Translations under genes and position numbers: made by a program
Virus record (IMG/VR): IMGVR_UViG_2974787780_000001
Length of the DNA stretch: 31,809 nt
DNA from: a virus
Lineage: Duplodnaviria; Heunggongvirae; Uroviricota; Caudoviricetes; Peduoviridae
Reading direction: 5' to 3' (one strand)
The notes under the pieces: model-generated
The model's input: only the letters and a program-made list of their open reading frames with translations
What the model was told of the DNA's origin: nothing
The model's database searches: none
Shown: positions 1 to 31,809 of the stretch, one piece after another
How the letters are laid out: the number at the start of each line of letters is the position of its first letter
Numbering within the stretch: the first letter of the stretch is position 1

Positions 1-2283
1 ATGGCCGTTAAAGCCTCCGGGCGTTTTGTCCCTCCGTCAGCATTTGCCGCAGGCACCGGTAAGGCGTTTACCGGTGCTTATGCATGGAACGCGCCACGCG
101 AGGCTGTCGGGCGCGAAAGACCCCTTACACGTGACGAGATGCGTCAGGTGCAAGGTGTTTTATCCACGATTAACCGCCTGCCTTACTTTTTGCGCTCGCT
201 GTTTACTTCACGCTATGACTACATCAGGCGCAATAAAAGCCCGGTGCACGGGTTTTATTTCCTCACATCCACTTTTCAGCGTCGTTTATGGCCGCGCATT
301 GAGCGTGTGAATCAGCGCCATGAAATGAACACCGACGCGTCGTTGCTGTTTCTGGCAGAGCGTGACCACTATGCGCGCCTGCCGGGAATGAATGACAAGG
401 AGCTGAAAAAGTTTGCTGCCCGTATCTCATCGCAGCTTTTCATGATGTATGAGGAACTCTGCGATGCCTGGGTGGATGCGCATGGCGAAAAAGAATCGCT
501 GTTTACGGATGAGGCGCAGGCACATCTGTATGGTCATGTTGCTGGCGCTGCACGTGCTTTCAATATTTCCTCGCTTTACTGGAAAAAATACCGTAAAGGG
601 CAGATGACCACGAGGCAGGCATATTCTGCCATTGCCCGCCTGTTTAACGATGAGTGGTGGATTAGTCAGCTTAAAGGCCAGCGTATGCGCTGGCATGAGG
701 CGTTATTGATTGCTGTCGGGGAGGTCAATAAAGACCGTTCACCTTATGCCAGTAAACATGCCATTCGTGATGTGCGTGCGCGCCGCCAGGCAAATCTGGA
801 ATTTCTTAAATCGTGTGACCTTGAAAACAGGGAAACCGGCGAGCGCATCGACCTTATCAGTAAGGTGATGGGCAGTATTTCTAATCCTGAAATTCGCCGG
901 ATGGAGCTGATGAACACCATTGCCGGTATTGAGCGTTACGCCGCCTCAGAGGGTGATGTGGGGATGTTTATCACGCTTACCGCGCCGTCAAAGTATCACC
1001 CGACACGTCAGGTTGGAAAAGGCGAAAATAAAACCGTCCAGCTTAATCACGGCTGGAATGATGAGGCATTTAATCCAAAGGATGCGCAGCGTTATCTCTG
1101 CCGTATCTGGAGCCTGATGCGCACGGCATTCAAGGATAATGATTTACAGGTCTACGGTTTGCGAGTCGTCGAGCCACACCACGACGGAACGCCGCACTGG
1201 CATATGATGCTTTTTTGTAATCCACGCCAGCGTAACCAGATTATCGAAATCATGCGTCGCTATGCGCTCAAAGAGGATGGCGACGAAAGAGGAGCCGCGC
1301 GAAACCGTTTTCAGGCAAAACACCTTAACCGGGGCGGTGCTGCGGGATATATCGCGAAATACATTTCAAAAAATATCGACGGCTATGCACTGGATGGTCA
1401 GCTCGATAACGATACCGGCAGACCGCTGAAAGATACTGCGGCGGCTGTTACCGCATGGGCGTCAACGTGGCGCATCCCGCAATTTAAAACGGTTGGCCTG
1501 CCGACAATGGGAGCTTACCGTGAGCTACGTAAATTGCCTCGCGGCGTCAGCATTGCTGATGAATTTGACGAACGCGTGGAGGCTGCACGCGCCGCCGCAG
1601 ACAGTGGCGATTTTGCGCTGTATATCAGCGCGCAGGGCGGGGCAAATGTCCCGCGCGATTGTCAGACTGTCAGGGTCGCCCGTAGCCCGTCGGATGACGT
1701 TAACGAATACGAGGAAGAAGTCGAGAGAGTGGTCGGCATTTACGCGCCGCATCTCGGCGCGCGTCATATTCATATCACCAGAACGACGGACTGGCGCATT
1801 GTGCCGAAAGTTCCGGTCGTTGAGCCTTTGACTTTAAAAAGCGGCATCGCCGCGCCTCGGAGTCCTGTCAATAACTGTGGAAAACTCACCGGTGGTGATA
1901 CTTCGTTACCGGCTCCCACACCTTCTGAGCACGCCGCAGCAGTGCTTAATCTGGTTGATGACGGTGTTATCGAATGGAGTGACCCGGAGGTCGTGAGGGC
2001 GCTCAGAGGTGCATTAAAACACGGTCGGAGAACGCCAAGTCGTCAGCAAAGAAACGGAAGCCCGTTAAAACCACATGAAATTGCACCATCGGCCAGACTG
2101 ACCCGGTCGGAAAGAATGCAAATTACCCGTATCCGCGTTGACCTTGCTCAGAACGGTATCAGGCCGCAGCGATGGGAGCTTGAGGCGCTGGCGCGTGGCG
2201 CGACCGTAAATTATGATGGGAAAAAATTCACGTATCCGGTTGTTGATGAGTGGCGGTGGTATATAGTTGATGGTAGGCGGTGA
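1..2283 (+). CDS. A: Replication initiation protein gpA (rolling-circle initiator/nickase)
   Basis: 760-aa ORF beginning at window position 1; N-terminus MAVKASGRFVPPSAF and internal YIAKYISKNIDGY tyrosine motif typical of P2 gpA-type initiators; followed by P2-like synteny. Confidence 0.9.
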   Translation: MAVKASGRFVPPSAFAAGTGKAFTGAYAWNAPREAVGRERPLTRDEMRQVQGVLSTINRLPYFLRSLFTSRYDYIRRNKSPVHGFYFLTSTFQRRLWPRIERVNQRHEMNTDASLLFLAERDHYARLPGMNDKELKKFAARISSQLFMMYEELCDAWVDAHGEKESLFTDEAQAHLYGHVAGAARAFNISSLYWKKYRKGQMTTRQAYSAIARLFNDEWWISQLKGQRMRWHEALLIAVGEVNKDRSPYASKHAIRDVRARRQANLEFLKSCDLENRETGERIDLISKVMGSISNPEIRRMELMNTIAGIERYAASEGDVGMFITLTAPSKYHPTRQVGKGENKTVQLNHGWNDEAFNPKDAQRYLCRIWSLMRTAFKDNDLQVYGLRVVEPHHDGTPHWHMMLFCNPRQRNQIIEIMRRYALKEDGDERGAARNRFQAKHLNRGGAAGYIAKYISKNIDGYALDGQLDNDTGRPLKDTAAAVTAWASTWRIPQFKTVGLPTMGAYRELRKLPRGVSIADEFDERVEAARAAADSGDFALYISAQGGANVPRDCQTVRVARSPSDDVNEYEEEVERVVGIYAPHLGARHIHITRTTDWRIVPKVPVVEPLTLKSGIAAPRSPVNNCGKLTGGDTSLPAPTPSEHAAAVLNLVDDGVIEWSDPEVVRALRGALKHGRRTPSRQQRNGSPLKPHEIAPSARLTRSERMQITRIRVDLAQNGIRPQRWELEALARGATVNYDGKKFTYPVVDEWRWYIVDGRR

Positions 2284-2459
2284 AAAGTTGAAGATGTGAA
2301 CACTGTTATTGGTAGGTAAGTAGATTTGTATGTATAAAGTAGTTGTTGTAGATATGAACAATCAGGCGTAGAATCGCCAGCCGGCTATGATGATTCCAGA
2401 TGATAATGGTTATCATTAGCTGTTGATTTATGATGTTCTTAACCACTAGAGAGACTAAT

Positions 2460-2657
2460 ATGAGCAAAAAGGTTATCACGATACAAGTAAGAGGTGGGCA
2501 CGCAGGTGCTAAGCCTGTTCGTCGTTCAAAACTTGAACAAAGTGTTAATCGTTCCCTGCGTGCTTCGTTTTCTCTGGAAGGTAATCACATTACCAACACT
2601 TCATGGTCTAAAATGTCGCAGGCTGCACGTTTTCTGACCAGAGTAGCTGTTGCTTAA
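2460..2657 (+). CDS. Small basic hypothetical protein (65 aa from ATG 2460; 75 aa if from ATG 2430)
   Basis: ORF track 2430..2657; second ATG at 2460 has purine-rich agagag upstream. Basic composition; lies just downstream of A where P2 carries orf91. Stop codon overlaps the stop of the convergent Fic gene. Confidence 0.4.
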   Translation: MSKKVITIQVRGGHAGAKPVRRSKLEQSVNRSLRASFSLEGNHITNTSWSKMSQAARFLTRVAVA

Positions 2658-3739
2658 AGCTCTTTGATTGCCCTTGAAATAAGGGCAATCAGATTTCTGT
2701 TACTGTCGTGTATTGCGCGTCTTACAGCATAATGGTACGCACGTTTATTTCGCACATCTCCATCTAGCTTTTCCATATCAAATTCATAACCCATAGTAGT
2801 TGCAACAATCTGAAGAAATAATCGTATTGAACGACCATTACCATCTTGAAAGGGGTGGATCCATGCGATTTCTGCATGGAGAGTAGCTAGTTTATGAACT
2901 AACTCTGCTTTAGAATTTATTTTGCTAAGTTCTTTTTTTGTGCAACCTCTAAGACAGGCTTTTAATGATTTTTTGACTTCATTATGTTCCATTGTTGGTC
3001 GCTCTTTATCTCCAACAACAACGGGATGGTTTCTGTATTCACCTGCCCAATCATAAATATGGCCAAAAAGAGCTTTATGGCATTCTAAGATCGTCTTTTC
3101 ATTAATTGTTTTATTTTTGTCGGAGACATAATTTATTATGAGCTGCGTACTTTTGATATATGAAATAACCATTTCGGCAAATTCAACTTGGTATTGGTAT
3201 TTTGCAAATACTAGATTTTTTGTTGCCATGTATTCATATCTTTCATTTTTTCCGTCACGTAAAAGAAAAATGTTGTCTTTTTGGTGCTTTACTTTGATTA
3301 CATGATTGCGTTGAAATGGAAAGTTTTTGTCGTGAGGCAATATGTGAAAATAAGTTTCTTTTTTTAGCTTGTCTACACCAACAATTGAACCAAAAAGAAA
3401 AAGGGCTGCTGTTGTATTAAATAAAACACATACGGAGTCGCCAAGTTGTATCTCTTCGCGACTTAGATCGCATGTTTTTTTCTTATAATTAAATAAATGG
3501 GCGATAGATGGTATGCTGTGATGATTGCGCAATGAACCTGAGCCACATATGACTTCTTTTGTCCTGCTATTCCAGTAATAATTAATGCTTCTCTTATTCT
3601 CTTGTGTTCTTTTTATATGAACCAACTTGAAGCTAAGTAGGCTTAAAGAGAATTCACCATTCTTTTTGACTATATTAACTTTTTGGTGTTTCATTTTGTT
3701 TTTTGTTAGTGTTATTGAAAAATGTTTTGAAGGTATCAT
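2654..3739 (-). CDS. Fic/Doc (Fido) domain protein with ~200-aa N-terminal domain of unknown function; candidate cargo toxin/defence effector
   Basis: 361-aa ORF; C-terminal half contains HPFQDGNGRSIR, matching the Fic active-site consensus HxFx(D/E)GNGRxxR, preceded by the Fic-typical HKALFGHIYDWAGEYR helix. Region is visibly AT-rich versus flanking phage genes. Start codon uncertain (no clear Shine-Dalgarno). Confidence 0.8.
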   Translation of the reverse strand: MIPSKHFSITLTKNKMKHQKVNIVKKNGEFSLSLLSFKLVHIKRTQENKRSINYYWNSRTKEVICGSGSLRNHHSIPSIAHLFNYKKKTCDLSREEIQLGDSVCVLFNTTAALFLFGSIVGVDKLKKETYFHILPHDKNFPFQRNHVIKVKHQKDNIFLLRDGKNERYEYMATKNLVFAKYQYQVEFAEMVISYIKSTQLIINYVSDKNKTINEKTILECHKALFGHIYDWAGEYRNHPVVVGDKERPTMEHNEVKKSLKACLRGCTKKELSKINSKAELVHKLATLHAEIAWIHPFQDGNGRSIRLFLQIVATTMGYEFDMEKLDGDVRNKRAYHYAVRRAIHDSNRNLIALISRAIKEL

Positions 3740-4121
3740 GTTTTGAGTAAGAATGCATGGTTATTATAACATGTTGGAGTTTTATCGCTAAAAAATGGAT
3801 GTAGTGAGAAGTTTGTTGCTCATGACATTTACACTTAAGATGAACAGGAGGTGCTGTTTCGGTAAGATTATCTTTGTCCCATCACATAGCACAGCTCAAT
3901 TTATCACTCATATCTTCATTTCCTTCCAGTGACAACACAAAGCTTTAAAGTCACCTTCTGTGATGCTGCTTTATGTCATTTCATAAGATCAGAGTTATGC
4001 ATGCATTAGGTGCATGGCTTTGCATGTATCAGAATTATACGTTTTCGGCGTCCGACATCACAGCTAGTTTGGATTCAGAGATGTCATGCAACCGCATTAA
4101 AACCTCCACATGAAGCGGGCG

Positions 4122-4140
4122 GGCGAGGCGGGGAAAGCAC
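4122..4140. other. cos: cos site (19-nt cohesive-end sequence, P2 type)
   Basis: Exact string GGCGAGGCGGGGAAAGCAC, which I recall as the P2 19-nt cohesive end; located next to the 3' end of Q as in P2. Confidence 0.7.
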
Positions 4141-4280
4141 TGCGCGCTGGCGGTGGTGCTGATTTTATTTTTTCAGCGTCTGAGCGCGTCGTGATGGCGT
4201 TTAGATTGTGCGCCGGGGGTTGGTGTGTCTGCGGGCTGTTTTGTGCGGTGGTGAGTGTGTGAGGGCGTGATGACGGGCTG

Positions 4281-4303
4281 TAAAAAAGCCGCCCGCAGGC
4301 GGC
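4281..4303 (-). terminator. Rho-independent terminator downstream of Q
   Basis: On the minus strand: GCCGCC-TGCG-GGCGGC hairpin followed by T6, directly after the Q stop codon. Confidence 0.5.
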
Positions 4304-4308
4304 GATGT

Positions 4309-5343
4309 TCAGCCGTTGTCAGTGTCCAGTGAGTAGTTTTTAAAGCGGATGACCTCCTGACCGAGCCAGCCGTTTATCTCGCGGATCCTGTCCTGTAACG
4401 GGATAAGCTCATTGCGGACAAAGACCTTTGCCACTTTCTCAATATCACCCAGCGACCCGACGTTCTCCGGCTTGCCGCCCATCAACTGAAAGGGGATGCG
4501 GTGCGCGTCCAGCAGGTCTGCGGCACTGGCTTTTTTGATATTAAAAAAATCGTCCTTCGTCGCCACTTCACTGAGCGGGATAATTTTAATGCCGTCGGCT
4601 TTTCCCTGTGGGGCATAGAGAAACAGGTTTTTAAAGTTGTTGCGGCCTTTTGACTTGACCATGTTTTCGCGGAGCATTTCGATATCGTTGCGATCCTGCA
4701 CGGCATCGGTGACGTACATGATGTATCCGGCATGAGCGCCGTTTTCGTAATACTTGCGGCGGAACAGCGTGGCTGATTCATTCAGCCAGGCAGAGTTAAG
4801 GGCGCTGAGATATTCCGGCAGACCGTACAGCTCCTGATTAATATCCGGCTCCAGCAGGTGAAACACGGAGCCGGGCGCGAAAGGTGTCGGCTCATGGAAG
4901 GACGGCACCCACCAGTAAACATCCTCTTCCACGCCACGGCGGGTATATTTTGCCGGTGAGGTTTCCAGTCTGATGACCTTACCGGTGGTGCTGTAACGCT
5001 TTTCCAGAAACGCATTACCGAACACCAGAAAATCCAGCACAAAGCGGCTGAAATCCTGCTGGGAAAGCCACGGATGCGGGATAAATGTCGAGGCCAGAAT
5101 ATTGCGTTTGACGTAAATCGGTGAGCTGTGATGCACGGCAGCACGCAGGCTTTTTGCCAGACCGGTAAAGCTGACCGGTGGCTCATACCATCTGCCGTTA
5201 CTGATGCACTCGACGTAATCCAGAATGTCACGGCGGTCGAGTACCGGCACCGGCTCACCAAAGGTGAATGCCTCCATTTTCGGGGCGCTGGCGGTCATTT
5301 TTTTTGCCGCAGGTTGCGGTGTTTTCCCTTTTTTCTTGCTCAT
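4309..5343 (-). CDS. Q: Portal protein gpQ
   Basis: 344-aa ORF, same length as P2 gpQ; adjacent to cos and upstream gene P on same strand; start overlaps P stop by 1 nt. Confidence 0.92.
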   Translation of the reverse strand: MSKKKGKTPQPAAKKMTASAPKMEAFTFGEPVPVLDRRDILDYVECISNGRWYEPPVSFTGLAKSLRAAVHHSSPIYVKRNILASTFIPHPWLSQQDFSRFVLDFLVFGNAFLEKRYSTTGKVIRLETSPAKYTRRGVEEDVYWWVPSFHEPTPFAPGSVFHLLEPDINQELYGLPEYLSALNSAWLNESATLFRRKYYENGAHAGYIMYVTDAVQDRNDIEMLRENMVKSKGRNNFKNLFLYAPQGKADGIKIIPLSEVATKDDFFNIKKASAADLLDAHRIPFQLMGGKPENVGSLGDIEKVAKVFVRNELIPLQDRIREINGWLGQEVIRFKNYSLDTDNG

Positions 5344-7115
5344 CAGTAAAACTCCAGAATGGTGGATGTCAGCGGGGTGCTGATACCGGCGGTGAGTGGC
5401 TCATTTAACAGGGCGTGCATGGTCGCCCAGGCGAGGTCGGCATGGCTGGCTTCCTCGCTGCGGCTGGCCTCATAGGTGGCGCTGCGCCCGCTGCTGGTCA
5501 TGGTCTTGCGGATAGCCATAAACGAGCTGGTGATGTCGGTGGCGCTGACGTCATATTCCAGACAGCCACGGCGGATAACGTCTTTTGCCTTGAGCACCAT
5601 TGCGGTTTTCATTTCCGGCGTGTAGCGGATATCACGCGCGGCGGGATAGAACGAGCGCACGAGCTGGAACACGCCGACACCGAGGCCGGTGGCATCAATA
5701 CCGATGTATTCGACGTTGTATTTTTCGGTGAGTTTGCGGATGGATTCCGCCTGAGTGGCAAAGTCCATGCCTTTCCACTGGTGACGCTCAAGTATTCTGA
5801 ATTTGCCACCGGCCACCACCGGCGGTGCCAGCACCACGCATCCGGCGCTGTCGCCACGGTGTGACGGGTCGTAACCAATCCATACCGGACGTGAGCCGAA
5901 CGGATTGGCGGCAAACGGCGCATAGTCTTCCCATTCTTCCAGCGTGTCGACCATGCAGCGTTGCAGCTCCTCGAACGGGAACACCGACGCCTTGTCGTCA
6001 ACAAATTCACACATGAACAGGTTTTTAAAATCGTCGGTGCTGTTTTCGCGTTTAAGCTGCTCAATGTCGAACAGCGTGCAGCCACCTTTCAGGGCATCCT
6101 CAATGGTGACAATCTGCCGCCACTGGCCGTCCGCACAGAGAAGACCTCCGGCAAGGGCGTTATGTCTGACGTCGATTTCCACGCGTTCGGCGGCGCTGGC
6201 GCGTCCCCGGTTAAACAGTTCACCCGACCAGAACGGGTAGGCGTCGTGCGCCAGCGTGGACGGGGTGGAGAAATAGGTCGAGCGCAGGTGACTCTGTGAG
6301 GCCATACCTGATGCCACCTTACGCAGTACCTGAAAATTCGGGATCCAGAAAATCTCGTCGACGTACAGGTCACCGTTATGGCTCTGTGCGGTGTTGGAGT
6401 TGGTGCCGAGAAAAATCAGTTTTGCGCCGTTATTGCCCAGGACAATCGGGTCACCGGTCAGGTCAACGTCAACCAGCCGGGCAAAGGCGATGATGTATTC
6501 GCGGAACACATACGCCTGCGTTTTACTGGCCGACAGAAAAATCTGGTTATGACCGGTTTTCAGGGCGCGCAGCAGCGCCTCGCGGGAAAAATAAAACGTC
6601 GCGCCAATCTGGCGGGATTTCAGGATATCGCGGATGCGGTGCTCAAGCCCGGCGCGATACCAGTGCAACTGATATTCGAAAGACTGCTCAAAGAAAATCT
6701 GCTCCAGCTTTTCGATGGCCTCGTCACTGAAAAAATTCTTTTTCGGTTTGCGACGCCCGCCTTTGTTGCGGTTAGCGACGTTCGGATTAAGGTCTGCCTC
6801 GTTGCCGGTCTGACTGTAGCGGTTGACCCGTGCCAGTCGTTCAATCTGGCGTCCCAGCAGGTCAATTTCCTTGAAGTCACCACCGGTTTTCTGCGGTTTG
6901 ATGATGAGCTGGGTCAGCCGCGCTTCCAGACTCATTTCGACACGGCTGATGGGGGCAACGCTGTCCCAGCCGTCGCGCTGTTTCCAGCTCTGCACCGTCG
7001 GGCGTTTCATCTGCAACATGGCGGCAATCTGCGGCACGGAAAACCCCTGCCAGTACAGCAGCGCCGCCTGACGACGCGGGTCGTGTAAAAGAGTGGTGTC
7101 TGTGGTGATGGTCAT
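5343..7115 (-). CDS. P: Terminase large subunit (ATPase) gpP
   Basis: ORF track gives 5343..7145 from a TTG; ATG at 7115 has GGCGAGG Shine-Dalgarno and gives 590 aa (P2 gpP length); starts MTITTDTTLLHDPRR. Confidence 0.9.
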   Translation of the reverse strand: MTITTDTTLLHDPRRQAALLYWQGFSVPQIAAMLQMKRPTVQSWKQRDGWDSVAPISRVEMSLEARLTQLIIKPQKTGGDFKEIDLLGRQIERLARVNRYSQTGNEADLNPNVANRNKGGRRKPKKNFFSDEAIEKLEQIFFEQSFEYQLHWYRAGLEHRIRDILKSRQIGATFYFSREALLRALKTGHNQIFLSASKTQAYVFREYIIAFARLVDVDLTGDPIVLGNNGAKLIFLGTNSNTAQSHNGDLYVDEIFWIPNFQVLRKVASGMASQSHLRSTYFSTPSTLAHDAYPFWSGELFNRGRASAAERVEIDVRHNALAGGLLCADGQWRQIVTIEDALKGGCTLFDIEQLKRENSTDDFKNLFMCEFVDDKASVFPFEELQRCMVDTLEEWEDYAPFAANPFGSRPVWIGYDPSHRGDSAGCVVLAPPVVAGGKFRILERHQWKGMDFATQAESIRKLTEKYNVEYIGIDATGLGVGVFQLVRSFYPAARDIRYTPEMKTAMVLKAKDVIRRGCLEYDVSATDITSSFMAIRKTMTSSGRSATYEASRSEEASHADLAWATMHALLNEPLTAGISTPLTSTILEFY

Positions 7116-7288
7116 GAATACCTCGCCGTGATGAATACACGGCAAGGCTACTGAGTCGCGCCCCGCGATTCGCTAAGGTGCTGTTGTGTCAGTGATAAGC
7201 CATCCGGGACTGATGGCGGAGGATGCGCATCGTCGGGAAACTGATGCCGACATGTGACTCCTCTAATCACTATTCAGGACTCCTGACA
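7116..7288. promoter_or_regulatory. Divergent late-promoter region between P and O
   Basis: Intergenic region between divergently transcribed capsid-operon genes; in P2 this holds Ogr-dependent late promoters. Exact -10/-35 or Ogr dyad not resolved by eye. Confidence 0.35.
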
Positions 7289-8143
7289 ATGGCAAAAAAA
7301 GTCTCAAAATTCTTTCGTATCGGCGTTGAGGGTGACACCTGTGACGGGCGTGTCATCAGTGCGCAGGATATTCAGGAAATGGCCGAAACCTTTGACCCGC
7401 GAGTCTATGGTTGCCGCATTAACCTGGAACATCTGCGCGGCATCCTGCCTGACGGTATTTTTAAACGTTATGGCGATGTGGTCGAACTGAAGGCCGAAAA
7501 GATTGACGATGATTCGGCGCTGAAAGGCAAATGGGCGCTGTTTGCGAAAATCACCCCGACCGATGACCTTATCGCGATGAACAAGGCCGCGCAGAAGGTC
7601 TACACCTCAATGGAAATTCAGCCGAACTTTGCCAACACCGGCAAATGTTATCTGGTGGGGCTGGCCGTCACCGATGACCCGGCAAGCCTCGGCACGGAAT
7701 ACCTGGAATTCTGCCGCACGGCAAAACACAACCCCCTGAACCGCTTCAAATTAAGCCCTGAAAACCTGATTTCAGTGGCAACGCCCGTTGAGCTGGAATT
7801 TGAAGACCTGCCTGAAACCGTGTTCACCGCCCTGACCGAAAAGGTGAAATCCATTTTTGGCCGCAAACAGGCCAGCGATGACGCCCGTCTGAATGACGTG
7901 CATGAAGCGGTGACCGCTGTCGCTGAGCATGTGCAGGAAAAACTGAGCGCCACTGAGCAGCGCCTCGCTGAGATGGAAACCGCCTTTTCCGCACTTAAGC
8001 AGGATGTGACTGACAGGGCGGATGAAACCAGCCAGGCATTCACCCGCCTGAAAAACAGCCTCGACCACACCGAAAGTCTGACCCAGCAGCGCCGCAGCAA
8101 AGCCACCGGCGGTGGCGGTGACGCCCTGATGACGAACTGCTGA
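7289..8143 (+). CDS. O: Capsid scaffolding protein gpO
   Basis: ORF track 7223..8143; internal ATG at 7289 (MAKKVSKFFRIGVEG) gives 284 aa, the P2 gpO length. Confidence 0.9.
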   Translation: MAKKVSKFFRIGVEGDTCDGRVISAQDIQEMAETFDPRVYGCRINLEHLRGILPDGIFKRYGDVVELKAEKIDDDSALKGKWALFAKITPTDDLIAMNKAAQKVYTSMEIQPNFANTGKCYLVGLAVTDDPASLGTEYLEFCRTAKHNPLNRFKLSPENLISVATPVELEFEDLPETVFTALTEKVKSIFGRKQASDDARLNDVHEAVTAVAEHVQEKLSATEQRLAEMETAFSALKQDVTDRADETSQAFTRLKNSLDHTESLTQQRRSKATGGGGDALMTNC

Positions 8144-8197
8144 CCGGCGTCAGTCCGGGAAAACCTTCACGATTAACCCTTAATTTCAGGAAAAACT

Positions 8198-9271
8198 ATG
8201 CGCCAGGAAACCCGCTTTAAATTTAATGCCTACCTGTCCCGTGTTGCCGAACTGAACGGCATCGATGCCGGTGATGTGTCGAAAAAATTCACCGTTGAAC
8301 CGTCGGTCACCCAGACCCTGATGAACACCATGCAGGAGTCCTCTGACTTTCTGACCCGCATCAACATTGTGCCGGTCAGCGAAATGAAAGGGGAAAAAAT
8401 TGGCATCGGTGTCACCGGCTCCATCGCCAGCACCACCGACACCGCCGGTGGCACCGAGCGTCAGCCGAAGGACTTCTCGAAGCTGGCGTCAAACAAGTAC
8501 GAATGCGACCAGATTAACTTCGATTTTTATATCCGCTACAAAACGCTGGACCTGTGGGCGCGTTATCAGGATTTCCAGCTCCGTGTCCGTAACGCCATTA
8601 TCAAACGCCAGTCCCTTGATTTCATCATGGCTGGTTTTAACGGCGTGAAGCGTGCCGAAACCTCTGACCGCAGCAGTAACCCGATGCTGCAGGATGTGGC
8701 GGTCGGCTGGCTGCAGAAATACCGCAATGAAGCTCCGGCGCGCGTGATGAGCAAGGTCACTGACGAGGAAGGCCATACCACCTCTGAGGTTATCCGCGTG
8801 GGTAAGGGCGGTGATTATGTCAGCCTTGATGCACTGGTGATGGATGCGACCAATAACCTGATTGAACCGTGGTATCAGGAAGACCCTGACCTTGTGGTGA
8901 TAGTGGGACGTCAGTTACTGGCGGACAAGTATTTCCCCATCGTTAACAAGGAGCAGGACAACAGCGAAATGCTGGCCGCTGACGTCATCATCAGCCAGAA
9001 ACGCATCGGTAACCTGCCAGCGGTACGCGTCCCGTACTTCCCGGCGGATGCGATGCTCATCACGAAGCTGGAAAACCTGTCCATCTACTACATGGATGAC
9101 AGCCATCGCCGCGTGATTGAGGAAAACCCGAAACTCGACCGCGTGGAGAACTACGAGTCAATGAACATTGATTACGTGGTGGAAGACTACGCCGCCGGCT
9201 GTCTGGTGGAAAAAATTAAGGTCGGTGATTTCTCCACACCGGCCAAGGCGACCGCAGAGCCGGGAGCGTAA
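8198..9271 (+). CDS. N: Major capsid protein gpN
   Basis: 357-aa ORF, P2 gpN length and position between O and M. Confidence 0.92.
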   Translation: MRQETRFKFNAYLSRVAELNGIDAGDVSKKFTVEPSVTQTLMNTMQESSDFLTRINIVPVSEMKGEKIGIGVTGSIASTTDTAGGTERQPKDFSKLASNKYECDQINFDFYIRYKTLDLWARYQDFQLRVRNAIIKRQSLDFIMAGFNGVKRAETSDRSSNPMLQDVAVGWLQKYRNEAPARVMSKVTDEEGHTTSEVIRVGKGGDYVSLDALVMDATNNLIEPWYQEDPDLVVIVGRQLLADKYFPIVNKEQDNSEMLAADVIISQKRIGNLPAVRVPYFPADAMLITKLENLSIYYMDDSHRRVIEENPKLDRVENYESMNIDYVVEDYAAGCLVEKIKVGDFSTPAKATAEPGA

Positions 9272-9274
9272 CCG

Positions 9275-10018
9275 ATGACGAGTCCCGCACAGCGCCACAT
9301 GATGCGGGTCTCGGCAGCGATGACCGCGCAGCGGGAAGCCGCCCCGCTGCGACATGCAACTGTCTATGAGCAGATGCTGGTCAAGCTGGCCGCAGACCTG
9401 CGCACACTGAAAGCGATTTATTCAAAAGAGCTGAAGGCCGCGAAAAAACGCGAACTGCTGCCGTTCTGGTTGCCGTGGGTGAACGGCGTGCTGGAGCAGG
9501 GCAAAGGTGCACAGGATGACATTCTGATGACGGTCATGCTGTGGCGTCTGGATACCGGCGATATTGCCGGTGCGCTGGAGATTGCCCGTTATGCCCTGAA
9601 GTACGGTCTGACCATGCCGGGTAAACACCGCCGCACCCCGCCGTACATGTTCACCGAGGAGGTGGCGCTTGCGGCCATGCGCGCTCACGCTGCCGGTGAG
9701 TCTGTGGATCCCCGCCTGCTGACGGAGACCCTTGAACTGACCGCCACGGCAGACATGCCTGATGAAGTGCGCGCAAAGCTGCACAAAATCACCGGTCTGT
9801 TTCTGCGTGACGCTGGTGATGCCGCCGGTGCGCTGACTCACCTGCAACGTGCGACACAGCTCGACTGTCAGGCAGGCGTCAAAAAAGAGATTGAACGACT
9901 GGAGCGGGAGCTGAAACCGAAGCCGGAGCCGCAGCCCAAAGCGGCCACCCGTACCCCGCGTAAGATCCGGAGCGTGACACCGGCAAAACGTGGACGCCCG
10001 AAAAAGAAAGCCAGTTAA
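9275..10018 (+). CDS. M: Terminase small subunit (endonuclease) gpM
   Basis: 247-aa ORF, P2 gpM length/position; basic Lys/Arg-rich C-terminus. Confidence 0.9.
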   Translation: MTSPAQRHMMRVSAAMTAQREAAPLRHATVYEQMLVKLAADLRTLKAIYSKELKAAKKRELLPFWLPWVNGVLEQGKGAQDDILMTVMLWRLDTGDIAGALEIARYALKYGLTMPGKHRRTPPYMFTEEVALAAMRAHAAGESVDPRLLTETLELTATADMPDEVRAKLHKITGLFLRDAGDAAGALTHLQRATQLDCQAGVKKEIERLERELKPKPEPQPKAATRTPRKIRSVTPAKRGRPKKKAS

Positions 10019-10117
10019 CAACCGAATGCGCCCCGCGCCAGGGCGGCACGCCGGTCAGTGAGGGTGAATCACCTGACACTGCACCGGCGTCCACCGCCCG
10101 ACTTTTCAGAGGTAGTC

Positions 10118-10627
10118 ATGATGACGCTGATTATTCCGCGAAAGGAGGCTCCCGTGTCCGGTGAGGGTACGGTGGTCATCCCGCAACCGGCAGGCGACGA
10201 GCCGGTGATTAAAAACACGTTCTTTTTTCCCGATATCGACCCGAAGCGCGTCCGGGAACGTATGCGCCTTGAGCAGACCGTCGCCCCCGCCCGTCTGCGT
10301 GAGGCCATCAAGTCAGGCATGGCGGAGACGAATGCGGAGCTGTACGAGTACCGCGAACAGAAAATTGCCGCCGGTTTTACGCGTCTGGCGGACGTTCCGG
10401 CGGACGACATCGACGGTGAAAGTATCAAAGTTTTTTACTACGAGCGCGCCGTGTGTGCGATGGCGACCGCGTCGCTTTATGAGCGTTACCGCGGCGTGGA
10501 TGCCAGTGCGAAAGGAGACAAGAAGGCCGACAGCATTGACAGCACCATTGATGAGCTGTGGCGGGATATGCGCTGGGCAGTGGCGCGCATCCAGGACAAG
10601 CCGCGCTGCATCGTGAGTCAAATCTGA
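10118..10627 (+). CDS. L: Head completion/stabilisation protein gpL
   Basis: ORF track 10058..10627; ATG at 10118 (MMTLIIPRKEA) gives 169 aa as in P2 gpL. Confidence 0.88.
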   Translation: MMTLIIPRKEAPVSGEGTVVIPQPAGDEPVIKNTFFFPDIDPKRVRERMRLEQTVAPARLREAIKSGMAETNAELYEYREQKIAAGFTRLADVPADDIDGESIKVFYYERAVCAMATASLYERYRGVDASAKGDKKADSIDSTIDELWRDMRWAVARIQDKPRCIVSQI

Positions 10628-10830
10628 TGAAGACCTTTGCGCTACAGGGCGACACGCTCGACGCCATTTGTGTCCGGTATTACGGGCGCACTGAGGGCGT
10701 GGTTGAGACCGTGCTCGCCGCAAATCCGGGACTGGCTGAACTGGGTGCGGTGCTGCCACACGGCACCGCCGTCGAACTGCCCGACGTTCAGACCGCGCCC
10801 GTGGCTGAAACTGTCAATCTGTGGGAGTAA
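10627..10830 (+). CDS. X: Tail protein gpX (LysM-like)
   Basis: ATG at 10627 overlapping L stop; 67 aa (MKTFALQGDTLDAICVRYYG), P2 gpX length. Confidence 0.85.
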   Translation: MKTFALQGDTLDAICVRYYGRTEGVVETVLAANPGLAELGAVLPHGTAVELPDVQTAPVAETVNLWE

Positions 10831-10833
10831 CGC

Positions 10834-11115
10834 ATGACAGCAGAAGAAAAAAGCGTCCTGTCGCTTTTCATGATTGGGGTGCTGATTGTTGTCGGCAAGG
10901 TGCTTGCCGGTGGTGAACCCATCACCCCGCGTCTGTTTATCGGGCGCATGTTGCTCGGTGGTTTTGTCTCAATGGTTGCCGGTGTTGTTCTGGTGCAGTT
11001 TCCTGACCTGTCACTGCCTGCGGTGTGCGGCATTGGCTCCATGCTGGGTATCGCCGGTTATCAGGTGATTGAGATTGCCATTCAGCGCCGCTTTAAGGGC
11101 AGGGGGAAACAGTAA
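10834..11115 (+). CDS. Y: Holin gpY
   Basis: 93-aa ORF with hydrophobic transmembrane segments and charged C-terminus; first gene of lysis cassette as in P2. Confidence 0.85.
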   Translation: MTAEEKSVLSLFMIGVLIVVGKVLAGGEPITPRLFIGRMLLGGFVSMVAGVVLVQFPDLSLPAVCGIGSMLGIAGYQVIEIAIQRRFKGRGKQ

Positions 11116-11612
11116 TGCCGGTAATTAAAACACATCAGAATATCGCCGCCTTTCTCGACATGCTGGCCGTGTCCGAAGGGACGGCGAATCATCCGCTGAC
11201 GAAAAACCGGGGCTATGACGTGATAGTCACCGGACTGGACGGGAAGCCGGAAATTTTCACCGACTACAGTGACCACCCGTTCGCGCATGGCCGACCGGCG
11301 AAGGTGTTTAACCGTCGCGGTGAAAAATCCACGGCCTCCGGTCGCTATCAGCAGCTTTACCTGTTCTGGCCGCATTACCGCAAACAGCTTGCCCTGCCGG
11401 ATTTCAGTCCATTGTCACAGGACAGACTCGCCATTCAGTTGATCCGCGAACGCGGTGCACTGGATGACATCCGGGCGGGACGCATTGAGCGCGCCATTTC
11501 ACGCTGTCGCAATATCTGGGCGTCCCTGCCGGGTTCCGGTTACGGTCAGCGTGAGCATTCACTGGAAAAACTGGTCACCGTCTGGCGTACCGCTGGCGGC
11601 GTACCGGCTTAA
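11115..11612 (+). CDS. K: Endolysin gpK (lysozyme-like)
   Basis: 165-aa ORF following holin; ATG overlaps Y stop; AGGGGG Shine-Dalgarno; P2 gpK length. Confidence 0.88.
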   Translation: MPVIKTHQNIAAFLDMLAVSEGTANHPLTKNRGYDVIVTGLDGKPEIFTDYSDHPFAHGRPAKVFNRRGEKSTASGRYQQLYLFWPHYRKQLALPDFSPLSQDRLAIQLIRERGALDDIRAGRIERAISRCRNIWASLPGSGYGQREHSLEKLVTVWRTAGGVPA

Positions 11613-11626
11613 ACGGAGTAAACACC

Positions 11627-12052
11627 ATGAAGAAATTATCCCTTTCACTGATGCTGAACGTGTCGCTGGCGCTGATGCTGGCACTGTCCCTGATTTACCC
11701 GCAGAGCGTGGCCGTCAGTTTTGTCGCCACCTGGGCGATTCTGGCGACGGTTATCTGTGTGGTTGCCGGTGGTGTCGGCGTGTATGCCACTGAGTATGTG
11801 CTGGAACGCTACGGGCGGGAGCTGCCGCCGGAATCGCTGGCCGTGAAGATTGTCACGTCGCTGTTTTTGCAGCCGGTAACGTGGTGCCGACGGGCTGTGG
11901 GTCTGGTGGTGATGGTGGCGACGTTTATCTCGCTGGTTGCCGCCGGGTGGATTTTTACCGCGCTGATTTATCTTGTGGCGTCGCTGTTTTTCCGGCTGAT
12001 ACGTAAAGCCTGTCGTCAGCGTCTTGAGGGGCGGGAACCATGTCAAAGCTGA
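11627..12052 (+). CDS. lysA: Lysis accessory membrane protein LysA
   Basis: 141-aa multi-pass hydrophobic ORF after K, P2 lysA position and length. Confidence 0.8.
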   Translation: MKKLSLSLMLNVSLALMLALSLIYPQSVAVSFVATWAILATVICVVAGGVGVYATEYVLERYGRELPPESLAVKIVTSLFLQPVTWCRRAVGLVVMVATFISLVAAGWIFTALIYLVASLFFRLIRKACRQRLEGREPCQS

Positions 12053-12465
12053 TGACTGTGCTGGTCGTGTTGTTATCGCTGGCGGTGGCCGGTCTGTTTC
12101 TGGTGAAACACAAAAATGCCAGCCTGCGCGCCTCGCTGGACAGGGCAAATAACGTCGCCAGTGAACAGCAGACGACCATCACCATGCTGAAAAATCAGCT
12201 TCATGTTGCCATCACCAGGGCAGACAAAAACGAGCTGGCGCAGGTGGCACTGCGTCAGGAACTGGAGAACGCCGCGAAGCGTGAAGCACAGCGCGAGAAA
12301 ACCATCACGAGGTTACTCAATGAAAACGAAGATTTTCGCCGCTGGTACGGTGCTGACCTGCCTGATGCTGTGCGCCGGTTGCACCAGCGCCCGGCCTGCG
12401 CAGACGCCAGTGATTGTCCACAACGCCTGCCCGAAAGTGAGTCTTTGCCCGATGCCGGGCAGTGA
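12040..12465 (+). CDS. lysB: LysB (Rz-like inner-membrane spanin)
   Basis: 141-aa ORF with N-terminal transmembrane segment and coiled-coil-like body; P2 lysB length. Confidence 0.8.
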   Translation: MSKLMTVLVVLLSLAVAGLFLVKHKNASLRASLDRANNVASEQQTTITMLKNQLHVAITRADKNELAQVALRQELENAAKREAQREKTITRLLNENEDFRRWYGADLPDAVRRLHQRPACADASDCPQRLPESESLPDAGQ

Positions 12466-12610
12466 CCCGCAGAAGAACGGCGATTTAAGTGCCGATATCC
12501 GGCTGCTTGAGAACGCGCTGGCACGCTGTGCCAGCCAGGTAAAAATGATTAAACACTGTCAGGACGAAAACGATGCTCAAACCCGACAGCCTGCGCAGGG
12601 CGCTGACTGA
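12320..12610 (+). CDS. lysC: LysC (Rz1-like outer-membrane lipoprotein spanin), alternate frame overlapping lysB 3' end and R start
   Basis: ORF track 12203..12610; internal ATG at 12320 gives 96 aa starting MKTKIFAAGTVLTCLMLCAGC, a signal peptide with a lipobox cysteine; P2 lysC length. Confidence 0.7.
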   Translation: MKTKIFAAGTVLTCLMLCAGCTSARPAQTPVIVHNACPKVSLCPMPGSDPQKNGDLSADIRLLENALARCASQVKMIKHCQDENDAQTRQPAQGAD

Positions 12611-13040
12611 TGCCGTCACGGTGCTGAAAACCAGTCCCGAGATGCTGCGGATATTCGTGGATAACGGGAGTATTGCCTCCACGCTGGCGACGTCGCTGTC
12701 ATTCGAAAAGCGTTACACGCTCAATGTCATTGTGACCGACTTTACCGGTGATTTTGACCTGCTCATCGTGCCGGTGCTGGCGTGGCTGCGGGAAAATCAG
12801 CCCGACATCATGACCACCGACGAAGGCCAGAAAAAGGGCTTCACGTTTTATGCGGACATCAACAATGACAGCAGCTTTGATATCAGCATCAGCCTGATGC
12901 TGACCGAGCGCACGCTGGTCAGTGAGGTGGACGGCGCACTGCATGTGAAGAATATCCCGGAACCTCCGCCGCCGGAGCCGGTCACCCGCCCGATGGAGCT
13001 TTATATCAATGGCGAACTGGTGAGCAAGTGGGATGAATGA
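12573..13040 (+). CDS. R: Tail completion protein gpR
   Basis: 155-aa ORF, P2 gpR length/position. Confidence 0.88.
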   Translation: MLKPDSLRRALTDAVTVLKTSPEMLRIFVDNGSIASTLATSLSFEKRYTLNVIVTDFTGDFDLLIVPVLAWLRENQPDIMTTDEGQKKGFTFYADINNDSSFDISISLMLTERTLVSEVDGALHVKNIPEPPPPEPVTRPMELYINGELVSKWDE

Positions 13041-13485
13041 GTTTAAGCATTTTGAAGACCGGCTGACCGGGCTGATTGAATCACTGTCACCATCAGGGCG
13101 TCGGCGACTGAGCACCGAACTGGCGAAACATCTGCGGCAGAGTCAGCAGCGCCGGGTGATGGCACAGAAAGCCCCGGACGGCACACCCTACGCACCACGC
13201 CAGCAGCAGAGCGCCAGAAAAAAGACCGGTCGTGTTAAGCGAAAAATGTTTGCGAAACTTATCACCAGTCGTTTTTTGCATATCCGCGCCAGCCCGGAAC
13301 AGGCATCAATGGAATTTTACGGCGGGAAGTCACCGAAAATCGCCAGTGTGCATCAGTTCGGTCTGTCGGAAGAAAACCGGAAAGACGGTAAGAAAATTGA
13401 TTATCCGGCGCGTCCTCTGCTCGGCTTTACCGGTGAGGATGTGCAGATGATTGAAGAGATTATCCTCGCTCACCTCGACCGTTAG
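13033..13485 (+). CDS. S: Tail completion protein gpS
   Basis: 150-aa ORF, P2 gpS length/position; overlaps R by 8 nt. Confidence 0.88.
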   Translation: MNEFKHFEDRLTGLIESLSPSGRRRLSTELAKHLRQSQQRRVMAQKAPDGTPYAPRQQQSARKKTGRVKRKMFAKLITSRFLHIRASPEQASMEFYGGKSPKIASVHQFGLSEENRKDGKKIDYPARPLLGFTGEDVQMIEEIILAHLDR

Positions 13486-13551
13486 TTGTGCCATTCCTGA
13501 CACCTCATCGTCACATTGCCGCCGGTATGACCCGGCGGCATCCTTCCCGTT

Positions 13552-14187
13552 ATGAACACTCTCGCAAATATCCAGGAACTCGCACGCGCACTGCGCAACA
13601 TGATTCGTACCGGCCTTGTCGTCGAAACCGACCTTAACGCCGGTCGCTGCCGTGTGCAGACCGGCGGCATGTGCACCGACTGGCTTCAGTGGCTGACCCA
13701 TCGCGCCGGGCGTTCGCGCACATGGTGGGCACCTTCCGTGGGGGAACAGGTGCTGATTCTGGCCGTGGGCGGTGAACTCGACACGGCGTTCGTTCTGCCG
13801 GGGATTTATTCCGGTGATAACCATGCGCCGTCTGCGTCGGCGGATGCCCTGCATATCCGTTTCCCTGACGGGGCGGTGATTGAGTATGAACCTGAAACTA
13901 GTGCACTCACGGTAAGCGGAATTAAAACGGCCAGCGTGACGGCTTCTGATTCTGTTACTGCCACGGTGCCGGTGGTCACGGTGAAAGCATCAACCCGTGT
14001 CACTCTGGACACGCCGGAGGTGGTCTGCACAAACAGGCTGATCACCGGCACGCTGGAAGTGCAGAAGGGCGGGACGATGCGCGGCAACATTGAACACACC
14101 GGCGGTGAACTCTCATCAAACGGTAAGGTACTGCATACCCATAAACACCCCGGCGACAGCGGCGGCACAACCGGGAGTCCTCTATGA
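13552..14187 (+). CDS. V: Baseplate spike/assembly protein gpV
   Basis: 211-aa ORF, P2 gpV length/position. Confidence 0.9.
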   Translation: MNTLANIQELARALRNMIRTGLVVETDLNAGRCRVQTGGMCTDWLQWLTHRAGRSRTWWAPSVGEQVLILAVGGELDTAFVLPGIYSGDNHAPSASADALHIRFPDGAVIEYEPETSALTVSGIKTASVTASDSVTATVPVVTVKASTRVTLDTPEVVCTNRLITGTLEVQKGGTMRGNIEHTGGELSSNGKVLHTHKHPGDSGGTTGSPL

Positions 14188-14531
14188 CAGCGCGTTATCT
14201 CGGAATGAATCGCAGTGATGGCCTGACTGTCACTGACCTTGAGCATATCAGCCAGAGTATCGGCGATATCCTGCGCACACCGGTCGGCTCACGGGTGATG
14301 CGTCGTGATTACGGCTCGTTGCTGGCGTCAATGATTGACCAGCCGCAGACTCCGGCGCTTGAGTTGCAGATTAAGGTCGCCTGTTACATGGCGGTGCTGA
14401 AATGGGAACCCCGCGTCACCCTGTCATCCGTCACTACGGCGCGCAGTTTTGACGGGCGAATGACGGTCACGTTAACCGGCCAGCACAACGACACCGGCCA
14501 GTCACTTTCGTTAACCATCCCTGTGAGTTGA
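14184..14531 (+). CDS. W: Baseplate protein gpW
   Basis: 115-aa ORF overlapping V stop, P2 gpW length. Confidence 0.9.
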   Translation: MTARYLGMNRSDGLTVTDLEHISQSIGDILRTPVGSRVMRRDYGSLLASMIDQPQTPALELQIKVACYMAVLKWEPRVTLSSVTTARSFDGRMTVTLTGQHNDTGQSLSLTIPVS

Positions 14532-14535
14532 AACC

Positions 14536-15444
14536 ATGCCGATTATCGACCTGAACCAGCTACCCGCACCGGATGTGGTTGAGGAGCTGGACTTTGAAAC
14601 CATTCTCGCCGAACGCAAGGCGACACTGATTTCCCTTTACCCGGAAGACCAGCAGGAGGCGGTCGCCCGTACCCTGACGCTGGAATCTGAGCCTCTCGTC
14701 AAACTGCTGGAGGAAAATGCTTATCGTGAGCTTATCTGGCGTCAGCGTGTGAATGAGGCTGCACGGGCGGTAATGCTGGCCTGTGCCGCCGGTAATGACC
14801 TTGATGTGATTGGTGCCAATTACAACACCACGCGCCTGACTATCACCCCGGCAGATGATTCGACCATTCCGCCGACACCGGCAGTGATGGAATCTGACAC
14901 AGATTATCGTCTGCGTATTCAGCAGGCGTTTGAAGGTTTAAGCGTCGCCGGGTCGGTGGGTGCCTATCAGTATCATGGACGCAGTGCTGACGGGCGTGTT
15001 GCGGATATCTCTGTCACCAGTCCGTCTCCGGCCTGCGTCACTATCTCCGTGCTGTCACGTGAAAATAACGGTGTCGCATCCGAAGACCTGCTGGCCGTGG
15101 TGCGTAACGCCCTGAATGGCGAGGACGTCAGACCGGTGGCCGACCGCGTGACCGTACAGTCTGCCGCCATCGTTGAATACCAGATAAACGCCACGCTTTA
15201 CCTTTACCCTGGTCCCGAAAGCGAACCCATCCGCGCTGCCGCCGTGAAAAAACTGGAAGCGTACATCACGGCACAGCACCGGCTGGGGCGCGACATCCGT
15301 CTGTCTGCCATTTATGCCGCTTTGCATGTGGAAGGCGTGCAGCGTGTCGAACTGGCTGCACCGCTGGCCGACATTGTGCTCAACAGTACGCAGGCGTCTT
15401 TCTGTACCGAATACCGCGTCGTGACCGGAGGCTCGGATGAGTGA
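14536..15444 (+). CDS. J: Baseplate assembly protein gpJ
   Basis: 302-aa ORF, P2 gpJ length/position. Confidence 0.9.
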   Translation: MPIIDLNQLPAPDVVEELDFETILAERKATLISLYPEDQQEAVARTLTLESEPLVKLLEENAYRELIWRQRVNEAARAVMLACAAGNDLDVIGANYNTTRLTITPADDSTIPPTPAVMESDTDYRLRIQQAFEGLSVAGSVGAYQYHGRSADGRVADISVTSPSPACVTISVLSRENNGVASEDLLAVVRNALNGEDVRPVADRVTVQSAAIVEYQINATLYLYPGPESEPIRAAAVKKLEAYITAQHRLGRDIRLSAIYAALHVEGVQRVELAAPLADIVLNSTQASFCTEYRVVTGGSDE

Positions 15445-15964
15445 GCGCCTGCTGCCGACCGGCTCATCACCGCTTGAAATTGCTGCCGCAAAAGCCTGTG
15501 CGGAAATTGAAAAAACGCCGGTCAGTATTCGTGAACTGTGGAACTCGGACACCTGTCCGGCAAATCTGCTGCCGTGGCTGGCGTGGGCGTTTTCGGTCGA
15601 CAGGTGGGATGAAAAGTGGCCGGAAGCGACAAAACGCGCCGTTATCCGCGATGCCTATTTCATCCACTGTCATAAAGGCACTATCGGCGCAATCCGGCGT
15701 GTGGTGGAGCCGCTCGGCTATCTCATTAACGTAAAGGAATGGTGGGAGACAAACGACCCGCCCGGAACCTTCCGCCTTGATATCGGCGTACTGGAAAGCG
15801 GCATCACGGAGGAGATGTATCTGGAAATGGAACGGCTTATTGCCGATGCCAAACCCGCAAGTCGCCACCTTATCGGTCTGAACATTATCCAGGACATTCC
15901 CGGCTGTCTGTATACAGGCGGTGTGGTCTGTGATGGTGATGTTATTACTGTTTATCCCGGATAA
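15437..15964 (+). CDS. I: Baseplate/tail protein gpI
   Basis: 175-aa ORF overlapping J 3' end, P2 gpI position. Confidence 0.88.
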   Translation: MSERLLPTGSSPLEIAAAKACAEIEKTPVSIRELWNSDTCPANLLPWLAWAFSVDRWDEKWPEATKRAVIRDAYFIHCHKGTIGAIRRVVEPLGYLINVKEWWETNDPPGTFRLDIGVLESGITEEMYLEMERLIADAKPASRHLIGLNIIQDIPGCLYTGGVVCDGDVITVYPG

Positions 15965-15974
15965 GTGAGAAACA

Positions 15975-18710
15975 ATGAGCACGAAATTTAAAACCGTTAT
16001 CACTACTGCCGGAGCCGCGAAGCTGGCAGCCGCCACTGTTCCCGGCGGGAAAAAAGTAAACCTGTCTGCAATGGCTGTGGGTGACGGTAATGGCCAATTG
16101 CCGGTGCCGGATGCCGGTCAGACGAAACTGGTGCATGAAGTCTGGCGTCATGCCCTGAATAAAGTCAGTGTGGATAACAAGAATAAAAACTATATCGTGG
16201 CTGAACTGGTTGTTCCGCCAGAAGTGGGCGGCTTCTGGATGCGTGAGCTTGGTCTGTATGACGATGCCGGAACACTGATTGCGGTATCCAACATGGCAGA
16301 AAGCTATAAGCCAGAACTGGCTGAAGGCTCCGGACGTGCGCAGACCTGCCGCATGGTTATTATTCTCAGCAACGTGGCGTCCGTTGAGCTGAGTATTGAT
16401 GCCAGCACAGTGATGGCGACGCAGGATTACGTCGATGACAAAATCGCAGAGCATGAGCAGTCCCGCCGCCATCCTGACGCCACGCTGACAGAAAAAGGTT
16501 TTACTCAGTTAAGCAGTGCAACAAACAGCACCAGTGAAAAGCAGGCTGCAACGCCAAAGGCAGTAAAAGCAGCCTATGACAATGCTGAGAAACGTCTGCA
16601 GAAAGACCAGAACGGTGGCGATATTCCAGATAAGGACGCTTTTCTGGACAATGTTGGCGTTACCAGCCTGACGTTTATGAAAAACAATGGCGAAATGCCG
16701 CTTGATGCTGATCTGAATACATTTGGTCCCGTTAAGGCTTATCTGGGAATCTGGTCTAAAGCTACCTCAACTAACGCAACACTGGAGAAAAATTTCCCGG
16801 AAGATAATGCTGTCGGTGTGCTTGAGGTTTTTGCTGCCGGCAATTTTGCAGGTACGCAACGCTTCACCACGAGAGACGGCAATGTATACATACGCAGACT
16901 CGCCAATAAGTGGAATGGCTCTGATGGTCCGTGGGGCATATGGCGTCACACTCAATCAGCTACCCGCCCTTTGAGTACGACTATAGACCTGAATACGCTT
17001 GGAGCCGCCGAACATCTTGGTTTATGGCGTAACAGTAGCTCGGCTATAGCTTCATATGAACGCAATTATCCAGAGGAAGGCGGCTTTGCTCAGGGGATGC
17101 TTGAGATCCTCGAAGGCGGAAATTATGGAAGAACGCAACGTTATACCACTCGCCGTGGAAATATGTACGTCCGCTGCCTTGCGGCAAGCTGGGATGCATC
17201 AAATCCGCAGTGGGAACCGTGGTTAAGAGTCGGTCATCAGTCAGAGAGTCGTTATTACGAAGGTGATTTAAATGTTCTAACCGACCCCGGTATTTACAGT
17301 GTTACAGGAAAGGCAACAAACGGTCCGATGCTGGACACCGTTGGCGCGACACTACTTGGGATACTGGAAGTAATCAGACGTTTTGATGGTGTGTCTGTCT
17401 GGCAGCGTTACACAACCACAGGGAAATCAGAAACCACACAGGGACGCACTTTTGAGCGCGTCTACGCCGGGAGCAAATGGACCGAATGGCGAGAAGTATA
17501 TAACTCCTTTTCGTTGCCTCTGAATCTGGGCATCGGTGGCGCAGTGGCAAAACTATCCATTCTGGACTGGCAGACCTACGATTTTGTGCCGGGCAGTCTG
17601 ATAACCGTTCGGCTTGATAATATGACCAACATTCCCGACGGTATGGACTGGGGCGTCATTGATGGCAACCTGATAAACATCGCAGTTGGTCCGAGTGATG
17701 ATTCCGGTACGGGGCGCTCAATGCATGTATGGCGCAGCACTGTAAGTAAAGCCAACTACCGCTTTTTTATGGTGCGCATTTCAGGAAATCCGGGAAGCCG
17801 CACGATCACAACAAGACGAGTACCAATCATTGACGAAGCCCAGACATGGGGCGCGAAACAGACATTCAGTGCTGGCCTTTCTGGTGAACTGTCCGGCAAT
17901 GCGGCGACAGCAACAAAGCTGAAAACAGCCCGTAAAATTAATAACGTTTCGTTTGATGGAACATCAGATATTAACCTGACGCCGAAAAATATTGGTGCAT
18001 TTGCTTCAGGAAAAACAGGAGACACCGTTGCGAATGATAAAGCCGTTGGATGGAACTGGAGTAGCGGAGCCTATAACGCAACTATTGGTGGGGCATCAAC
18101 GTTAATTCTTCATTTTAATATCGGTGAAGGAAGTTGTCCCGCCGCCCAGTTTCGCGTTAATTATAAGAACGGTGGTATTTTTTATCGTTCTGCTCGTGAC
18201 GGTTACGGATTCGAGGCTGACTGGTCTGAGTTTTATACCACAACGCGAAAACCTACAGCGGGAGATGTCGGTGCACTGCCGTTATCTGGTGGTCAATTGA
18301 ATGGTGCTCTGGGTATAGGAACATCCAGTGCTCTTGGCGGTAATTCGATTGTTTTGGGTGATAATGACACGGGCTTTAAACAAAATGGTGATGGTAATCT
18401 GGATGTTTATGCTAATAGCGTCCATGTTATGCGCTTTGTCTCCGGAAGCGTTCAAAGTAATAAAACCATAAATATTACGGGGCGTGTTAATCCCTCGGAT
18501 TACGGTAACTTTGATTCCCGCTATGTGAGAGATGTCAGACTTGGCACACGTGTTGTCCAGACCATGCAGAAAGGGGTGATGTATGAGAAAGCAGGGCACG
18601 TAATTACCGGGCTTGGTATTGTCGGTGAAGTCGATGGTGATGACCCCGCAGTATTCAGACCAATACAAAAATACATCAATGGCACATGGTATAACGTCGC
18701 ACAGGTGTAA
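15975..18710 (+). CDS. H: Tail fibre protein gpH (enlarged, with three tandem ~93-aa internal domain repeats)
   Basis: 911-aa ORF; conserved P2-H-like N-terminus (MSTKFKTVITTAGAAKLAAATVPGGKK); central tandem repeats sharing DLNT..G..L/Y....QR(F/Y)TT..G..Y..W; divergent C-terminal receptor-binding portion. P2 gpH is 669 aa as I recall. Confidence 0.9.
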   Translation: MSTKFKTVITTAGAAKLAAATVPGGKKVNLSAMAVGDGNGQLPVPDAGQTKLVHEVWRHALNKVSVDNKNKNYIVAELVVPPEVGGFWMRELGLYDDAGTLIAVSNMAESYKPELAEGSGRAQTCRMVIILSNVASVELSIDASTVMATQDYVDDKIAEHEQSRRHPDATLTEKGFTQLSSATNSTSEKQAATPKAVKAAYDNAEKRLQKDQNGGDIPDKDAFLDNVGVTSLTFMKNNGEMPLDADLNTFGPVKAYLGIWSKATSTNATLEKNFPEDNAVGVLEVFAAGNFAGTQRFTTRDGNVYIRRLANKWNGSDGPWGIWRHTQSATRPLSTTIDLNTLGAAEHLGLWRNSSSAIASYERNYPEEGGFAQGMLEILEGGNYGRTQRYTTRRGNMYVRCLAASWDASNPQWEPWLRVGHQSESRYYEGDLNVLTDPGIYSVTGKATNGPMLDTVGATLLGILEVIRRFDGVSVWQRYTTTGKSETTQGRTFERVYAGSKWTEWREVYNSFSLPLNLGIGGAVAKLSILDWQTYDFVPGSLITVRLDNMTNIPDGMDWGVIDGNLINIAVGPSDDSGTGRSMHVWRSTVSKANYRFFMVRISGNPGSRTITTRRVPIIDEAQTWGAKQTFSAGLSGELSGNAATATKLKTARKINNVSFDGTSDINLTPKNIGAFASGKTGDTVANDKAVGWNWSSGAYNATIGGASTLILHFNIGEGSCPAAQFRVNYKNGGIFYRSARDGYGFEADWSEFYTTTRKPTAGDVGALPLSGGQLNGALGIGTSSALGGNSIVLGDNDTGFKQNGDGNLDVYANSVHVMRFVSGSVQSNKTINITGRVNPSDYGNFDSRYVRDVRLGTRVVQTMQKGVMYEKAGHVITGLGIVGEVDGDDPAVFRPIQKYINGTWYNVAQV

Positions 18711-18713
18711 TTT

Positions 18714-19241
18714 ATGCAGCATTTAAAAAATATTACTGCGGGTAATCCAAAAACTGTTGCCCAATATCAACTGACAAAAAATTTTGATGTTATCTGGTTA
18801 TGGTCCGAAGAGGGAAAAAACTGGTATGAGGAAGTAAGTAATTTTCAGGAAGACACGATAAAGATTGTTTACGACGAGAATAATATAATTGTCGGCATCA
18901 CCAGAGATGCTTCAACGCTCAACCCTGAAGGTTTTAGCGTTGTCGAGGTTCCTGATATTACCGCCAACCGACGTGCTGATGACTCAGGTAAATGGATGTT
19001 TAAGGATGGTGCCGTGATTAAGCGGATTTATACGGCAGACGAACAGCAACAACAGGCAGAATCACAAAAGGCCGCGTTACTTTCCGAAACCGAATCCGTG
19101 ATTTTGCCGCTGGAGCGCGCTGTCAGGCTGAATATGGCAACAGATGAGGAGCGCAGTCGACTGGAAGCATGGGAACGCTACAGCGTTCTGGTCAGTCGTG
19201 TGGATCCTGCAAATCCTGAATGGCCGGAAATGCCGCAATAA
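18714..19241 (+). CDS. G: Tail fibre assembly protein gpG
   Basis: 175-aa ORF immediately after H, P2 gpG length. Confidence 0.85.
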
Positions 19242-19453
19242 GTTGTATGAGCTCTGGTGGGAGCTTACATATCTATGGCACAGAGTAAAGCCTAATCTGA
19301 CAGTCCGCTCTGTGCTAGGAGCGGACATTGTTGCCATCTATCTGCATAAATCTGTGGGGAGCTGCTCACTTGTGGGGAATGAGTCCTCAACTGTTTGCGT
19401 TTATAAACACAATCCTTTAGATTCTCTCCTACTATCTACTAAATTTTTATCTA

Positions 19454-20581
19454 GTGAAAATGCCCAATAATCATATGTATGCAAGTCTACTGTCTTACAA
19501 AAACTTAAAGATGGCACATCAAGGAAGTAACTTACGGTCTATTACTGAGTTTTCTCTCTATTCAGATAGTCAACCAATTGGGGCGGTTGATGATGATTCA
19601 GTTTATTGTTTTCTGAATATGCTACCCAGGATAACCAAACAATCCACCGTTGCATCTTCAATTACAGTGCGCACAAAGTGGTATAGTGACTTAAATAATA
19701 TGATTCTTTCTAGTTCTCAGAGTCATACAAAGGATTATCATGGTGGATGGTATAATGATGAAATAGCTGCGCTTTCAAGTTTACTGCTTGGTGTCCGTTT
19801 TCATGCTGGGTCAATTACTCGTCACTATGATTACTACACAGGTGATTTCGGAAGGATCCAAGCGGAGAGTTCTTTTCCTCCCGTTTTAGAGTTTAAACAT
19901 AACAAACCTATAGTTCCTAATGCTATCAAAGAAATTGATATAACTAACCTTAAAGAGCTTAACAATTTACATCTCTTAAGTGAAAAGAATTTCAACCATT
20001 TAATTAGAGCAGCCAGAAGCTATCAAAATGCATTATGGATATGCGAGTCATCTCCAAATATGAGTTGGCTATTGATGGTGTCAGCCCTAGAATGTGCGGC
20101 TAATCAATGGGCAAAATCCAATGCGTCTAAAGAAGAAAGATTTAAACATGCCAAGCCTGAATTATATGAAAAATTAGATACCAATGAATTTAGACATTTA
20201 ATCTCTATTATTGCTAATGAGTTTAAAGATTCATTTGGGGCGACAAAGAAGTTTGTGGATTTCTGCCTGTATTTCCTTCCAGATGAACCTCAAGTGAGGC
20301 CAAAAGTAGGAAGAATTGATTGGGGAAAAGAATCGCTATCAACAACTTTTAAAAAAATATATAACTACCGTTCTAAGGCATTGCATGGAGGACAACCATT
20401 TCCTGAGCCGATGTGTTCCTATCCTGAAGTATGGGATGGGTATATTGCTGAACGAGCGAGAGCATGTTCAACCTTAGGTGGAACGTGGTTGAATGAAGAT
20501 GTGCCAATTAATTTAAATACATTCAACTTTATGACCCATTCCATTTTGAATAAGTGGTGGCAATCTTTATTACCAAGTTAA
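19454..20581 (+). CDS. Hypothetical protein, AT-rich cargo gene at the Z/fun variable locus; candidate single-gene defence or lysogenic-conversion function
   Basis: 375-aa uninterrupted ORF (GTG at 19454; in-frame ATGs at 19460, 19475, 19511) in a visibly AT-rich island between G and FI; followed by a perfect 10-bp hairpin and a terminator; no recognisable family motif. Confidence 0.7.
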   Translation: MKMPNNHMYASLLSYKNLKMAHQGSNLRSITEFSLYSDSQPIGAVDDDSVYCFLNMLPRITKQSTVASSITVRTKWYSDLNNMILSSSQSHTKDYHGGWYNDEIAALSSLLLGVRFHAGSITRHYDYYTGDFGRIQAESSFPPVLEFKHNKPIVPNAIKEIDITNLKELNNLHLLSEKNFNHLIRAARSYQNALWICESSPNMSWLLMVSALECAANQWAKSNASKEERFKHAKPELYEKLDTNEFRHLISIIANEFKDSFGATKKFVDFCLYFLPDEPQVRPKVGRIDWGKESLSTTFKKIYNYRSKALHGGQPFPEPMCSYPEVWDGYIAERARACSTLGGTWLNEDVPINLNTFNFMTHSILNKWWQSLLPS

Positions 20582-20603
20582 CACTGTAAGTATCAGTGTT
20601 AAC
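20577..20603 (+). other. Perfect inverted repeat (hairpin) overlapping stop codon of the 375-aa gene
   Basis: GTTAACACTG-TAAGTAT-CAGTGTTAAC: 10-bp perfect stem, 7-nt loop; no immediate T-run. Confidence 0.5.
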
Positions 20604-20732
20604 TGCACCATGTAATTTTATATCTGTACCAGACTGGAGGAAAATGTTCGCTTATCGCTCATTAGGGTCAACCATACTCAAATCTCTCACATTGCAGGAG
20701 ATTTGAGTATGAACACGTCACCGTGGAAGGAC

Positions 20733-20758
20733 TGGCGGGCGAATTGCCCGCTTTTTTG
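20733..20758 (+). terminator. Rho-independent terminator separating cargo gene from FI operon
   Basis: GCGGGC-GAATT-GCCCGC hairpin followed by TTTTTT. Confidence 0.6.
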
Positions 20759-20855
20759 TATCTGTTGTTTCATCCACTGACCAGCCAGGTCAAATAGCGT
20801 CTCATGCTCTGCACAACAGAAAATAGTTGCACCCATTAACCACGGAGTTAAACGG
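20759..20855 (+). promoter_or_regulatory. Probable Ogr-dependent late promoter for FI operon
   Basis: Position equivalent to the P2 late promoter upstream of FI; contains partial dyad TGCACAAC..GTTGCA. Not verified. Confidence 0.3.
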
Positions 20856-22046
20856 ATGAGTGACTATCATCACGGCGTGCAGGTGCTGGAGATTAACGAC
20901 GGCACCCGCGTCATTTCCACCGTATCCACCGCCATTGTTGGCATGGTCTGCACGGCCAGCGATGCGGATGCGGAAACCTTCCCCGTCAATAAACCGGTGC
21001 TGATCACCAATGTGCAGAGCGCGATTGCAAAGGCCGGTAAAAAAGGCACGCTGGCGGCATCGTTGCAGGCCATCGCTGACCAGTCAAAACCGGTCACCGT
21101 TGTCGTGCGCGTGGAAGACGGCACCGGCGACGACGAAGAAACGAAACTCGCGCAGACCGTTTCCAATATCATCGGCACCACTGACGAAAACGGTCAGTAC
21201 ACCGGACTGAAAGCCCTGATGGGCGCAGAGTCGGTTACCGGCGTTAAACCGCGCATTCTCGGCGTACCGGGACTGGACACCAAAGAGGTGGCGGTTGCAC
21301 TGGCATCGGTATGCCAGGAACTGAATGCCTTCGGGTATATCAGCGCATGGGGCTGTAAAACCATTTCCGAGGCAAAAGCCTACCGTCAGAATTTCAGTCA
21401 GCGTGAGCTGATGGTCATCTGGCCGGATTTCCTTGCATGGGATACGGTCACCAGTACCACCGCCACCGCGTATGCCACCGCCCGTGCGCTGGGGCTGCGT
21501 GCCAAAATCGACCAGGAGCAGGGCTGGCATAAAACGCTGTCCAACGTCGGGGTAAACGGTGTTACCGGCATCAGCGCATCTGTATTCTGGGATTTGCAGA
21601 AGTCTGGCACTGATGCTGACCTGCTGAACGAGGCAGGCGTCACAACGCTGGTTCGCCGCGACGGTTTCCGTTTCTGGGGTAACCGTACCTGCTCCGATGA
21701 CCCACTTTTCCTCTTTGAAAGCTACACACGTACCGCGCAGGTACTGGCCGACACGATGGCTGAGGCGCACATGTGGGCTATTGATAAGCCCATCACCGCA
21801 ACGCTGATTCGCGACATCATTGATGGCATCAATGCCAAATTCCGCGAACTGAAAAACAACGGTTATATCGTGGATGGCACATGCTGGTTCAGTGAAGAAG
21901 CCAACGATGCGGAAACCCTCAAGGCCGGAAAACTGTATATCGACTACGACTATACACCGGTGCCTCCTCTCGAAAACCTGACCCTGCGCCAGCGTATTAC
22001 TTCAAGATACCTGGCAAGTCTGGTCACCTCGGTTAACAGCAATTAA
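20856..22046 (+). CDS. FI: Tail sheath protein gpFI
   Basis: 396-aa ORF, P2 FI length; MSDYHHGVQVLEINDGTR N-terminus. Confidence 0.93.
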   Translation: MSDYHHGVQVLEINDGTRVISTVSTAIVGMVCTASDADAETFPVNKPVLITNVQSAIAKAGKKGTLAASLQAIADQSKPVTVVVRVEDGTGDDEETKLAQTVSNIIGTTDENGQYTGLKALMGAESVTGVKPRILGVPGLDTKEVAVALASVCQELNAFGYISAWGCKTISEAKAYRQNFSQRELMVIWPDFLAWDTVTSTTATAYATARALGLRAKIDQEQGWHKTLSNVGVNGVTGISASVFWDLQKSGTDADLLNEAGVTTLVRRDGFRFWGNRTCSDDPLFLFESYTRTAQVLADTMAEAHMWAIDKPITATLIRDIIDGINAKFRELKNNGYIVDGTCWFSEEANDAETLKAGKLYIDYDYTPVPPLENLTLRQRITSRYLASLVTSVNSN

Positions 22047-22058
22047 GGAGCCTGACCG

Positions 22059-22577
22059 ATGGCAATGCCGCGCAAACTCAAGTTAATGAACGTCTTTCTG
22101 AACGGCTACAGCTATCAGGGCGTTGCAAAGTCCGTCACGCTGCCAAAACTGACCCGTAAGCTCGAAAACTATCGCGGTGCGGGGATGAACGGCAGCGCAC
22201 CGGTAGACCTCGGCCTTGATGACGATGCGCTGTCAATGGAGTGGTCGCTCGGTGGCTTCCCGGATTCGGTTATCTGGGAGCTTTACGCCGCAACCGGTGT
22301 GGATGCCGTGCCGATTCGTTTTGCAGGCTCTTACCAGCGCGACGATACCGGCGAAACGGTGGCCGTCGAAGTGGTCATGCGTGGACGTCAGAAAGAAATC
22401 GACACCGGCGAGGGTAAACAGGGAGAAGACACCGAGTCGAAAATCTCCGTGGTCTGCACCTATTTCCGGCTGACGATGGACGGTAAGGAGCTGGTCGAAA
22501 TCGACACCATCAACATGATTGAGAAGGTGAACGGCGTCGACCGGCTGGAGCAACACCGCCGCAATATCGGCCTGTGA
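22059..22577 (+). CDS. FII: Tail tube protein gpFII
   Basis: 172-aa ORF following sheath gene, P2 FII length. Confidence 0.92.
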   Translation: MAMPRKLKLMNVFLNGYSYQGVAKSVTLPKLTRKLENYRGAGMNGSAPVDLGLDDDALSMEWSLGGFPDSVIWELYAATGVDAVPIRFAGSYQRDDTGETVAVEVVMRGRQKEIDTGEGKQGEDTESKISVVCTYFRLTMDGKELVEIDTINMIEKVNGVDRLEQHRRNIGL

Positions 22578-22633
22578 TTTTCATCCGGTCAGCCTGGCTG
22601 ACCGGTTAACCCCGATTCAGAAGTGAGAAAACC

Positions 22634-22909
22634 ATGAACAAAGAAAATGTGATTACCCTGGACAATCCGGTCAAGCGTGGTGAGCAGGTTATCGAACAGG
22701 TCACGCTGATGAAACCTAATGCCGGGACGCTGCGCGGTGTCAGTCTGGCTGCGGTCGCAAACTCCGAAGTCGATGCACTGATTAAGGTGCTGCCGCGCAT
22801 GACGGCACCGATGCTGACCGAGCAGGAGGTCGCCGCGCTGGAACTGCCTGACCTTGTGGCGCTGGCCGGTAAGGTGGTCGGTTTTTTGTCTCCGAACTCG
22901 GTGCAGTGA
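22634..22909 (+). CDS. E: Tail assembly chaperone gpE
   Basis: 91-aa ORF upstream of tape measure gene, P2 gpE length. Confidence 0.88.
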   Translation: MNKENVITLDNPVKRGEQVIEQVTLMKPNAGTLRGVSLAAVANSEVDALIKVLPRMTAPMLTEQEVAALELPDLVALAGKVVGFLSPNSVQ

Positions 22910-23061
22910 CGTTTCCGAAAAATCTGTCGGTCGATGACCTGATGGCAGATGTGGCAGTGATATTTCACTGGCCGCCATCAGAACTGTATCCCATGAGCCT
23001 GACCGAACTCATCACATGGCGCGAAAAGGCGCTCCGGCGAAGCGGAAACACGAATGAGTAA
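22634..23061 (+). CDS. E': Tail assembly chaperone E-prime, made by programmed -1 frameshift at T_TTT_TTG (22882-22888)
   Basis: Slippery heptamer TTTTTTG at 22882-22888 in E; my hand translation of the -1 frame from 22888 is open to TAA at 23059-23061, giving a 142-aa product (P2 E-prime length) that overlaps the T start. Confidence 0.75.
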
Positions 23062-25501
23062 CAATGTAAAATTACAGGTATTGCTCAGGGCTGTTGACCA
23101 GGCATCCCGCCCGTTTAAATCCATCCGTACAGCGAGCAAATCGCTGTCGGGGGATATCCGGGAAACACAAAAATCACTGCGCGAGCTGAACGGTCACGCA
23201 TCCCGTATTGAGGGATTCCGCAAGACCAGTGCACAGCTCGCCGTGACTGGTCATGCACTTGAAAAGGCACGGCAGGAAGCCGAAGCCCTTGCCACACAGT
23301 TTAAAAACACCGAACGTCCGACCCGTGCTCAGGCGAAAGTGCTGGAATCCGCAAAGCGTGCGGCAGAGGACTTACAGGCGAAATATAACCGCCTGACGGA
23401 TTCCGTTAAACGCCAGCAACGGGAACTGGCCGTTGTGGGAATTAATACCCGCAATCTTGCACATGATGAGCAGGGACTGAAAAACCGTATCAGTGAAACC
23501 ACCGCACAACTTAACCGTCAGCGTGACGCGCTGGCGCGTGTCAGTGCGCAACAGGCAAAACTTAACGCAGTAAAACAGCGTTATCAGGCCGGAAAGGAAC
23601 TGGCCGGAAATATGGCCTCGGTAGGCGCTGCCGGTGTGGGGATTGCGGCGGCGGGAACGATGGCCGGAGTTAAGCTGCTGATGCCCGGTTATGAGTTTGC
23701 GCAGAAAAACTCAGAATTGCAGGCCGTGCTAGGAGTGGCAAAAGACTCCGCCGAAATGGCCGCGCTACGCAAACAGGCGCGCCAGCTCGGCGACAACACA
23801 GCCGCCTCGGCGGATGATGCAGCAGCAGCTCAAATCATCGTGGCTAAATCAGGAGCGGATAAAAATGGCATCTTGGCACAAACACCGGCCATTTTGAATA
23901 TGTCACTGGCAAACAAGAAAACGATGGAGGAAAACGCCACTTTACTTATTGGGACAAAATCGGCATTCGGGCTTGCTGATGATAAGGCTTCCCATATTGC
24001 TGATGTTATTTCAATGACGATGAATAAATCGCAAGCCACATTCGAGGGACTAAGTGATTCACTTACCTATGTCGGGCCAGTGGCAAAAGATGCAGGTGTC
24101 AGCTTGGAAGAAACAGCAGCAATGTTAGGTGCATTACACGATGCAAATATCAGTGGGTCTATGGCTGGCACAGGAAGTCGAGCAGTACTGAGTCGTTTGC
24201 AGGCACCAACCGGGAAAGCGTATGACGCTATTAAAGAGCTTGGCGTAAAGACAACTGACAGCAAAGGTAATACGCGACCTGTCTTTTCAATTCTGAAAGA
24301 AATTCAGCGGAGTTTTGAAAAAAATAAACTAGGAACAGGGCAGCGCGCTGAATACATGAAAACAATATTCGGCGAAGAGGCCAGCTCATCAGCAAGTGTA
24401 TTAATGACAGCAGCAGCCAGCGGCAAGCTGGATAATCTGACCAGGTTGATTAAAGAATCTGACGGTAAAACAGAAGAACTGGTTAAGGTTATGCAGGACA
24501 ACCTCGGCGGTGACTTTAAGGAGTTTCAGTCCGCTTATGAGGCGGTGGGGACTGACCTGTTTGACCAGCAGGAAGGCGCACTGCGTAAGCTCACGCAGAC
24601 GGCCACAAAGTATGTGTTAAAACTCGACGGCTGGATCCAGAAAAACAAATCACTGGCGTCAACCATCGGCATCATTGCCGGTGGCGCGCTGGCGCTGACT
24701 GGCATCATCGGTGCCATTGGTCTTGTCGCCTGGCCGGTTATCACCGGCATCAATGCCATCATCGCGGCAGCAGGCGCAATGGGGGCAATCTTCACGACGG
24801 TTGGCAGTGCCGTTATGACGGCCATCGGGGCGATTAGCTGGCCGGTTGTGGCCGTGGTGGCCGCCATTGTCGCCGGGGCGTTGCTTATCCGTAAATACTG
24901 GGAGCCTGTCAGCGCATTCTTTGGCGGTGTGGTTGAAGGGCTGAAAGCGGCATTTGCGCCGGTGGGGGAACTGTTCACGCCACTTAAACCGGTTTTTGAC
25001 TGGCTGGGGGAAAAGTTACAGGCCGCGTGGCAGTGGTTTAAAAATCTGATTGCCCCGGTCAAAGCCACCCAGGACACCCTGAACCGTTGCCGTGACACGG
25101 GCGTCATGTTCGGGCAGGCACTGGCTGACGCGCTGATGCTGCCGCTTAATGCGTTCAACAAACTGCGCAGTGGTATTGACTGGGTACTGGAAAAACTCGG
25201 TGTTATCAACAAAGAGTCAGACACACTTGACCAGACCGCCGCAAGGACTAATGCCGCCACGTATGGCACCGGTGGTTATATTCCGGCGACCAGCTCTTAT
25301 GCAGGCTATCAGGCTTATCAGCCGGTTACGGCACCGGCTGGCCGCTCTTATGTGGACCAGAGTAAAAACGAATATCACATCAACCTGACGGGTGGTACTG
25401 CGCCGGGGACACAGCTTGACCGCCAGTTACAGGATGCGCTCGAAAAATACGAGCGGGATAAACGTGCGCGCGCCCGTGCCAGCATGATGCATGACGGTTA
25501 A
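23054..25501 (+). CDS. T: Tail tape measure protein gpT
   Basis: 815-aa ORF with coiled-coil N-terminal region and Gly/Ala-rich hydrophobic segment; P2 gpT length. Confidence 0.92.
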   Translation: MSNNVKLQVLLRAVDQASRPFKSIRTASKSLSGDIRETQKSLRELNGHASRIEGFRKTSAQLAVTGHALEKARQEAEALATQFKNTERPTRAQAKVLESAKRAAEDLQAKYNRLTDSVKRQQRELAVVGINTRNLAHDEQGLKNRISETTAQLNRQRDALARVSAQQAKLNAVKQRYQAGKELAGNMASVGAAGVGIAAAGTMAGVKLLMPGYEFAQKNSELQAVLGVAKDSAEMAALRKQARQLGDNTAASADDAAAAQIIVAKSGADKNGILAQTPAILNMSLANKKTMEENATLLIGTKSAFGLADDKASHIADVISMTMNKSQATFEGLSDSLTYVGPVAKDAGVSLEETAAMLGALHDANISGSMAGTGSRAVLSRLQAPTGKAYDAIKELGVKTTDSKGNTRPVFSILKEIQRSFEKNKLGTGQRAEYMKTIFGEEASSSASVLMTAAASGKLDNLTRLIKESDGKTEELVKVMQDNLGGDFKEFQSAYEAVGTDLFDQQEGALRKLTQTATKYVLKLDGWIQKNKSLASTIGIIAGGALALTGIIGAIGLVAWPVITGINAIIAAAGAMGAIFTTVGSAVMTAIGAISWPVVAVVAAIVAGALLIRKYWEPVSAFFGGVVEGLKAAFAPVGELFTPLKPVFDWLGEKLQAAWQWFKNLIAPVKATQDTLNRCRDTGVMFGQALADALMLPLNAFNKLRSGIDWVLEKLGVINKESDTLDQTAARTNAATYGTGGYIPATSSYAGYQAYQPVTAPAGRSYVDQSKNEYHINLTGGTAPGTQLDRQLQDALEKYERDKRARARASMMHDG

Positions 25502-25515
25502 GGAGGTGACGAAAA

Positions 25516-25995
25516 ATGATGCTCGCGTTAGGTATGTTTGTTTTTATGCGCCAGACGCTGCCACACCAGACCATGCAGCGTGAATCAGATTATCGCTGGC
25601 CGTCAAATTCCCGTATCGGTAAACGGGATGCCTTTCAGTTTCTCGGTGTTGGCGAGGAAAACATCACGCTTGCCGGTGTGCTTTATCCCGAACTGACCGG
25701 CGGCAAGCTGACGATGACCACGCTCAGACTGATGGCAGAGGAAGGCCGGGCGTGGCCGTTGCTGGATGGCACCGGCATGATTTACGGTATGTATGTCATC
25801 AGCAAGGTGAGTGAAACAGGGAGTATTTTCTTTGCAGACGGCACACCCCGAAAAATTGATTTTACGCTGTCGCTCACCCGCGTTGATGAATCACTGGCCG
25901 CGCTTTATGGCGATATCGGTAAACAGGCGGAGTCGCTCATCGGTAAGGCCGGCAGTCTGGCGACCAGATTCACAGGTATGATGGGGGCGGGATAA
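25516..25995 (+). CDS. U: Tail protein gpU
   Basis: 159-aa ORF, P2 gpU length/position. Confidence 0.9.
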   Translation: MMLALGMFVFMRQTLPHQTMQRESDYRWPSNSRIGKRDAFQFLGVGEENITLAGVLYPELTGGKLTMTTLRLMAEEGRAWPLLDGTGMIYGMYVISKVSETGSIFFADGTPRKIDFTLSLTRVDESLAALYGDIGKQAESLIGKAGSLATRFTGMMGAG

Positions 25996-27158
25996 TGCTG
26001 GATGCGCTGACATTTGATGCAGGCAGTACGCTGACGCCGGATTACATGCTGATGCTCGACAGCAGGGATATTACCGGCAATATCAGCGACCGTCTGATGA
26101 GCATGACTCTGACGGATAACCGGGGCTTTGAAGCTGACCAGCTTGATATTGAACTGAACGATGCCGACGGGCAGGTCGGGCTGCCGGTTCGTGGCGCTGT
26201 CCTGACGGTGTATATCGGCTGGAAAGGTTTTGCCCTGGTATGCAAAGGGAAATTCACCGTTGATGAGGTTGAACACCGGGGCGCGCCGGATGTGGTCACC
26301 ATCCGCGCCCGGAGTGCAGATTTCCGCGGGACGCTCAATTCCCGCCGGGAAGGCTCCTGGCATGACACCACGCTCGGTGCGATTGTTGAGGCGATAGCCT
26401 CCCGTAACAGGCTGGAAGCCAGTGTCGCTCCGTCACTGGCCGGAATTAAAATCCCGCACATCGACCAGTCGCAGGAGTCTGATGCGAAATTCCTGACCCG
26501 TCTTGCAGAACGCAACGGCGGTGAGGTGTCGGTAAAAATGGGAAAACTGTTGTTTCTCAAAGCGGGGCAGGGGGTGACGGCCAGCGGTAAAAAAATCCCG
26601 CAGGTCACCATCACCCGCAGCGACGGCGACCGCCATCATTTTGCGATTGCTGACCGTGGAGCCTATACCGGCGTAACGGCAAAGTGGTTACACACCAAAG
26701 ACCCGAAGCCGCAAAAGCAGAAGGTAAAACTGAAACGCAAAAAGAAAGAAAAACACCTGCGCGCACTGGAGCACCCGAAAGCAAAACCGGTCAGGCAGAA
26801 GAAAGCGCCAAAAGTACCGGAAGCGCGCGAAGGTGAATACATGGCCGGTGAGGCTGACAACGTTTTTGCCCTGACCACGGTATATGCCACGAAAGCACAG
26901 GCCATGCGTGCCGCTCAGGCGAAGTGGGATAAACTGCAACGGGGCGTTGCGGAGTTCTCCATCAGCCTGGCTACCGGTCGTGCTGATATTTACACGGAAA
27001 CACCGGTTAAAGTATCAGGCTTTAAGCGCGTCATAGACGAGCAGGACTGGACAATCACTAAGGTGACACATTTTCTGAATAATAGCGGCTTCACGACGTC
27101 CTTAGAGCTTGAGGTCAGGCTTTCTGATGTGGAGTACGAAACAGAAGATGATGAGTGA
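25995..27158 (+). CDS. D: Tail protein gpD (late control gene D)
   Basis: 387-aa ORF, P2 gpD length; internal Lys-rich linker. Confidence 0.9.
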   Translation: MLDALTFDAGSTLTPDYMLMLDSRDITGNISDRLMSMTLTDNRGFEADQLDIELNDADGQVGLPVRGAVLTVYIGWKGFALVCKGKFTVDEVEHRGAPDVVTIRARSADFRGTLNSRREGSWHDTTLGAIVEAIASRNRLEASVAPSLAGIKIPHIDQSQESDAKFLTRLAERNGGEVSVKMGKLLFLKAGQGVTASGKKIPQVTITRSDGDRHHFAIADRGAYTGVTAKWLHTKDPKPQKQKVKLKRKKKEKHLRALEHPKAKPVRQKKAPKVPEAREGEYMAGEADNVFALTTVYATKAQAMRAAQAKWDKLQRGVAEFSISLATGRADIYTETPVKVSGFKRVIDEQDWTITKVTHFLNNSGFTTSLELEVRLSDVEYETEDDE

Positions 27159-27239
27159 TGTAATTTATTTATCTGTTTGTTTTATAAGGATAAATTAACT
27201 AAAATGGCACCATCAACAAAACCGGAAGAGGTGCTCGCG

Positions 27240-27458
27240 ATGTTTCATTGTCCTTTATGCCAGCATGCCGCACATGCGCGTACAAGCCGCTATATCACTG
27301 ACACGACAAAAGAGCGTTATCACCAGTGTCAGAACGTGAATTGCAGCGCCACATTCATCACTTATGAGTCGGTACAGCGATACATCGTGAAGCCGGGAGA
27401 AGTCCACGCCGTAAGACCGCACCCGTTGCCGTCAGGGCAGCAAATTATGTGGATGTGA
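27240..27458 (+). CDS. ogr: Late gene activator Ogr (zinc-finger)
   Basis: ORF track 27177..27458; ATG at 27240 gives 72 aa MFHCPLCQHAAHARTSRYITDTTKERYHQCQNVNCSATF with a C-x2-C...C-x4-C zinc-binding pattern; P2 Ogr length. Confidence 0.9.
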   Translation: MFHCPLCQHAAHARTSRYITDTTKERYHQCQNVNCSATFITYESVQRYIVKPGEVHAVRPHPLPSGQQIMWM

Positions 27459-27468
27459 TCACAAAAAT

Positions 27469-27495
27469 AGCCCCTCAGTCGAGGGGCTTATTTAT
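27469..27495 (+). terminator. Rho-independent terminator after ogr
   Basis: AGCCCCTC-AGTC-GAGGGGCT hairpin followed by T-rich TATTTAT. Confidence 0.65.
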
Positions 27496-27500
27496 GGTCG

Positions 27501-27520
27501 ATGTGGACGCTATGTGGACA
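27501..27520 (+). repeat. Direct repeat pair ATGTGGAC (11-bp period); candidate integrase arm-type sites
   Basis: TGTGGACG at 27502-27509 and TGTGGACA at 27513-27520. Confidence 0.5.
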
Positions 27521-27575
27521 GTGGTTGACATAAATCCATTTATATCATCAGGTTAGGTGCTTTTTTGTGACACCA

Positions 27576-27602
27576 TCCCTGTCTTCCCCCACATGATGTG
27601 GG
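27576..27602 (+). terminator. Hairpin plus T8 (terminator-like) inside attP-like region
   Basis: CCCCCACAT-G-ATGTGGGGG followed by TTTTTTTT. Confidence 0.55.
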
Positions 27603-27697
27603 GGTTTTTTTTATCAATCACTTACATTGGTTCCCTTAAGAAAACAGCAACTTAAGAAAACCTATAAGGGACTGGAAGGGCTACAAAGTTCTTCGAG

Positions 27698-27716
27698 TGT
27701 GGACACAATGTGGACA
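27698..27716 (+). repeat. Second direct repeat pair TGTGGACA (11-bp period); candidate integrase arm-type sites
   Basis: TGTGGACA at 27698-27705 and 27709-27716, same orientation as the 27502-27520 pair. Confidence 0.5.
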
Positions 27717-27736
27717 CTCGGCAAGGATCTGATGCT

Positions 27737-28141
27737 TCAGTCGAGCAGGTCGATTTCCTTGATTTTTTGTACTGCACTAACCAATTCGTCAGGAGTGTAG
27801 TTAGTCGCATCAAGCTCTTTTACTTTTCCATCATCAAAAACAACGCGTAGCTTTTTGCCTCGTTGTAGATATGCACCAAAGACCCCAGCGACAGCGCCGA
27901 ATGCTGCAGTAGCAAATGGAAGAACTATGTTTAAGTATTCGGTTGTGCCGGCACCAAAACATATTGGCCCTCGTTGATATGCTATGGCAGCAGTGTCAAG
28001 CTCTTTGGCTAAACCAGCAATATTGCGTCCACTGGCCCTGCAATGGATTTTTCTTATGGAACTATTTGTCATCTCTTCAAAAATTCCTCTGTGTAAACGC
28101 ATTAAACTGGTCATCTCACTTTTTAAAGGTGTTATGACCAT
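27737..28141 (-). CDS. Hypothetical single-pass membrane protein (cargo gene between attP-like region and int)
   Basis: 134-aa ORF co-oriented with int and C; hydrophobic Gly/Ala-rich segment LNIVLPFATAAFGAVAGVFGAYL; AT-rich; start codon ambiguous (candidate ATGs at Met1, Met10, Met14, Met24 of the track ORF). Confidence 0.45.
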   Translation of the reverse strand: MVITPLKSEMTSLMRLHRGIFEEMTNSSIRKIHCRASGRNIAGLAKELDTAAIAYQRGPICFGAGTTEYLNIVLPFATAAFGAVAGVFGAYLQRGKKLRVVFDDGKVKELDATNYTPDELVSAVQKIKEIDLLD

Positions 28142-28292
28142 CCTCTGTGGTTACAACTGGTCGCTTAAGTTCATACCTGCCGAGAAAGCACAGGTTGATG
28201 GATTAAGCTTTGACGTCTATCAGGACGATGTTACATCGCAAGATGTGCTTATCGTCCTAGTTGATAATAAACGAACTATGTTGCCTGAATAA

Positions 28293-29306
28293 TTATCGAA
28301 TCGTTAAACCACCCTTTAGTGGGTTTAACGCTACTGCGTTTTGCAGGTAATCAGGCGCAAGGTGCGCATAGGCCATCGTCTGCTGAATGCTCGCATGCCC
28401 CAGAATCTGTTGCAGTGCAATTATGTTGCCCCCATTCATCATGAAATGACTTGCGAATGTATGTCGCAGGATATGGGTTGCCTGATTGGGTGGTATATCA
28501 GGTTTCACTCTGCGTAAAATCCCGCAAAACTTCTCATAATCAACTTTGAATAATTTGGCACTGGCCTCCTCTTTAACTTTTTTCTCCAGTTCCTTAGAAA
28601 TCGGCACGGTTCGCTTTTTACCGTTTTTGGTTTTCAGGAAGGTAACCCTGCAATTTGTAATCTGTGCTGGTTTTAGCGTGGCAACTTCCGTCCATCTTCC
28701 TCCAGTGCTCAGACATAAAAGCGCGACAAGTAAGTCATCACCAGCCAAAACATTTAACAGTTTTTCGATTTCTGCTTTTTCCAGGAACGTCATTTCAGGG
28801 TTGGCCTCCGTCAGTGGCGGCAGTCCGTGAATTGGGTGTTGCCCGGAAAATTCATCCAGTTGAATTAATTTTGTGAACATGCCGGATAATCGGTATATGT
28901 CACGATTTATCGTTGCAGCACTGATGCCATCACGTAGTCGCATGGAGCGATAATCCATCAAAGCCCTTTTGTTCATCCGGCTCACAGGTATATCACCTAT
29001 ACCGCTGATGGTTTTGAGCAGATGATTAAACTCTTTTGTCCCATGCTCGTGGTTTTGCCCGTGATATTTCCACCAGATGTCGAGCAATTCTGTCAAAGTT
29101 CGGCGGTCTGCTCGCTGGCCTGCCCATTCTTTCTGACTGGCATTGGCGATTGTGTATCGCTCAAATGCTACAGCCTCAGCTTTTCTTTCAAACTTCCTGC
29201 GGATGCGTTTTCCGTCGCGACCGCGAGGTCTAATGTCCACTTCATAGCGTCCATCATCGAGCTTCTTAATTGACATAAGAAAGCCCTCTGACGCTGTATT
29301 CACCAT
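28293..29306 (-). CDS. int: Tyrosine integrase
   Basis: 337-aa ORF (P2 Int length) with C-terminal catalytic region HILRHTFASH...GHASIQQTMAYAHL (H-x-x-R and Tyr nucleophile). Confidence 0.92.
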   Translation of the reverse strand: MVNTASEGFLMSIKKLDDGRYEVDIRPRGRDGKRIRRKFERKAEAVAFERYTIANASQKEWAGQRADRRTLTELLDIWWKYHGQNHEHGTKEFNHLLKTISGIGDIPVSRMNKRALMDYRSMRLRDGISAATINRDIYRLSGMFTKLIQLDEFSGQHPIHGLPPLTEANPEMTFLEKAEIEKLLNVLAGDDLLVALLCLSTGGRWTEVATLKPAQITNCRVTFLKTKNGKKRTVPISKELEKKVKEEASAKLFKVDYEKFCGILRRVKPDIPPNQATHILRHTFASHFMMNGGNIIALQQILGHASIQQTMAYAHLAPDYLQNAVALNPLKGGLTIR

Positions 29307-29345
29307 CTTGGTAACAAATGGTGAAAATGTAATGTTTATAGAGTG

Positions 29346-29639
29346 TTAACCAGTCTGTTTCCCGGAGTGGTCTGATTCTGTTGGTTTTTGCCCAATGTGT
29401 GCGAGAGCCGGCGCGATCTGACCAGCTTGTGGTGACGTATCACCAGTCATTAACCAGAGCGTATATTTTTTAAATAAAGGTGTATTTGTGACTCGCATCA
29501 CGATGCTGAGACCTGGGTCTTTATGCCCACTTTCGTAATTTTTGACTGTTCCTAGAGCTATCCCGCTAATTTCGCTGAATTTAGCCTGTGTTAAGCCTTC
29601 TGCTTTCCTAATCGCTTTCAGTTTTTCGAATGTCTGCAT
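29346..29639 (-). CDS. C: Immunity repressor C (helix-turn-helix)
   Basis: 97-aa ORF upstream of int on same strand; HTH LTQAKFSEISGIALGTVKNYESG; C-terminal ...KYTLWLMTG...GQIAPALAHIGQ resembles my recollection of P2 C. Confidence 0.85.
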   Translation of the reverse strand: MQTFEKLKAIRKAEGLTQAKFSEISGIALGTVKNYESGHKDPGLSIVMRVTNTPLFKKYTLWLMTGDTSPQAGQIAPALAHIGQKPTESDHSGKQTG

Positions 29640-29791
29640 TTGACAGTAACCTATTGGTGACTTATATTTCCGTCAAAAGGTTGTGAATTGGTGACCTTTT
29701 GAGTGTGTTAGCCAGTCCCTAGAAAGGACAGGGGCGACCTAGAAGGGACTGGATCTAATAAGGGTAACACGAAAGCAAAAAGGGCTAATCA
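29640..29791. promoter_or_regulatory. Immunity switch region (divergent Pc/Pe promoters with operator-like repeats)
   Basis: Direct repeats ATTGGTGAC at 29653-29661 and 29687-29695 flanking a TATATT element; inverted repeat CCAGTCCCT (29712-29720) / AGGGACTGG (29744-29752). Confidence 0.5.
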
Positions 29792-30064
29792 ATGGAAGTC
29801 AATGACTATGTGATTCAGTACCCTATTGATGCGGTACATACGGTTAAGTTTGCAGAGTTACTTGGTAAGCCAGAAACGGCTGTAGTCAAGATGGTAAAAG
29901 AGAATAAATTGCCAGTTATTGAGCTTCGTGATCCAAGTAAGCCGAACGCTCGTGTCGGTGAGAAGTGGGTTTTCATTCCTGAGTTTAATCGCGCTGTACG
30001 TGAGGCGTTTTATAACCGACCGGTTGAACAGCGTGATGCATGGCTTTTGTGGATGGGGTTGTGA
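29792..30064 (+). CDS. cox: Cox-like excisionase/transcriptional regulator
   Basis: 90-aa ORF, first gene of rightward early operon divergent from C; Cox-like size; motif KLPVIELRDP resembles P2 Cox as I recall it. Confidence 0.8.
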   Translation: MEVNDYVIQYPIDAVHTVKFAELLGKPETAVVKMVKENKLPVIELRDPSKPNARVGEKWVFIPEFNRAVREAFYNRPVEQRDAWLLWMGL

Positions 30065-30066
30065 TT

Positions 30067-30237
30067 ATGAATGAGCCGCGTTGTATTGCTCAGTTACTGC
30101 GTAACGAAAGCCCCAGGGCGATTGACTTCACCATCACCCACGGGAAGGGTCGCAAGGGAATCATTATCCGCACCAAAAAACAGAGTCCGTTAAAAAAGGC
30201 TCTGACCTTTCTGAAAAGCCGGAGGGTCTGGAAATGA
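30067..30237 (+). CDS. Small early protein (P2 orf78-position)
   Basis: ORF track 30040..30237; ATG at 30067 follows cox stop with GGGG purine tract upstream; 56 aa, basic. Confidence 0.5.
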   Translation: MNEPRCIAQLLRNESPRAIDFTITHGKGRKGIIIRTKKQSPLKKALTFLKSRRVWK

Positions 30238-30734
30238 CAGTGATGACGCTCAATCTCGTCGAAAAACAGCCAGCAACTATGCGCCGGATAATTGGTAAGC
30301 ATCTGGCCGTCCCTCGCTGGCAGGATACATGTGATTATTATAATCAGATGATGGAGCGCGAACGGTTAACGGTTTGCTTTCATGCGCAGTTAAAACAGCG
30401 TCACGCAACGATGCGTTTTGAAGAAATGAACGACGTCGAACGTGAACGGCTGGTTTGTGCAATTGATGAATTGCGTGGGGCATTCTCAAAACGCCGTCAG
30501 GTTGGCGCAAGTGAGTATGCATATATTAGTTTTTTAACAGTCAGTCAGCGCCGTACTTTATTTATGCATGCCGGATTGACTGAAAAAGAATTCAACCAGC
30601 CATACTGGCGAATTAATGAAGAGTCATGTTACTGGCGTGATGCTTTATTCCGTGCATTACGTGAATTATTCAGCCTGTTTGAGTATGCACCGACAATTCT
30701 GACGTCGGTTAAACCAGAGCAATATCTGCATTAA
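30234..30734 (+). CDS. B: Replication protein gpB (helicase loader-like)
   Basis: 166-aa ORF, P2 gpB length/position between cox and A. Confidence 0.85.
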   Translation: MTVMTLNLVEKQPATMRRIIGKHLAVPRWQDTCDYYNQMMERERLTVCFHAQLKQRHATMRFEEMNDVERERLVCAIDELRGAFSKRRQVGASEYAYISFLTVSQRRTLFMHAGLTEKEFNQPYWRINEESCYWRDALFRALRELFSLFEYAPTILTSVKPEQYLH

Positions 30735-30797
30735 ATAATTAACCAGAGTTTTTAACGCACTTAATTGTGCGGGGCTTCTTTTTGCCTGGAGAAAGTC

Positions 30798-31022
30798 ATG
30801 CATACAGTTTCTGAAAATCAGTGCGGTAAATACGCATTACTGCTGCAACAGGCCAGAACCGAAGCACAGGCCGACGCAGCGACGCGCTTCTCTTCTCATC
30901 TTGACGCCATGATTCGCCACATCACAAAGGCGGAGTTATCCCGCGTGGAGATAGTCGAGCTGCTCAGTCAGGAGTCGGAAAAATTTCACAATATCGGATT
31001 ATCTCGCGGGGAGGTGCTTTGA
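30798..31022 (+). CDS. Early hypothetical protein (P2 orf80-position)
   Basis: ORF track 30765..31022; ATG at 30798 preceded by GGAGAAAGTC (good Shine-Dalgarno); 74 aa. Confidence 0.6.
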
Positions 31023-31324
31023 TGTCCTGTTCTCATTCAGTTGTATTACTGAATAACGCCTTAAAAATCGCCGTTATGAAAAATGGCGATTTGTCTCTTA
31101 TTCAACTTGGTCTTGATAAAGAAAAACGCGAAATAACTGAATATGTTATCGCGATTTATCAGAATGAATTAAACCTCCTGTCTGATGTGGTCAATTTACT
31201 TGTTAAACGCGCTGTATTCCACAAGCAAATTTCCTCCGTGGATGAACTGACGAAATTAACGACAGAAATCGCCAGCTATTGCGCTGATAAATTTAAGAAG
31301 CTGAACGACAAAAGGAGCTGGTAA
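31019..31324 (+). CDS. Early hypothetical protein (P2 orf81-position)
   Basis: 101-aa ORF overlapping previous stop (ATGA), operon-like coupling. Confidence 0.6.
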
Positions 31325-31548
31325 TGCCGGACAACGTGGATTTTATTCAGGAACAACAGGCTGAATTACTGGAGCGCCAGATTAACGCGGCAAGGGTAAA
31401 GCATTGCGGTGTTTCTGCGCTGGTTTGCGAAGAGTGTGACGCGCCAATACCTGCTGCCCGTCGTGCAGCTTATCCGTCAGCCACGCGTTGTGTTTCCTGT
31501 CAGTCAGTCTTTGAAGCAAAAAACAAACATTACCGGAGAATGGCATGA
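31324..31548 (+). CDS. DksA/TraR-type C4 zinc-finger protein (P2 orf82-position)
   Basis: 74-aa ORF with C-x2-C...C-x2-C pattern (CEECDAPIPAARRAAYPSATRCVSCQ). Confidence 0.65.
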   Translation: MPDNVDFIQEQQAELLERQINAARVKHCGVSALVCEECDAPIPAARRAAYPSATRCVSCQSVFEAKNKHYRRMA

Positions 31549-31809
31549 GTATTCGTATTGAAATTGGCGAACGTTATGTCGTTACCAGTGACAGCTTTCA
31601 GTTTATTCTCCACGAGAAAAAGAGAGCGGAAAGCGGTAAAAACGCCGGTCAGGAATGGCTGGCGGTGGTTGGTTATTATCCGAAATTAAGCCAGCTCGTT
31701 TCCGGCCTGATGCATCACGATATTCTGACCGGAAGCGCAAAGTCTTTTGCTGATTTAAACGCGCAGGTTGAGCAACTCAGCAAGCGTTGTTCAGAGGCTT
31801 TTGGCTCAT
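31545..31809 (+). CDS. Early hypothetical protein (P2 orf83-position), 3'-truncated by window end
   Basis: ATG at 31545 overlapping previous stop (ATGA); my hand translation is open through the window end (88+ codons, MSIRIEIGERYVV...); not listed in ORF track because no stop within window. Confidence 0.5.
   Translation, partial: MSIRIEIGERYVVTSDSFQFILHEKKRAESGKNAGQEWLAVVGYYPKLSQLVSGLMHHDILTGSAKSFADLNAQVEQLSKRCSEAFGS

What the first reader, a model, noticed from the sequence alone, without database searches (positions are those of the whole stretch)
2401..2657. Small basic ORF convergent with the Fic gene, overlapping stop codons, preceded by a perfect TGATAA-N3-TTATCA palindrome
The 65-75-aa basic ORF ends at TAA 2655-2657 while the Fic gene on the other strand ends at 2654-2656, so their 3' ends overlap by 2 nt and any transcripts must be antisense at their termini. 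A perfect palindrome TGATAATGGTTATCA at 2401-2415 lies just upstream of the small ORF. This looks like a compact regulatory arrangement, possibly a regulator or antitoxin-like partner controlling the Fic effector by transcriptional interference.
Basis: seen in the sequence. Interest (0 to 1): 0.45.

Follow-up and report, generated by a model that had tools for sequence, protein, structure and literature searches.

The report
Convergent Fic toxin–antitoxin pair, Fur-box leader
The small gene that runs head-on into the Fic gene most likely encodes the Fic enzyme's own inhibitor (a toxin–antitoxin pair carried as cargo by a P2-like phage), and the palindrome in front of it is a near-perfect binding site for the iron regulator Fur; a pair with this layout has been tested in Yersinia, so it is a new variant, not a new kind.

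Summary
The small gene's TAA (2655-2657) and the Fic gene's TAA on the other strand (2654-2656) share two bases, and TGATAATGGTTATCA lies at 2401-2415. The real small gene is 65 aa (ATG 2460); the 75-aa version is not conserved.

The small gene is not a P2 backbone gene. It has no similarity to P2 orf91. It sits convergent to a two-domain Fic gene in every context examined: P2- and 186-like prophages, a Photorhabdus chromosome, a Providencia plasmid, Vibrio and others.

The small protein keeps the Fic inhibition motif [S/T]xxxE[G/N] (SFSLEG) in 16 of 17 relatives. The Fic protein has the canonical catalytic motif, no inhibitory motif of its own, and folds like VbhT and EcFicT. So this is most likely a class I Fic toxin–antitoxin pair. 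FicY–AntY of Yersinia pseudotuberculosis has the same convergent layout, and AntY blocked FicY in vitro.

The palindrome alone is not beyond chance. It matches the Fur-box consensus at 17 of 19 positions and is conserved in the P2 lineage only.

A hairpin just after the small gene's stop, inside the Fic coding end, shows covariation and looks like the small gene's terminator.

Toxicity, neutralisation, Fur binding and phage defence are untested.

The parts
1..2283 (+). P2-type replication gene A (gpA). This is phage backbone and the left border of the gpA-gpQ cargo hotspot; it is not part of the module.
   Evidence: Pfam Phage_GPA E=1e-122. The hotspot is defined between gpA and gpQ in PMC9122126.
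2346..2374 (+). Candidate sigma-70 promoter of the small gene: TTGTAG (2346-2351), 17 nt, TAGAAT (2369-2374). Inferred, not mapped.
   Evidence: Both hexamers and their spacing are conserved in six P2-lineage loci while the flanks vary. The site falls below the consensus scanner's threshold. Homology with FSL SP-004 starts at about 2344.
2401..2420 (.). Fur-box-like palindrome in the small gene's leader: the 15-bp TGATAATGGTTATCA (2401-2415) within the 19-bp GATAATGGTTATCATTAGC (2402-2420).
   Evidence: 17/19 (- strand) and 16/19 (+ strand) to GATAATGATAATCATTATC, with 0 matches in 100 shuffles. One mismatch to TGATAATnATTATCA. These sites are the only matches with 2 or fewer mismatches in 763 kb of fetched DNA. 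Kept with one mismatch, at differing positions, in six P2-lineage loci and absent in other lineages.
2448..2453 (+). Shine-Dalgarno-like AGAGAG, 6 nt before ATG 2460.
   Evidence: Read from the sequence. AGAGAG(A) is conserved in all P2-lineage loci.
2460..2657 (+). Small gene, 65 aa, the putative Fic antitoxin (AntY/FicA-like in function). Inhibition motif S36-F-S-L-E40-G41.
   Evidence: Block VNRSLRASFSLEG is invariant. The motif is in the same column in 16/17 relatives. Helix 22-40 ends at E40-G41. dN/dS 0.11-0.43. Always paired with Fic. No Pfam or PDB sequence hit.
2654..2657 (.). TTAA shared by the two convergent stop codons.
   Evidence: The same 4-nt overlap recurs in L007, L008, L010, L012, L022, L023, L024, L027, L029 and in the FicY-AntY locus L101.
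2663..2693 (+). Hairpin followed by TTTCTGTT: the probable intrinsic terminator of the small gene, lying inside the last codons of fic.
   Evidence: Flagged as terminator-like, 14 pairs. Folds in eight loci including Photorhabdus. 7 of 13 pairs change on both sides, 94% of cells are paired, and 0/500 shuffles reach this. The wobble pairs fit the + strand RNA.
2654..3694 (-). Fic gene, 346 aa (an alternative upstream ATG at 3739 is not conserved). N-terminal beta-rich domain (about 1-150) plus a class I Fic domain (about 167-342) with H280-PFQDGNGRSIR291.
3730..3771 (-). Candidate fic promoter elements on the - strand: extended -10 TGTTATAAT (3763-3771) and a conserved TGnTAnnnT element (about 3730-3738). 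There is no Shine-Dalgarno before ATG 3694.
   Evidence: Read from the sequence. Partial conservation in the alignment of fic upstream regions. Inferred, not mapped.
4309..5343 (-). Portal gene (gpQ), the right border of the hotspot.
   Evidence: ORF list. Annotated as portal in the identical locus of STYP1 and E. coli N21.

Best explanation
Window 2344-3995 is an AT-rich two-gene cargo module in the gpA-gpQ hotspot of a P2-like phage. It is a class I Fic toxin (346 aa, - strand) with a 65-aa partner (+ strand) that acts as its antitoxin.

Shown by sequence and comparison:
- The Fic domain is VbhT/EcFicT-like, has the AMPylation-competent motif HPFxDGNGRxxR, and has no inhibitory helix of its own.
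- The partner carries the inhibition motif S-x-x-x-E-G at the end of a predicted helix.
- The pair is inherited as a convergent unit across phages, chromosomes and plasmids.

Inferred by analogy with VbhA-VbhT, EcFicA-EcFicT and above all the convergent FicY-AntY pair:
- Glu40 of the small protein reaches into the ATP site and keeps Fic inactive.
- Free Fic would AMPylate a cellular target (GyrB or ParE in the tested relatives) and stop growth. This would serve phage exclusion or retention of the element.

Inferred gene expression:
- The two genes have separate promoters.
- The small gene has a good ribosome-binding site. Its terminator hairpin is embedded in the last codons of fic.
- fic has no Shine-Dalgarno and no terminator of its own. 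Complete fic transcripts are therefore antisense to the small mRNA, which can add RNA-level or collision control.

In the P2 lineage only, the small gene's leader carries a near-consensus Fur box. I infer that Fe-Fur binds there, so iron status adjusts how much antitoxin is made.

No terminator separates gpA from the small gene. Early-operon read-through during the phage's own lytic growth could therefore raise antitoxin.
For: Pairing:
- The small ORF lies convergent to Fic in every locus examined: P2-like prophages of E. coli, Salmonella, Enterobacter and Serratia and a 186-like prophage.
- It does so also in a Photorhabdus chromosome, a Providencia Rep3 plasmid and a contig next to methylase/AAA genes.
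- The same holds in Mixta, Yersinia thracica, Proteus, Phytobacter, Celerinatantimonas, two Vibrio and Piscirickettsia.

Motif and class:
- SFSLEG is invariant, and the motif is kept in 16/17 relatives. No inhibitory motif is conserved across the 24 Fic relatives; one member has a single non-conserved match.
- The catalytic motif is invariant.
- The predicted helix 22-40 ends at E40-G41.
- The definitions of class I and of the motif are in PMC5033356.

The small ORF is protein coding: dN/dS 0.11-0.43.

Precedent: FicY-AntY is convergent, and AntY blocks FicY AMPylation of ParE in a dose-dependent way (PMC7479194). Its locus L101 has the same 4-nt stop overlap.

Terminator hairpin.

Fur box.

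Hotspot and cargo:
- The gpA-gpQ hotspot is described in PMC9122126.
- The cargo is present in 11-12 of 5426 E. coli genomes.
- GC drops from about 55% to 32-41% across it.
- The Fic domain hits the PADLOC defence candidate PDC-S04.
Against: - The small protein has no detectable sequence homology to VbhA, FicA or AntY. There is no Pfam or PDB hit. Profile comparison aligns the motifs in register but without significance.
- The motif alone would occur by chance in roughly 5% of 65-aa proteins (my estimate).
- The small protein is very basic (net about +10), unlike typical acidic antitoxins.
- One relative (P0017) has Ala in place of the key Glu.
- The AF2 model of the small protein has low confidence (pLDDT 62), and no complex could be modelled.
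- The Fur box lies about 21-40 nt downstream of the predicted transcription start, not over the promoter. It is absent from all non-P2 lineages. Repressing an antitoxin when iron is plentiful is not obviously adaptive.
- No expression, toxicity, binding or defence data exist for this module.
Confidence: 0.72

Rival explanations
1. The palindrome is the module's own autoregulatory operator. A dimer of the basic small protein, or the Fic-small protein complex, binds it as in classical type II toxin-antitoxin operons. Its likeness to a Fur box is a coincidence.
For: - The small protein is strongly basic and has a conserved N-terminal beta-strand (KKVITIQVRG) followed by two helices, loosely like a ribbon-helix-helix protein.
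- The site lies between the predicted promoter and the start codon.
- The half-sites are conserved while the spacer varies.
Against: - The N-terminal strand is conserved in every lineage. The palindrome is found only in the P2 lineage, and the other lineages show no equivalent inverted repeat in their leaders.
- The half-site equals the Fur consensus (17/19, with none in shuffles).
- The small protein has no Pfam DNA-binding domain, and residues 1-15 are modelled as disordered.
Confidence: 0.2
2. The control is mainly at the RNA level. Convergent transcription and the 3' antisense overlap (transcriptional interference or a double-stranded RNA) regulate fic, and the peptide itself is unimportant.
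For: - The stop-stop overlap and the tight convergence are conserved down to 31% Fic identity.
- The small gene's terminator hairpin lies inside the fic coding end.
- No terminator-like site for fic was found on the - strand between 2200 and 2653, so fic transcripts should run antisense across the small gene.
Against: - The small ORF is under purifying selection as a protein (dN/dS 0.11-0.43).
- It has an invariant 13-residue block that includes the Fic inhibition motif.
- In some relatives the genes are separated by 7-14 nt.
- Purified AntY protein is enough to inhibit FicY in vitro (PMC7479194).
Confidence: 0.1
3. The small ORF is a P2 backbone gene, the counterpart of orf91, present whatever the cargo and unrelated to Fic. 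The palindrome and the overlap are chance.
For: It occupies the position just downstream of gpA, on the same strand, as orf91 does in P2. Perfect 6-3-6 palindromes are common in the window.
Against: - It has no similarity to P2 orf91.
- The DNA is cargo, present in only 11-12 of 5426 E. coli genomes, whereas about 2150 share the flanking backbone.
- The same pair occurs outside phages.
- The palindrome is conserved and matches the Fur consensus.
Confidence: 0.01

Closest known systems
FicY-AntY of Yersinia pseudotuberculosis YPIII (YPK_0608; Front Microbiol 2020, PMC7479194)
   Same: - A class I Fic whose inhibitor is encoded by a downstream, convergent small ORF with its own promoter.
- The stop codons overlap in the same TTAA way in locus L101.
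- The inhibitor motif aligns in register: YRSVASSTAIE against NRSLRASFSLE.
- AntY protein blocks AMPylation of ParE in vitro.
   Different: - FicY is a single-domain protein of about 210 aa. The Fic here has an extra N-terminal beta domain of about 150 aa.
- The Fic cores are only 29% identical over about 100 residues.
- AntY is 52 aa with its motif at residues 22-27 (STAIET) and lacks the N-terminal strand. Homology between the two small proteins is not significant.
- I saw no Fur box upstream of antY.
- FicY-AntY lies next to an integrase, not in a P2 hotspot.
VbhT-VbhA and EcFicT-EcFicA (FicTA class I type II toxin-antitoxin modules; PDB 3SHG, 5JFF)
   Same: - They are the best structural and sequence matches of the Fic domain.
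- The inhibitory [S/T]xxxE[G/N] motif is supplied by a separate small protein.
- VbhA's ALASQRLEG aligns with RASFSLEG here.
   Different: - In FicTA modules the antitoxin gene lies directly upstream, in one operon. Here it is downstream and convergent.
- The small protein has no significant sequence similarity to VbhA or FicA, and it is basic rather than acidic.
- The Fic here has an added N-terminal domain.
SoFic anti-phage system, with its small antitoxin AS1 (PMC12249575)
   Same: A Fic-domain toxin that works as an abortive-infection defence, with a small downstream gene that counteracts its toxicity. The Fic core here hits the PADLOC SoFic profile at 1.8e-13.
   Different: - SoFic is class II, with an internal inhibitory helix, and has a different domain layout.
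- The NCBIfam SoFic model scores 15 bits against a cut-off of 550.
- How AS1 works is unknown, and it is unrelated in length (47 aa).
Fur boxes of Enterobacteria (consensus GATAATGATAATCATTATC; 7-1-7 reading TGATAATnATTATCA; both from my knowledge of the literature)
   Same: 17/19 and 13/14 matches. The site is conserved in hosts that share this Fur consensus.
   Different: It lies downstream of the predicted -10 rather than over the promoter. It is a single dimer-sized site. Binding has not been tested.

Membership tests
Class I Fic toxin-antitoxin (FicTA) | Fic fold with the AMPylation-competent motif HxFx(D/E)GNGRxxR | tested here: met
   [not shown]
Class I Fic toxin-antitoxin (FicTA) | No inhibitory [S/T]xxxE[G/N] helix within the Fic protein itself | tested here: met
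   A regex search over 24 relatives found no conserved occurrence, only one non-conserved hit in a single sequence.
Class I Fic toxin-antitoxin (FicTA) | An adjacent small protein carrying [S/T]xxxE[G/N] on a helix | tested here: met
   S36FSLEG41 is invariant in the close family and kept in the same column in 16/17 relatives. It is also present in every convergent partner ORF found next to distant Fic relatives. The predicted helix 22-40 ends at E40-G41, at low confidence.
Class I Fic toxin-antitoxin (FicTA) | Antitoxin homologous in sequence to FicA/VbhA | tested here: not met
   No Pfam hit at E<=1 other than a chance DUF. No PDB hit by phmmer or by profile. hhalign against VbhA gives E 0.068 and probability 0.8%.
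Class I Fic toxin-antitoxin (FicTA) | Antitoxin gene directly upstream of the toxin in one operon | tested here: not met
   The genes are convergent with overlapping stops in all loci. The canonical arrangement is described in PMC5033356.
Class I Fic toxin-antitoxin (FicTA) | The toxin arrests growth and the antitoxin neutralises it by direct binding | not testable with these tools
   This needs expression and binding experiments. A complex prediction was not possible with the tools.
FicY-AntY type (convergent class I Fic pair) | The inhibitor is encoded downstream of fic on the opposite strand, with 3' ends meeting | tested here: met
   Window 2654-2657. The FicY-AntY locus L101 has Fic 1120-1752 (+) and AntY 1749-1907 (-). 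The paper describes the convergent arrangement.
FicY-AntY type (convergent class I Fic pair) | Sequence homology of both partners to FicY and AntY | tested here: inconclusive
   The Fic cores are 29% identical over 102 residues, E 9e-12, which is generic Fic similarity. AntY against the small-protein profile aligns the motif in register, but E is 0.1.
Fur-regulated promoter | A close match to the 19-bp Fur-box consensus | tested here: met
   17/19 on the - strand and 16/19 on the + strand at 2402-2420, with 0 matches at <=3 mismatches in 100 shuffles. These sites are the only ones with <=2 mismatches in 763 kb.
Fur-regulated promoter | The box overlaps the promoter, and expression responds to iron and Fur | tested here: inconclusive
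   The box lies about 27 nt downstream of the conserved TAGAAT. The promoter itself is only inferred. The response to iron cannot be tested here.
Rho-independent terminator (of the small gene) | A stable GC-containing hairpin followed by a U-rich tract at the end of the gene | tested here: met
   A 14-pair stem at 2663-2693 followed by TTTCTGTT. The hairpin is kept with 7 of 13 pairs changed on both sides. The U tract is only moderate, and the 3' ends are not mapped.
P2 orf91 (DUF3850) backbone gene | Sequence similarity to P2 Orf91 | tested here: not met
   BLASTP finds no alignment at E<=100. P2 Orf91 is annotated as a 109-aa DUF3850 protein.
SoFic defence system | Full-length match to the SoFic model (class II architecture) | tested here: not met
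   NCBIfam ProtAdlyltaseSoFic scores 15 bits against a cut-off of 550. The PADLOC SoFic hit covers the Fic core only.

The most novel reading that the evidence does not exclude
The module is an iron-gated abortive-infection system. Fur occupancy of the antitoxin leader and head-on transcription together set the antitoxin-to-toxin ratio. A P2 lysogen's readiness to fire the Fic toxin against incoming phages would then depend on iron status, which is also the condition that controls siderophore-receptor phage entry. The phage's own early-operon read-through would disarm the toxin during its own lytic growth.
Probability: 0.12. Interest if true: 0.7.

Novelty: new variant of a known kind. Interest (0 to 1): 0.42.

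Why it matters
- It gives a likely function to a 'hypothetical protein' found in P2-like phages of E. coli, Salmonella and Yersinia. It also defines an unannotated family of Fic inhibitors that no Pfam model detects.
- The convergent, stop-overlapping layout first seen in FicY-AntY turns out to be a recurrent and deeply conserved design in Gammaproteobacteria. It comes with a terminator written into the toxin's last codons. This makes a clean system for asking why some toxin-antitoxin pairs abandon the operon layout.
- If the Fur box works, this would be a prophage-borne toxin-antitoxin or defence module wired to the host's iron regulon. I found no described example of that.
- The module sits in the P2 defence hotspot, so it is a reasonable candidate anti-phage system to test.

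Tried and rejected
- Direct homology of the small protein to known antitoxins gave nothing: Pfam, NCBIfam and PADLOC, PDB by sequence and by profile, and Foldseek on its AF2 model. hhalign against VbhA and AntY was not significant.
- The exhaustive profile search found only about six more true relatives. None has a Pfam domain.
- The search for related loci with the small-protein alignments failed. The Fic alignment worked.
- The 75-aa reading of the ORF was rejected.
- A link to P2 orf91 was rejected.
- I looked for a Fur box near the fic promoter and found none with fewer than 7 mismatches.
- I looked for equivalent palindromes in the leaders of other lineages and found none.
- A second Fur-like site at 30332 lies inside gene B and is probably chance.
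- I considered FNR/CRP-type sites (TTGAT-N4-ATCAA) for the palindrome, but the spacing does not fit (by eye).

Full report
**What the window is.** The 31,809-bp window is 100% identical over the queried stretch to Yersinia phage VB-YPM-18, a P2-like (Peduovirus) genome of the same length. Replication gene A ends at 2283 and the portal gene gpQ lies at 4309-5343. The interval between gpA and gpQ is the defence and cargo hotspot described for P2-like phages (PMC9122126). In P2 itself it holds orf91, tin and old. Here GC falls from about 55% to 32-41% across 2284-4050. This cargo occurs in only 11-12 of 5426 complete E. coli genomes, whereas about 2150 share the flanking backbone.

**Checking the observation.** The coordinates are right. 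The small ORF's TAA is at 2655-2657 and the Fic TAA on the - strand is at 2654-2656. They share the tetranucleotide TTAA. The perfect palindrome TGATAA-TGG-TTATCA lies at 2401-2415. I make three corrections.
- The real small gene is 65 aa, starting at ATG 2460 behind AGAGAG. The 75-aa form is out of frame in Salmonella phage FSL SP-004, and PGAP calls the 65-aa form.
- Fic is 346 aa, starting at ATG 3694.
- A 6-3-6 palindrome is not unusual in itself. There are 16 in the window against 7.7 expected.

**The small gene belongs to Fic, not to the phage backbone.** It has no similarity to P2 orf91. Its relatives form a small unannotated family of 15 clusters at 65% identity or more, plus about six more distant ones. 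Wherever I could see the context, the small gene lies convergent to a Fic gene with the 3' ends touching:
- P2-like prophages of E. coli, Salmonella, Enterobacter and Serratia, and a 186-like prophage;
- the Photorhabdus chromosome, between housekeeping genes;
- a small Rep3 plasmid of Providencia;
- a contig beside methylase/AAA genes.

Starting instead from the Fic protein, every full-length relative has such a partner: Mixta, Yersinia thracica, Proteus, Phytobacter, Celerinatantimonas and two Vibrio, at 31-54% identity. So does a Fic-domain-only relative in Piscirickettsia. The 4-nt TTAA overlap is the commonest state. Others overlap by 8-41 nt or are 7-14 nt apart. Homology between the window and FSL SP-004 runs from about 2344 to about 3697, from the small gene's promoter to the fic start.

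**What the two proteins are.**
- The Fic protein has a confident model (pLDDT 87.6). It shows an N-terminal beta-rich domain (about 1-150) and a helical Fic domain (167-342).
- Its best matches are class I toxins solved with their antitoxins: VbhT, EcFicT, Bep Fic domains and Fic-1.
- The catalytic motif HPFQDGNGRSIR is invariant.
- No inhibitory motif [S/T]xxxE[G/N] is conserved across the 24 family members; one member has a single non-conserved match.
- The small protein has that motif (S36-F-S-L-E40-G41) inside an invariant block, VNRSLRASFSLEG. The motif is in the same column in 16 of 17 relatives and in the partners found beside distant Fic genes.
- Its model has low confidence (pLDDT 62), but it places the motif at the C-terminal end of helix 22-40.
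- The ORF evolves under purifying selection (dN/dS 0.11-0.43).

By the published definition this is a class I arrangement: the inhibitory helix comes from a separate small protein whose glutamate pairs with the second arginine of the Fic motif (PMC5033356). Sequence homology of the small protein to VbhA, FicA or AntY could not be shown. I therefore claim that it works like a Fic antitoxin, not that it is a member of those families.

**A direct precedent.** Lu and colleagues reported that FicY of Yersinia pseudotuberculosis is a class I Fic. Its inhibitor AntY is encoded by a downstream convergent ORF. Purified AntY blocks FicY AMPylation of ParE in a dose-dependent way (PMC7479194). I recovered that locus from a metagenome (L101). 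Fic lies at 1120-1752 (+) and the 52-aa AntY at 1749-1907 (-), with the same 4-nt stop overlap. FicY lacks the N-terminal domain, and its core is only 29% identical to the Fic here. The module here is a separate, larger relative of the same design.

**The palindrome.** It matches the Enterobacterial Fur-box consensus GATAATGATAATCATTATC at 17 of 19 positions on the - strand and 16 of 19 on the + strand, at 2402-2420. No match at 3 or fewer mismatches appears in 100 shuffles. It matches the 7-1-7 form TGATAATnATTATCA with one mismatch. In 763 kb of fetched DNA, the only sites with two or fewer mismatches are this one and its homologues.

In six P2-lineage loci the half-sites TGATAA and TATCA are kept, with a single mismatch at differing positions and a variable spacer, while the surrounding leader diverges. 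The site is absent from the 186-like, Photorhabdus, Providencia, Vibrio and other lineages. Those have their own promoters and no equivalent inverted repeat. This pattern favours a host factor recruited in one lineage over a universal autoregulatory operator, but it does not exclude the operator.

The site lies about 27 nt downstream of a conserved TTGTAG-17-TAGAAT promoter candidate. That is roughly +21 to +40, an atypical position for Fur repression. No Fur-like site lies near fic.

**The 3' junction.** Directly after the small gene's stop, at 2663-2693, is a 13-14-pair hairpin followed by TTTCTGTT. The scanner flags it as terminator-like. It lies inside the codons for the Fic C-terminus (LIALISRAIKEL). 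It is kept in eight loci, including Photorhabdus. Seven of 13 pairs change on both sides, 94% of cells are paired, and none of 500 shuffles reaches this. The G-U pairs fit the + strand RNA, which is the small gene's transcript.

No terminator-like site for fic was found on the - strand downstream of its stop. Full fic transcripts must therefore be antisense to at least the last 45 nt of the small mRNA, and probably to more. fic has no Shine-Dalgarno in any P2-lineage locus, while the small gene has one. That fits low toxin and high antitoxin translation. No terminator separates gpA from the small gene, so early-operon read-through is possible.

**How it most likely works.**
- Shown: a conserved convergent pair of a class I-type, catalytically competent Fic and a small protein carrying the inhibition motif; a conserved hairpin at the junction; and a conserved Fur-consensus site in the P2 lineage.
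- Inferred: the small protein binds Fic and blocks ATP positioning through E40. Free Fic AMPylates a cellular target (GyrB or ParE in the tested relatives) and arrests growth, which serves phage exclusion or retention of the element. Separate promoters let the ratio be tuned. Fur ties antitoxin output to iron. Antisense overlap and polymerase collisions add a second layer.
- Confidence: about 0.72 for the toxin-antitoxin assignment, about 0.5 for real Fur binding, about 0.4 for a defence role, and about 0.3 for a meaningful RNA-level contribution.

**Novelty.** The kind is known: a class I Fic toxin-antitoxin, with a convergent example already tested. New here are the two-domain Fic family with its unannotated basic partner family, the wide conservation of the stop-overlapping layout, the terminator encoded within the toxin's last codons, and the Fur-box leader in P2 cargo. 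I found no paper describing this module, or a Fic pair in the P2 hotspot.

Noticed in passing
L101:1749-1907 (metagenome contig OGST01001090.1): The primers labelled 'FicY' in the supplement of PMC7479194 match the small ORF (MTKKTVHS...VGLAR, which has the S22TAIET27 motif). That ORF is AntY, not the Fic gene, so the labels in the primer table look swapped.
   Followed up: partly
window 3695-3720 (- strand leader of fic): fic has no Shine-Dalgarno sequence. An A-rich leader ending AAAATGAAACA is conserved in all P2-lineage loci, while the small gene has AGAGAG. This suggests built-in low translation of the toxin.
   Followed up: partly
window 2524-2538 and 2580-2594: Two more perfect 6-3-6 palindromes lie inside the small ORF (GTTCAAAACTTGAAC and GGTAATCACATTACC). 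The first is kept in FSL SP-004 and both are broken in more distant loci, so they are probably chance.
   Followed up: partly
window 30332-30346: TGATTATTATAATCA has two mismatches to the Fur 7-1-7 motif and lies inside the gene B-like ORF (30234-30734). It is probably chance.
   Followed up: partly
[not shown]
   Followed up: partly
P0017 and P0024 (relatives of the small protein): P0017 has SFALAG, with Ala replacing the inhibitory Glu. P0024 is a 232-aa protein in which a class II aminoacyl-tRNA-synthetase-like N-terminus precedes a degenerate copy of the small protein. It may be a gene-call artefact or a fusion.
   Followed up: no
L016: about 124 nt upstream of the small ORF start (Providencia Rep3 plasmid): A perfect inverted repeat with 28-bp arms lies upstream of the small ORF in the plasmid-borne copy of the module.
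   Followed up: no
L018:1844-5153: In one metagenomic contig the module lies next to an 846-aa N6-methylase/AAA-ATPase protein and a 261-aa protein. That neighbourhood resembles a defence island.
   Followed up: no
window 2284-2459: No terminator-like site lies between the gpA stop and the small gene. P2 early-operon transcripts could run into the small gene and end at the 2663-2693 hairpin.
   Followed up: partly
window 2460-2654: The putative antitoxin is very basic (12 K/R, 2 E, no D), unlike the acidic VbhA. Nucleic-acid binding is not excluded.
   Followed up: no

Follow-up and report, generated by a model that had tools for sequence, protein, structure and literature searches.

The P2-like phage genome in IMG/VR record IMGVR_UViG_2974787780_000001 (Peduoviridae), whose whole analysed stretch of 31,809 nt is referred to here as the window, carries between gene A and cos a two-gene cassette in which a Fic-domain toxin is probably controlled in trans by a small, convergently encoded protein, so that the pair would represent a class-I-type Fic module. 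The original prediction, made from the DNA letters and a list of open reading frames, had described the Fic protein as a possibly unregulated or self-contained toxin. This reading fails because a conserved convergent gene of 65 codons supplies the inhibitory motif in trans. The features on which our analysis is based are listed in Table 1.

Table 1. Features of the Fic cassette and its surroundings (positions in the window)
Feature	Position	Strand	Basis or remark
Gene A, left flank	1-2283		Phage_GPA, 1e-122
Variable AT-rich cargo island, from the gene A stop to the conserved cos-proximal DNA	2284..4077	.	Composition profile
Weak candidate antitoxin promoter, TTGTAG-17 nt-TAGAAT	2346..2374	+	By eye
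Fur-box-like palindrome	2402..2420	.	40 nt upstream of the antitoxin start codon
Antitoxin-like gene, 65 aa	2460-2657	+	ORF list; RefSeq WP_016236400
SFSLEG, (S/T)xxxE(G/N) inhibitory-helix motif of class I Fic antitoxins	2565..2582	+	Regex search
fic toxin gene, 346 aa, conserved start	2654..3694	-	ORF list, RefSeq and homologues
361-aa ORF, first in-frame ATG at 3739	2654-3739	-	ORF list; form given in the original prediction
Hairpin followed by a T-rich tract, within the last 13 fic codons	2663..2693	+	Terminator scan
Catalytic Fic motif HPFQDGNGRSIR	2822..2857	-	Regex search; aa 295-306 in 361-aa numbering
N-terminal all-β domain, private to this Fic family	3227..3694	-	aa 1-156 of the 346-aa toxin
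Candidate extended -10 of fic, TGTTATAAT	3763..3771	-	By eye; -35-like TTAGCG at 3786-3791
P2-type cos 19-mer, right boundary landmark of the island	4122..4140	+	Exact match
Portal gene Q, right flank	4309-5343

A Fic protein with an intact motif and a family-specific N-terminal domain

Profile and motif searches confirmed that the leftward open reading frame encodes a Fic domain and that its catalytic motif is intact, as had been proposed. Pfam Fic (PF02661) scored 62.6 bits over aa 212-311 (cutoff 24, E=6.6e-17), and in a regular-expression search the motif fitted the canonical AMP-transferase pattern HxFx(D/E)GNGRxxR. It reads HPF(Q/E)DGNGRxIR in all of the 28 fic homologues, with H, F, D, G, N, G, R and R invariant (28/28). 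The Fic helix AGEYR, likewise noted earlier ahead of the motif, is part of a WAGEYR segment in which W231, G233 and R236 are invariant across homologues. An AF2 model of the toxin (pLDDT 90, pTM 0.85) adopts the helical Fic fold, and the top Foldseek matches in the PDB were VbhT, BepC, EcFicT and Fic-1 (E=1.9e-11 and TMt 0.74-0.80 for VbhT, 3zc7). The best structural matches all belong to antitoxin-regulated class I systems, namely VbhT/VbhA, EcFicT/EcFicA, Bep1/BiaA and Fic-1/AntF. In addition, fic is under purifying selection (dN/dS <=0.13). A regular-expression search of the query Fic protein found no (S/T)xxxE(G/N) inhibitory helix in cis, and a conserved motif of this kind occurred in none of the 28 homologues (0/28), in which a single, non-conserved chance match was seen.

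The true start of fic is probably the ATG at 3694, since RefSeq annotates a protein of 346 aa and every homologue aligns from MKHQK; the motif histidine is H280 in this numbering and H295 in that of the 361-aa ORF. The part ahead of the Fic core had been described as a domain of about 200 aa. A family-specific N-terminal domain does exist, but because the VbhT-like Fic fold starts near aa 172 of the 361-aa ORF its length is about 150-156 aa. The domain contains an SH3/Tudor/KOW-like barrel, and a search for it in other architectures gave only fusions to Fic, so that nothing supports the view of a shuffled sensor module.

A convergent gene encodes a candidate Fic antitoxin

No antitoxin gene had been recognized in the original prediction, which looked upstream of fic, while the partner gene lies downstream on the opposite strand. 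The two genes overlap tail to tail by 4 nt, and the overlap covers the fic stop codon. For the partner an alternative start, the ATG at 2430, would give a protein of 75 aa. In each of the lineages examined (at least 11, comprising phages, plasmids and chromosomes) the partner and fic run towards each other. These lineages include FSL SP-004, the Photorhabdus chromosome, P2-like prophages of E. coli, Salmonella, Dickeya and Y. ruckeri, Rep3, ColE1 and Klebsiella plasmids, a Vibrio conjugative plasmid, and metagenome contigs. The canonical type II layout, in which the antitoxin gene precedes the toxin gene on one transcript, is absent here and in every relative checked; the antitoxin-first operon is, however, an organisational trait of the known class I examples and lies outside the biochemical definition of the class.

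Like fic, the partner gene is under purifying selection (dN/dS 0.10-0.24), and VNRSLRASFSLEG is invariant in 13 close homologues. The inhibitory motif, of which no instance had been seen by eye in the original prediction, is found in this partner as SFSLEG (aa 36-41, with S36 and E40 as key residues). Across 10 diverse partners, whose identity falls as low as 18%, S36, L39, E40 and G41 do not vary and constitute the sole invariant block; by chance, the motif arose in 6.6% of shuffles of the 75-aa sequence. The pair displays two features expected of class I, i.e. an adjacent small protein with (S/T)xxxE(G/N) and a Fic protein devoid of its own inhibitory helix, whose N-terminal extension is all β. 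A profile search with the 10 diverse partners retrieved only 34 clusters, all of 61-84 aa and annotated as hypothetical, and revealed no bridge from these clusters to the annotated VbhA/FicA families. Likewise, phmmer and profile searches of the PDB and a comparison with Pfam returned no significant homologue of the partner, and hhalign placed its motif in register with ASQRLEG of VbhA at a level that is not significant (E=0.24, probability 0.25%). Since the PDB, Pfam and VbhA comparisons yielded nothing significant, the link between the partner and known antitoxins consists of the motif (6 residues), its conservation and synteny, and falls short of demonstrated homology. Phrog_9918 and hypothetical proteins of the WP_016236400 type are probably Fic antitoxins, and antitoxin searches limited to upstream ORFs on the same strand miss such partners.

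The 3' end of fic also contains, within its last codons, the hairpin, which is present in five lineages. Of its 12 pairs, 7 have changed in a compensatory manner; 98% of cells are paired, and G·U pairs are confined to the antitoxin-sense strand. The hairpin is likely an intrinsic terminator for the antitoxin transcript and for read-through from gene A; in the stretch that separates the partner from the stop codon of gene A, the terminator scan detected none on the + strand. The possibility that the hairpin is kept solely for encoding the peptide LIALISRAI was rejected, because paired synonymous changes, such as GCC/AGG to GCT/AGA in Dickeya, preserve the stem and the G·U pairs are strand-specific, an argument that draws on five lineages only.

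The cassette is variable cargo of the gpA-cos hotspot

As had been stated, fic is a leftward gene in an AT-rich island between A and cos. The GC content is 31-41% over about 2250-4050 compared to 50-60% in the flanks, and the right landmark is a 19-mer that agrees exactly with the cos consensus of P2. Within the region only nt 4078-4308 are common to other P2-like phages and prophages. The genes old and tin of P2 and other gpA-gpQ cargo occupy the same AT-rich slot between gene A and cos, which varies among near-identical phages, and old of P2 is transcribed leftward, as is fic here. However, the proteins encoded by P2 old and tin and their biochemistry are unrelated to the fic pair. Among 2153 E. 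coli genomes matching the flanks, only 11 carry fic. The gpA-cos/gpQ (old/tin) locus of P2 was described as a defence hotspot, and Table S5 of the same study lists the pair WP_021522894 and WP_016236400 at the P2 hotspot as 'Fic + hypothetical' (Rousset 2022); Fic appears there only in accession tables and is absent from the evaluated-systems table and the main text. These observations support the earlier assignment of fic as accessory cargo of the gpA-cos hotspot, outside the phage backbone.

Relationship to characterized Fic systems

The closest match of the Fic domain in both sequence and fold is to VbhT/VbhA of Bartonella schoenbuchensis and to FicT/FicA, the latter family being represented in our comparison by the class I modules EcFicT/YhfG, YeFicTA, PaFicTA and Fic-1/AntF. 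These systems have in common with the pair described here the HxFx(D/E)GNGRxxR motif, the lack of an inhibitory helix in cis, and a separate protein of about 60 aa that bears S-x-x-L-E-G, in the form of ASQRLEG in VbhA and of RASFSLEG in the partner. The detectable likeness between VbhA/FicA and the partner, however, ends at the motif, which is located at residues 20-25 in VbhA but in the partner at residues 36-41, behind an extra N-terminal β-like segment. Moreover, VbhT and FicT are encoded in antitoxin-first single operons, in contrast to the convergent genes with tail-to-tail overlap found here, and the β-domain of about 150 aa precedes the Fic core of the present toxin, whereas VbhT possesses a C-terminal BID domain and FicT has neither. 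The strictly conserved convergent overlap, the likely terminator within the toxin coding sequence and the private N-terminal β-domain set the cassette apart from the FicTA modules described so far. Scores against curated NCBIfam equivalogs were 47.4 bits for VbhT (NF045983, cutoff 800), 51.9 bits for Fic (PRK10347, cutoff 181) and 15 bits for SoFic (NF046030, cutoff 550). As these scores are far under the equivalog cut-offs, the targets of VbhT, Fic and SoFic are not transferable to the toxin.

Doc/Phd of phage P1 is also a phage-borne pair of a Fido-superfamily toxin and a small protein antitoxin. Doc, however, is a kinase with the motif HxFx(D/N)(A/G)NKR and is inhibited by a different mechanism, while the motif here reads GNGR and the Doc profile TIGR01550 gave 15.9 bits (cutoff 38.65). 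Because the motif and the inhibition of Doc differ from those of class I Fic proteins, a Phd-like ORF upstream of fic was the wrong model for the search. On the curated cut-offs, membership in Doc/Phd, SoFic or the VbhT equivalog was rejected in each case.

To our knowledge, only one representative of the Fic enzymes has been validated in defence, the class II SoFic, and the cassette would add to the proven gpA-cos anti-phage reservoir a Fic module of class I, under the control of an antitoxin. SoFic is an established single-gene Fic anti-phage defence system (Millman et al. 2022), and it is, like the toxin described here, a Fic AMPylase by domain; the PADLOC SoFic HMM matched the toxin at 1.8e-13. 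In contrast to the toxin, in which both are missing, SoFic carries its inhibitory helix in cis and a C-terminal domain. For EcSofic, toxicity was reported to be neutralised by AS1, the 47-aa product of a small gene located downstream (PMC12249575). The best match in defence databases was the PADLOC candidate PDC-S04 (2.8e-33, aa 172-359), a predicted defence family of which one representative failed to protect its native host; the PDC-S04 profiles are Fic-only (about 205 aa) and cover neither the N-domain nor the partner. With SoFic established as Fic-based defence, PDC-S04 as a candidate family and the pair itself in Table S5 of Rousset 2022, the original prediction overstated how unusual it would be for a phage to carry a Fic effector of defence.

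Proposed mechanism and alternative functions

We propose that the 65-aa protein provides the inhibitory helix in trans to the Fic domain. By analogy to VbhA/VbhT and FicA/FicT, the partner would physically inhibit the toxin by inserting Ser36 and Glu40 of SFSLEG into the ATP site, thereby causing unproductive ATP binding, and the inhibited Fic would stay off or possibly run in reverse as a deAMPylase. Both genes would be transcribed toward each other from separate promoters, with the antitoxin message and gene A read-through ending at the conserved hairpin inside the fic 3' end. The antitoxin might be lost or displaced when, for instance, an infecting phage halts transcription in the host; Fic, once free, would then AMPylate an essential target, resulting in growth arrest and aborted infection, or in the death of cells from which the element has been lost. 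FicT toxins AMPylate GyrB/ParE and offer a precedent for the target, though we consider GyrB/ParE a doubtful assignment for the present toxin. What is at stake is whether FicTA-type gyrase poisons, or a new AMPylation target, play a part in inter-phage warfare. The cassette is about 1.3 kb and easily cloned, and H280 and E40 give point-mutant controls.

Whether the cassette serves in anti-phage defence appears to us evenly balanced. The same toxin-antitoxin pair might instead be selected for addiction or stabilisation, through post-segregational killing or prophage retention, a reading that we find rather unlikely but to which several observations lend weight: the cassette accounts for much of the length of a ColE1-type plasmid of 4.4 kb and is present on further plasmids, so that with respect to small-plasmid carriage addiction fits as well as defence; classical FicTA modules are toxin-antitoxin modules enriched on mobile elements; and the PDC-S04 representative mentioned above was inactive in defence. 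On the other hand, the P2-like slot also houses old, tin and many validated defence systems, and one metagenome copy of the cassette adjoins a methylase/AAA_15/AAA_21 gene of the type usual in defence islands. The two roles are compatible and not mutually exclusive. It is highly improbable, in contrast, that Fic serves the phage's own cycle, in host takeover or lysogenic conversion, with the partner acting as a timer or deAMPylation switch. The partner follows directly on the early gene A, and no terminator separates the two, so that the abundance of the partner could track the lytic programme, and Fic complexes containing the Glu can deAMPylate, as known for Fic-1/AntF and for SoFic on EF-Tu. 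However, the same cassette resides in non-phage contexts, i.e. the Photorhabdus chromosome and plasmids, and it is missing from about 99% of P2-like prophages, which argues against a phage-specific function.

We assign a very low probability to the view that the toxin is self-contained or unregulated, with the N-domain gating activity of a Fic toxin or sensor and the small ORF being irrelevant or non-coding. Regulation in cis would be conceivable since the family-private N-domain packs confidently on the Fic domain in the toxin model (pTM 0.85), and neither Pfam nor the PDB yielded a homologue of the small ORF; yet this ORF has been maintained by purifying selection beside fic in at least 11 lineages and in unrelated contexts, its sole invariant block is the known Fic-inhibitory motif, and the Fic protein has no conserved inhibitory motif of its own in cis. 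We regard as distinctly unlikely an extension of the proposed trans control in which the convergent layout confers self/non-self discrimination and the cassette is a Fic abortive-infection system whose regulatory logic, and possibly also its target, would be new. Because the antitoxin would then stand at the end of the phage early operon, the phage's own lytic programme would raise the antitoxin and keep Fic silent, whereas a heterologous phage stopping host and prophage transcription would allow the antitoxin to decay and Fic to be released. The SH3-like N-domain might in this case sense a phage or host protein or guide the enzyme to a target different from GyrB/ParE, and the hairpin in the fic coding sequence would shield fic from antisense transcription.

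Candidate regulatory sites

A consensus promoter scan returned no convincing promoter for either fic or the partner, and the promoters listed in Table 1, read by eye, are weak candidates. The fic genes of FSL SP-004 and of the plasmid contigs are preceded by sequences similar to the putative fic -10 element, namely TGTTATATT and TGTTATGGT. The hexamers of the candidate antitoxin promoter are kept in FSL SP-004, and with 8 of 12 matches they lie under the scan threshold. An Rfam scan of positions 2200-4400 gave no match. The Fur-box-like palindrome agrees with the Fur consensus at 17 of 19 positions, a score reached by none of 100 shuffles (0/100), and is unique in the window; it is lineage-specific.

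The Fic toxin and its convergent partner

The product of fic carries the intact active-site motif described in the original prediction and scores well above the Pfam Fic cutoff (62.6 bits against 24). Translation probably starts at ATG 3694, giving 346 aa, a start that is used by RefSeq and at which all homologues open with MKHQK. The expected Fic fold was recovered in a confident AlphaFold2 model (pLDDT 90, pTM 0.85; input alignment of 28 homologues), in which residues 1-146 are all β and residues 167-342 helical, so that the unassigned N-terminal part comes to about 150 aa rather than the roughly 200 aa first proposed. The best PDB matches of this model by Foldseek were VbhT/VbhA (E=1.9e-11), BepC, EcFicT/EcFicA, Bep1/BiaA and Fic-1/AntF, all from the class I branch of the Fic family, in which antitoxins control the enzyme, and VbhT was also the top sequence match among solved structures (1.9e-12, aa 172-329). 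Scores against the NCBIfam equivalogs were far below cutoff (VbhT 47 bits/800, Fic 52/181, SoFic 15/550, Doc 16/38.65), and the toxin is thus a Fic enzyme that falls outside all named subfamilies. Purifying selection is strong on both halves of the protein (dN 0.13-0.43 with saturated dS; dN/dS at most 0.13 where computable).

Fic regulation is defined by the inhibitory-helix motif (S/T)xxxE(G/N), which in class I is provided by a separate antitoxin (class definitions in PMC12249575). No conserved inhibitory motif was found in cis in any of the 28 Fic homologues. A small ORF convergent to fic, here called the partner, overlaps it by 4 nt at the stop codons and holds an exact match, SFSLEG, at residues 36-41; the earlier reading, which had seen neither an antitoxin ORF nor such a helix, missed it. 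SFSLEG alone is weak evidence, since the motif arises in 6.6% of shuffles of the 75-aa partner sequence. Genomic context was inspected for fic homologues of falling identity in phages and prophages (Salmonella phage FSL SP-004, Dickeya and Yersinia ruckeri P2-like prophages), at a chromosomal site outside any phage in Photorhabdus, on Rep3 plasmid-like contigs, a 4.4-kb ColE1-type Klebsiella plasmid and a Vibrio harveyi conjugative plasmid, and in three metagenomic lineages. In every context inspected a convergent ORF of 61-86 aa, mostly hypothetical or without annotation, adjoins fic and carries SF(S/A/E)LEG or SLYLEG. VNRSLRASFSLEG is invariant in 13 close partner homologues, and the invariant residues among 10 diverse partners, aligned down to 18% identity, are limited to L25, S36, L39, E40 and G41. 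Moreover, partner dN/dS was 0.10 relative to FSL SP-004 and 0.18-0.24 relative to Photorhabdus and Dickeya, a conservation that is not caused by the overlap because the partner ORF lies almost entirely outside fic. Sequence and profile searches linked the partner at a significant level neither to VbhA nor to anything in Pfam or the PDB; its profile matched only 34 clusters, all unannotated, and hhalign placed its RASFSLEG in register with ASQRLEG of VbhA at a non-significant E=0.24. Given motif conservation, synteny, dN/dS and the lack of a motif in cis, the two genes are best read as a class-I-type toxin-antitoxin pair.

Features of the fic locus in the window
Feature	Position	Strand	Details
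Gene A	1-2283		Left flank of island; Pfam Phage_GPA, 1e-122
Candidate partner promoter	2346-2374		TTGTAG-17-TAGAAT; by eye, under scan threshold, weak evidence
Near-consensus Fur box	2402-2420	-	GCTAATGATAACCATTATC; 17/19 matches; 40 nt upstream of antitoxin-like ORF
Partner ORF	2460-2657	+	65 aa; 75 aa if ATG at 2430 upstream
fic ORF	2654-3739	-	361 aa (ORF list)
Fic motif	aa 295-306 of 361-aa ORF		HPFQDGNGRSIR; motif search
Hairpin	2663-2693	+	12-14 bp, then ATTTCTGTT; terminator scan
Candidate fic promoter	3763-3771		TGTTATAAT; by eye, under scan threshold, weak evidence
P2 cos 19-mer	4122-4140		GGCGAGGCGGGGAAAGCAC; match to the cos consensus
Portal gene Q	4309-5343	-	Right flank of island

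Regulation and proposed mechanism

The hairpin starts 6 nt past the partner stop codon, inside the final 13 codons of fic, and was found in five lineages (the window, FSL SP-004, Dickeya, Y. ruckeri and Photorhabdus). In the alignment of these five sequences compensatory changes occur at 7 of the 12 pairs, and pairing holds in 98% of cells; shifting the pairing-partner columns by 1-3 positions lowers this to 22-48%. On the partner-sense strand several of the pairs are G·U, where the fic-sense strand would have A·C. These patterns point to an RNA element that acts on the rightward transcript, the simplest candidate being an intrinsic terminator of that transcript. The same DNA is coding, its palindrome specifying a quasi-palindromic peptide (codons for LIALISRAI) at the Fic C-terminus, and paired synonymous substitutions preserve both peptide and stem, so that the stretch appears to serve two functions. 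From the gene A stop codon up to the partner the scan detected no + strand terminator, and read-through from the early operon into the partner is therefore possible. In the Y. ruckeri prophage (L014 6848-7968) gene A and the antitoxin-like ORF have an IS element (rve transposase) inserted between them, which cuts the partner off from the early operon but leaves partner ORF and hairpin intact. Rfam gave no match in the region. The Fur-box-like site is unique in the window (next best 14/19; matched in 0 of 100 shuffles), unchanged in the prophage of E. coli N21, weaker in FSL SP-004 (14/19) and absent further away. It could make expression of the antitoxin respond to iron, or could be an unrelated palindromic operator (TGATAA-N3-TTATCA).

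By analogy with VbhT, in which E24 of VbhA has this role, the partner would bind the Fic core and its Glu40 would block productive ATP binding, the AMP-transferase being freed once the partner is lost or displaced; the PDB includes a derepressed E24G VbhT/VbhA complex. AMPylation of GyrB and ParE, leading to growth arrest, is a precedent for this structural class (PMC5675462). Since the N-terminal domain is unique and the equivalog scores are low, we regard GyrB/ParE as a possible but somewhat improbable target of this toxin. The complex may in addition be bifunctional, because deAMPylase activity was reported for Fic-1/AntF (PMC13327609).

Locus, distribution and role

The window is a complete, circularly permuted P2-like phage (Peduovirus) genome of 31,809 bp opened at gene A. 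Over nt 2284-4308 it shares 100% identity with Yersinia phage VB-YPM-18 (ON146440; 31,809 bp) and with vB_YpM_476A/B; identity is 99% with Salmonella phage STYP1, with phage R18C and with 11 prophages of E. coli. The AT-rich island that had been noticed by eye is evident in the composition profile (GC 31-41% over about 2250-4050 versus 50-60% in the flanks). As had also been proposed, the fic region is cargo and not phage backbone, since the conserved cos-proximal 230 nt are matched by 2153 of 5426 complete E. coli genomes and the whole island by only 11. Several E. coli chromosome records start at this very base and match at record positions 2284-4309, which suggests an assembly origin placed inside this prophage. 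The stretch from the fic start to the conserved cos-proximal segment (3740-4077, about 340 nt) is AT-rich and non-coding, with only unsupported ORFs of 45-46 aa; its counterpart in FSL SP-004 holds two extra genes, gp39 and gp40.

The gpA-gpQ locus is a P2 defence hotspot with 1,650 arrangements in 18,150 loci (Rousset et al., 2022). This location, together with one defence-island-like neighbourhood, favors an anti-phage role; in the latter, a metagenome contig (L012 1844-5153), the cassette adjoins an 846-aa gene with N6_Mtase and SMC_N/AAA_15/AAA_21/AAA_23 domains and a 261-aa gene. A selfish addiction module fits equally well with the occurrence of the cassette on very small plasmids and at a chromosomal housekeeping locus, and neither role is favored over the other on these grounds. 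The Fic domain of the toxin is matched at 2.8e-33 by PDC-S04, a PADLOC candidate family of which one member gave no defence in its native host. SoFic is a Fic enzyme able to defend against phages, yet it belongs to class II, whereas the toxin described here is read as class I.

The cassette is not categorically new, and its territory is well charted. The pair is entered in Table S5 of Rousset et al. (2022) as 'Fic + hypothetical, WP_021522894 + WP_016236400', the RefSeq accessions of the E. coli N21 copy. Fic occurs there in two accession tables (S1, S5) and the reference list only, and is absent from the evaluated-systems table and the main-text discussion; the entries in Tables S1 and S5 thus indicate that Fic enzymes are recurrent hotspot cargo in more than one form. 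PHROGs places both proteins in families with no assigned function (phrog_10690 and phrog_9918). What is new is the recognition of the partner as the probable antitoxin, the convergent overlapping layout, universal in relatives, with its embedded putative terminator, and the private N-terminal domain of the toxin. As a candidate the pair is clear-cut and open to direct testing, and its regulatory layout is in part unusual. When 1.84 billion representative proteins were scanned in full with HMMER, the N-terminal domain turned up in only 10 clusters, all Fic fusions or fragments; it is private to this Fic family and probably serves as a target- or partner-binding module. The Photorhabdus tasmaniensis Fic (P0020/P0021, 324 aa) is without about 25-28 residues of the β-domain, corresponding to YFHILP...IKVK (alignment columns about 141-168), and this natural deletion variant could serve as a test of whether the domain is dispensable.

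Follow-up and report, generated by a model that had tools for sequence, protein, structure and literature searches.

The window, i.e. the whole stretch of 31,809 nucleotides that was analysed, is very probably the entire genome, in one copy, of a temperate phage of the P2 type (Peduovirus), namely the one deposited as VB-YPM-18, 476A and 476B, with its circular map opened at the first base of replication gene A. An earlier reading of the sequence alone had already described it as a circular permutation and not as an integrated prophage, and this was borne out, as the window was, bar two bases, an exact rotation of a circular record, its attP was intact, and the junction of an orf83-like gene with A was continuous when the end of the window was joined to its start. 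The same reading had taken the arrangement to imply a circular or replicative genome, a concatemer or a tandem double lysogen as the source molecule. None of these is needed for a window of exactly one genome unit with no terminal overlap, for which three complete-genome records exist that are opened at different points.

Deposited records of the genome

A megablast comparison of the window with annotated phage records led to three records with exactly its length of 31,809 bp and approximately 100% identity. VB-YPM-18, 476A and 476B were deposited as complete phage genomes with Yersinia pestis as the listed host, their gene content is that of the window, and they are opened as follows:

ON146440.1, Yersinia phage VB-YPM-18, 31,809 bp, circular, opens at window position 29934
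OR545058.1, vB_YpM_476A, 31,809 bp, circular, opens at window position 4122
OR545059.1, vB_YpM_476B, 31,809 bp, circular, opens at window position 4141

The window was an exact rotation of ON146440.1 with two mismatches (positions 6165 and 29933), window base 1 corresponding to record base 1877. Differences to 476B were found at the same two positions, and differences to 476A at 6165 plus 29933/29934; none of the three deposited records was matched exactly (two to three base differences each). From the rotation of ON146440.1 and the near-identity to 476A and 476B, the window therefore represents a fourth near-identical copy of one phage. Position 6165, inside terminase gene P, is T in the window and A in all three deposited records. 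At position 29933 the window carries C and all three records carry A, with 476A differing at 29934 as well, and window base 29933 corresponds to the last base of ON146440.1. The difference at 29933 may be a true polymorphism, or it may be a circularisation or end artefact of one assembly.

The ATG of A is the opening point in none of the three 31,809-bp records. It is used in vB_YpM_50 (MT374858.1), a sibling of the vB_YpM series for which Y. pestis is likewise the listed host, and in which window base 1 equals record base 1. A terminal overlap, suggested earlier as a point to check, was not found when the start and end of the window were compared for direct overlaps of 10–500 nt, and the window is exactly one genome unit long. 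No paper describing the VB-YPM-18, 476A or 476B isolates was found in a literature search by isolate name.

Cohesive-end site

A P2-type 19-nt cohesive end had been proposed in the middle of the window, between a Fic-domain gene and Q, and its identity to cosL and cosR of P2, its uniqueness and its conserved flanks all support this assignment. The following elements were assigned:

4122..4140, plus strand, cos cohesive-end sequence of 19 nt, GGCGAGGCGGGGAAAGCAC, identical to the annotated cosL/cosR of P2
4094..4147, plus strand, core cos block common to P2 and P4, comprising GCATTAAAACC..AAGCGGGCG, the 19-mer and (T/C)GCGCGC, from an alignment with the circularised P2 ends and from reading the P4 ends
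4141..4308, plus strand, cos-to-Q spacer including the tQ terminator region, conserved with P2

GGCGAGGCGGGGAAAGCAC was identical at 19 of 19 positions to P2 (NC_001895) 1–19 (cosL) and 33575–33593 (cosR), and the left end of satellite P4 is the same 19-mer (19/19). With up to three mismatches allowed on both strands it gave a single match in the window, the chance expectation being 0.01 as judged from dinucleotide-preserving shuffles. When the two P2 ends were joined and set against window 3841..4440, conservation was observed for the 19-mer, for approximately 28 nt to its left and for everything rightward up to gene Q, with a spacer from cos to the stop of Q of 168 nt in the window vs. 167 nt in P2. 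The likeness fades farther to the left of cos, where P2 has the old promoter region and the window has other cargo. The flanking genes of the 19-mer are the Fic-domain gene (2654..3739, minus strand) and portal gene Q (4309..5343, minus strand); its position is thus just downstream of Q and adjoins the A-to-Q cargo hotspot described for P2-like phages (PMC9122126). The cognate P2-type terminase (gpP and gpM) is encoded by the same genome. For P2 and P4, a core cos signal in common is stated in a passage of the same article that cites Ziermann & Calendar 1990 (PMC9122126).

By analogy to P2, nicks are predicted at 4121/4122 on the top strand and at 4140/4141 on the bottom strand, which would leave a 5′ overhang. 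Window position 4122 corresponds to base 1 in at least 20 related phage records (query window 4040..4310, query position 83), among them P2, Wphi, L-413C, fiAA91-ss, HQ103 and R18C, and fiAA91-ss carries a cosL annotation there. The record of vB_YpM_476A has the 19-mer from base 1 and window position 4121 as its last base, and that of vB_YpM_476B starts with window position 4141 and ends with the 19-mer (window position 4140). As one opens at 4122 and the other at 4141, the two records bracket both predicted nick positions. Such a layout would be expected if a linear, end-repaired cos genome had been assembled with a terminal repeat of 19 bp that was removed from one of the ends, a different one in each record.

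Gene content and order relative to P2

In a tblastn search of 42 P2 proteins against the window, to whose end its first 3 kb had been appended, each essential P2 gene gave one match and the matches followed the P2 order, most of them with 91–100% amino acid identity. The order is Q P; O N M L X Y K lysABC R S; V W J I H G; FI FII E T U D ogr; int C; cox orf78 B orf80-83 A. The only P2 genes for which tblastn found no counterpart in the window were orf30, fun(Z), orf91, tin and old, all of them non-essential. Genes referred to in this work are:

1..2283, plus strand, replication gene A, Pfam Phage_GPA (E=1e-122), 97.3% identity to P2 A, with its ATG at window base 1
4309..5343, minus strand, portal gene Q, 98.8% amino acid identity to P2 Q
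5343..7115, minus strand, terminase large subunit gene P, 99.5% amino acid identity to P2 P over 590 aa
9275..10018, plus strand, terminase small/endonuclease subunit gene M, 97.2% amino acid identity to P2 M
27240..27458, plus strand, late-gene activator gene ogr, 100% amino acid identity to P2 Ogr, Pfam Ogr_Delta
31545..31809, plus strand, orf83-like (DUF5405) gene, interrupted by the end of the window and completed by the 11 nt of window 1..11

The reading from sequence alone had the window start at the ATG of A and end within the orf83-like gene, which agrees with the extent of A and with an orf83 homologue that is continuous across the join. Over this join of window end and start the P2 orf83 protein aligned with 91 of 91 residues at 98.9% identity (31545..31809 followed by 1..8, with the stop at 9..11), and the 11-nt overlap of orf83 and A known from P2 was reproduced across it. 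The window end and start are indeed contiguous, a point that had been raised for checking, in ON146440.1, OR545058.1 and OR545059.1, all of which continue through the join with an intact orf83-like CDS annotated; in ON146440.1 this CDS is uninterrupted at 1612..1887. Opening the map at the A ATG truncates the orf83-like (DUF5405) gene 11 nt short of its stop.

The tail-fibre gene H (15975..18710, plus strand) encodes 911 aa compared to 669 aa in P2, and its product matches P2 H over the N-terminal 204 residues only, with 84% identity. The receptor-binding part of H has been exchanged, and a relation of this exchange to plating on Yersinia pestis may be possible.

Attachment site and integrase

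Between ogr and int a complete phage attachment site was detected, with no host DNA in between:

27497..27524, plus strand, attP P arm with two direct ATGTGGAC Int arm-type repeats, aligning with the annotated P2 P arm and identical in Wphi
27569..27615, plus strand, attP core of 47 bp, GACACCATCCCTGTCTTCCCCCACATGATGTGGGGGTTTTTTTTATC, identical in Wphi
27697..27719, plus strand, attP P′ arm with two direct TGTGGACA repeats, aligning with the P′ arm of P2 and with Wphi
28293..29276, minus strand, int, a Wphi-type tyrosine integrase with 98% amino acid identity to Wphi Int over its full length and 51% to P2 Int, Pfam Int_N and Phage_integrase

Read from the ogr side, the order is ogr terminator hairpin, P-arm repeats, an IHF-like A/T segment, core region and P′-arm repeats. 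The repeats correspond to the arm repeat consensus of P2-type integrases, tgTGGaCa / TGTGGACA (PMC3448106). P arm, core and P′ arm are contiguous, and ogr and int lie on one stretch. The P2 attP core (AAAAAATAAGCCCGTGTAAGGGAGATT) is absent from the window. As a single core is flanked by both arms, the window is in the excised (attP) configuration, and neither host DNA at the window ends nor a duplication as attL/attR was found.

The integrated form could be deduced from bacterial genomes. Window 27569..29306 was present in eleven E. coli chromosomes with 99.7–100% identity, the match breaking off inside attP. In E. coli JNU a relative sits between fieF and cpxP, with ogr adjoining fieF, int adjoining cpxP and cos internal, and the core is duplicated approximately 31.5 kb apart with the host genes outside. 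The 47-bp core is common to attP, to the int-side and ogr-side junctions of JNU and to attB of K-12 (one mismatch in K-12), where it lies in the interval from cpxP to fieF, at the 3′ end of the cpxP/cpxQ region, and comprises a terminator-like hairpin followed by a T run. A Wphi1 prophage at cpxP-fieF has been reported for E. coli W (PMC3032704). As the core includes the hairpin at the host 3′ end, integration swaps the 3′ end of cpxP/cpxQ for a phage-borne copy.

The hairpin and T run of the cpxP/cpxQ end are carried by the 47-bp core in the window (27569..27615) and at two further loci (L005, about 1331..1400; L127, 2331..2377). Phage core and K-12 sequence differ in one loop base, A for C, and the junction of E. 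coli 600029 shows a compensatory change in the stem, CCCCCTCATGATGAGGGGG instead of CCCCCACATGATGTGGGGG. No Rfam matches were obtained for the whole window at the gathering threshold; of the cpxQ region it contains 47 bp, too few to give a score.

The last ~45 nt of int (28293..28338) were strongly diverged from Wphi at the DNA level, with nearly the same C-terminus of the protein (AVALNPLKGGLTIR vs. AVALNPLKGGVTL). A replacement of the last ~15 int codons was considered and rejected, as protein comparison revealed a conserved Int C-terminus and largely synonymous divergence.

Cargo genes

Contrary to the earlier statement that only an attP-like region separates ogr and int, approximately 565 bp with two constrained small genes are found there in addition:

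27737..28292, both strands, divergent pair of small cargo genes between the P′ arm and int
27737..28072, minus strand, small gene 1, 111 aa (134 aa if started at 28141), with a hydrophobic segment
28056..28292, plus strand, small gene 2, 78 aa
Other copies of the segment: L004 34539..35094; L127 2497..3052; L128–L132 about 5775..6333

The 5′ ends of the two genes overlap by 17 nt. From the P′ arm to the stop of int the distance is ~565 bp in the window vs. ~10 nt in Wphi, and both genes are absent from Wphi and P2. Comparison with a copy of 81% DNA identity in E. coli 600029 led to substitutions by codon position of 20/10/57 for 27737..28072 and 5/5/18 for 28056..28292, with zero indels and zero stops. 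From this distribution and the lack of indels and stops, both small ORFs behave as coding sequences. The segment was present in 12 of 5,426 E. coli genomes, every time beside int at cpxP, and the same gene pair, with 70–72% amino acid identity, was flanked by cpxP and an int of the P2 type in prophages of Serratia and Rahnella. No family match for either small protein was found in Pfam, PHROGs, PADLOC or NCBIfam. The interval from int to att has been described as a minor hotspot for cargo and defence genes in P2-like prophages and accounts for 3% of their defence systems (PMC13586616). The DNA divergence of the last ~45 nt of int from Wphi suggests that the cargo segment was acquired along with the end of int (3′) from a diverged allele. 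For a 375-aa gene, searches in Pfam, PHROGs, PADLOC and NCBIfam, a PDB profile search, relaxed Pfam scans of 36 family members and BFVD Foldseek gave no matches.

Where P2 has old/tin, in the hotspot between A and cos, the window carries a Fic gene:

2654..3739, minus strand, Fic-domain cargo gene, 361 aa, Pfam Fic (E=6.6e-17)

The Fic protein matched the PADLOC candidate system PDC-S04 with 2.8e-33 and SoFic-like models with 1.8e-13. Within 2430..3739 an ORF of 65–75 aa (phrog_9918, unknown function) was additionally observed, which is convergent with the Fic gene and overlaps its 3′ end by 4 nt.

Origin of the permuted layout

The same phage has been deposited opened at several points, two of them being the cos edges, and a sibling is opened at the A ATG; the permutation is therefore most simply explained by conventions of assembly and deposition, applied to a virion genome that is linear with cos ends. 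The virion DNA would be linear with 19-nt cohesive ends, cut by the P/M terminase at 4122..4140. After injection the ends would anneal and the molecule would circularise, by which ogr-attP-int and orf83-A would become contiguous. Genomes of this kind are commonly drawn as circles by assemblers or depositors, who choose a start, which here would have been the A ATG. Int would then act on the 47-bp attP core and its identical counterpart at the cpxP/cpxQ 3′ end, and recombination would yield a prophage flanked by cpxP and fieF, its termini formed by int and ogr and its cos internal, as in the E. coli relatives.

One may ask whether the circle itself was the source. That the circular form is a biologically relevant persistent state in the isolation host seems unlikely; if Y. 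pestis lacks a cpxP-type attB, this state would be a cos-joined episome as reported for HQ103, and such an episome might then have been sequenced. That the window derives from a real circular, non-integrated molecule is regarded as very unlikely; this could be a circle in replication or, in Y. pestis, where such an attB may be missing, an episome of the carrier-state/pseudolysogenic kind. P2 infection always passes through a cos-joined circle, which was counted in favour of this source. A precedent is the P2-like sibling HQ103 from the same Y. pestis strain, which is reported to exist in EV76 as an independent circle unable to integrate (PMC10321612), and for L-413C, which carries the Wphi core, a matching attB was not found in sequenced Yersinia (PMC3448106). 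The 47-bp core itself occurs in many Enterobacteriaceae genera, with single matches in Serratia, Erwinia, Pantoea and Edwardsiella, among others, and no Yersinia appeared among the matches listed (at least 120 species-representative loci holding the core), which is suggestive only. However, the identical records were deposited as complete phage genomes and not as bacterial assemblies, 476A and 476B open exactly at the cos edges as linear virion DNA would give, and assembled DNA of a cos phage yields a circular map whatever the source molecule.

The arrangement A...cos...ogr-attP-int...orf83 would also result if the window spanned the junction of two tandem prophage copies in a double lysogen, where attP is regenerated between the copies, or of two units of a replication or packaging concatemer, which holds an uncut cos. 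Either origin is extremely unlikely for a window of exactly one unit whose ends show no repeat, which contains no host junction and whose length of 31,809 bp is found identically in three independent complete-genome records. Furthermore, rolling-circle replication of P2 leads to monomeric circles as packaging substrate, which was counted against such an origin. Next to impossible is a simple integrated prophage with the 19-mer as a chance or vestigial match, for which the presence of int and of attP-like repeats could be put forward and nothing further. Host sequence flanking both ends, which according to the sequence-only reading would have spoken against a permutation, was not seen, both ends falling within phage genes that form a single ORF when joined; P arm, core and P′ arm follow each other without interruption, in contrast to the core copies ~31.5 kb apart in E. 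coli JNU; and the chance expectation for the 19-mer is 0.01 even with three mismatches allowed. A simple integrated prophage was thus ruled out by the comparison with the JNU and K-12 junctions together with the continuity of orf83 across the join.

Implications

Under the preferred reading of a linear virion genome drawn as a circle, an internal cos site and an intact attP are ordinary and due to the layout of the record, and established knowledge of P2-like phages is unchanged. Public records and papers already contain the cos sequence, the order of the genes, the Wphi-type att at cpxP-fieF, the cargo hotspots and the genome itself. A scan that takes the window as chromosomal DNA would misread the internal cos and the intact attP as unusual. 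As the orf83-like gene overlaps A and is cut when the map is opened at the A ATG, it can be lost or truncated in annotation. The physical ends of the virion DNA are to be taken as 4122/4140, as predicted from P2, and the natural integration target of the phage is the cpxP/cpxQ terminator of E. coli-like hosts and not an obvious Yersinia site.

Comparison with known phages

With P2 (NC_001895 / AF063097) the window shares the 19-nt cos with its conserved flanks, the essential genes in order with 91–100% amino acid identity and the 11-nt orf83/A overlap. The P2 record, however, is linear and opened at cos, whereas the window is a circular layout opened at A. Further differences to P2 are the low identities of Int (51%), C (47%) and Cox (43%), the missing P2 attP core, a likeness of H that is restricted to the first 204 aa, and the cargo, as old, tin, orf91, fun(Z) and orf30 are missing from the window, which has other cargo instead. 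Closer to Wphi (AY135739) are the attP arms and 47-bp core, which are identical or nearly so, Int with 98% identity and the region 25001..31809 with ~97% DNA identity; Wphi is without the two small genes between attP and int, and its cos-proximal and Z/fun cargo differ from those of the window. P4 (NC_001609) is an unrelated genome that has the cos signal alone in common with the window, i.e. the 19-mer, the flanks GCATTAAAACC..AAGCGGGCG and GCGCGC and a GGTGCATGGCTTTGCATG motif ~95 nt to the left, and it shares this signal because it uses the P2 terminase (PMC9122126). Among the P2-like phages that plate on Y. pestis, HQ103 is, according to its description, an element that stays in a carrier state in EV76 and does not integrate (PMC10321612). 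The records of HQ103 and L-413C both start at the cos position of the window, and L-413C also has a core of the Wphi type (PMC3448106).

Follow-up and report, generated by a model that had tools for sequence, protein, structure and literature searches.

The closest described relative of the tail fibre considered here is GpH of L-413C (NC_004745, 913 aa), a P2-like phage of plague diagnosis. GpH has been published as a four-part mosaic (Garcia et al. 2008, as reported in PMC7460101); it binds Y. pestis cells (PMC7460101). Mapping has placed its receptor in the LPS core, and in Y. pestis both L-413C and P2 vir1 need the terminal GlcNAc of that core (PMC3182234). Canonical P2 H (NC_001895; NP_046775; 669 aa) has a centre built of other domains (bioRxiv 10.64898/2026.09.14.750843). 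A more distant point of reference is the R-type pyocin fibre (PA0620 / PALES_06171; 6CL6, 6CL5, 6CU2), which carries two knobs of solved structure, Knob1 and Knob2 (Buth et al. 2018; PMC6116203), and after them an iron-binding shaft and a lectin-like foot. Three units in the centre of L-413C GpH bear on this comparison; the accessible parts of PMC7460101 and PMC3182234 do not describe them as knob repeats.

The window, a stretch of 31,809 nucleotides from a Peduoviridae phage (IMG/VR record IMGVR_UViG_2974787780_000001), encodes a member of the P2-family gpH proteins of L-413C type: the N-terminus matches PF12571, the gene follows V-W-J-I, and a gpG-type chaperone gene comes next. The window corresponds to the whole genome of Yersinia phage VB-YPM-18, and the H proteins recorded for this phage and for Yersinia phage vB_YpM_476B match the one here at 100% identity. 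The mosaic structure of the protein agrees with the four-part mosaic of L-413C. Its parts, and the following gene, are these:

15975..18710, + strand: H, tail fibre protein of 911 aa, mosaic of L-413C type (ORF list)
15975..16427, + strand: N-terminal baseplate-attachment domain, aa 1-151, P2-like (Pfam PF12571, E = 1.9e-57)
16482..16604, + strand: phage tail fibre repeat, aa 170-210 (Pfam PF03406, E = 6e-21)
16704..16982, + strand: knob repeat R1, aa 244-336 (R1/R2 z = 32.8; unit HMM 135.6 bits)
16983..17261, + strand: knob repeat R2, aa 337-429 (R1/R2 z as for R1; unit HMM 132.1 bits)
17262..17510, + strand: knob repeat R3, aa 430-512, a divergent copy
17511..17894, + strand: domain aa 513-640, also in T6 gp37 (BLASTP against T6 gp37)
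17892..17981, + strand: conserved junction motif SGNAATATKLKTARKINNVSFDGTSDINLT, aa 640-669
17985..18278, + strand: Mu S'-like distal domain, aa 671-768 (PDB 8ju3 residues 320-417, E = 4.9e-49)
18282..18707, + strand: P2-type fibre tip, aa 770-911 (aligns to P2 H aa 472-669)
18714..19241, + strand: G, tail fibre assembly chaperone (91% identical to P2 G; Pfam PF02413, E = 1.2e-34)

The linker after the tail fibre repeat, to about aa 233, is shared with Mu protein S, of which chains 8ju3 and 5yvq match H from aa 167/168 to 233. The domain at aa 513-640 travels together with the knob block; in the monomer AF2 model its pLDDT is below 40. A fourth, degenerate knob, seen by eye in aa 513-645 (‘DWQTYDFVPG’, ‘VWRST’), was tried and rejected: the hhalign probability was below 1% with all three knob profiles. 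In homologues the junction motif lies either directly behind R3 (P0019) or directly ahead of the knob block (P0003), and the tips that follow it differ. The Mu S'-like domain, matched to the Mu S/S' fibre structure 8ju3, also scores as Pfam PF12604 gp37_C (E = 7.6e-5); the tip matches that of Mu S (5yvq, E = 2.4e-15), and a second match of the tip is to PDB 6f45, a distal subunit of a long tail fibre. Pfam places no model over aa 211-678, and none over the repeats, and the NCBIfam search with H gave no match.

The enlargement of H noted in the preliminary description is borne out: 911 aa against 669 in P2, an excess of 242, taken up by a central block that lacks a counterpart in P2 H. The P2 protein can be aligned solely to aa 1-204 (84% identity) and aa 770-911, and the unit HMM detects no knob in it. 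What the two phages share is the N-terminal 204 aa, the tip, chaperone G and the gene order. The C-terminus had been thought unlike that of P2 H, and here the comparison says otherwise: over its final ~140 aa H can be aligned with the P2 tip, and the G proteins are 91% identical. Identity over the tip is 52% overall because 56 P2 residues are missing in the window; the final ~76 aa are largely identical.

With L-413C GpH the likeness is far greater. The two proteins are 80.5% identical and colinear over the full length, with the P2-like N-terminus, three knobs, downstream domains, tip and position of G all in common. They diverge in the centre: over aa 201-650 identity is ~35-80% per 50-residue block, against 96-100% in the flanks, and synonymous divergence in the central region is saturated. 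A divergent centre between near-identical flanks means that the phage here carries other knob alleles than L-413C. R2 and unit 2 of L-413C H are 67% identical.

That the central region holds three consecutive copies of one domain is upheld, R1 and R2 by alignment and R3 by profile and structural model. The units begin where the preliminary description had put them, R1 with ‘DADLNTF’ at nt 16704, R2 with ‘IDLNTL’ at nt 16983 and R3 with ‘GDLNVL’ at nt 17262; R3 ends with ‘WREVYNSF’ at nt 17510. A self-BLASTP of H returned the identity match only; a separate unit-by-unit alignment with shuffles was needed. R1 and R2, 44% identical in amino acids, then give a local BLOSUM62 score of 191 against a shuffle mean of 26 (sd 5), that is, z = 32.8, a score reached by none of 2000 shuffles. 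The pairs with R3 are not significant by the same pairwise test (z = 1.5 and 2.5).

One might then suppose that R3 is not a true third copy at all, but an unrelated beta domain sharing motif residues by chance, so that the repeat has two copies only. Besides the pairwise z values, it speaks for this that the profile-profile alignment of R1/R2 units with R3 units, although it has a probability of 83% and E = 9e-6, spans just 42 columns. Yet an HMM built from eight R1/R2-type units of five phages scores R3 at 12.9 bits, above the maximum of 10.2 among 2000 shuffles. Aligned together, the three units are invariant in 16 columns (DLN, G-LE, QR-TT, R, W--W), with motif order and spacing kept in R3, and a profile that includes R3 picks up three stretches in many homologues. 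Chance resemblance is thus highly improbable, and R3 is taken below as the third copy.

At the nucleotide level the earlier claim of visible similarity stands in part. The two quoted strings are present, at 16710-16726 and 16986-17002, 276 nt apart, where no chance match is expected; beyond them the repeat is barely visible. A DNA repeat search found only a short 22-nt match, the one already pointed out, and Tandem Repeats Finder reported nothing in the knob region. In global alignment 56% of nucleotides are identical between R1 and R2, and 47-48% between R3 and either of them.

As modelled, R1, R2 and R3 are pyocin-knob-type beta domains: compact, about 80-90 residues each, with a five- or six-stranded antiparallel beta sheet. 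R3 modelled alone (pLDDT 89) has six strands and folds as known knob domains do. The fold of R1 and R2 is deduced from the three-domain model, their homology to R3 and the names used in databases. In the AF2 model of aa 226-690 there are three separate beta domains (pLDDT ~70-85), with comparable strand patterns in R1 and R2; the best Foldseek matches of this model in the PDB are 6cl6_A (E = 6e-7) and 6cl5_A (E = 1e-6), both at probability 1.00, which are the fibres of R2 and R1 pyocins respectively. Structural likeness extends to the knobs of PA0620 and to the knob-like domains in Phi11 gp45, phage K gp144, T4 gp34 and AS12 gp42. By sequence the link is fainter. A profile of the three units, searched against 177,635 PDB sequences, had as its top match 6cl5_A residues 149-210 at a borderline E of 0.018, roughly the Knob2 region if counted on from residue 323, where the construct begins; the Pa193 fibre was the only other match. 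E. coli proteins 99% identical to H are named ‘pyocin knob domain-containing protein’ by NCBI, a label rather than a test. The differences from the pyocin fibre are also clear: three knobs rather than two, only ~16-19% identity to Knob1 and Knob2, and, after the knobs, an unrelated domain, the Mu-S'-like domain and a P2-type tip in place of the iron-binding shaft and lectin-like foot.

The same three-knob block, with unit order kept, occurs at 53-60% identity in gp37 of T6-type phages, which are Straboviridae. In BLASTP, aa 105-562 (of 994) of gp37 of the T6/RB32/RB14 type align to H aa 226-688 with 53% identity. The surroundings are different: gp37 has another N-terminal attachment region, a gp37-type distal end and a separate downstream host-specificity gene, so annotated in the T6 record. 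In T6-type phages gp38 is the adhesin.

The preliminary description read the repeat as a domain duplication that suggested an altered host range. A recent, lineage-specific tandem duplication could in principle have enlarged H in this way, and the 242 extra residues, together with a P2 H devoid of knob units, speak for it. It would predict a tandem repeat in the DNA, where Tandem Repeats Finder is silent and the units are just 47-56% identical. The decisive observation is positional. Within H the units are 30-44% identical to each other, while each is nearer its counterpart at the same position in T6 gp37 (R1 69%, R2 67%, R3 42%) than its neighbours. Nor is the triple confined to one lineage: at a coverage of at least 80%, 221 phage records contain the block, and so do 263 of the 5426 complete E. 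coli genomes. This positional orthology refutes the recent duplication, which we regard as improbable in the extreme. Given the 56% nucleotide identity of R1 and R2, and identity to T6 by position above that between neighbours, the sequences show that the triplication is ancient, not recent.

The distribution is broad. The triple block is present in H of L-413C, in many Peduovirus H genes, in E. coli prophages and in T-even gp37. In a set of 1.84 billion proteins the knob unit itself accounts for 399 representative clusters; among the best 149 of these representatives 55 have one copy, 45 two, 40 three, seven four, one five and one six, so that three copies are common in the family. Searching proteins with H found 36 homologues, mostly partial, all the labelled ones from E. 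coli, and missed T-even gp37; tblastn against phage genomes recovered the T-even relatives. Homologues combine the knob block with at least three different tips. The module is old, common and already catalogued, and it is not universal in P2-family H, a possibility that the preliminary description had raised against its novelty: the canonical P2 protein lacks it.

Peduovirus H genes that are otherwise near-identical vary most in the knob region. Where the flanks are 96-100% identical, this region is pieced together from old alleles: OU784746 (P2SIDE7), for example, shows no difference from the window across R1 and R2 and then departs from it in R3 with dS of ~1.0, and P24B2 has the reverse pattern. 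Recombination breakpoints are not strictly at domain borders. Positive selection on the knobs was considered and rejected: dN/dS is 0.08-0.19 in the comparisons with estimable dS, and synonymous sites are saturated. Such ratios indicate that the knobs are under purifying selection, and imply that old alleles recombining with one another, rather than fast adaptive change, have made them diverse.

The perspective we consider very probable is that the three knobs and aa 513-640 form an old, portable, horizontally exchanged cassette, in which the knobs are mainly structural and specificity resides in the tip. Each knob is a five- or six-stranded antiparallel beta sheet of ~85-93 residues; in the homotrimer each would form one globular bead on the three-fold axis, giving three consecutive beads in mid-fibre. 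The trimeric arrangement is expected by analogy with pyocin structures, the models here being monomeric. The cassette, a piece of the shaft, lies between the P2-type baseplate-attachment domain and the distal Mu-S'-like domain and P2-type tip, the distal part being folded with chaperone G; P2-like phages would have acquired it horizontally, in exchanges with other phages of enterobacteria. As we infer, the knobs would chiefly make the fibre longer and stiffer and promote its trimerisation, and they may also bind LPS sugars laterally, with low affinity. The C-terminal tip probably is the main receptor-binding end and carries the main receptor specificity, for the LPS core if the L-413C relative is a guide.

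A second perspective supposes that the knob array itself binds the receptor and sets host range, with saccharide-binding loops on each bead and allele swaps that retarget the fibre. The concentration of polymorphism in the knobs also fits direct host recognition, and for this reason ‘mainly structural’ is not established. The patchwork of old alleles in OU784746 and P24B2 points the same way; in R-pyocin fibres diversity is greatest in Knob2 (Buth et al. 2018; PMC6116203), and the pyocin knob figures among the mobile fibre domains of the RBPseg atlas (PMC12143355). Against this, the low dN/dS suggests reassortment of old alleles rather than rapid adaptation, the block occurs with several different tips, and in T6-type gp37 it sits near the N-terminal end, far from the distal tip, in phages that have gp38 as adhesin. 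L-413C, with knobs, and P2 vir1, without them, use the same receptor (PMC3182234); their H proteins have the N-terminus and tip alone in common, which argues that the shared tip is the main determinant. Host-range control by the knobs is thus possible but, as we see it, unlikely, and the structural cassette is kept as the preferred reading.

An extension that we find doubtful makes the knob array a second, lateral recognition surface, with single-domain alleles shuffled between P2-like prophages and T-even phages. As an example of such shuffling, R1 is 69% identical to T6 R1 but only 49% to L-413C R1. If such a surface exists, combinations of knob alleles and tip would tune adsorption to LPS core or O-antigen types.

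As a discovery the repeat carries little weight: the protein is identical to deposited sequences, the architecture is that of the published L-413C mosaic H, and hundreds of phages and prophages carry the unit, a fibre domain already catalogued. What changes is that the H gene can now be annotated domain by domain. As near-identical P2-type fibres differ most in the knob region, the knob block and the tip should be treated as separate exchangeable modules; this modularity matters for engineering L-413C-type fibres or pyocin-fibre fusions for detection of Y. pestis or E. coli. Several database records label the H gene merely ‘hypothetical protein’.

The 31,809 bp are a complete P2-like phage genome (genus Peduovirus). 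Upstream of its tail fibre gene, H, are homologues of the P2 baseplate genes V, W, J and I; gene G comes next after H. Across the H gene region, Yersinia phages VB-YPM-18 (ON146440) and vB_YpM_476B are 100% identical to it; vB_YpM_50 and one E. coli phage are 97-98% identical.

Features of gene H and its neighbours (aa, residues of H; nt, window positions)
nt 15975-18710, + strand: gene H, tail fibre, 911 aa
aa 1-204: attachment domain of P2 type (PF12571) with fibre repeat (PF03406); 84% identity to P2 H
aa 167/168-233: linker common to Mu protein S
aa 244-512: three knobs
aa 244-336, nt 16704-16982: first knob unit, R1
aa 337-429, nt 16983-17261: second knob unit, R2
aa 430-512, nt 17262-17510: third knob unit, R3
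aa 513-640, nt 17511-17894: domain adjoining the knobs
aa 640-669, nt 17892-17981: junction motif SGNAATATKLKTARKINNVSFDGTSDINLT
aa 671-768: domain with a close match in the Mu S/S' fibre 8ju3 (E = 5e-49)
aa 770-911: tip, aligning to P2 H aa 472-669
nt 18714-19241: gene G, fibre chaperone, 91% identical to P2 G
nt 19454-20581, + strand: 375-aa ORF between G and the sheath gene FI, at the site of P2's Z/fun cargo locus

The three tandem units of the preliminary description are real and lie where it placed them; its two quoted DNA strings fall at 16710 and 16986, 276 nt apart. R1 and R2 are, by alignment, unmistakably homologous (44% identity; local score 191 against 26 ± 5 in shuffles; z = 32.8). 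Pairwise alignment of R3 falls below significance (z = 1.5-2.5), so this unit was put through separate tests: an HMM built from eight R1/R2-type units of five phages gives it 12.9 bits, with all of 2000 shuffles lower (maximum 10.2); profile-profile comparison gives E = 9e-6; and DLN, G-LE, QR-TT, R and W--W stay in register across the three. The repeat is a feature of the protein: nucleotide identity between units is just 47-56%, and TRF found no DNA tandem repeat.

The unit is a known domain. An AlphaFold2 model of aa 226-690 has three separate beta domains (pLDDT about 70-85) in an otherwise low-confidence chain; R3 modelled alone has six strands (pLDDT 89). In the description of Buth et al. 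2018 (PMC6116203), a knob is an antiparallel sheet of five or six strands, and knobs assemble into trimeric beads. Foldseek ranks the R2 and R1 pyocin fibres first among PDB matches to the model of aa 226-690 (6cl6, E = 6e-7; 6cl5, E = 1e-6), followed by staphylococcal phage receptor-binding proteins; phi812 excepted, the structural matches are pyocin fibres and proteins in the ‘Knob’/‘Knob-like’ list of that paper. Searched against all PDB sequences, the R1-R3 profile finds only 6cl5_A (E = 0.018) and the Pa193 fibre (E = 0.042), both borderline. The former match spans residues 149-210 of the chain, which is about where Knob2 lies when the offset is reckoned from the construct start (the knobs of the pyocin fibre PA0620 are residues 357-439 and 445-528; PMC6116203). 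Neither Pfam nor NCBIfam has a model for the stretch; E. coli proteins of 99% identity carry the NCBI name ‘pyocin knob domain-containing protein’.

The triple is both old and widespread. H aa 226-688 is 53% identical to aa 105-562 of gp37, the distal long tail fibre subunit of T6. R1, R2 and R3 match the same-position T6 unit at 69, 67 and 42% and their neighbours in the same protein at 30-44%; the units had therefore been triplicated before the block spread from one phage family to another. The three-knob block occurs in 221 phage records, mostly T-even (tblastn, coverage at least 80%), and in 263 of 5426 complete E. coli genomes (megablast). A profile searched exhaustively against 1.84 billion representative proteins found 399 clusters with the unit; in a recount of the best 149, one copy occurs in 55, two in 45, three in 40, four in seven, and five and six in one each, so a tandem of three is common. 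One 1300-aa representative (P0037) has six units as two full blocks, aa 217-487 and 721-991; here duplication seems to have copied all three units together. Canonical P2 H has no knob units, and the repeat is thus not universal in the P2 family.

H is the same four-part mosaic as GpH of L-413C, the plague-diagnostic Yersinia phage, which was described by Garcia et al. 2008 (summarised in PMC7460101); the two are colinear (L-413C H, 913 aa; 80.5% identity). The P2-foreign part is the middle, aa 205-769. A C-terminus unlike that of P2 had been proposed; this is wrong for the tip, which aligns to P2 H and is served by a P2-like G. The adjoining domain (aa 513-640) is always found with the knobs, both in H of Peduovirus and in gp37 of T6; no family was detected for it, and its monomer model is of very low confidence. 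The possibility of a fourth knob at aa 513-645 was dropped after testing. The junction motif marks the border between knob cassette and distal H; in homologues, it directly follows R3 (P0019) or directly precedes the knobs (P0003), and three types of tip come after it, with GNAATATKL bordering the block on either side. It has the look of a linker at which fibre modules recombine. Among homologues, the tips attached to the block are of at least three kinds: one P2-type, one Mu-S-type, and one in which a histidine-rich region comes after a collar domain.

Six further H genes of this type from Peduovirus were compared. In five, identity to the window is mostly 96-100% across the flanks (aa 1-200 and 651-911); C-terminal parts differ in P24A7b and in one tip segment of the OU784746 phage. 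In the knob region, old alleles form a patchwork: the OU784746 phage is identical across R1 and R2, with an R3 dS of about 1.0; P24B2 diverges in R1 and R2 and is near-identical from mid-R3 on; L-413C differs all through aa 201-650. Where dS was estimable, dN/dS is 0.08-0.19; knob alleles are thus recombined and purified, not fast-evolving. R1 here (16704-16982) is 69% identical to R1 of T6 gp37 and 49% to that of L-413C. Sequence comparison suggests that single alleles have been exchanged repeatedly between T-even and P2-like phages.

The models being of monomers only, the quaternary arrangement is drawn from the pyocin fibre (PMC6116203): each knob would form one trimeric bead, and the three together would lengthen and stiffen the shaft and provide folding nuclei for the trimer. 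Main receptor specificity presumably resides at the C-terminal tip, on three grounds: L-413C and P2 vir1, whose H proteins have only N-terminus and tip in common, both depend on terminal GlcNAc in the LPS core of Y. pestis (PMC3182234); in P88, a P2-like phage, altered host range traces to tip residues 716-746 (PMC5285337); and T6-type gp37 carries the knob block near its N-terminal end. A possible but less likely reading gives the knobs an accessory role in lateral sugar binding: in pyocin fibres Knob2 varies most, a knob-like prism of the K1F endosialidase binds sialic acid (both PMC6116203), and the polymorphic part of H is the knob region. The reading of the repeat as a notable duplication that changed host range, with a non-P2 C-terminus, is not supported; the feature is a catalogued domain in a published mosaic fibre type, identical to deposited sequences. 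The tip itself lacks 56 P2 residues (about P2 aa 532-591) at nt 18444-18482 (aa ~824-836), between well-aligned segments, and, lying at the presumed receptor-binding end, the indel could count for more in specificity than the knobs.

Beyond G, the ORF at 19454-20581 has a GC content of 34-39%, against 50-60% in adjoining genes, and no match in Pfam, PADLOC or PHROGs. It occurs in only six phage records, each at 99% identity or more, and is a candidate moron or defence gene.

Follow-up and report, generated by a model that had tools for sequence, protein, structure and literature searches.

We found that the gene in the Z/fun slot of a P2-like phage whose genome is complete (the window, i.e., the whole stretch of 31,809 nucleotides that was analyzed) is horizontally acquired accessory cargo. 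It encodes a protein of 375 amino acids (aa), the C-terminal half of which is predicted to be a HEPN ribonuclease domain with an Rx4H site, as judged from a structural model and from the conservation of the motif. The protein belongs to a large and widespread family that curated libraries do not catalogue. We somewhat favor the reading that it is a stand-alone two-domain HEPN endoribonuclease, which is kept autoinhibited and acts against phages by abortive infection.

An accessory gene in the G-FI interval

The slot and its boundaries comprise the following features.

19454..20581, + strand: open reading frame (ORF) of 375 aa with a GTG start, the coding sequence of the two-domain protein
~19330..20650, + strand: variable cargo cassette made up of the leader, the gene, and a structured 3' region, marked by breaks in similarity and a G+C content of 0.34-0.39
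19242..19328, no strand assigned: "left inverted repeat" of the P2 Z-region, a conserved hotspot boundary that is phage backbone and not cargo
19395..19423, + strand: putative weak sigma-70-like promoter (inferred), TTGCGT-17 nt-TAGATT
20576..20604, + strand: perfect hairpin of 11 bp (7-nt loop; arms 20576-20586 and 20594-20604), overlapping the stop codon
20673..20711, + strand: perfect hairpin of 14 bp (11-nt loop), lying within a diverged form of the hotspot right repeat
20734..20752, + strand: intrinsic terminator identified by the terminator scan (GGCGGGCGAATTGCCCGC, then a T-run), part of the shared phage backbone

An earlier, sequence-only reading had described a single long ORF of low G+C content between tail-fiber and sheath genes, at the variable position where P2 carries Z/fun, and these points are borne out. 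The flanks match Pfam families of the tail fiber (PF12571 and PF03406), tail-fiber assembly (PF02413), and the sheath (PF04984 and PF17482). In P2, fun(Z) occupies the identical interval between G and FI, and P2 sequence aligns to the right flank. The computed G+C content is 0.37 for the gene compared with 0.48 and 0.56 for its 3-kb flanks; by 300-bp windows, it is 0.34-0.39 in the gene, 0.43-0.51 upstream, and 0.53-0.59 downstream. In each of the enterobacterial hosts, the composition of the gene is foreign. Both flanks were matched in 1,584 of 5,426 complete E. coli genomes, only 5 of which carry the gene, and thus the gene is dispensable. Other P2-like phages hold unrelated cargo in this slot, and tblastn searches against phages returned near-identical copies only.

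The GTG start lines up with the ATG of the 70% and 73% homologues, and an alternative ATG at 19460 reads ATA in the homologous cassette L003. Both comparisons support the GTG start, and the 373-aa GenBank call is probably two codons short.

Likeness to other P2-like phages ends at ~19328, returns weakly at ~20650, and returns strongly at 20734. The cargo had been drawn from 19242 to 20855, but its truly variable part is confined to ~19330-20650, and 19242-19328 is a conserved repeat. This repeat is near-identical in P2-EC67, where it is annotated as the left inverted repeat, and in E. coli A13, and it contains small hairpins (e.g., 19278-19285/19308-19315).

It had also been proposed that a hairpin at the stop codon and a terminator before FI insulate the gene as an autonomous unit, a case that we find weaker than claimed. 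The perfect hairpin at the stop is present, although its stem measures 11 bp and not 10. It has no adjacent T-run, is not called by the terminator scan, and is absent 3' of homologues from other contexts; therefore, we rejected it as a cassette-specific element. The terminator before FI is real, but it is kept in P2, P2-EC67, and E. coli A13 whichever cargo is present. Because it belongs to the conserved backbone, we rejected it as a sign of cargo autonomy. It lies upstream of the FI late promoter; in the P2 annotation, the activator site of pF and the start of transcription follow immediately 3' of it. The whole 3' region is unusually structured (z = -4.2 versus shuffles).

A promoter scan found no convincing promoter, with the putative site in the leader falling below the 9-of-12 threshold. 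Two cassettes, L043 and L003, which are homologous but come from other contexts, keep the position of this site (TTGTAT-17-TAAATT and TTGCAG-17-TACAGT, respectively), and the ~50 bp of leader from 19406 to 19453 are common to this cassette and L043. No known RNA was found in the cassette with Rfam.

A predicted HEPN domain and a conserved N-terminal domain

An AlphaFold2 model of the 375-aa protein (pLDDT 92, pTM 0.90) has two domains, which correspond to the DNA as follows.

19454..19933, + strand: N-terminal alpha/beta domain, aa 1-160
19940..20569, + strand: C-terminal domain with a predicted HEPN fold, aa 163-372
20090-20092, + strand: codon of E213
20369..20386, + strand: codons of R306-S307-K-A-L310-H311, the predicted Rx4H RNase active-site motif

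The C-terminal 210 residues model as a four-helix up-down HEPN core (helices 177-196, 201-220, 292-312, and 354-372) with two insertions (221-291 and 313-353), and the Rx4H motif is placed on the third core helix. HEPN domains are characterized by a four-helix core and an Rx4-6H motif in which a polar residue, mostly N, D, or H, follows the R; a second conserved acidic residue lies upstream, typically in an Ex3[K/R] motif (Anantharaman et al. 2013, PMC3710099). In the family studied here, Rx4H is invariant in a 34-sequence alignment with identities down to 28%. Among 125 representatives at 30-41% identity, R306 is found in 124, S307 in 123, and L310 in 122, and H311, E213, and Y303 are found in all 125. 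S307 is polar, albeit outside the commonest N/D/H. E213 is located on the second core helix, and the position four residues beyond it (217) varies among N, D, G, V, Q, and A and is not K or R. The loss of the Ex3[K/R] motif and the Ser in place of the usual N/D/H count against the assignment to HEPN. That R, H, E213, and S307 are kept at ~33% overall identity argues that the predicted catalytic site is under selection. The sequence-only reading had recognized no catalytic motif; this is wrong, as the domain modeled with the HEPN fold carries the invariant Rx4H motif that marks HEPN proteins. Of the profile and fold searches suggested as a check, Foldseek against the PDB gave no match (best E = 2.1) and profiles were likewise unmatched; the AlphaFold2 model gave the HEPN fold.

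The N-terminal alpha/beta domain of ~160 aa has no confident structural match. It displays a strongly conserved set of charged residues (E32, D38, R73, H96, E103, R115, and R123) and is conserved about as strongly as the catalytic domain. We propose that it is a sensor or regulatory domain with an unrecognized fold. Because its conservation is close to that of the catalytic domain, its trigger is more likely to be a conserved small molecule or nucleic acid than a variable phage protein.

A large family outside the curated libraries

The family comprises at least 1,038 cluster representatives (50% identity, E <= 1e-3), nearly all of them 370-400 aa long and matched end to end. Its spread is patchy, covering bacteria, including actinobacteria and cyanobacteria, as well as archaea and plasmids. 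The window protein has no match in Pfam, PADLOC, PHROGs, or NCBIfam (to E <= 10 for Pfam and PADLOC), and neither the protein itself nor a profile returned anything meaningful from PDB sequences. When 34 + 125 members were scanned singly, no Pfam HEPN model was matched at E <= 1, and no PADLOC model was matched. UniRef names members of the gene's own 90% cluster "Apea-like HEPN domain-containing protein," an independent label that favors the HEPN assignment. A literature search for the term "Apea-like" gave no papers, and the label is thus probably machine-generated.

The gene had been put forward as a candidate for a previously undescribed single-gene system, and this holds in part. No curated library names the family, but the UniRef label exists, and solo HEPN nucleases of prophages and defense islands are well known. 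The concept of solo HEPN RNases in prophage cargo slots is already established by HepS, ApeA, and DARNA.

The closest relatives occupy prophage cargo slots where defense genes are known. One homologue resides in a second P2-type prophage, after the tail fiber and beside a PIN_12 gene, and further relatives were found at prophage edges and in an integrative element. Another homologue, P0045, lies inside a type I restriction-modification (R-M) operon, in an island that also contains a true ApeA. The P2/P4 hotspot papers treat P2 late/tail-gene loci as recognized defense hotspots, state that most of the untested unknowns in P4 hotspots were protective once cloned, and put the share of P2-like phages without a recognizable defense gene at ~19%; targeted term searches of the main texts of these papers returned no mention of the protein. 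Fun(Z) of P2 itself blocks T5. Taken together, the prophage cargo slots, the R-M operon context, and the HEPN motif make the protein a credible anti-phage candidate, as had been suggested. Annotation of the neighbors revealed no dominant defense signal. As defense enrichment was heterogeneous among the 25 most frequent neighbor families listed, we did not count it as statistical support.

Proposed function and alternatives

The steps of the proposed mechanism are modeled on established HEPN enzymes, namely, PrrC/RloC, RNase L, ApeA, HepS, and DARNA. HEPN RNases are metal-independent and have a composite dimeric active site (PMC3710099), and the HEPN domains of this protein would likewise dimerize to form such a site. 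No partner or antitoxin gene recurs in 35 loci (ORFs of >=70 aa), where only the focal family is common to them, and this agrees with the description of a single-gene system; very small antitoxins or RNA antitoxins would escape this comparison. Since no antitoxin gene was found, the protein would have to be self-inhibited in the lysogen, where either the N-terminal domain or the oligomeric state could hold it inactive. Upon infection, the N-terminal domain may sense an infection-associated signal and switch the enzyme on. The active enzyme would cut host RNA, most likely in the anticodon loops of tRNAs, and the cut ends would bear 2',3'-cyclic phosphates. Translation would then stop and the infection would be aborted, which would protect the lysogen population and the resident prophage. 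Which RNA is cut, what triggers the enzyme, and how it oligomerizes are inferred purely by analogy. More tentatively, it is possible that the protein founds a widespread immune family in which the N-terminal domain is a new infection sensor, binding a conserved small molecule or nucleic-acid product through its charged set and thereby allosterically freeing the HEPN RNase.

It is unlikely, though not negligibly so, that the protein is an active HEPN RNase toxin with some other role, such as mobile-element stabilization, stress dormancy, bacterial competition, or another form of lysogenic conversion. HEPN toxins are known to work in toxin-antitoxin and other conflict systems (PMC3710099). One variant of the family lies directly 3' of a ParE-like stub, and many of the distant homologues are surrounded by ordinary chromosomal genes, without visible defense neighbors. 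However, addiction systems need an antitoxin or partner, and none recurs in the 35 loci; similarly, the most frequent neighbor families include no nucleotidyltransferase. Neither a signal peptide nor a secretion-associated neighbor was seen. The prophage slots of the closest relatives also argue against such a role, as does P0045, which occupies the classic R-M-embedded place of anticodon nucleases.

We consider it improbable that the HEPN-like domain is a non-catalytic module for binding a ligand or nucleic acid, as in MtlR or nucleotidyltransferase substrate-binding domains, and that the protein is a regulator or adaptor. Sequence profiles do not place the family, and the conserved charged residues of the N-terminal domain could make an active or binding site of their own. 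Some HEPN families are indeed non-catalytic, but those have lost the Rx4-6H motif (PMC3710099), whereas here R and H are present in 124-125 of the 125 representatives at the low overall identity given above, and E213 and S307 are retained too.

There is a similarly small chance that the protein is a true but very divergent ApeA, and thus covered by a named defense system. ApeA is a single-gene defense system (Gao et al. 2020) with the families PF18862 and PF18739, whose mechanism is treated in a recent preprint (bioRxiv 10.64898/2026.01.26.701840). Beyond the UniRef names, the two share a single-protein architecture with a non-catalytic N-terminal region and a C-terminal split HEPN domain with insertions. 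They also share a similar motif context (R-[N/S]-x-x-[V/L]-H-G), in which a G follows the Rx4H and the motif lies on the third core helix. Members of both occur in defense islands and R-M operons, and the proposed logic, an autoinhibited tRNase that binds its signal away from the active site, would be alike. In contrast, sequence and profile similarity is undetectable. True ApeA proteins in our comparison set all carry PF18739, whereas none of the 159 family members matches PF18739 or PF18862 at E <= 1, and the PADLOC ApeA models miss them. The protein is also shorter, at 375 aa versus 460-580 aa, and lacks the N-terminal region of ~230-300 aa of ApeA, which is beta-rich in the PF18862 type. 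The N-terminal folds differ, with a small alpha/beta domain here and a Hcp/tail-tube/PilZ-type beta-barrel in the ApeA control. Alignment by hhalign gave a probability of 0.1 against both ApeA and DUF4145, but this negative is uninformative, as the control pair of accepted HEPN clades, ApeA and DUF4145, failed as well (0.05-0.1).

Lastly, a phage life-cycle or tail-associated protein (e.g., a fiber chaperone or host-range factor) made with the late H-G operon is very hard to credit: although the strand and position match the tail-fiber operon and no strong promoter of its own was detected, the gene is missing from nearly all of the ~1,584 E. coli genomes with the junction, is foreign in composition, matches no PHROGs or Pfam phage family, is separated from G by a conserved hairpin-rich boundary, and has homologues in archaea, actinobacteria, and cyanobacteria and on plasmids, far from tail genes.

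If the reading as an autoinhibited anti-phage HEPN endoribonuclease is confirmed, a large family that neither Pfam nor the 2023 PADLOC models now detect would join the single-protein HEPN abortive-infection nucleases. Some "empty" P2 hotspots would also be explained, given the reported fraction of P2-like phages in which no defense gene is recognizable. The N-terminal domain would then be a new case for the leading question of the field, namely, by what means toxic effectors that act alone detect infection. As the carrier phages have been used and isolated on Yersinia pestis and E. coli, their lysogens may differ in susceptibility to other phages.

Comparison with other HEPN systems and with cargo of the same slot

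Other HEPN nucleases offer further points of comparison. HepS is a "HEPN solo" anticodon nuclease of the Gifsy-1 prophage, and its trigger is a siphovirus tail-tip peptide that it binds directly (PMC13043305). It is a minimal HEPN protein of <250 aa with no extra domain, whereas the 375-aa protein has an added conserved domain of 160 aa and belongs to a different family; we rejected identity with HepS on this architecture. DARNA cuts tRNA anticodons promiscuously once a nucleic-acid signal has activated it (bioRxiv 10.64898/2026.02.22.705581). Both it and the window protein are single-protein HEPN systems with one extra domain, which is a sensor in DARNA and is proposed to be one here. However, the order is reversed in DARNA (456 aa), where the HEPN domain (1-159) precedes a helical ssDNA-binding domain. 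The two are not homologous beyond the HEPN fold, and identity with DARNA was likewise rejected on architecture. PrrC and RloC have the HEPN Rx4H catalytic motif that is predicted here, and P0045 is embedded in its R-M operon as prrC is. They possess an N-terminal ABC-ATPase, of which neither Pfam nor the model gave any sign in our protein. HEPN-MNT and type II toxin-antitoxin pairs differ in having an adjacent antitoxin.

Fun(Z), ORF1 of P2-EC67, a DUF4145 protein of E. coli A13, and the window protein are all cargo of one G-FI slot, with the same repeats and terminator. Clear homology to a tail component or to the known Z/fun proteins had been named as a finding that would refute the proposal, and none was found; we rejected both Fun(Z) (BLASTP E = 4.8), which is encoded on the opposite strand, and ORF1 of P2-EC67 (E = 1.7) as homologues. 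DUF4145 (PF13643), the Z-region cargo of E. coli A13, is itself a HEPN clade (PMC3710099). It has no Pfam match to our protein, and its motif, R-x3-G-N-x3-H, is spaced differently.

An AT-rich cargo gene in a variable P2 slot

The region of the window that was tested is 100% identical to VB-YPM-18 and vB_YpM_476B, P2-like (Peduovirus) phages of Yersinia pestis. The long AT-rich ORF that the sequence-only reading had claimed at the Z/fun slot is real, with a G+C content of 0.34 to 0.39 across the gene versus 0.53 to 0.59 downstream, and that observation as a whole is confirmed. Enterobacterial homologues all have values of 0.35 to 0.38, whatever their flanks.

Features of the slot and its flanks
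15975-18710, tail fibre (Pfam PF12571, PF03406, and gp37_C)
18714-19241, tail-fibre assembly protein (Pfam PF02413)
19395-19423, weak promoter-like pair TTGCGT-17-TAGATT, its position kept in two homologous cassettes
19454-20581, plus strand, ORF of the 375-aa window protein
20576-20604, perfect hairpin at the stop codon
20673-20711, second perfect hairpin, 14 bp
20734-20752, terminator (terminator scan)
20856-22046, tail sheath (Pfam PF04984 and PF17482)

In a comparative alignment, the GTG at 19454 lines up with ATG in homologues sharing 70% and 73% identity. GenBank records begin at the downstream ATG at 19460, giving 373 aa; since one of these homologues has ATA at that codon, the longer reading of 375 aa is preferred. 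Other entries in the databases have lengths of 368 or 356 aa.

The G-FI slot is truly variable. In P2, fun(Z), annotated as blocking T5, occupies the equivalent interval on the opposite strand, and related phages carry NUDIX+HAD, metal-binding, DUF4145, and other proteins there. The flanks were matched in 1,584 of 5,426 complete E. coli genomes, with the window gene present in only 5.

Borders were mapped by aligning the window to P2, to P2-EC67, and to an E. coli prophage carrying different cargo. The terminator and all sequence beyond it are phage backbone common to the compared phages, as is the stretch annotated as the Z region's "left inverted repeat" (19242-19328), so that the cargo proper spans ~19330-20650. 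The gene had been proposed as an autonomous unit insulated by a 10-bp hairpin at its stop and a terminator. Both elements are present, and the hairpin is perfect but 11 bp long; the argument for insulation is weakened, as the terminator belongs to the shared backbone. The 191-nt 3' region folds much more strongly than shuffled sequence (z = -4.2). The promoter-like pair scores under the promoter-scan threshold, and its positional conservation suggests that the gene may have its own promoter. P2, P2-EC67, and E. coli A13 have a well-conserved "right inverted repeat" at the hotspot; in the window its place (20650-20733) is taken by diverged sequence that includes the 14-bp hairpin, and the left repeat is intact.

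A predicted HEPN domain in an uncatalogued family

The window protein had no match in Pfam, PADLOC, PHROGs, or NCBIfam, nor among PDB sequences. An indexed search returned 99 homologues, and an exhaustive HMMER search yielded representatives of 1,038 clusters at 50% identity, 479 of them at E<=1e-30; almost all of the 1,038 are 370 to 400 aa long and match over their full length. Members occur in Enterobacterales, Cyanobacteria, Actinobacteria, Planctomycetes, Acidobacteria, Chloroflexi, Alphaproteobacteria, and Betaproteobacteria, as well as in two archaeal MAGs and seven plasmids.

A block Y303-x-x-R306-S307-x-x-L310-H311 is invariant in a 34-sequence alignment reaching down to 28% identity. 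Among 125 representatives with 30 to 41% identity, H311, E213, and Y303 are each kept in all 125, R306 in 124, and S307 in 123. Catalytic HEPN RNases are marked by an R-x4-H motif in which the arginine is followed by a polar residue, together with a conserved acidic residue upstream (PMC3710099). The AlphaFold2 model, which is confident (pLDDT 92, pTM 0.90), has two parts: an alpha/beta domain (residues 1-160) and a helical domain (residues 163-372) of four long helices and two insertions, with the R-x4-H motif where the third long helix ends. The earlier statement that no catalytic motif is recognizable was thus wrong, as a near-invariant motif sits in a predicted HEPN-type fold, and the C-terminal domain is very probably a HEPN domain of the catalytic type.

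One of the 125 representatives has additional helix-hairpin-helix domains (PF12836, E = 2e-14), and a few other members have long N-terminal extensions. The Pectobacterium homologue P0021 (443 aa) has 67 extra N-terminal residues that resemble the beginning of a ParE toxin, which explains why entries of this type bear the name "RelE/ParE family toxin"; in sister entries the protein has 376 aa. The extension probably represents either a remnant of parE lying upstream in frame or an artefact of the start-codon call.

Genomic context of relatives

Neighbouring ORFs at 35 loci from very different organisms were compared by all-against-all BLAST, and only the focal family was common to them, so no partner of at least 70 aa is conserved.

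Homologues (P), identity to the window protein, and genomic loci (L)
P0006, 73%: prophage edge, beside a lambdoid prophage integrase; downstream module at L003/L004/L005 9140-9225
P0010, 70%: small chromosomal islet; module at L043/L044 8140-8235; YaaC-family protein (PF14175) and small unannotated ORFs at L043/L044 8671-9708
P0013, 55%: another P2-type prophage (Raoultella-type, P2-like), right behind the tail-fibre gene and adjoining a PIN_12 gene; region at L045/L046 7001-9429
P0022, 53%: abuts the tail end of a siphovirus-type prophage; module at L047/L048 8135-8225
P0033, 50%: integrative element with transposase and integrase
P0045 (distant), 37%: within a type I R-M operon; the surrounding island also has Vsr/Dcm and a true ApeA

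The hyc and hyp/fdh operons flank the islet of the 70% homologue. The PIN_12 (PF16289) gene encodes 356 aa and is convergent with the 55% homologue; between the two, L045/L046 8193-8275 holds a copy, in inverted orientation, of the "left inverted repeat" of P2 (window 19244-19326).

P0045 is encoded on a metagenome contig (L009, 8001-9122), with hsdR/hsdM on one side and an hsdS-like gene on the other. The neighbourhood also contains Vsr, Dcm, a gene for a histidine-kinase-type ATPase, and the ApeA (PF18862+PF18739), so that two different HEPN proteins lie in ~8 kb. Such an R-M-embedded position is the classic site of PrrC-type and ApeA-type nucleases (PMC3710099). Around the distant homologues, the four closest genes were a heterogeneous set, with some R-M, Uma2, and integrase genes and many ordinary ones.

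The 73%, 70%, and 53% homologues are each followed by the same ~100-bp module, a fragment resembling a tRNA 3' half from the anticodon loop on and then a hairpin terminator (AACCAGCC..GGCTGGTTTTTT). The fragment presumably matches the 3' part of tRNA-Pro(GGG). ARAGORN found no intact tRNA in the module, and two copies are decayed; it looks like an att-site remnant that moves together with the gene. The module is absent behind the window copy, whose homology with the locus of the 73% homologue stops exactly at the stop codon.

The P2/P4 hotspot papers describe defence hotspots in P2, including among late/tail genes, and report most unknown genes cloned from P4 hotspots as protective; targeted term searches of their main text gave no mention of the window protein. 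Overall, genomic context is supportive of a defence role, short of statistical proof. The protein is mobile cargo with a conserved extra domain and without a recurrent partner gene. The earlier interpretation is partly supported; its proposal of candidate single-gene anti-phage cargo holds.

Relation to named systems

One named system to consider is ApeA. Several members of the protein's 90% cluster, among them gp24 of Yersinia phage vB_YpM_22 (A0A7D3QJH9), carry the UniRef label "Apea-like HEPN domain-containing protein"; their NCBI name is hypothetical. PF18739 (2025 Pfam copy, E<=10) did not match this cluster, so Pfam does not reproduce the label, and a literature search found no paper using the term "Apea-like". 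The label, probably machine-generated by an automatic naming model, is independent support for HEPN and not evidence for ApeA membership. None of 159 members matched PF18739, PF18862, or PADLOC, and the window protein differs from ApeA in size and N-terminal fold; ApeA membership is unlikely. An hhalign comparison with ApeA gave a probability of 0.1, which is uninformative at superfamily level because the control pair of accepted HEPN clades, ApeA and DUF4145, failed likewise.

DARNA was rejected on its reversed domain order, HepS as a minimal HEPN of <250 aa, and PrrC/RloC for the ABC ATPase they carry. Fun(Z) and P2-EC67 ORF1 are unrelated to the window protein. Solo HEPN defence nucleases are already known; what is new is an uncatalogued family with a new N-terminal domain.

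Proposed mechanism

By analogy with established HEPN biology, dimerization would create a composite, metal-independent RNase site, and the protein would be autoinhibited, as proposed because there is no antitoxin. The N-terminal domain would sense an infection cue and activate the enzyme, which would cut host RNA, probably tRNA anticodon loops, leading to translational arrest and abortive infection. Because the N-terminal domain is highly conserved, a conserved ligand is favoured over a variable phage protein; precedents are deoxydinucleotides for ApeA (bioRxiv 10.64898/2026.01.26.701840) and ssDNA for DARNA (bioRxiv 10.64898/2026.02.22.705581). We regard this full mechanism as slightly better than an even prospect. 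The protein is a concrete experimental candidate, although another solo HEPN in a prophage hotspot would not surprise specialists.

The second classical cargo slot of this phage, between gene A and the portal gene, is occupied by a Fic-domain protein, and toxin-domain proteins therefore lie in both of its P2 hotspots.

Features of the second slot
1-2283, replication gene A (PF05840)
2654-3739, minus strand, 361-aa Fic-domain protein (PF02661; PADLOC candidates PDC-S04, E = 3e-33, and SoFic)
4309-5343, portal gene

Follow-up and report, generated by a model that had tools for sequence, protein, structure and literature searches.

The stretch of DNA analyzed here (the window, 31,809 nucleotides) comprises the complete genome of a P2-like phage. 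Over the first 25,000 bases, it has 100% identity to Yersinia phage VB-YPM-18 (ON146440.1), a Peduovirus with a record of 31,809 bp that is circularly permuted with respect to the window, and likewise to vB_YpM_476A and vB_YpM_476B, both Peduoviruses. The locus considered in this work lies in the tail operon, where tube gene, E, E' and tape measure gene succeed each other in the same order as in P2, the position typical of P2-type systems (Table 1). The other neighbors in the operon carry the Pfam families expected of them, namely the tail sheath gene FI, U (PF06995), and D (PF05954).

Table 1. Features of the E/E' locus and of the genes flanking it, in window positions
Feature	Position	Strand	Basis
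Gene FII, tail tube protein	22059..22577	+	PF04985 Phage_tube, E=2e-60; P2 synteny
Gene E, zero-frame product of 91 aa, tail assembly chaperone	22634..22909	+	ATG ORF; PF10109; phrog_103; same as P2 gpE
Shine-Dalgarno-like AGGUGGUC, a candidate modulator	22872..22879	+	Ends 2 nt upstream of the heptamer
Zone with the E frame and the -1 frame both open, 37 nt	22873..22909	+	Flanking stops in each frame
Slippery heptamer T_TTT_TTG	22882..22888	+	Phase from the E-frame codons; same as the annotated P2 site
E' extension, 57 -1-frame codons and TAA	22888..23061	+	Open frame; PF06528; phrog_1756 and phrog_6416
Gene T, tape measure protein, 815 aa	23054..25501	+	PF10145 PhageMin_Tail, E=4e-47

The central feature of the locus is a TTTTTTG close to the end of E, which the E-frame codons GGT (22880), TTT (22883), and TTG (22886) place in the phase T_TTT_TTG. 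The P-site codon UUU thereby falls at 22883-22885 and the A-site codon UUG at 22886-22888, and each can re-pair one base back. Frame translation locates a stop of the -1 frame at 22870-22872 and the stop of E at 22907-22909; as only the stretch between them is open in both frames, a shift that gives rise to a fusion must fall there, and it is inside this two-frame overlap that the heptamer sits, as is characteristic of P2-type sites. Counted from 22888, the -1 frame runs through 57 sense codons to the TAA at 23059-23061, yielding a fusion, gpE+E', of 85 + 57 = 142 aa, whose residues 1-85 are common with gpE. This TAA overlaps the ATG of T at 23054, the overlap reading ATGAGTAA (23054-23061, + strand). 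The preliminary description of this DNA had arrived at the same heptamer and phase, the same 57 open codons, and the same overlap with T by hand translation, and had staked its proposal beforehand on the absence of a stop codon in the -1 frame across 22888-23058. Codon phasing and translation bear out each of these readings, and there is no stop codon in that interval.

The comparison with phage P2 gives this arrangement its most direct interpretation. Over the E+E' span, the two phages differ at 10 of 428 nt (~98% identity), the heptamer and the preceding 60 nt being identical. Alignment of the fusion with P2 gpE+E' shows 140 of 142 residues to be the same, with N29S and S87A as the two differences, and the predicted length likewise agrees with that of the P2 protein, as had been anticipated. 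The P2 record AF063097 annotates both gpE and a two-piece CDS, gpE+E', described as an essential tail protein that shares the N-terminus of gpE and arises by a -1 frameshift, and it marks the -1 translational frameshift site at the base directly after the heptamer. This joined annotation, taken with the identity of the heptamer, upholds the earlier suggestion that the P2 frameshift is conserved here. PMC3091744 describes P2 as shifting at TTTTTTG, with an E of 91 aa and an E+E' of 142 aa as the products, and according to PMC3931495, P2 E' extends into E by 37 nt in the -1 frame and overlaps the T start. Thus, the present locus has in common with P2 gpE/gpE+E' of the FETUD tail operon its genes, their order, the heptamer, its phase, and the 37-nt overlap, as well as the 91-aa and 142-aa products and the ATGAGTAA overlap with T. 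No functional difference from P2 is detectable, and the two phages differ in isolation host, which is Yersinia pestis here and E. coli for P2. Christie et al. are said to have put the frameshift frequency of P2 at ~10% in 2002, and to have found E' to be essential by complementation. On the strength of the sequence comparisons, we consider it very nearly certain that gene E, the tail-assembly-chaperone gene of this P2-like phage, carries a programmed -1 ribosomal frameshift; as such, the frameshift is already known, and is the same as the experimentally characterized case in P2. We infer from P2 that the fusion is also synthesized in the present phage.

The two halves of the predicted fusion belong to distinct families. 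E matches the Pfam family PF10109 (Phage_TAC_7) with E=2.6e-12 and 47 bits against a cutoff of 25, and phrog_103, annotated as 'tail protein', with E=3e-43. Residues 104-139 of the fusion match PF06528 (Phage_P2_GpE) with E=1.2e-21, and the -1 part additionally matches phrog_1756 and phrog_6416. The upstream ORF is accordingly homologous to gpE and its -1 extension to the GpE (E') domain, which is the composition seen in P2-type systems. Neither E nor E+E' matched any NCBIfam model, and a search of PDB sequences returned no relevant solved structure, the best match (E=0.3) being irrelevant. Within E', A105, D106, F111, E125, W129, A133, and R136 are invariant among 18 aligned sequences that share 30-79% identity. 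A tblastn search with the fusion recovered 422 phage records; query coverage was 80% or more in 397 of these, and among the matches listed, the alignment was split into two pieces, one for each of two frames, in 58 of 60.

A conserved -1 frame could also be read as an independent gene, with E' starting either at GTG 22906 (51 aa) or at ATG 22942 (39 aa). The list of open reading frames does contain a GTG ORF at 22906-23061, many genome annotations enter E' in this way ('GpE family phage tail protein'), and several related records give it a short CDS of its own. However, GTG 22906 is not conserved, its place being taken by GTA, CTA, or TTA in most relatives (alignment columns 40-42), and the predicted Shine-Dalgarno (SD) pairing is weak for both starts, at -5.4 kcal/mol for GTG 22906 and -5.3 kcal/mol for ATG 22942, as against -17.8 kcal/mol for U. 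The present E' is thus devoid of a conserved start codon or ribosome binding site of its own, as expected for a P2-type extension, and in PMC3931495, P2 E' is also reported to be without a ribosome binding site. Translation of E' from its own start would moreover leave the invariant in-phase heptamer unexplained. We therefore view an independently initiated E' as extremely unlikely.

The presence of the heptamer as such carries little weight. TTTTTTG is a common string in the window, with 18 copies on both strands against the ~10 expected, a count reached in 0 of 100 shuffles, and this abundance is what speaks for a mere coincidence, in which a T-run and an open -1 frame have come together by chance, without any recoding. 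We weighed this reading against a curated list of 29 genes comprising 8,866 codons, in which there are 38 in-phase X_XXY_YYZ heptamers with a median -1 open run of 6 codons. The site in E is one of just three of these 38 where the -1 run passes the zero-frame stop, and with its 57 codons it has the longest run of all, being alone among them in having a long continuation. Further, this continuation constitutes a conserved Pfam domain, and the whole arrangement is retained in all the relatives examined, so that the conservation data already contradict chance. The bare heptamer is hence uninformative, whereas its surrounding context is exceptional, and a coincidental origin of that context is next to impossible. 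As a separate observation, 6 of the 18 TTTTTTG copies are clustered at 2934-5306.

Conservation was assessed at two depths: first, in a divergent set of 19 phage relatives including P2, which have 30-98% protein identity, represent many genera, and come from Klebsiella, Erwinia, Burkholderia, Stenotrophomonas, Ralstonia, Pseudomonas, Zymomonas, Vibrio, Mannheimia, and Aeromonas as hosts; and second, in 80 further loci from IMG/VR with 68-99% identity (70 distinct sequences). An in-phase X_XXY_YYZ heptamer occurs in the two-frame zone of all 19 relatives and all 80 IMG/VR loci. Among the latter, 77 have TTTTTTG alone, two have TTTTTTA, and one has TTTTTTG together with two more in-phase heptamers; the E' part is 57 codons long in 77 of the 80. 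The codons of the heptamer are close to immutable across 76 distinct sequences, with GGT and TTT in every one and TTG in 74, the remaining two having TTA, while, with a single exception, the 20 other upstream codons that were tabulated show synonymous variation. GGT accounts for 48% of the other glycine codons of E. The lysine codon at -5 is also nearly fixed, with AAG outnumbering AAA by 68 to 2 in 70 sequences. In the divergent set, 12 of the 19 relatives use TTTTTTG and the rest use TTTTTTT, TTTTTTC, CCCTTTC, GGGAAAG, or AAATTTT. As distant relatives thus employ different heptamers, what is conserved, to judge from these alignments, is the predicted slipperiness of the site and not its sequence itself. 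This conservation, like the anatomy of the site and the homology of its products, is a matter of direct observation.

The diversity of these heptamers also bears on the level at which the shift would occur. RNA polymerase slippage, adding one U at the T6 tract, would generate a fraction of mRNA in which E+E' is encoded in a single frame; the run of six Ts at 22882-22887 invites this reading, and the product predicted from it (...GFFVSELG) would be the same as the ribosomal one, or differ from it solely in having Phe for Leu at residue 85. A weak hairpin followed by a T-run at 22861-22888 was also flagged by a terminator scan. However, terminator-like matches in the region number 11 against 8.7 in shuffles, which is no excess, and the bacterial cases of transcriptional slippage discussed in PMC5009743 involve ~9 A or T residues, the T6 tract being shorter. 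More tellingly, CCCTTTC, GGGAAAG, and AAATTTT in the distant relatives suit the re-pairing of tRNAs and not slippage of the polymerase, and such heptamers lacking a long homopolymer therefore favor tandem tRNA slippage. The event is likewise called translational in the P2 record and in PMC3091744. We accordingly regard slippage during transcription as very improbable. The hairpin picked out by the terminator scan (22861-22888, + strand) is itself weak and G-U-rich, and its T-run is the slippery site.

On the preferred reading, that of a ribosomal shift, most ribosomes would finish at the E stop and release the 91-aa gpE, while a minority, by inference, would slip back by one base on U_UUU_UUG with tRNA-Phe on UUU and tRNA-Leu on UUG. 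The slipped ribosomes would then resume with GUC at 22888 and continue through the remaining codons of the -1 frame to produce the 142-aa gpE+E'. Residue 85 would be Leu if both tRNAs slip after decoding, and Phe if the shift precedes decoding in the A-site. The efficiency of the shift would set the ratio of gpE to gpE+E'.

The preliminary description had likened this arrangement to lambda G/GT, a comparison supported by PMC5009743, which calls the P2 system the counterpart of the lambda one. As in the lambda class, the two products of the -1 shift have a common N-terminus and are encoded between the major tail (tube) and tape measure genes, where gpG/gpGT are encoded as well. Lambda, however, is a siphovirus, whereas the present phage, which carries a sheath gene, has a tail of the contractile type, and PMC3931495 reports no detectable sequence similarity between the tail proteins of P2 and lambda, although the functional analogy does not require any. 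By analogy with gpG/gpGT, gpT, the tape-measure protein on which the chaperones presumably act, would become coated by the E part common to both products, and the E' domain would bring in FII, the tail tube subunit, for polymerization; both gpE and gpE+E' would subsequently leave the completed tail. The ratio of the two products in lambda is ~30:1, and PMC5009743 reports the efficiency of P2-type systems to be 2- to 3-fold higher than that of lambda. The same paper holds that neither of the lambda chaperone products is present in mature virions; hence, lysates of infected cells, rather than virions, would be the fit material for detecting the fusion.

With respect to elements that might stimulate the shift, we found no conserved downstream RNA structure in the window and the 19 relatives, and no Rfam family was matched across the whole window. 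At 20 loci, the predicted folding of the 60 nt that follow the heptamer is no more stable than that of shuffles (z from -1.3 to +2.0). A wider span of 102 nt gives z ~ -3 because of a stable hairpin at 22939-22981 (+ strand) within E' (CUGAUGGC...GCCAUCAG), in which codons for Leu-Met-Ala pair with codons for Pro-Pro-Ser. We rejected this hairpin as a frameshift stimulator: it begins 51 nt downstream of the heptamer, shows almost no covariation, with one compensatory pair (three cells, L095-L097), and is destroyed in ENT90 by synonymous changes that leave the amino acids there identical; it is kept in the P2/186 clade and absent from distant relatives. It is thus probably incidental, and the rejection of a downstream stimulator agrees with what PMC3091744 says of P2.

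On the 5' side, the SD-like AGGUGGUC could form 8 consecutive pairs with the 3' end of 16S rRNA, in a duplex predicted at -14 kcal/mol, which puts it among the strongest 0.4% of all 16-nt windows across the operon. Comparable motifs are present in about half of the 19 divergent relatives and absent in six, and the pairing is stronger than in synonymous recodings (Fisher p=0.0015 across 19 lineages, which are not independent). The lysine codon of the SD-like stretch is AAG in 68 of 70 sequences, and the late genes of the phage prefer AAA by 91 to 38. The spacing between AGGUGGUC and the heptamer, however, is 2 nt, whereas the spacing known for the stimulation of -1 shifts is 9-14 nt. The best-known point of comparison is E. 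coli dnaX (A_AAA_AAG), which shares with the present site both a tandem-slippage heptamer of the form X_XXY_YYZ and an upstream SD-like element. In dnaX, the SD element acts from 9-14 nt upstream and is aided by a 3' stem-loop, whereas in E, the SD-like stretch nearly abuts the heptamer and no conserved 3' structure accompanies it; further, the dnaX shift shortens the protein, whereas that in E lengthens it. The idea that AGGUGGUC is a hitherto unrecognized 5' modulator of the P2-type site, which could pause the ribosome or place it under tension on the slippery codons, strikes us as rather unlikely. If true, it might explain how a mediocre heptamer without a 3' structure reportedly shifts more than that of lambda. 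In reporters in E. coli, the most efficient heptamers do not include U_UU.U_UU.G (PMC4066793).

The junction with the tape measure gene suggests a possible further consequence of the shift. The overlap of the E' stop with the T start is kept as ATGAGT(A/G)A in 77 of the 80 IMG/VR loci, and the SD pairing of T, at -3.7 kcal/mol, is the weakest of six gene starts in the operon and close to the background mean. The translation of T may be coupled to the termination of frameshifted ribosomes; if true, such coupling would tie the dosage of T to that of E+E'.

We regard the locus as a further confirmed case of a recoding event that is conserved universally, without any new principle, and its value as lying chiefly in annotation and engineering. 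GenBank ON146440 (VB-YPM-18) lists E but not E+E', two identical records of 31,809 bp (OR545058/9) have just a 'hypothetical protein' under the match, and in the records of many relatives, E' stands as a small gene by itself. With E+E' absent or split in this manner, an essential tail-assembly protein is missing from these records or mis-described in them. Anyone recoding, codon-optimizing, or engineering P2-type phages or tailocins should leave GGT TTT TTG unaltered and the -1 frame unbroken. Opposite E/E' lie two antisense ORFs, one of 129 aa and the other of 120 aa (22589-22978 and 22606-22968, - strand), both longer than E, such that a gene picker relying on the longest ORF loses E to them; they are likely spurious and a trap for gene callers.

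Two other elements of the tail region are recorded here as side observations. The 56-nt gap between FII and E contains a perfect 10-bp inverted repeat, CCGGTCAGCC-T-GGCTGACCGG, at 22585-22605 (+ strand), with no T-tract after it; P2 has one A-to-G change in this repeat, where the pair would stay as G-U. The repeat may have a part in the processing or stability of the mRNA, or may serve as an attenuator that separates the abundant sheath and tube genes from the low-copy genes downstream. Farther upstream, between the tail-fibre genes and FI, at the position of the non-essential Z/fun gene of P2, the ORF 19454-20581 (+ strand) encodes a protein of 375 aa with a GC content of 35-38%, against ~50-59% in the flanking tail genes. 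It had no match in Pfam, NCBIfam, PHROGs, or PADLOC, and was found in only six phage records, 'hypothetical' in all of them. It looks like an orphan cargo gene, with a role possibly in defence or lysogenic conversion, and is arguably of more interest than the frameshift.

Follow-up and report, generated by a model that had tools for sequence, protein, structure and literature searches.

Four copies of the octamer TGTGGAC(A/G), all on the plus strand and grouped into two pairs, lie between ogr and the integrase gene of a virus of the Peduoviridae (IMG/VR record IMGVR_UViG_2974787780_000001; its whole analysed stretch of 31,809 nt is referred to as the window), and we were interested whether this region is the phage attachment site attP, which part of it is shared with the host chromosome and which proteins act on it. 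In a megablast of positions 27177-28300, three Peduovirus records, Yersinia phage VB-YPM-18 (ON146440) and two siblings of it, were 100% identical to the window, and WPhi, P2-named records, fiAA91-ss and L-413C matched 27177-27726 at 93-97%. The local gene order is D, ogr, the attP-like region, a small ORF, int, C and cox, with ogr at 27240-27458 (Pfam Ogr_Delta), int at 28293-29276 on the minus strand (a WPhi-type tyrosine integrase with separate arm-binding and core-binding domains; Pfam Int_N and Phage_integrase), C at 29346-29639 on the minus strand and cox, encoding the excision directionality factor and Pc repressor, at 29792-30064 on the plus strand (Pfam Phage_Cox). Compared to the coliphage WPhi proteins, identity amounts to 98% for Int, 100% for Cox and 99% for C. 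We are highly confident that 27502-27716 is the attP of a P2-like (Peduovirus) phage, and essentially that of coliphage WPhi.

The first repeat pair, the P arm on the ogr side (27502-27520), consists of TGTGGACG at 27502-27509 and TGTGGACA at 27513-27520, and the second, the P' arm on the int side (27698-27716), of TGTGGACA at 27698-27705 and again at 27709-27716, all as direct repeats on the plus strand with 11 bp from start to start within each pair. The initial annotation had already given these positions correctly and had named the motif as the consensus of P2 integrase arm-binding sites with two direct repeats per arm; both agree with the consensus tgTGGaCa published for P2-type integrases, of which two direct repeats flank the core on each side (PMC3448106). 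The alignment to P2 and WPhi attP that it had suggested was performed, and the two pairs fell on protein_bind features that the P2 RefSeq record NC_001895 names 'Int P arm' and 'Int P' arm', with the WPhi region being about 96% identical. The P arm sites are identical in WPhi, L-413C, P24B2 and fiAA91-ss, and the P' arm pair keeps its distance to the core in attL junctions from five genera. Int of the window phage is only 51% identical to P2 Int overall, although the N-terminal 45 residues, which form the arm-binding domain, are nearly identical, and this explains why both phages have the arm sites in common while their cores differ. Additional TGTGGAC copies at 12416 (minus strand) and 25351 (plus strand) were rejected as arm sites, being single, unpaired and consistent with chance.

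As in a P2-like genome, attP sits between ogr and int, from which it is separated here by a cargo of 566 bp. Upstream of the P arm, and therefore not part of the recombination site proper, the terminator scan detected the ogr terminator hairpin at 27469-27488, scoring on both strands, with a folding energy of -18 kcal/mol and a z-score of -4.7. It aligns with the P2 feature 'rho-independent terminator for ogr transcript and F operon' of NC_001895. Between the P arm and the core, a consensus scan led to a probable IHF site on the plus strand at 27531-27555, composed of ATAAATCCATTTATATCA followed by TATCATCAGGTTA (27543-27555), the latter with one mismatch to WATCAANNNNTTR; the A/T-rich part at 27531-27548 aligns with the protein_bind feature for IHF in P2, to which 16/18 positions are identical. 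A possible second IHF site, TATCAATCACTTA at 27612-27624 on the plus strand, matches WATCAANNNNTTR with zero mismatches and straddles the right edge of the core. Beside the core, this motif recurs with small variations (TATCAA-N3-A/C/T-TTA) in the majority of the attL-type junctions of Yokenella, Citrobacter, Kluyvera, Erwinia and Escherichia, in contrast to the diverging neighbouring sequence. Further towards the P' arm, the direct repeat CTTAAGAAAAC (two copies 16 bp apart, 27635-27661, plus strand) overlaps a block AAAACAG-N3-4-CTTA, which is also kept in most of these attL-type junctions, and the repeat may serve for the binding of an accessory factor.

To locate the sequence shared with the host, 27459-27736 was compared to complete E. 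coli genomes by blastn, and a match was obtained in 5426/5426 of them. The match common to all corresponds to query positions 111-157, that is, 47 bp at 27569-27615 on the plus strand (GACACCATCCCTGTCTTCCCCCACATGATGTGGGGGTTTTTTTTATC), mostly at 100% identity, and represents the common core (the O region of attP), identical to attB. Lysogens matched either query positions 1-157 or 111-278, with break points exactly at the edges of these 47 bp. The initial annotation had staked its reading on a host sequence matching some part of 27521-27697, and it is within this interval that the core was found, with attL and attR junctions at its two ends. In strain ABU 83972, attB starts 24 nt past the stop codon of cpxP, in the orientation of that gene, and ends 78 nt upstream of fieF. 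Strain R1 carries the attL arrangement cpxP-core-P' arm-cargo-int-C-cox with the break exactly at 27569, and strain GF54 the attR arrangement D-ogr-P arm-core-fieF with the break exactly at 27615. A five-way alignment confirmed that attP, attB, attL and attR share identity only within the block GACACC...TTTTATC, and the crossover point would lie inside this 47-bp core, probably near 27591-27599 if the P2 core with its C-run/spacer/G-run layout is taken as a model. The core together with the P' arm (at least 80% of the length, reflecting an attL junction) was detected in 791/5426 complete E. coli genomes; the WPhi-type site is very commonly occupied in this species.

Outside E. coli, a scan of one genome per species detected the exact 47-mer at 22 loci in other Enterobacterales, the genera including Escherichia species, Citrobacter, Enterobacter, Salmonella diarizonae, Yokenella, Kluyvera, Erwinia and Edwardsiella. 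No exact match was found in Yersinia among the representative genomes, one per species, covered by the exact-match scan. The source phage was isolated on Yersinia pestis, and its attP may not work in this host of isolation, as the exact 47-mer is missing from the Yersinia genomes scanned, in agreement with a report that the sequenced Yersinia lack a matching attB (PMC3448106). According to the same report, the E. coli site used by WPhi for integration had been identified earlier and L-413C shares the WPhi attP core; Karlsson et al. 2006 is cited there for the host integration sites of P2-like coliphages (PMC3448106).

The core contains a strong hairpin, and its position relative to cpxP suggested its origin. 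Terminator scan and folding placed a stem-loop at 27586-27604 and a T8 run at 27605-27612 on the plus strand, with the hairpin folding at -16.5 kcal/mol within the 47-nt core. The initial annotation had been right that a strong hairpin followed by T8 exists between the repeats, but had put it at 27576-27602, whereas the real site is 27586-27612, 10 nt to the right; it had also described the repeat pairs as flanking two terminator hairpins, of which only this one lies between the pairs, the second (27469-27488) being upstream of the first pair. Its idea that the hairpin could represent, as a copy within the core, the 3' end of the host target gene proved to be correct, as the structure is a copy of the rho-independent terminator of cpxP, which is also the 3' part of the sRNA CpxQ. 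CpxQ is a 58-nt sRNA derived from the cpxP 3' UTR with the seed at its 5' end (PMC6755755; PMC9438474); it is Hfq-dependent, cut by RNase E and covers nearly the whole cpxP 3' UTR (PMC9438474; PMC6755755). With the last T of the run taken as its 3' end, a CpxQ of 58 nt would start with TTTTCCTTGCCATA, and on this counted-back placement the core comprises CpxQ nt 15-58 (the last 44 nt) and 3 bases past the T run. Host-side copies of the 47-mer in other Enterobacterales are always preceded by the 14-nt TTTTCCTTGCCATA, which we take to be the 5' part of CpxQ. A complete cpxQ gene on the phage was considered and rejected: the 5' 14 nt TTTTCCTTGCCATA are replaced by phage sequence and only the 3' 44 nt and the additional 3 nt are carried. 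The phage thus carries a 5'-truncated CpxQ fragment as its att core and not a cpxQ gene. Because the core is identical to attB, integration rebuilds both the cpxP terminator and the complete 58-nt CpxQ at attL. A gathering-threshold scan matched no Rfam families in the window or the attB locus, and CpxQ was identified via the cpxP annotation and the literature. The literature search, which did not extend to the primary WPhi papers, yielded no publication connecting CpxQ with a phage attachment site.

Could the same features have arisen without any role in recombination, as two terminators accompanied by a chance or regulatory repeat such as Ogr or C sites? Both hairpins are indeed terminator-like, and the bare number of TGTGGACR motifs in the window (5 found, 2.5 expected) is not significant. 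The paired layout, however, is not reproduced by chance: among 2000 dinucleotide-preserving shuffles, a same-strand pair spaced by 10-12 bp turned up in a single one, and none (0/2000) contained two such pairs within 300 bp. In addition, the repeats fall on what is annotated in P2 as Int-binding arms, and the prophage-host junctions map exactly between the two pairs. An assignment of the repeats as C operators was rejected, since these are a different repeat, ATTGGTGAC, present twice at 29653 and 29687 in the switch region. The repeats, the core, both junctions, the host target and the WPhi and P2 homology were all observed directly. Ordinary intergenic features are contradicted by the junction mapping and are a highly improbable explanation for this locus.

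A different objection would be that attP is located elsewhere, for example next to int at 28142-28292, and that the insertion has left the TGTGGAC repeats as a relic. It is based on the distance between the P' arm and int, as the P' arm abuts or overlaps the int 3' end in WPhi and P2 and is 566 bp away from it here. The intervening cargo extends from 27727 to 28292 (minus strand) between the P' arm and the int stop codon, is absent from WPhi and does not belong to attP; WPhi homology ends at about 27726 and resumes within the last int codons. It contains an ORF of 134 aa with a hydrophobic stretch (27737-28141, minus strand) and an overlapping ORF of 78 aa (28056-28292, plus strand). No significant match was found for either ORF in Pfam, PADLOC or PHROGs, with a weak Pfam match to Tudor_3 (E 0.036; 14.4 bits compared to the curated cut-off of 25.8) in the cargo ORFs. 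The segment is present in 12/5426 complete E. coli genomes, always as part of a prophage, and it is this rarely found segment that includes 28142-28292, the place which the initial annotation had named for Int binding should its own reading be wrong, and where neither a TGTGGAC copy nor a host match was found. Moreover, the E. coli R1 prophage with a 100% identical insertion has its host junction at 27569 and not near int. We therefore assign a next to negligible probability to an attP outside 27502-27716, and the site between the two arms is retained as attP in the following.

While Xis of lambda has no role in the lysis-lysogeny switch, Cox has one. The initial annotation had pointed out that the 11-mer AAGGGACTGGA at 27666-27676 recurs at 29743-29753, and both positions are exact. 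The match extends to a 17-mer, with ACCTATAAGGGACTGGA (27660-27676) and ACCTAGAAGGGACTGGA (29737-29753) agreeing at 16/17 positions, when 0.02 such matches would be expected at up to three mismatches. In attP, ACCTATAAGGGACTGGA is part of a probable Cox binding region on the P' arm side (27660-27685, plus strand), assigned by its match to the Pe-Pc repeat, in which AAGGGACTGG and AAGGGCTACA follow each other as tandem units of 10 bp. The related sequence of the Pe-Pc switch forms part of an imperfect direct repeat, CCTAGAAAGGACAGG and CCTAGAAGGGACTGG (29718-29753, plus strand), which is a probable Cox operator. Only two direct-repeat families were found in the switch, the other being ATTGGTGAC, twice at 34-nt spacing, which fits the centre-to-centre distance of the WPhi C operator half-sites (PMC1904263). 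WPhi Cox is known to promote excision in vitro and to recognize a 12-nt direct repeat in Pe-Pc (PMC5009727).

Comparison of two groups of phages with different Cox proteins provided further support. In L-413C and P24B2 the segment 27625-27695 diverges from the WPhi type, while core, P arm, candidate IHF sites and P' repeats are identical, and their motif AAGGGTTTGGAGTGGTTT matches their own Pe-Pc sequence AACGGTTTTGAGTGGTTT. Scoring each attP motif against the switch of its own group led to 14.5 and 13.0 in the two Cox groups, cross comparisons led to 8.5 at most, and 0/1000 shuffles reached the observed values. The P2 Cox footprint is annotated at the same relative position as 27660-27685, and the 10-bp tandem layout, with variable sequence, is also seen between the conserved blocks in attL junctions of other genera. 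The co-variation supports one switch protein binding both attP and Pc, with Cox as the obvious candidate. The proposal of the initial annotation that Cox binds at both places has therefore gained from the longer match and the co-variation as far as a shared site is concerned, and Cox as its binder is what we infer from these sequence comparisons.

The 17-mer in the P' arm and in Pe-Pc might instead be a recombination remnant, or a site of C or of a host factor, which we consider unlikely but by no means far-fetched. WPhi Cox reportedly binds attP more weakly than Pe-Pc, and the work of Ahlgren-Berg from 2009 is said to point to a 9-bp repeat in attP; this repeat may be CTTAAGAAA and not the 17-mer motif. 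Furthermore, co-variation alone cannot separate Cox from C because both proteins differ between the two phage groups compared, and C is set aside only because its operators, the two copies of ATTGGTGAC, are a different repeat. Against these readings, the motif changes in step at attP and at the switch in L-413C and P24B2 with Int, core, arm sites and candidate IHF sites unchanged, it is located where P2 has its Cox footprint, and the Pe-Pc copy belongs to the sole direct repeat there besides the C operators. In addition, the 10-bp tandem layout is that reported for Apl, the related directionality factor of phage 186 (PMC7498355). Cox thus remains the most probable ligand of 27660-27685.

The close agreement with characterized phages allows the individual elements to be compared. 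WPhi (AY135739) has an attP about 96% identical over 27459-27726, with the same 47-bp core, the same arm sites and spacing and the same candidate IHF and Cox sequences, and differs at positions 27499, 27529, 27628, 27633, 27636, 27648, 27693-27694 and 27707; the window phage, unlike WPhi, has the 566-bp cargo and changed last few int codons between the P' arm and int. P2 (NC_001895) shows the same order of ogr terminator, P arm, IHF site (a candidate in the window), core, Cox region (likewise a candidate), P' arm and int, and shares the arm consensus, the 11-bp spacing in the P' arm, the IHF-region sequence and the arm-binding domain of Int. In P2, however, the P' arm reaches into the end of int, the two integrases have diverged in their core-binding region, and the core comprises 27 bp, the 3' end of the cyaR sRNA gene, in contrast to the 47 bp from the cpxP/CpxQ 3' end in the window. 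The Cox boxes of P2, TTAAA(G/C)NC(A/C), also differ and are not bound by WPhi Cox (PMC5009727). Yersinia phage L-413C and Peduovirus P24B2 encode an Int 96% identical to that of the window and do not differ from it in core, arm sites of either side and candidate IHF sites, but their Cox is only 81-82% identical, their switch region is different and 27625-27695 is replaced. More distantly, 186 and lambda also use a tyrosine integrase with separate arm and core domains, arm sites flanking the core and IHF bending, the latter predicted for the window (PMC3448106), and a winged-helix directionality factor on helically phased direct repeats (PMC7498355). Phage 186 differs from the window phage in its arm consensus, tgccGCCActt, and in its target, a tRNA gene (PMC3448106). 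The attP described here is nearly an identical copy of the characterized WPhi and P2 systems and as such already known biology.

In this attP, the N-terminal domain of Int would bind the four TGTGGAC(A/G) sites, two in each arm, and its core-binding and catalytic domains would act on the 47-bp core at 27569-27615. A bend introduced by IHF, probably at 27543-27555 and perhaps also at 27612-27624, would allow arm-bound Int to reach the core. Strand exchange with the identical 47 bp of the host, immediately 3' of cpxP, would then insert the prophage between cpxP and fieF, with attL (cpxP-core-P' arm-cargo-int...) and attR (...ogr-P arm-core-fieF) as the resulting junctions. Excision would require Cox, most likely acting on the 10-bp tandem AAGGG-type repeats at 27660-27685, which are related to the Pe-Pc operator.

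It might be asked whether the choice of this target has regulatory consequences in lysogens, either via antisense read-through or via the CpxQ copy at attR; we regard such consequences as improbable. In a lysogen, the lysogenic operon (Pc-C-int and the cargo) points at the 3' end of cpxP, and the terminator scan predicted no minus-strand terminator between 27884 and the core. Any read-through would therefore run antisense to CpxQ, the envelope-stress sRNA. For the free phage, this transcript would be expected to end at the ogr terminator, given its score on either strand. A parallel is sib in lambda, where phage and prophage have int transcripts with different 3' ends. At the other junction, attR places a 5'-truncated CpxQ copy and its terminator downstream of ogr. 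If true, Cpx signalling or the occupancy of Hfq could be altered by either arrangement in the E. coli genomes with such prophages, about 15% of the total.

The understanding of the WPhi/P2 system is left unchanged by these results, and what they add is modest: that the core corresponds to the last 44 nt of CpxQ, that the P' arm holds a specific candidate site for Cox supported by co-variation, and that 791/5426 genomes are occupied. Nevertheless, a previously unannotated phage record gains an annotation of attP, core, arm sites and host target, and its natural lysogenic host would be E. coli and relatives rather than Yersinia.

Although the database record assigns the phage to Yersinia pestis, none of the Yersinia representative genomes scanned contained the exact 47-bp attB; it was found in every complete E. 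coli genome, and a prophage junction at this site was detected in 791 E. coli genomes. On the P arm side of attP, K-12-type E. coli genomes (blastn hits H39-H43) matched the window at 27469-27548 (query 11-90) with approximately 80% identity, a stretch that takes in the ogr terminator, the P arm and the IHF region. The match agrees with the cryptic P2 remnant already known, ogrK together with its att end, and shows that this part of the P arm side is conserved across P2 relatives having different cores.

The right edge of the core is spanned by a perfect IHF consensus, TATCAATCACTTA (27612-27624), and a slightly varied form of this motif is retained just 3' of the core in attL-type junctions of several genera (L008, L019, L020, L021 and L029, loci carrying the exact 47-mer). 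As the single annotated IHF site of P2 lies on the opposite side of the core, the motif at 27612-27624 may represent a second IHF site. Further into the P' arm side, two copies of the direct repeat CTTAAGAAAAC are placed 16 bp apart (27635-27661), overlapping an AAAACAG-N3-4-CTTA block which P' arms from other genera have retained. A 9-bp repeat in attP is reportedly mentioned in the abstract of Ahlgren-Berg 2009, and CTTAAGAAAAC may be this repeat. The intergenic region between C and cox contains two copies of ATTGGTGAC spaced 34 nt apart (29653-29661 and 29687-29695), a distance that agrees with the one published for O1 and O2, the operator half-sites of the WPhi C repressor (PMC1904263). 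The same region holds an inverted copy, CCAGTCCCT (29711-29719), opposite AGGGACTGG (29744-29752), with the first repeat of the Pe-Pc switch between them (29711-29752), and more AAGGG units at 29760 and 29780, a spacing of roughly two turns of the helix.

An inserted cargo segment of 566 bp (27727-28292) separates the P' arm from the stop codon of int. WPhi lacks this segment, and of the 5426 E. coli genomes just 12 contain it. It carries a 134-aa ORF on the minus strand (27737-28141), which includes the hydrophobic stretch GPICFGAGTTEYLNIVLPFATAAFGAVAGVFGAYL, and, overlapping this ORF, one of 78 aa on the plus strand (28056-28292); neither gave a significant match in Pfam, PADLOC or PHROGs. 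In P2-like prophages, the int-att interval has been reported as a minor defence hotspot (PMC13586616). A weak minus-strand terminator candidate was located inside the cargo ORF (27901-27884), no minus-strand terminator was predicted from 27884 to the core, and the ogr terminator (27469-27488) scored as a terminator on both strands. From these predictions, the 3' ends of the Pc-C-int transcripts would differ between free phage and prophage: in the free phage they would end at the ogr terminator, whereas in the prophage they would continue into the cpxP 3' UTR, antisense to the sRNA CpxQ.

Follow-up and report, generated by a model that had tools for sequence, protein, structure and literature searches.

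The interval between attP and int of the P2-like Yersinia phage VB-YPM-18 is a true accessory insertion, missing from close relatives, and the cassette that it holds is a rare, mobile two-gene accessory pair with conserved pairing and geometry. The window, by which we mean the whole stretch of DNA that was analysed (31,809 bp), was identified by megablast as the complete genome of this phage, a Peduovirus, and two sister isolates were 100% identical to it over the queried stretch. Judged by their substitution patterns both members of the pair are genuine genes: gene A, which is read from the minus strand, and gene B, which is read from the plus strand and meets gene A head to head (Table 1). 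We favour, tentatively and at somewhat less than even weight, the reading that the cassette is expressed in lysogens, where gene A would encode a latent EACC1-like membrane effector, gene B would be its controller and the benefit would be exclusion or abortive infection. Four rivals were ranked behind it, in the order DNA-injection blocker, toxin-antitoxin or addiction module, regulator of int, and chance open reading frames, and each is weighed below beside the evidence that bears on it.

Table 1. Features of the ogr to C region of VB-YPM-18, in positions of the window
Feature	Position	Strand	Basis and remarks
ogr	27240-27458	+	
Left-arm direct-repeat pair ATGTGGAC(G/A)	27491..27510	+	Presumed arm-type Int sites; conserved in Wphi and GMS190
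attP core, 47 nt	27569..27615	+	Identical to the E. coli chromosome downstream of cpxP; includes a terminator-like hairpin
Terminator-like site	27586-27604		In the attP core
Right-arm repeat pair GTGTGGACA, ATGTGGACA	27697..27716	+	Directly before the cassette
Segment differing from Wphi/P2-type phages	27728-28339	.	Cassette plus re-coded 3' end of int; alignment with Wphi and GMS190
Gene A, 111-aa protein	27737..28072	-	Purifying selection, PGAP CDS, homologue clusters
AATATT, weak -10-like hexamer toward gene B	28019..28024	+	Same spot as the promoter in L022/L023; no matching -35; a hint
Gene B, 78 aa (MELFVISSKIPL...NWSLKF...)	28056..28292	+	Prokka in the deposited record, PGAP in E. coli
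Overlap of gene A and gene B start regions, 17 nt (ATGGAACTATTTGTCAT)	28056..28072	.	Head-to-head
23-codon N-terminal extension of gene A frame	28073..28141	-	Upstream in-frame stops in homologues; probably untranslated
int, tyrosine recombinase	28293..29306	-	Pfam Int_N and Phage_integrase domains; start placed at 29276 by PGAP and Prokka
C immunity repressor	29346..29639	-	Pfam HTH_3, Wphi annotation; heads the lysogenic unit toward int and gene A

The insertion and its two genes

The local gene order is D, ogr, terminator, attP, cassette, int, C and cox (+). An earlier note on this DNA had claimed an insertion between the attP-like region and int, and comparison of the ogr-int interval by megablast bore this out: in Wphi, P2, L-413C, fiAA91-ss and about 80 other P2-like phage records both flanks were matched and the interval was absent, the flank matches being in two pieces with a span of ~437 bp vs 1001 bp in VB-YPM-18. 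Alignment showed that ~46 bp of Wphi are replaced by 612 bp, a net gain of ~565 bp. The left edge of the insertion lies 11 nt past the second right-arm TGTGGACA repeat, while the right edge falls within the last ~15 codons of int, in which the Wphi Int protein sequence is retained (…LQNAVALNPLKGG…) on different DNA. Because the insertion begins beyond the second right-arm repeat, attP is intact. The left-arm repeats of Table 1 are presumed to bind Int by analogy with P2 attP. The attP core has a 100% match in thousands of prophage-free E. coli genomes, and attL adjoins cpxP in the E. coli prophage; in integrated E. coli prophages the ORF stands beside cpxP, which is the position at the prophage left end that the earlier note had foreseen. 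The presence of the cassette in the complete, virion-derived genome of VB-YPM-18 means that it is packaged.

Two further statements about the interval stood in part. Its ORF had been called AT-rich, and the GC content of the inserted segment is indeed 42.6% vs 51.5% for the genome, at the 10th percentile among stretches of the same size, but the adjoining int (46.3%) and C (44.6%) are AT-rich as well. It had also been said that int abuts attP in P2; this is true for P2 and for Wphi, but phage 186 has an unrelated gene, orf69, in the slot. The co-orientation of the minus-strand ORF with C and int was as described. No terminator-like site was found between int and gene A, and consensus promoter scans yielded no convincing promoter for gene A or gene B in VB-YPM-18.

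The minus-strand ORF at 27737-28141 contains the glycine-zipper-like segment AAFGAVAGVFGAY, as had been observed, and the part of it that we call gene A diverges in the manner of a coding sequence. Against an 80%-identical E. coli relative the differences at codon positions 1, 2 and 3 of gene A numbered 20, 10 and 57, with 39 synonymous and 25 non-synonymous codon changes, and dN/dS was ~0.07 in the three pairs with unsaturated dS. On this pattern gene A is a genuine gene under purifying selection. Its product was expected to be 134 aa long, which the comparison did not sustain, since the conserved start is Met24 of the long ORF (28072), giving 111 aa. Distant homologues begin at Met24/25, in the Serratia, Rahnella and metagenome homologues an in-frame stop lies upstream of the equivalent of Met24, and PGAP calls gene A as a 111-aa CDS in E. 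coli. The homologue starts and the upstream stops led us to reject the long ORF 27737-28141 as an over-extension, and its first 23 codons are probably untranslated. A Shine-Dalgarno-like AGAGG abuts the ATG at 28141 with no spacer.

Furthermore, the unit is made up of two genes, both under purifying selection, and not of the single gene that had been assumed. Gene B runs away from gene A and towards int, and the stop codons of gene B and int adjoin. For gene B dN/dS is 0.12-0.44, whether or not the six codons shared with gene A are counted, and outside the overlap its codon-position differences are 1/5/12. The frame is open and alignable as protein (MELF[IV]xSxK[LI]P…NWSLKF…) in 13/13 loci. 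By these measures gene B is a second genuine gene with selection acting at the protein level. Two plus-strand ORFs had been named as possible rivals of the minus-strand gene, and the outcome was divided: a shorter form of 27984-28292 is real, namely gene B (28056-28292), but the minus-strand gene is real too and 27916-28137 is non-coding, being interrupted by stops in the 80% relative and differing from it mainly at second codon positions. The 27984 start for gene B is not conserved, as the relative has a stop there, and we regard it as an over-extension. The Prokka annotation of the deposited VB-YPM-18 record holds gene B only and misses gene A; PGAP in E. coli has both genes.

We gave next to no probability to the reading that the two ORFs, or either of them, arose by chance in an AT-rich spacer or an arm of attP. 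Neither reaches a curated Pfam or NCBIfam cut-off, PHROGs and PADLOC are empty for both and the Shine-Dalgarno signals are weak or oddly spaced, all of which would suit such frames; the reading is nevertheless excluded because of the substitution patterns, that is, the third-position substitutions and the dN/dS values of both genes. Against it stand also the openness of both frames across the 13 loci, where gene A identity goes down to ~25-35%, and the Int arm repeats, which lie outside the cassette.

Distribution of the pair and the overlap of its starts

The family to which gene A belongs is tiny. A word-seeded search gave 12 close-homologue clusters, and a profile search gave 31 clusters at 50% identity among 1.84 billion representatives. 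With the family consensus, tblastn found the cassette in 3 of 50,697 phage records, these being VB-YPM-18 and its two identical sisters. The segment occurs in 12 of 5,426 complete E. coli genomes (11 copies at 100% identity and one at 80%), always in a prophage just downstream of cpxP, and the Wphi-type prophages at cpxP among 60 sampled rows, ten in number, were all without the cassette (567 bp vs 1132 bp). In the limited sample that was searched, every copy lay in a prophage lysogeny region, and neither plasmids nor other chromosomal sites yielded one.

We compared 13 diverged loci, from VB-YPM-18, E. coli, Serratia, Rahnella, Citrobacter, Morganella and several metagenomic prophages, across which the gene A proteins are as little as ~25-35% identical to that of VB-YPM-18. 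P2/186-like prophages account for twelve of these loci, and a P22-like prophage for the remaining one. VB-YPM-18 shares its gene order, namely C, int, antisense partner, gene A, attL and cpxP, with the loci of Serratia, Rahnella and a JGI metagenome. In another P2/186-like prophage the pair also follows int, at a different chromosomal site; it follows int again on the metagenomic contig L028, which ends before any att site or host gene; on a further P2-like contig it is near ogr; and in Citrobacter it is found at the prophage end, adjoining raiA. Two loci, L021 and L026, have the pair between the repressor and int and hence upstream of int, one of them beside a VasI-like gene, and in Morganella the pair is in the P22-like prophage beside an Arc/Mnt-type repressor, with no int called in the 12-kb locus. 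Gene A has the same orientation as the repressor and int wherever those are present, and its position inside the repressor-int unit of other prophages, so far as gene order can tell, fits expression in lysogens.

These contexts speak to the reading that transcription of gene B, or its product, tunes Int expression or the directionality of recombination. The cassette is beside int in most loci and the stop of gene B abuts or overlaps that of int, yet the pair precedes int in L021 and L026 and has no int with it in the Morganella locus, hundreds of Wphi-type prophages at cpxP function without the cassette, Pfam detected no DNA-binding domain in the gene products, and VB-YPM-18 has a Cox gene of its own. 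We therefore hold a role in integration or excision to be very improbable.

The antisense arrangement of the two genes is kept throughout. A partner ORF of 57-87 aa lies antisense to gene A in 13/13 loci, and in 11 of them an ATG is so placed that the overlap would be 14 or 17 nt. The N-terminal ~40 residues of the partner protein are alignable in all loci, and its C-terminal half is of at least three types. Read in reverse complement, the invariant Pro11 codon of gene B corresponds to a GGAG-like element located 12-17 nt before the ATG of gene A, and because of this complementarity genes A and B constrain each other. The start regions overlap, and therefore each mRNA is antisense to the ribosome-binding region of the other. 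In two loci, L022 and L023, there is inside gene A a sigma-70-like site (10/12) directed toward gene B, the TATAAT of which ends 31 nt before the gene B ATG.

A divergent 5' overlap is also a feature of tisB/istR-1 and zorO/orzO, which are type I toxin-antitoxin pairs, and the cassette is like them in that the 5' ends of two divergent units overlap where translation of a membrane-active protein (putative for gene A) begins. We accordingly weighed a toxin-antitoxin or addiction module that would stabilise the prophage, gene A being the membrane toxin and gene B an antisense RNA (type I-like) and/or a protein antidote. Such a module would find support in the overlap of translation-initiation regions kept in 11/13 loci, in the near-consensus promoter toward gene B in two loci, in the hydrophobic helix of gene A and in the movement of the cassette among different prophage types. 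The differences are substantial. Gene A is twice as long as the toxins of those pairs and has a predicted folded N-domain, and at 111 aa it compares with type I toxins that, to our knowledge, are all <60 aa; the antisense partner is a conserved protein-coding gene under protein-level selection and so is not RNA alone; no antitoxin-like DNA-binding domain was detected; and in the limited sample the family was found only in prophage lysogeny regions. With a 111-aa gene A and a protein-coding gene B we rejected membership among the type I toxin-antitoxin systems, which the cassette resembles in overlap geometry alone, and the wider module we consider unlikely, ranking it second among the rivals.

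Architecture of the gene A protein and its likeness to EACC1

The cassette is unannotated in every family library searched. Neither protein found a family at E<=1 in PHROGs or in PADLOC v2, NCBIfam returned nothing for both, and Pfam returned sub-threshold matches only. An Rfam search of the whole genome gave nothing at gathering scores and nothing in the cassette; in the interval there was a sub-threshold Hrs1 match over the attP hairpin. Phage_holin_6_1 (PF09682) matched the helix region of the gene A consensus with 20.0 bits (E 9.5e-4) against a gathering score of 24.9 bits, individual members giving E 0.066 or worse, and holin identity was rejected on that score. For gene A, fold searches brought generic alpha/beta matches only, Foldseek found no match at E<=0.001 among the viral predicted structures of BFVD, and a profile search of PDB sequences found nothing below E 0.19. 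A literature search for the protein accessions and the phage names found nothing.

The gene A protein opens with an alpha+beta N-domain (residues 1-44) and a conserved RGPxCF-GAG-TE linker. A Gly/Ala-rich hydrophobic helix at about residues 45-69 follows, with a basic KKLR patch behind it, and the chain closes with a beta-hairpin, another helix and a strand. AlphaFold2, with an alignment of 34 sequences, gave a model of moderate confidence (mean pLDDT 74.8) with strand 7-13, helix 15-27, strand 32-34 and a loop bearing the conserved RGPxCF-GAG-TE motif in the N-half, and strand 45-51, hydrophobic helix 55-70, strands 74-79 and 84-87, helix 94-103 and strand 104-110 in the C-half. The hydrophobic helix is filled with small residues in the family alignment, and the hydropathy maximum (19-residue Kyte-Doolittle; threshold for a hydrophobic segment 1.6) is 1.9-2.6 in nearly all members and 1.93 in the VB-YPM-18 protein. 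The earlier note had described a single-pass membrane protein. The hydropathy agrees with this and a membrane association is plausible, but AlphaFold2 puts the hydrophobic helix inside a predicted alpha/beta fold and not in an isolated span, and there is no obvious simple single-pass topology because the basic patch comes after the helix, not before it, and the 44-residue N-domain has a net charge of +4 and no signal peptide.

The same note had taken the layout to be that expected of a superinfection-exclusion or lysogenic-conversion gene. No similarity to a described exclusion protein was found in PHROGs, PADLOC or BFVD. In the corresponding rival, of the Sie/Imm type, gene A would be a constitutive single-pass protein of the inner membrane that stops related phages from injecting their DNA, with gene B incidental or a minor regulator. 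Several observations agree with it, namely the hydrophobic segment with its maximum above 1.6, the position of gene A in the lysogenic unit at the prophage end, the standing of the int-att interval as a reported defence hotspot, and the Morganella homologue in the Arc/Mnt-type repressor region of a P22-like prophage, a region that corresponds to the one in which P22 sieA sits. It is opposed by the want of any PHROG or PADLOC family similarity and by the predicted fold around the helix; with no signal peptide and the basic patch behind the helix, the charged N-domain would need to be exported, and the strict conservation of gene B would go unexplained. We place this reading first among the rivals and still judge it improbable. 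The predicted fold, together with the sub-threshold EACC1 similarity described below, points instead towards a latent membrane-permeabilising effector.

The layout of gene A resembles that of EACC1, and the likeness was examined against Pfam. When the 34 alignment members were scanned singly vs Pfam, EACC1 (PF19953) was matched by three of them, a number equalled by Adeno_PX and by Tudor_3 with three members each. The EACC1 matches came from P0033, P0045, P0047 and P0049 (14.6-17.0 bits, E 0.006-0.034), the last of which is outside the 34-sequence alignment, and from a consensus of distant members; E-values were 0.005-0.034, and the best match, that of the consensus, reached 17.2 bits (E 0.0052) vs a gathering score of 23.6. 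The matches are colinear: over profile positions 39-105 of 107 they begin where the hydrophobic region begins and end at the C-terminal helix. The VB-YPM-18 protein itself had no EACC1 match at E<=1, and we recognised no canonical EACC1 protein among the matches of the profile search (1.8 billion representatives), which recovered a family of ~110-aa proteins only. Neither a protease gene nor a peptidase domain was found beside the cassette in any locus, its neighbours being int, the partner, attP or host genes.

EACC1, the effector of two-gene EACC1-caspase conflict systems, has been described as having one conserved hydrophobic helix, a small-residue patch and alpha+beta extensions, with a caspase gene on its 3' side as its partner (Kaur et al. 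2020, PMC7159879). As a monomer it is autoinhibited; after cleavage near Asp49 its C-terminal part makes pores in membranes, and its N-fragment forms one sheet together with two strands from the C-terminal side (Evans et al. 2025, bioRxiv 10.1101/2025.11.14.688446). In architecture gene A agrees with this description, with a similar length (~110-115 aa) and alpha+beta extensions that flank one hydrophobic helix with a small-residue patch. The likeness extends to a predicted sheet formed from N- and C-terminal strands and to the conserved linker of gene A, which lies just before the helix, about where EACC1 is cut. On the other hand, the scores of the gene A family are all under the Pfam gathering threshold and no protease gene is adjacent; the partner in the cassette is a protein of 57-87 aa encoded antisense and upstream, whereas that of EACC1 is a 3' caspase-sensor fusion; and the cassette resides in enterobacterial prophages, whereas EACC1 belongs mainly to actinobacteria and other multicellular bacteria. 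Gene A departs from EACC1 in sequence score and in the lack of a neighbouring protease, so that its membership of the family is putative at most, and that it works like EACC1 is a reasonable hypothesis.

Proposed action of the cassette and its place among prophage cargo

In the latent-effector reading that we prefer, read-through of the C-int transcript would supply gene A in the lysogen. The protein would be harmless as long as its N-domain holds the hydrophobic helix, and once released the helix would permeabilise the inner membrane. The mRNA of gene B, being antisense to the gene A ribosome-binding region, would exert control over gene A, and the variable C-terminal half of the gene B protein may serve as a partner or sensor. 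The likely benefit would be the exclusion or abortive infection of competing phages. We also considered a more elaborate form, an abortive-infection switch in which a protease-independent relative of EACC1 would be held by its own N-domain and by the antisense gene, the mRNA of the latter silencing gene A and its variable protein sensing either a phage that enters the cell or the condition of the lysogenic transcript; this we think unlikely.

The position of the cassette has precedents. The int-att interval of P2-like prophages is a minor defence hotspot, with 3% of the recognised P2 defence systems (NAR 2026, PMC13586616), and defence hotspots of P2-like prophages are also treated by Rousset et al. 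2022 (PMC9122126). The cassette is like these in being variable cargo of the int-att slot; it differs in that PADLOC v2 does not recognise it and that the slot is otherwise empty in the sampled E. coli Wphi-type prophages at cpxP. Phage 186 has orf69 in exactly this slot of its lysogenic operon, but Orf69 is a LAPDGTYVGG repeat protein which on comparison is unrelated to the cassette proteins, and it was rejected as a relative. In lambda, rexAB is cargo of the lysogeny operon, and RexB is a membrane protein that acts with a second component. Both rexAB and orf69 are accessory genes co-transcribed with the repressor and integrase at a prophage end, as gene A is predicted to be, but those operons have no counterpart of its head-to-head overlap.

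On the evidence of VB-YPM-18 the int-att slot travels inside the packaged genome of an infectious P2-like phage, and the analysis corrects the public annotation, gene A being missing from the phage record. If our preferred reading is true, ~0.6 kb between int and attP would make up a complete membrane-acting defence or addiction module, prophage cargo of the smallest kind. The EACC1 class of pore-formers would then extend to enterobacterial phages, where it would operate without a dedicated protease, and the pair would be a compact case of two protein-coding genes whose overlapping starts force mutually exclusive expression.

The attachment core and its chromosomal target

Of 5,426 E. coli genomes searched, 4,488 gave a match to the 47-nt attP core of VB-YPM-18, and most of these carry a chromosomal site 100% identical to it, E. 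coli genomes without the prophage included. This site, located just downstream of cpxP, is attB, in a region which we take to be the 3′ end of CpxQ, the cpxP-derived sRNA. [quoted passage not shown] On the minus strand, Rfam matches window 27546-27612 to the sRNA Hrs1, but below threshold (31.8 bits, E 5e-4; the gathering score is 56.4). This match overlaps the hairpin of the attP core, whose terminator-like stem probably drives it.

Features of the attachment site and of small cargo in related phages and prophages
Feature	Location	Strand	Remarks
attP core, 47 nt	window 27569-27615		contains hairpin CCCCCACATGATGTGGGGG and a T-run
GMS190 insertion ORF	L003 (Yersinia phage GMS190) 1610-2011	minus	equivalent window position near 27460, where ogr meets the terminator
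Orf69 gene	L029 (phage 186) 1158-1409	minus	int-attP slot, lysogenic operon
VasI-like gene, 201 aa (Pfam PF11319)	L026 (P2/186-like prophage) 4160-4765		between repressor and cassette
Cassette pair	L018 (Morganella morganii) 5886-6366		P22-like prophage

Annotation and recombination history of the cassette

In the Prokka-annotated record ON146440.1 the plus-strand 78-aa gene (28056-28292) was called and the opposite-strand 111-aa gene was missed, yet the latter is the better supported of the two; RefSeq annotations of E. coli call both. In the last ~15 codons of int (28293-28339) the protein sequence of Wphi, a P2-like phage lacking the cassette, is kept while many synonymous sites are changed; the cassette thus entered by recombination together with the int 3′ end of a diverged relative. 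When the cassette (27737-28292) was compared with its 80%-identical E. coli relative (L005 2997-3552), synonymous divergence was ~1.9 in the 111-aa gene and ~0.4 in the 78-aa gene, and the int 3′ end aligned beside it differed at only a few sites. This disparity between the two genes, next to a nearly unchanged int 3′ end, implies a recombination breakpoint within the cassette.

Small cargo in related phages and spread of the cassette

Phage 186 Orf69, composed of LAPDGTYVGG-like repeats, occupies the same slot as the cassette but is unrelated to it. A separate insertion of ~500 bp in GMS190 falls in the ogr-terminator interval, ahead of attP, and its 133-aa product has a signal-peptide-like N-terminus; this interval is a second small cargo slot of this phage group. 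The VasI-like gene constitutes further cargo within the repressor-int unit of its prophage.

In M. morganii the cassette pair has as neighbours a repressor of the Arc/Mnt type and a 232-aa protein without known function. The presence of the pair in a P22-like prophage shows that the cassette has spread beyond P2-like phages.

Follow-up and report, generated by a model that had tools for sequence, protein, structure and literature searches.

What kind of immunity switch lies between the divergent C and cox genes of this Peduoviridae genome, and does the inverted repeat found beside its operators have a role of its own? An earlier sequence-only reading of the 31,809-nucleotide stretch analysed here (IMG/VR record IMGVR_UViG_2974787780_000001, below "the window") had proposed that operator-like direct repeats in the C-cox spacer imply a distinct immunity specificity, and that an inverted repeat further right could be a site for Cox or for a second regulator. 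The genes that frame the question are the following:

29346..29639, minus strand: C immunity repressor gene, an open reading frame of 97 aa with a Pfam HTH_3 match
29792..30064, plus strand: cox gene, an open reading frame of 90 aa with a Pfam Phage_Cox match (9e-24), for a predicted repressor of Pc and excision directionality factor
28293-29306, adjoining C/cox: tyrosine integrase gene with Pfam Int_N and Phage_integrase matches

C and cox are divergent and separated by a spacer of 152 bp, yet their promoters, the early promoter Pe and the lysogenic promoter Pc, stand face-to-face and are thus convergent. At the protein level, C matches the P2 C structures 2L49/2XCJ (E=3e-26) and Cox matches the P2 Cox structure 4LHF (2.5e-20), such that the window holds what is expected of a P2-type switch, namely divergent genes for a short HTH repressor (~100 aa) and a member of the Cox family, beside a tyrosine integrase. 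A 186-type switch would instead have a two-domain CI of ~196 aa acting on inverted-repeat operators, whereas the repressor here has 97 aa, a single HTH and direct repeats.

We evaluated which immunity type this gene arrangement represents. In BLAST comparisons with phage records, the 731-bp C-spacer-cox stretch is 98.4% identical to the WPhi records AJ245959 / NC_005056, 99.7-100% identical to the Yersinia pestis-plated phages vB_YpM_476A, vB_YpM_476B and VB-YPM-18, and ~70% identical to other P2-like (Peduovirus) immunity types. Base by base (191-column alignment), the spacer shares 150 of its 152 positions with WPhi, the differences being 29669 (T for C) and 29686 (A for T), while C shares 96 of 97 residues with WPhi C (sole change E93G, in the C-terminal tail) and Cox shares all 90. 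The same C protein occurs in E. coli prophages of strains M7424 and ETEC1721, and the switch as a whole was found at at least 95% identity in 260 of 5426 complete E. coli genomes. The rule used in the field for an immunity class is C identity of at least 95% together with an alignable spacer, and a prophage with C and spacer two residues off WPhi has already been placed in class III (PMC3448106). By these measures, C lies above the threshold against WPhi C (96/97), and the spacer is alignable, near-identical and equipped with the imperfect 12-nt Cox direct repeat of the WPhi class.

Within the spacer, two promoters can be placed:

29640..29668, plus strand: early promoter Pe, with -35 TTGACA at 29640-45, a 17-nt spacer and -10 TATATT at 29663-68, placed by consensus scan and WPhi annotation
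29756..29792, minus strand: lysogenic promoter Pc (weak), with -35 TTGATT at 29792-29787, -10 TGTTAC at 29769-29764 and a predicted start at ~29756, placed by WPhi annotation

Pe matches the sigma-70 consensus at 11 of 12 positions and is the only promoter-like match returned by the consensus scan of 29300-30100, with its -35 TTGACA directly adjoining the C start codon. The annotated WPhi promoter AJ245959 1757-1793 maps to window positions 29638-29674 (plus strand), and the two Pe sequences are the same except for one base (29669), just past the -10. Pc, which the consensus scan did not pick up, agrees at every position with the WPhi promoter annotated at AJ245959 1875-1911 (complement); its absence from the scan fits the description of Pc in P2 as the weaker promoter (PMC1904263). 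The face-to-face Pe/Pc pair of a P2-type C-cox spacer is hence present, Pe by consensus and Pc by sequence identity with WPhi. From the WPhi annotation and the published 82-nt overlap we infer a Pe transcript start at ~29674-29675, while GenBank annotation and secondary citations point to a Pc start at ~29756, by which a GATC site is found (29752-55). The WPhi Pe and Pc transcripts overlap by 82 nt, with O2 lying 60 nt from the Pc start (PMC1904263); the corresponding distances in the window, 82 nt from the predicted Pe start (~29675) to the predicted Pc start (~29756) and 61 nt from the end of O2 to 29756, agree with those published numbers.

Around the Pe -10, the C operator is predicted to consist of two half-sites:

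29652..29661, plus strand: C operator half-site O1, TATTGGTGAC, the full 10-mer, same as published WPhi O1, between Pe -35 and -10
29686..29695, plus strand: C operator half-site O2, AATTGGTGAC, 34 bp from O1, its first base T>A relative to WPhi TATTGGTGAC

The direct repeats that had drawn attention to the spacer, ATTGGTGAC at 29653-29661 and 29687-29695 (34 from start to start, around TATATT at 29663-29668), are there with the sequence and coordinates first given, and the repeat unit is 10 bp as in WPhi, longer than the 9 bp first noted. The WPhi C operator comprises two direct 10-bp half-sites, with O1 being TATTGGTGAC, that flank the Pe -10 at a centre-to-centre distance of 34 bp, or about three helical turns; these were mapped by mutagenesis, EMSA and SPR, and WPhi C is a dimer that bends DNA (PMC1904263, PMC1904268). 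Against this reference, O1 matches at 10 of 10 positions and O2 at 9 of 10, at a spacing of 34, so the direct repeats correspond to the mutationally defined WPhi O1/O2 and their earlier identification as C half-sites is upheld. Two direct-repeat half-sites at the early promoter, here predicted 9-10-bp sites flanking the -10, are a P2-type arrangement, and the earlier view of P2-type operators with another sequence and spacing is borne out, as P2 itself has GTTTAGAT twice with 22-bp spacing. The P2-class combination of GTTTAGAT twice, 22 bp apart, with its cognate P2 C was not found in the window. As for further half-sites, the nearest candidates, TATTTGTGAC at 29483 and TTGTGGTGAC at 29427, lie within the C gene with 1-2 mismatches and were rejected as operators because the window-wide count of such sites is just modestly above chance (39 vs 24).

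How far the switch departs from characterised ones can then be judged from the pattern of variation within the WPhi class. The half-site core TTGGTGAC is invariant in the class (12 sequences compared plus IMG/VR class variants), whereas positions 1-2 vary among established class prophages: natural variants carry C at O1 position 1 (STYP1, L035), G at O1 position 2 (L007, L008) and G at O2 position 2 (L019). A new immunity specificity, with operators unlike those of every characterised P2-like phage, could be argued from operator sequence and spacing unlike P2 and from the one O2 base absent from WPhi, but this is very improbable given that variability outside the core, the 150 of 152 spacer bases shared with WPhi, a C 99% and a Cox 100% identical, and a C identity and alignable spacer that fit the field's own class definition (PMC3448106). 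The proposed distinct specificity therefore survives in part: it is distinct from P2, because operator sequence and spacing differ, and it is not new, because operators, spacer, C and Cox are those of WPhi, immunity class III. We conclude with high confidence that this P2-like phage carries the known lysis/lysogeny switch of WPhi type (immunity class III), effectively WPhi's own; the switch is an already characterised and ordinary one.

The O2 base that departs from WPhi deserves separate consideration. With a 32-nt probe centred on 29686, the A variant was detected in three Yersinia phage records only and in none of the 5426 complete E. coli genomes; one IMG/VR contig (L032) has it as well. 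Its absence from those genomes and presence in three Y. pestis-plated isolates might suggest that T>A at 29686 weakens repression and yields a clear-plaque or more lytic phenotype in these carriers. We regard this as improbable, however, since a single half-site point mutation leaves WPhi C repression intact in vivo (PMC1904268), the same variant sits in the IMG/VR contig, resident prophages differ from one another at positions 1-2 of O1 and O2, and both C and int are intact. For WPhi, repression in vivo was abolished by mutating both half-sites or by multiple O1 mutations (PMC1904263, PMC1904268). The O2 change is rare and probably neutral: it affects one of the two positions that vary naturally while the core stays constant, and single half-site mutations are tolerated in WPhi.

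Taken as a WPhi-type switch, the region would be expected to work as follows. In the lysogen, dimeric C would bind O1 (between Pe -35 and -10) and O2 (at ~+12 to +21), bend the DNA and shut Pe, with both half-sites presumably needed for repression in vivo. Otherwise the strong Pe (TTGACA-17-TATATT) would fire rightwards into cox, and the weak Pc, ~82 nt downstream, would fire leftwards into C and int, such that the transcripts overlap and transcription from an active Pe would interfere with Pc. Work by Liu and Haggard-Ljungquist in 1999 reportedly found WPhi Pe to be strong and Pc to be weak, and transcription from Pe is said there to interfere with Pc. In practical terms, the phage can be annotated as a member of the WPhi immunity class, and Pe, Pc, O1, O2 and the proposed Cox repeats can be given base-level coordinates; WPhi-type prophages, present in ~5% of complete E. 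coli genomes, should exclude it by immunity. This also matters for any use of the Yersinia pestis-plating phages in diagnostics or biocontrol, given that they carry an intact temperate switch and integrase.

Turning to the right half of the spacer, the putative Cox target is an imperfect direct repeat with a further copy of its motif in attP:

29718..29729, plus strand: direct repeat copy 1, CCTAGAAAGGAC, of the imperfect 12-nt repeat, proposed Cox target
29738..29749, plus strand: direct repeat copy 2, CCTAGAAGGGAC, which grows to the 15-mer CCTAGAAGGGACTGG at 29738-52
27661..27675, plus strand: copy of the Cox-repeat motif in attP, CCTATAAGGGACTGG, matching 29738-52 at 14 of 15 positions

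The repeat reads CCTAGAA[A/G]GGAC, or CCTAGAA(A/G)GGAC(A/T)GG in its 15-nt form (29718-32 and 29738-52), and its copies are 20 bp apart, about two helical turns. According to PMC5009727 (citing Ahlgren-Berg 2009), WPhi Cox recognises a 12-nt direct repeat in the Pe-Pc region. We assigned the target to 29718-29/29738-49 because this is the sole direct repeat of that length in the spacer. Both copies are identical in WPhi, and the exact bases are accordingly best regarded as a putative WPhi-type Cox target. The earlier proposal of the inverted repeat as a Cox site is thus supported in part: it had the region right, but the target named in the literature is the imperfect 12-nt direct repeat (PMC5009727). 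Cox bound to the CCTAGAA(A/G)GGAC repeat, at Pc +8 to +39, would repress Pc, although the exact bases contacted may differ.

Allowing up to 3 mismatches, sites for the 15-mer number three in the whole window against 0.42 expected. The attP copy lies between the Int arm-type repeats TGTGGACA (27500-22 and 27697-718) and is kept in the WPhi attP. In the literature, Cox acts at attP as an excision directionality factor; recombination directionality factors, Cox and Apl among them, recognise direct repeats arranged head-to-tail and spaced by about one helical turn (PMC7498355). A single copy of the same motif in attP fits this dual role, through which Cox would also serve in excision. The right arm of the inverted repeat, AGGGACTGG, is enriched window-wide at up to 1 mismatch (20 vs 4.5 expected); we did not take this as a dispersed site family and attribute it to CTGG-rich coding composition, which the shuffles do not preserve. 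Near this locus, the window also has a 566-bp insertion with a 134-aa open reading frame between attP and int that is absent from WPhi; the reading frame, beside int, had no Pfam, PHROG or PADLOC match.

The remaining question concerns the inverted repeat itself, for which a second, similar element was found at the start of Pe:

29712..29752, no strand assigned: inverted repeat CCAGTCCCT/AGGGACTGG, at Pc +5 to +45 and Pe ~+38 to +78, wholly in the Pe/Pc overlap
29673-81/29694-702, no strand assigned: a second perfect inverted repeat, TCAAAAGGT/ACCTTTTGA, with arms of 9 bp around a 12-nt loop that contains most of O2, at the Pe start

The arms first reported for CCAGTCCCT/AGGGACTGG, 29712-29720 and 29744-29752, are correct: 9 bp, 100% complementary, with 23 nt between them. 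This element is interwoven with the Cox repeat, as the 12-nt direct repeat holds 6 of the 9 nt of the right arm and 3 nt of the left arm; the right arm is the 3' end of repeat copy 2, and the left arm is its inverted copy just upstream of copy 1. The hairpin predicted for 29712-29752 has folding energies of -20.5 kcal/mol (minus strand, z -3.4) and -18.7 kcal/mol (plus strand, z -2.5), while the second inverted repeat folds at -10.7 kcal/mol (plus) and -8.5 (minus), with z -3.2 each, and its AAAGGT-N12-ACCTTT layout recurs in many heteroimmune relatives. For the whole leaders, that of Pc (29756 to 29630, minus strand) is predicted to form two hairpins, which are the two inverted repeats (-35 kcal/mol, z -3.2), whereas that of Pe is not unusually structured as a whole (z -1.35).

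When the 152-bp spacer was shuffled 5000 times with its dinucleotides preserved, a perfect repeat of at least 9 nt arose as a direct repeat in 3.8%, as an inverted repeat in 2.8% and as both in 0.06%. By this measure each repeat alone is just mildly unusual; the case for real elements comes from conservation and from published experiments. An Rfam scan of 29300-30100 (E<=1) returned no family, and a terminator scan found none at either inverted repeat; a terminator or attenuator reading was rejected because no T-run follows either of them. Among the accessible publications on P2-like switches, none describes a hairpin or inverted repeat in the spacer, though the primary WPhi papers may note one.

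To evaluate conservation, we utilized 80 IMG/VR loci with a WPhi-type Cox (73-100% identity). Across the 12 WPhi-class sequences compared, neither arm of the inverted repeat varies, nor does either 12-nt repeat; one IMG/VR variant (L029) has A>G in the right arm together with repeat copy 2. Beyond the class, the relatives' spacers represent many heteroimmune types that follow one layout, CCAGNN, a variable 30-nt interior, NNCTGG, ATC and then the Pc -10, with a constant distance from stem to Pc -10. When 32 trimmed relatives were aligned with MAFFT alone, RNAalifold predicted no pairs, with left arms out of register and sequences end-gapped; because of the out-of-register left arms, we replaced that alignment with a motif-anchored and a covariance-model analysis.

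When the arms were located through their sequence motif, leaving complementarity out of account, the relatives yielded 26 distinct arm haplotypes, in which stem position 4 is G-C (16) or A-T (4), position 5 is C-G (21), T-A (2) or T-G (2), and position 6 is C-G (17), T-A (3), G-C (2) or G-T (1). Pairing at the variable positions reached 0.72, as against 0.28-0.53 with slid partners and 0.64 ± 0.02 in column shuffles (1 of 5000 as high). The covariance model, built with the six outer pairs only, aligned 47 matches (26 distinct), with 94.2% of cells paired vs 89.5% in shuffles (none of 500 as high) and at most 53% in slid controls, and with 10 double-change cells against 2.4 expected (none of 500). 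Three of the six outer pairs show compensatory change among heteroimmune relatives, in an alignment that the covariance model fits to the structure and among sequences that are related. The outer 6 bp of the stem thus appear to be preserved in these relatives through paired substitutions. Because of this conservation and these compensatory changes we think that the stem is under selection, be it through a hairpin near the mRNA 5' end, through a palindrome or inverted Cox contact in the DNA, or through the two together. That the Pc +5 stem has been kept by compensatory changes despite diverged operators and loop is put forward tentatively.

Several explanations compete for this pattern, and they draw on partly the same observations. 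The inverted repeat may act as a 5'-proximal hairpin on the Pc (C-int) mRNA, which would also lie inside the Pe leader, or as an inverted extra Cox contact. As an RNA element, a stem-loop 4 nt from the Pc transcript 5' end would stabilise or regulate the C-int mRNA, with the same hairpin in the Pe leader. This is possible without being probable: the predicted hairpin begins at Pc +5 with -20.5 kcal/mol and z -3.4, its outer pairs change in a compensatory manner (three of six), its distance to the Pc -10 is conserved, and P2 has an inverted repeat of 8 bp, TTTAGTGC/GCACTAAA, that is unrelated in sequence and ends at the putative P2 Pc start. Set against it are wobble pairs that show no strand bias, the lack of a match to an Rfam family, a Pc start placed by annotation, and a right arm that is also constrained as Cox repeat and Pc start region, with a lone copy in attP. 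Wobble or mismatch pairs in the motif-anchored set are compatible with the plus strand in 4 cases and with the minus strand in 2, and because of this absence of strand preference an RNA role is not told apart from a DNA-level palindrome.

At the DNA level, the left arm would be an extra inverted Cox contact, or the palindrome would be bound by a dimeric factor, and the covariation would track protein specificity. The region is the reported Cox target (PMC5009727), and AGGGACTGG is found in repeat copy 2 (plus strand), in the left arm (minus strand) and in attP. We consider this reading doubtful all the same, as directionality factors such as Cox and Apl act on direct repeats in head-to-tail order (PMC7498355), the element named in the literature is a direct repeat and no palindrome, and attP has no left-arm-like copy. 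The simplest account would grant the inverted repeat no function of its own and treat it as a by-product of G+C-rich Cox repeats and shared ancestry. A 9-bp inverted repeat in 2.8% of spacer shuffles is compatible with that, relatedness by itself can lift sequences above shuffle controls where no structure exists, and the plain MAFFT and RNAalifold analysis, with its left arms out of register, gave no consensus pairs. Yet the double changes occur in several spacer contexts (CCAGCC/GGCTGG, CCAACC/GGTTGG, CCAGCG/CGCTGG, CCAGTCCC/GGGACTGG) and slid-partner controls are much lower, which makes a mere by-product unlikely.

We thus hold with moderate confidence that the inverted repeat has a function of its own, as conservation and covariation suggest. 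More speculatively, the inverted repeat in the Pe/Pc overlap could be a conserved structured element of many heteroimmune P2-like switches, possibly along with the second inverted repeat at the Pe start, such that each convergent transcript would begin with a stem-loop. If so, the stem would add an RNA-level (or cruciform/palindrome-level) layer to a switch described via C, Cox and transcriptional interference. While the switch itself teaches nothing new, a conserved Pe/Pc-overlap stem, if functional, would be a modest addition to the convergent-promoter switch model, and together with its Pe-start counterpart it offers a small lead for work on P2-like switches.

Among known systems, the stems may first be set beside the 5'-terminal stabilising stem-loops that E. 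coli mRNAs can carry, such as that of the ompA leader. The likeness would lie in a stable predicted stem-loop at Pc +5 and a further one right at the 5' end of the Pe transcript; the window stem differs in that its DNA doubles as the proposed Cox target, and the likeness itself is drawn by analogy. With 186 CI/Apl, the window shares convergent lytic and lysogenic promoters and a Cox-like protein, Apl in 186, that acts at switch and att on direct repeats about one helical turn apart (PMC7498355), whereas 186 differs in a CI of 196 aa with two domains, inverted repeats and distal operators, and in having CII and a second promoter (PMC1904263).

The likeness to P2 (NC_001895) is closer, with divergent C and cox, face-to-face Pe/Pc, two direct-repeat half-sites flanking the Pe -10, homologous C and Cox proteins, and an inverted repeat in the Pe/Pc overlap beside the Pc start. 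P2 differs, however, in half-sites of 8 bp (GTTTAGAT) 22 bp apart, in a transcript overlap of ~35 nt vs 82 in WPhi (PMC1904263), in a Cox that binds TTAAA(G/C)NC(A/C) boxes (PMC5009727), and in a C ~43% identical to WPhi C (PMC1904263). Closest of all is WPhi (AJ245959 / NC_005056), which has the same order int-C-Pe/Pc-cox, the same O1 and 34-bp spacing, Cox 100% and C 99% identical, and the same imperfect 12-nt direct repeat with a motif copy in attP; the window differs from it by O2 T>A at 29686, T/C at 29669, C E93G and the 566-bp insertion between attP and int.

Within the spacer between the immunity repressor gene C and cox, and in the adjoining C coding region, the following features were located in the window:

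29673-29702, second perfect 9-bp inverted repeat of the spacer, TCAAAAGGT/ACCTTTTGA
29752-29755, GATC (Dam) site, covering positions +2 to +5 of the transcript inferred for the lysogenic promoter Pc
29427-29445, palindrome TGGTGACGTATCACCA, inside the C coding region

The inferred transcript start of the early promoter Pe coincides exactly with the TCAAAAGGT/ACCTTTTGA inverted repeat, whose 12-nt loop and first stem bases together contain O2, one of the two C operator half-sites. Many heteroimmune relatives share this layout as AAAGGT-N12-ACCTTT, with lower-stem bases that differ among them (e.g., CCCG/CGGG, CCTG/CAGG, CCG/CGG). Inside C itself, the TGGTGACGTATCACCA palindrome includes an operator-core-like GGTGAC, and a related site, TATTTGTGAC at 29483, matches the other half-site, O1, at 9/10 positions; we take neither as an operator.

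At the Pc GATC position, nearly all heteroimmune relatives examined keep CTGGATC or TTGGATC. In four IMG/VR loci (L046, L048, L053, L059), the conserved Pc-proximal hairpin element is not immediately ahead of the Cox-like match but upstream of it by ~500-600 nt; the intervening stretch must hold additional DNA or a second cox-like gene.

Outside the switch, two features were located near the integrase gene int:

27661-27675, CCTATAAGGGACTGG, a 14/15 copy of the switch Cox-repeat 15-mer (the presumed Cox target), in the attP region (27500-27726)
27737-28141, minus strand, 134-aa ORF, inside a 566-bp insertion

Int arm repeats flank CCTATAAGGGACTGG on both sides, with AAGGGCT following it by 10 bp and two copies of an 11-nt direct repeat, CTTAAGAAAAC, just upstream. 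The Cox-repeat motif copy is conserved in the attP of WPhi, where the upstream one of the two 11-nt repeats has a single-base difference. Also relative to WPhi, the window carries the 566-bp insertion (27727-28292) between attP and the int 3' end, which among phage records occurs only in three Yersinia phages (vB_YpM_476A, vB_YpM_476B, VB-YPM-18); of 5426 complete E. coli genomes, 12 also have the insertion. Its ORF was without match in Pfam, PHROG and PADLOC.

A further arrangement of the switch is seen in the P37-type immunity class (L009, which is Yersinia phage P37, with L068, L070 and L082), whose spacers possess an inverted rather than direct repeat around the Pe -10 (TTAATGAC ... GTCATTAA), a configuration that would be atypical of C repressors of the P2 type.
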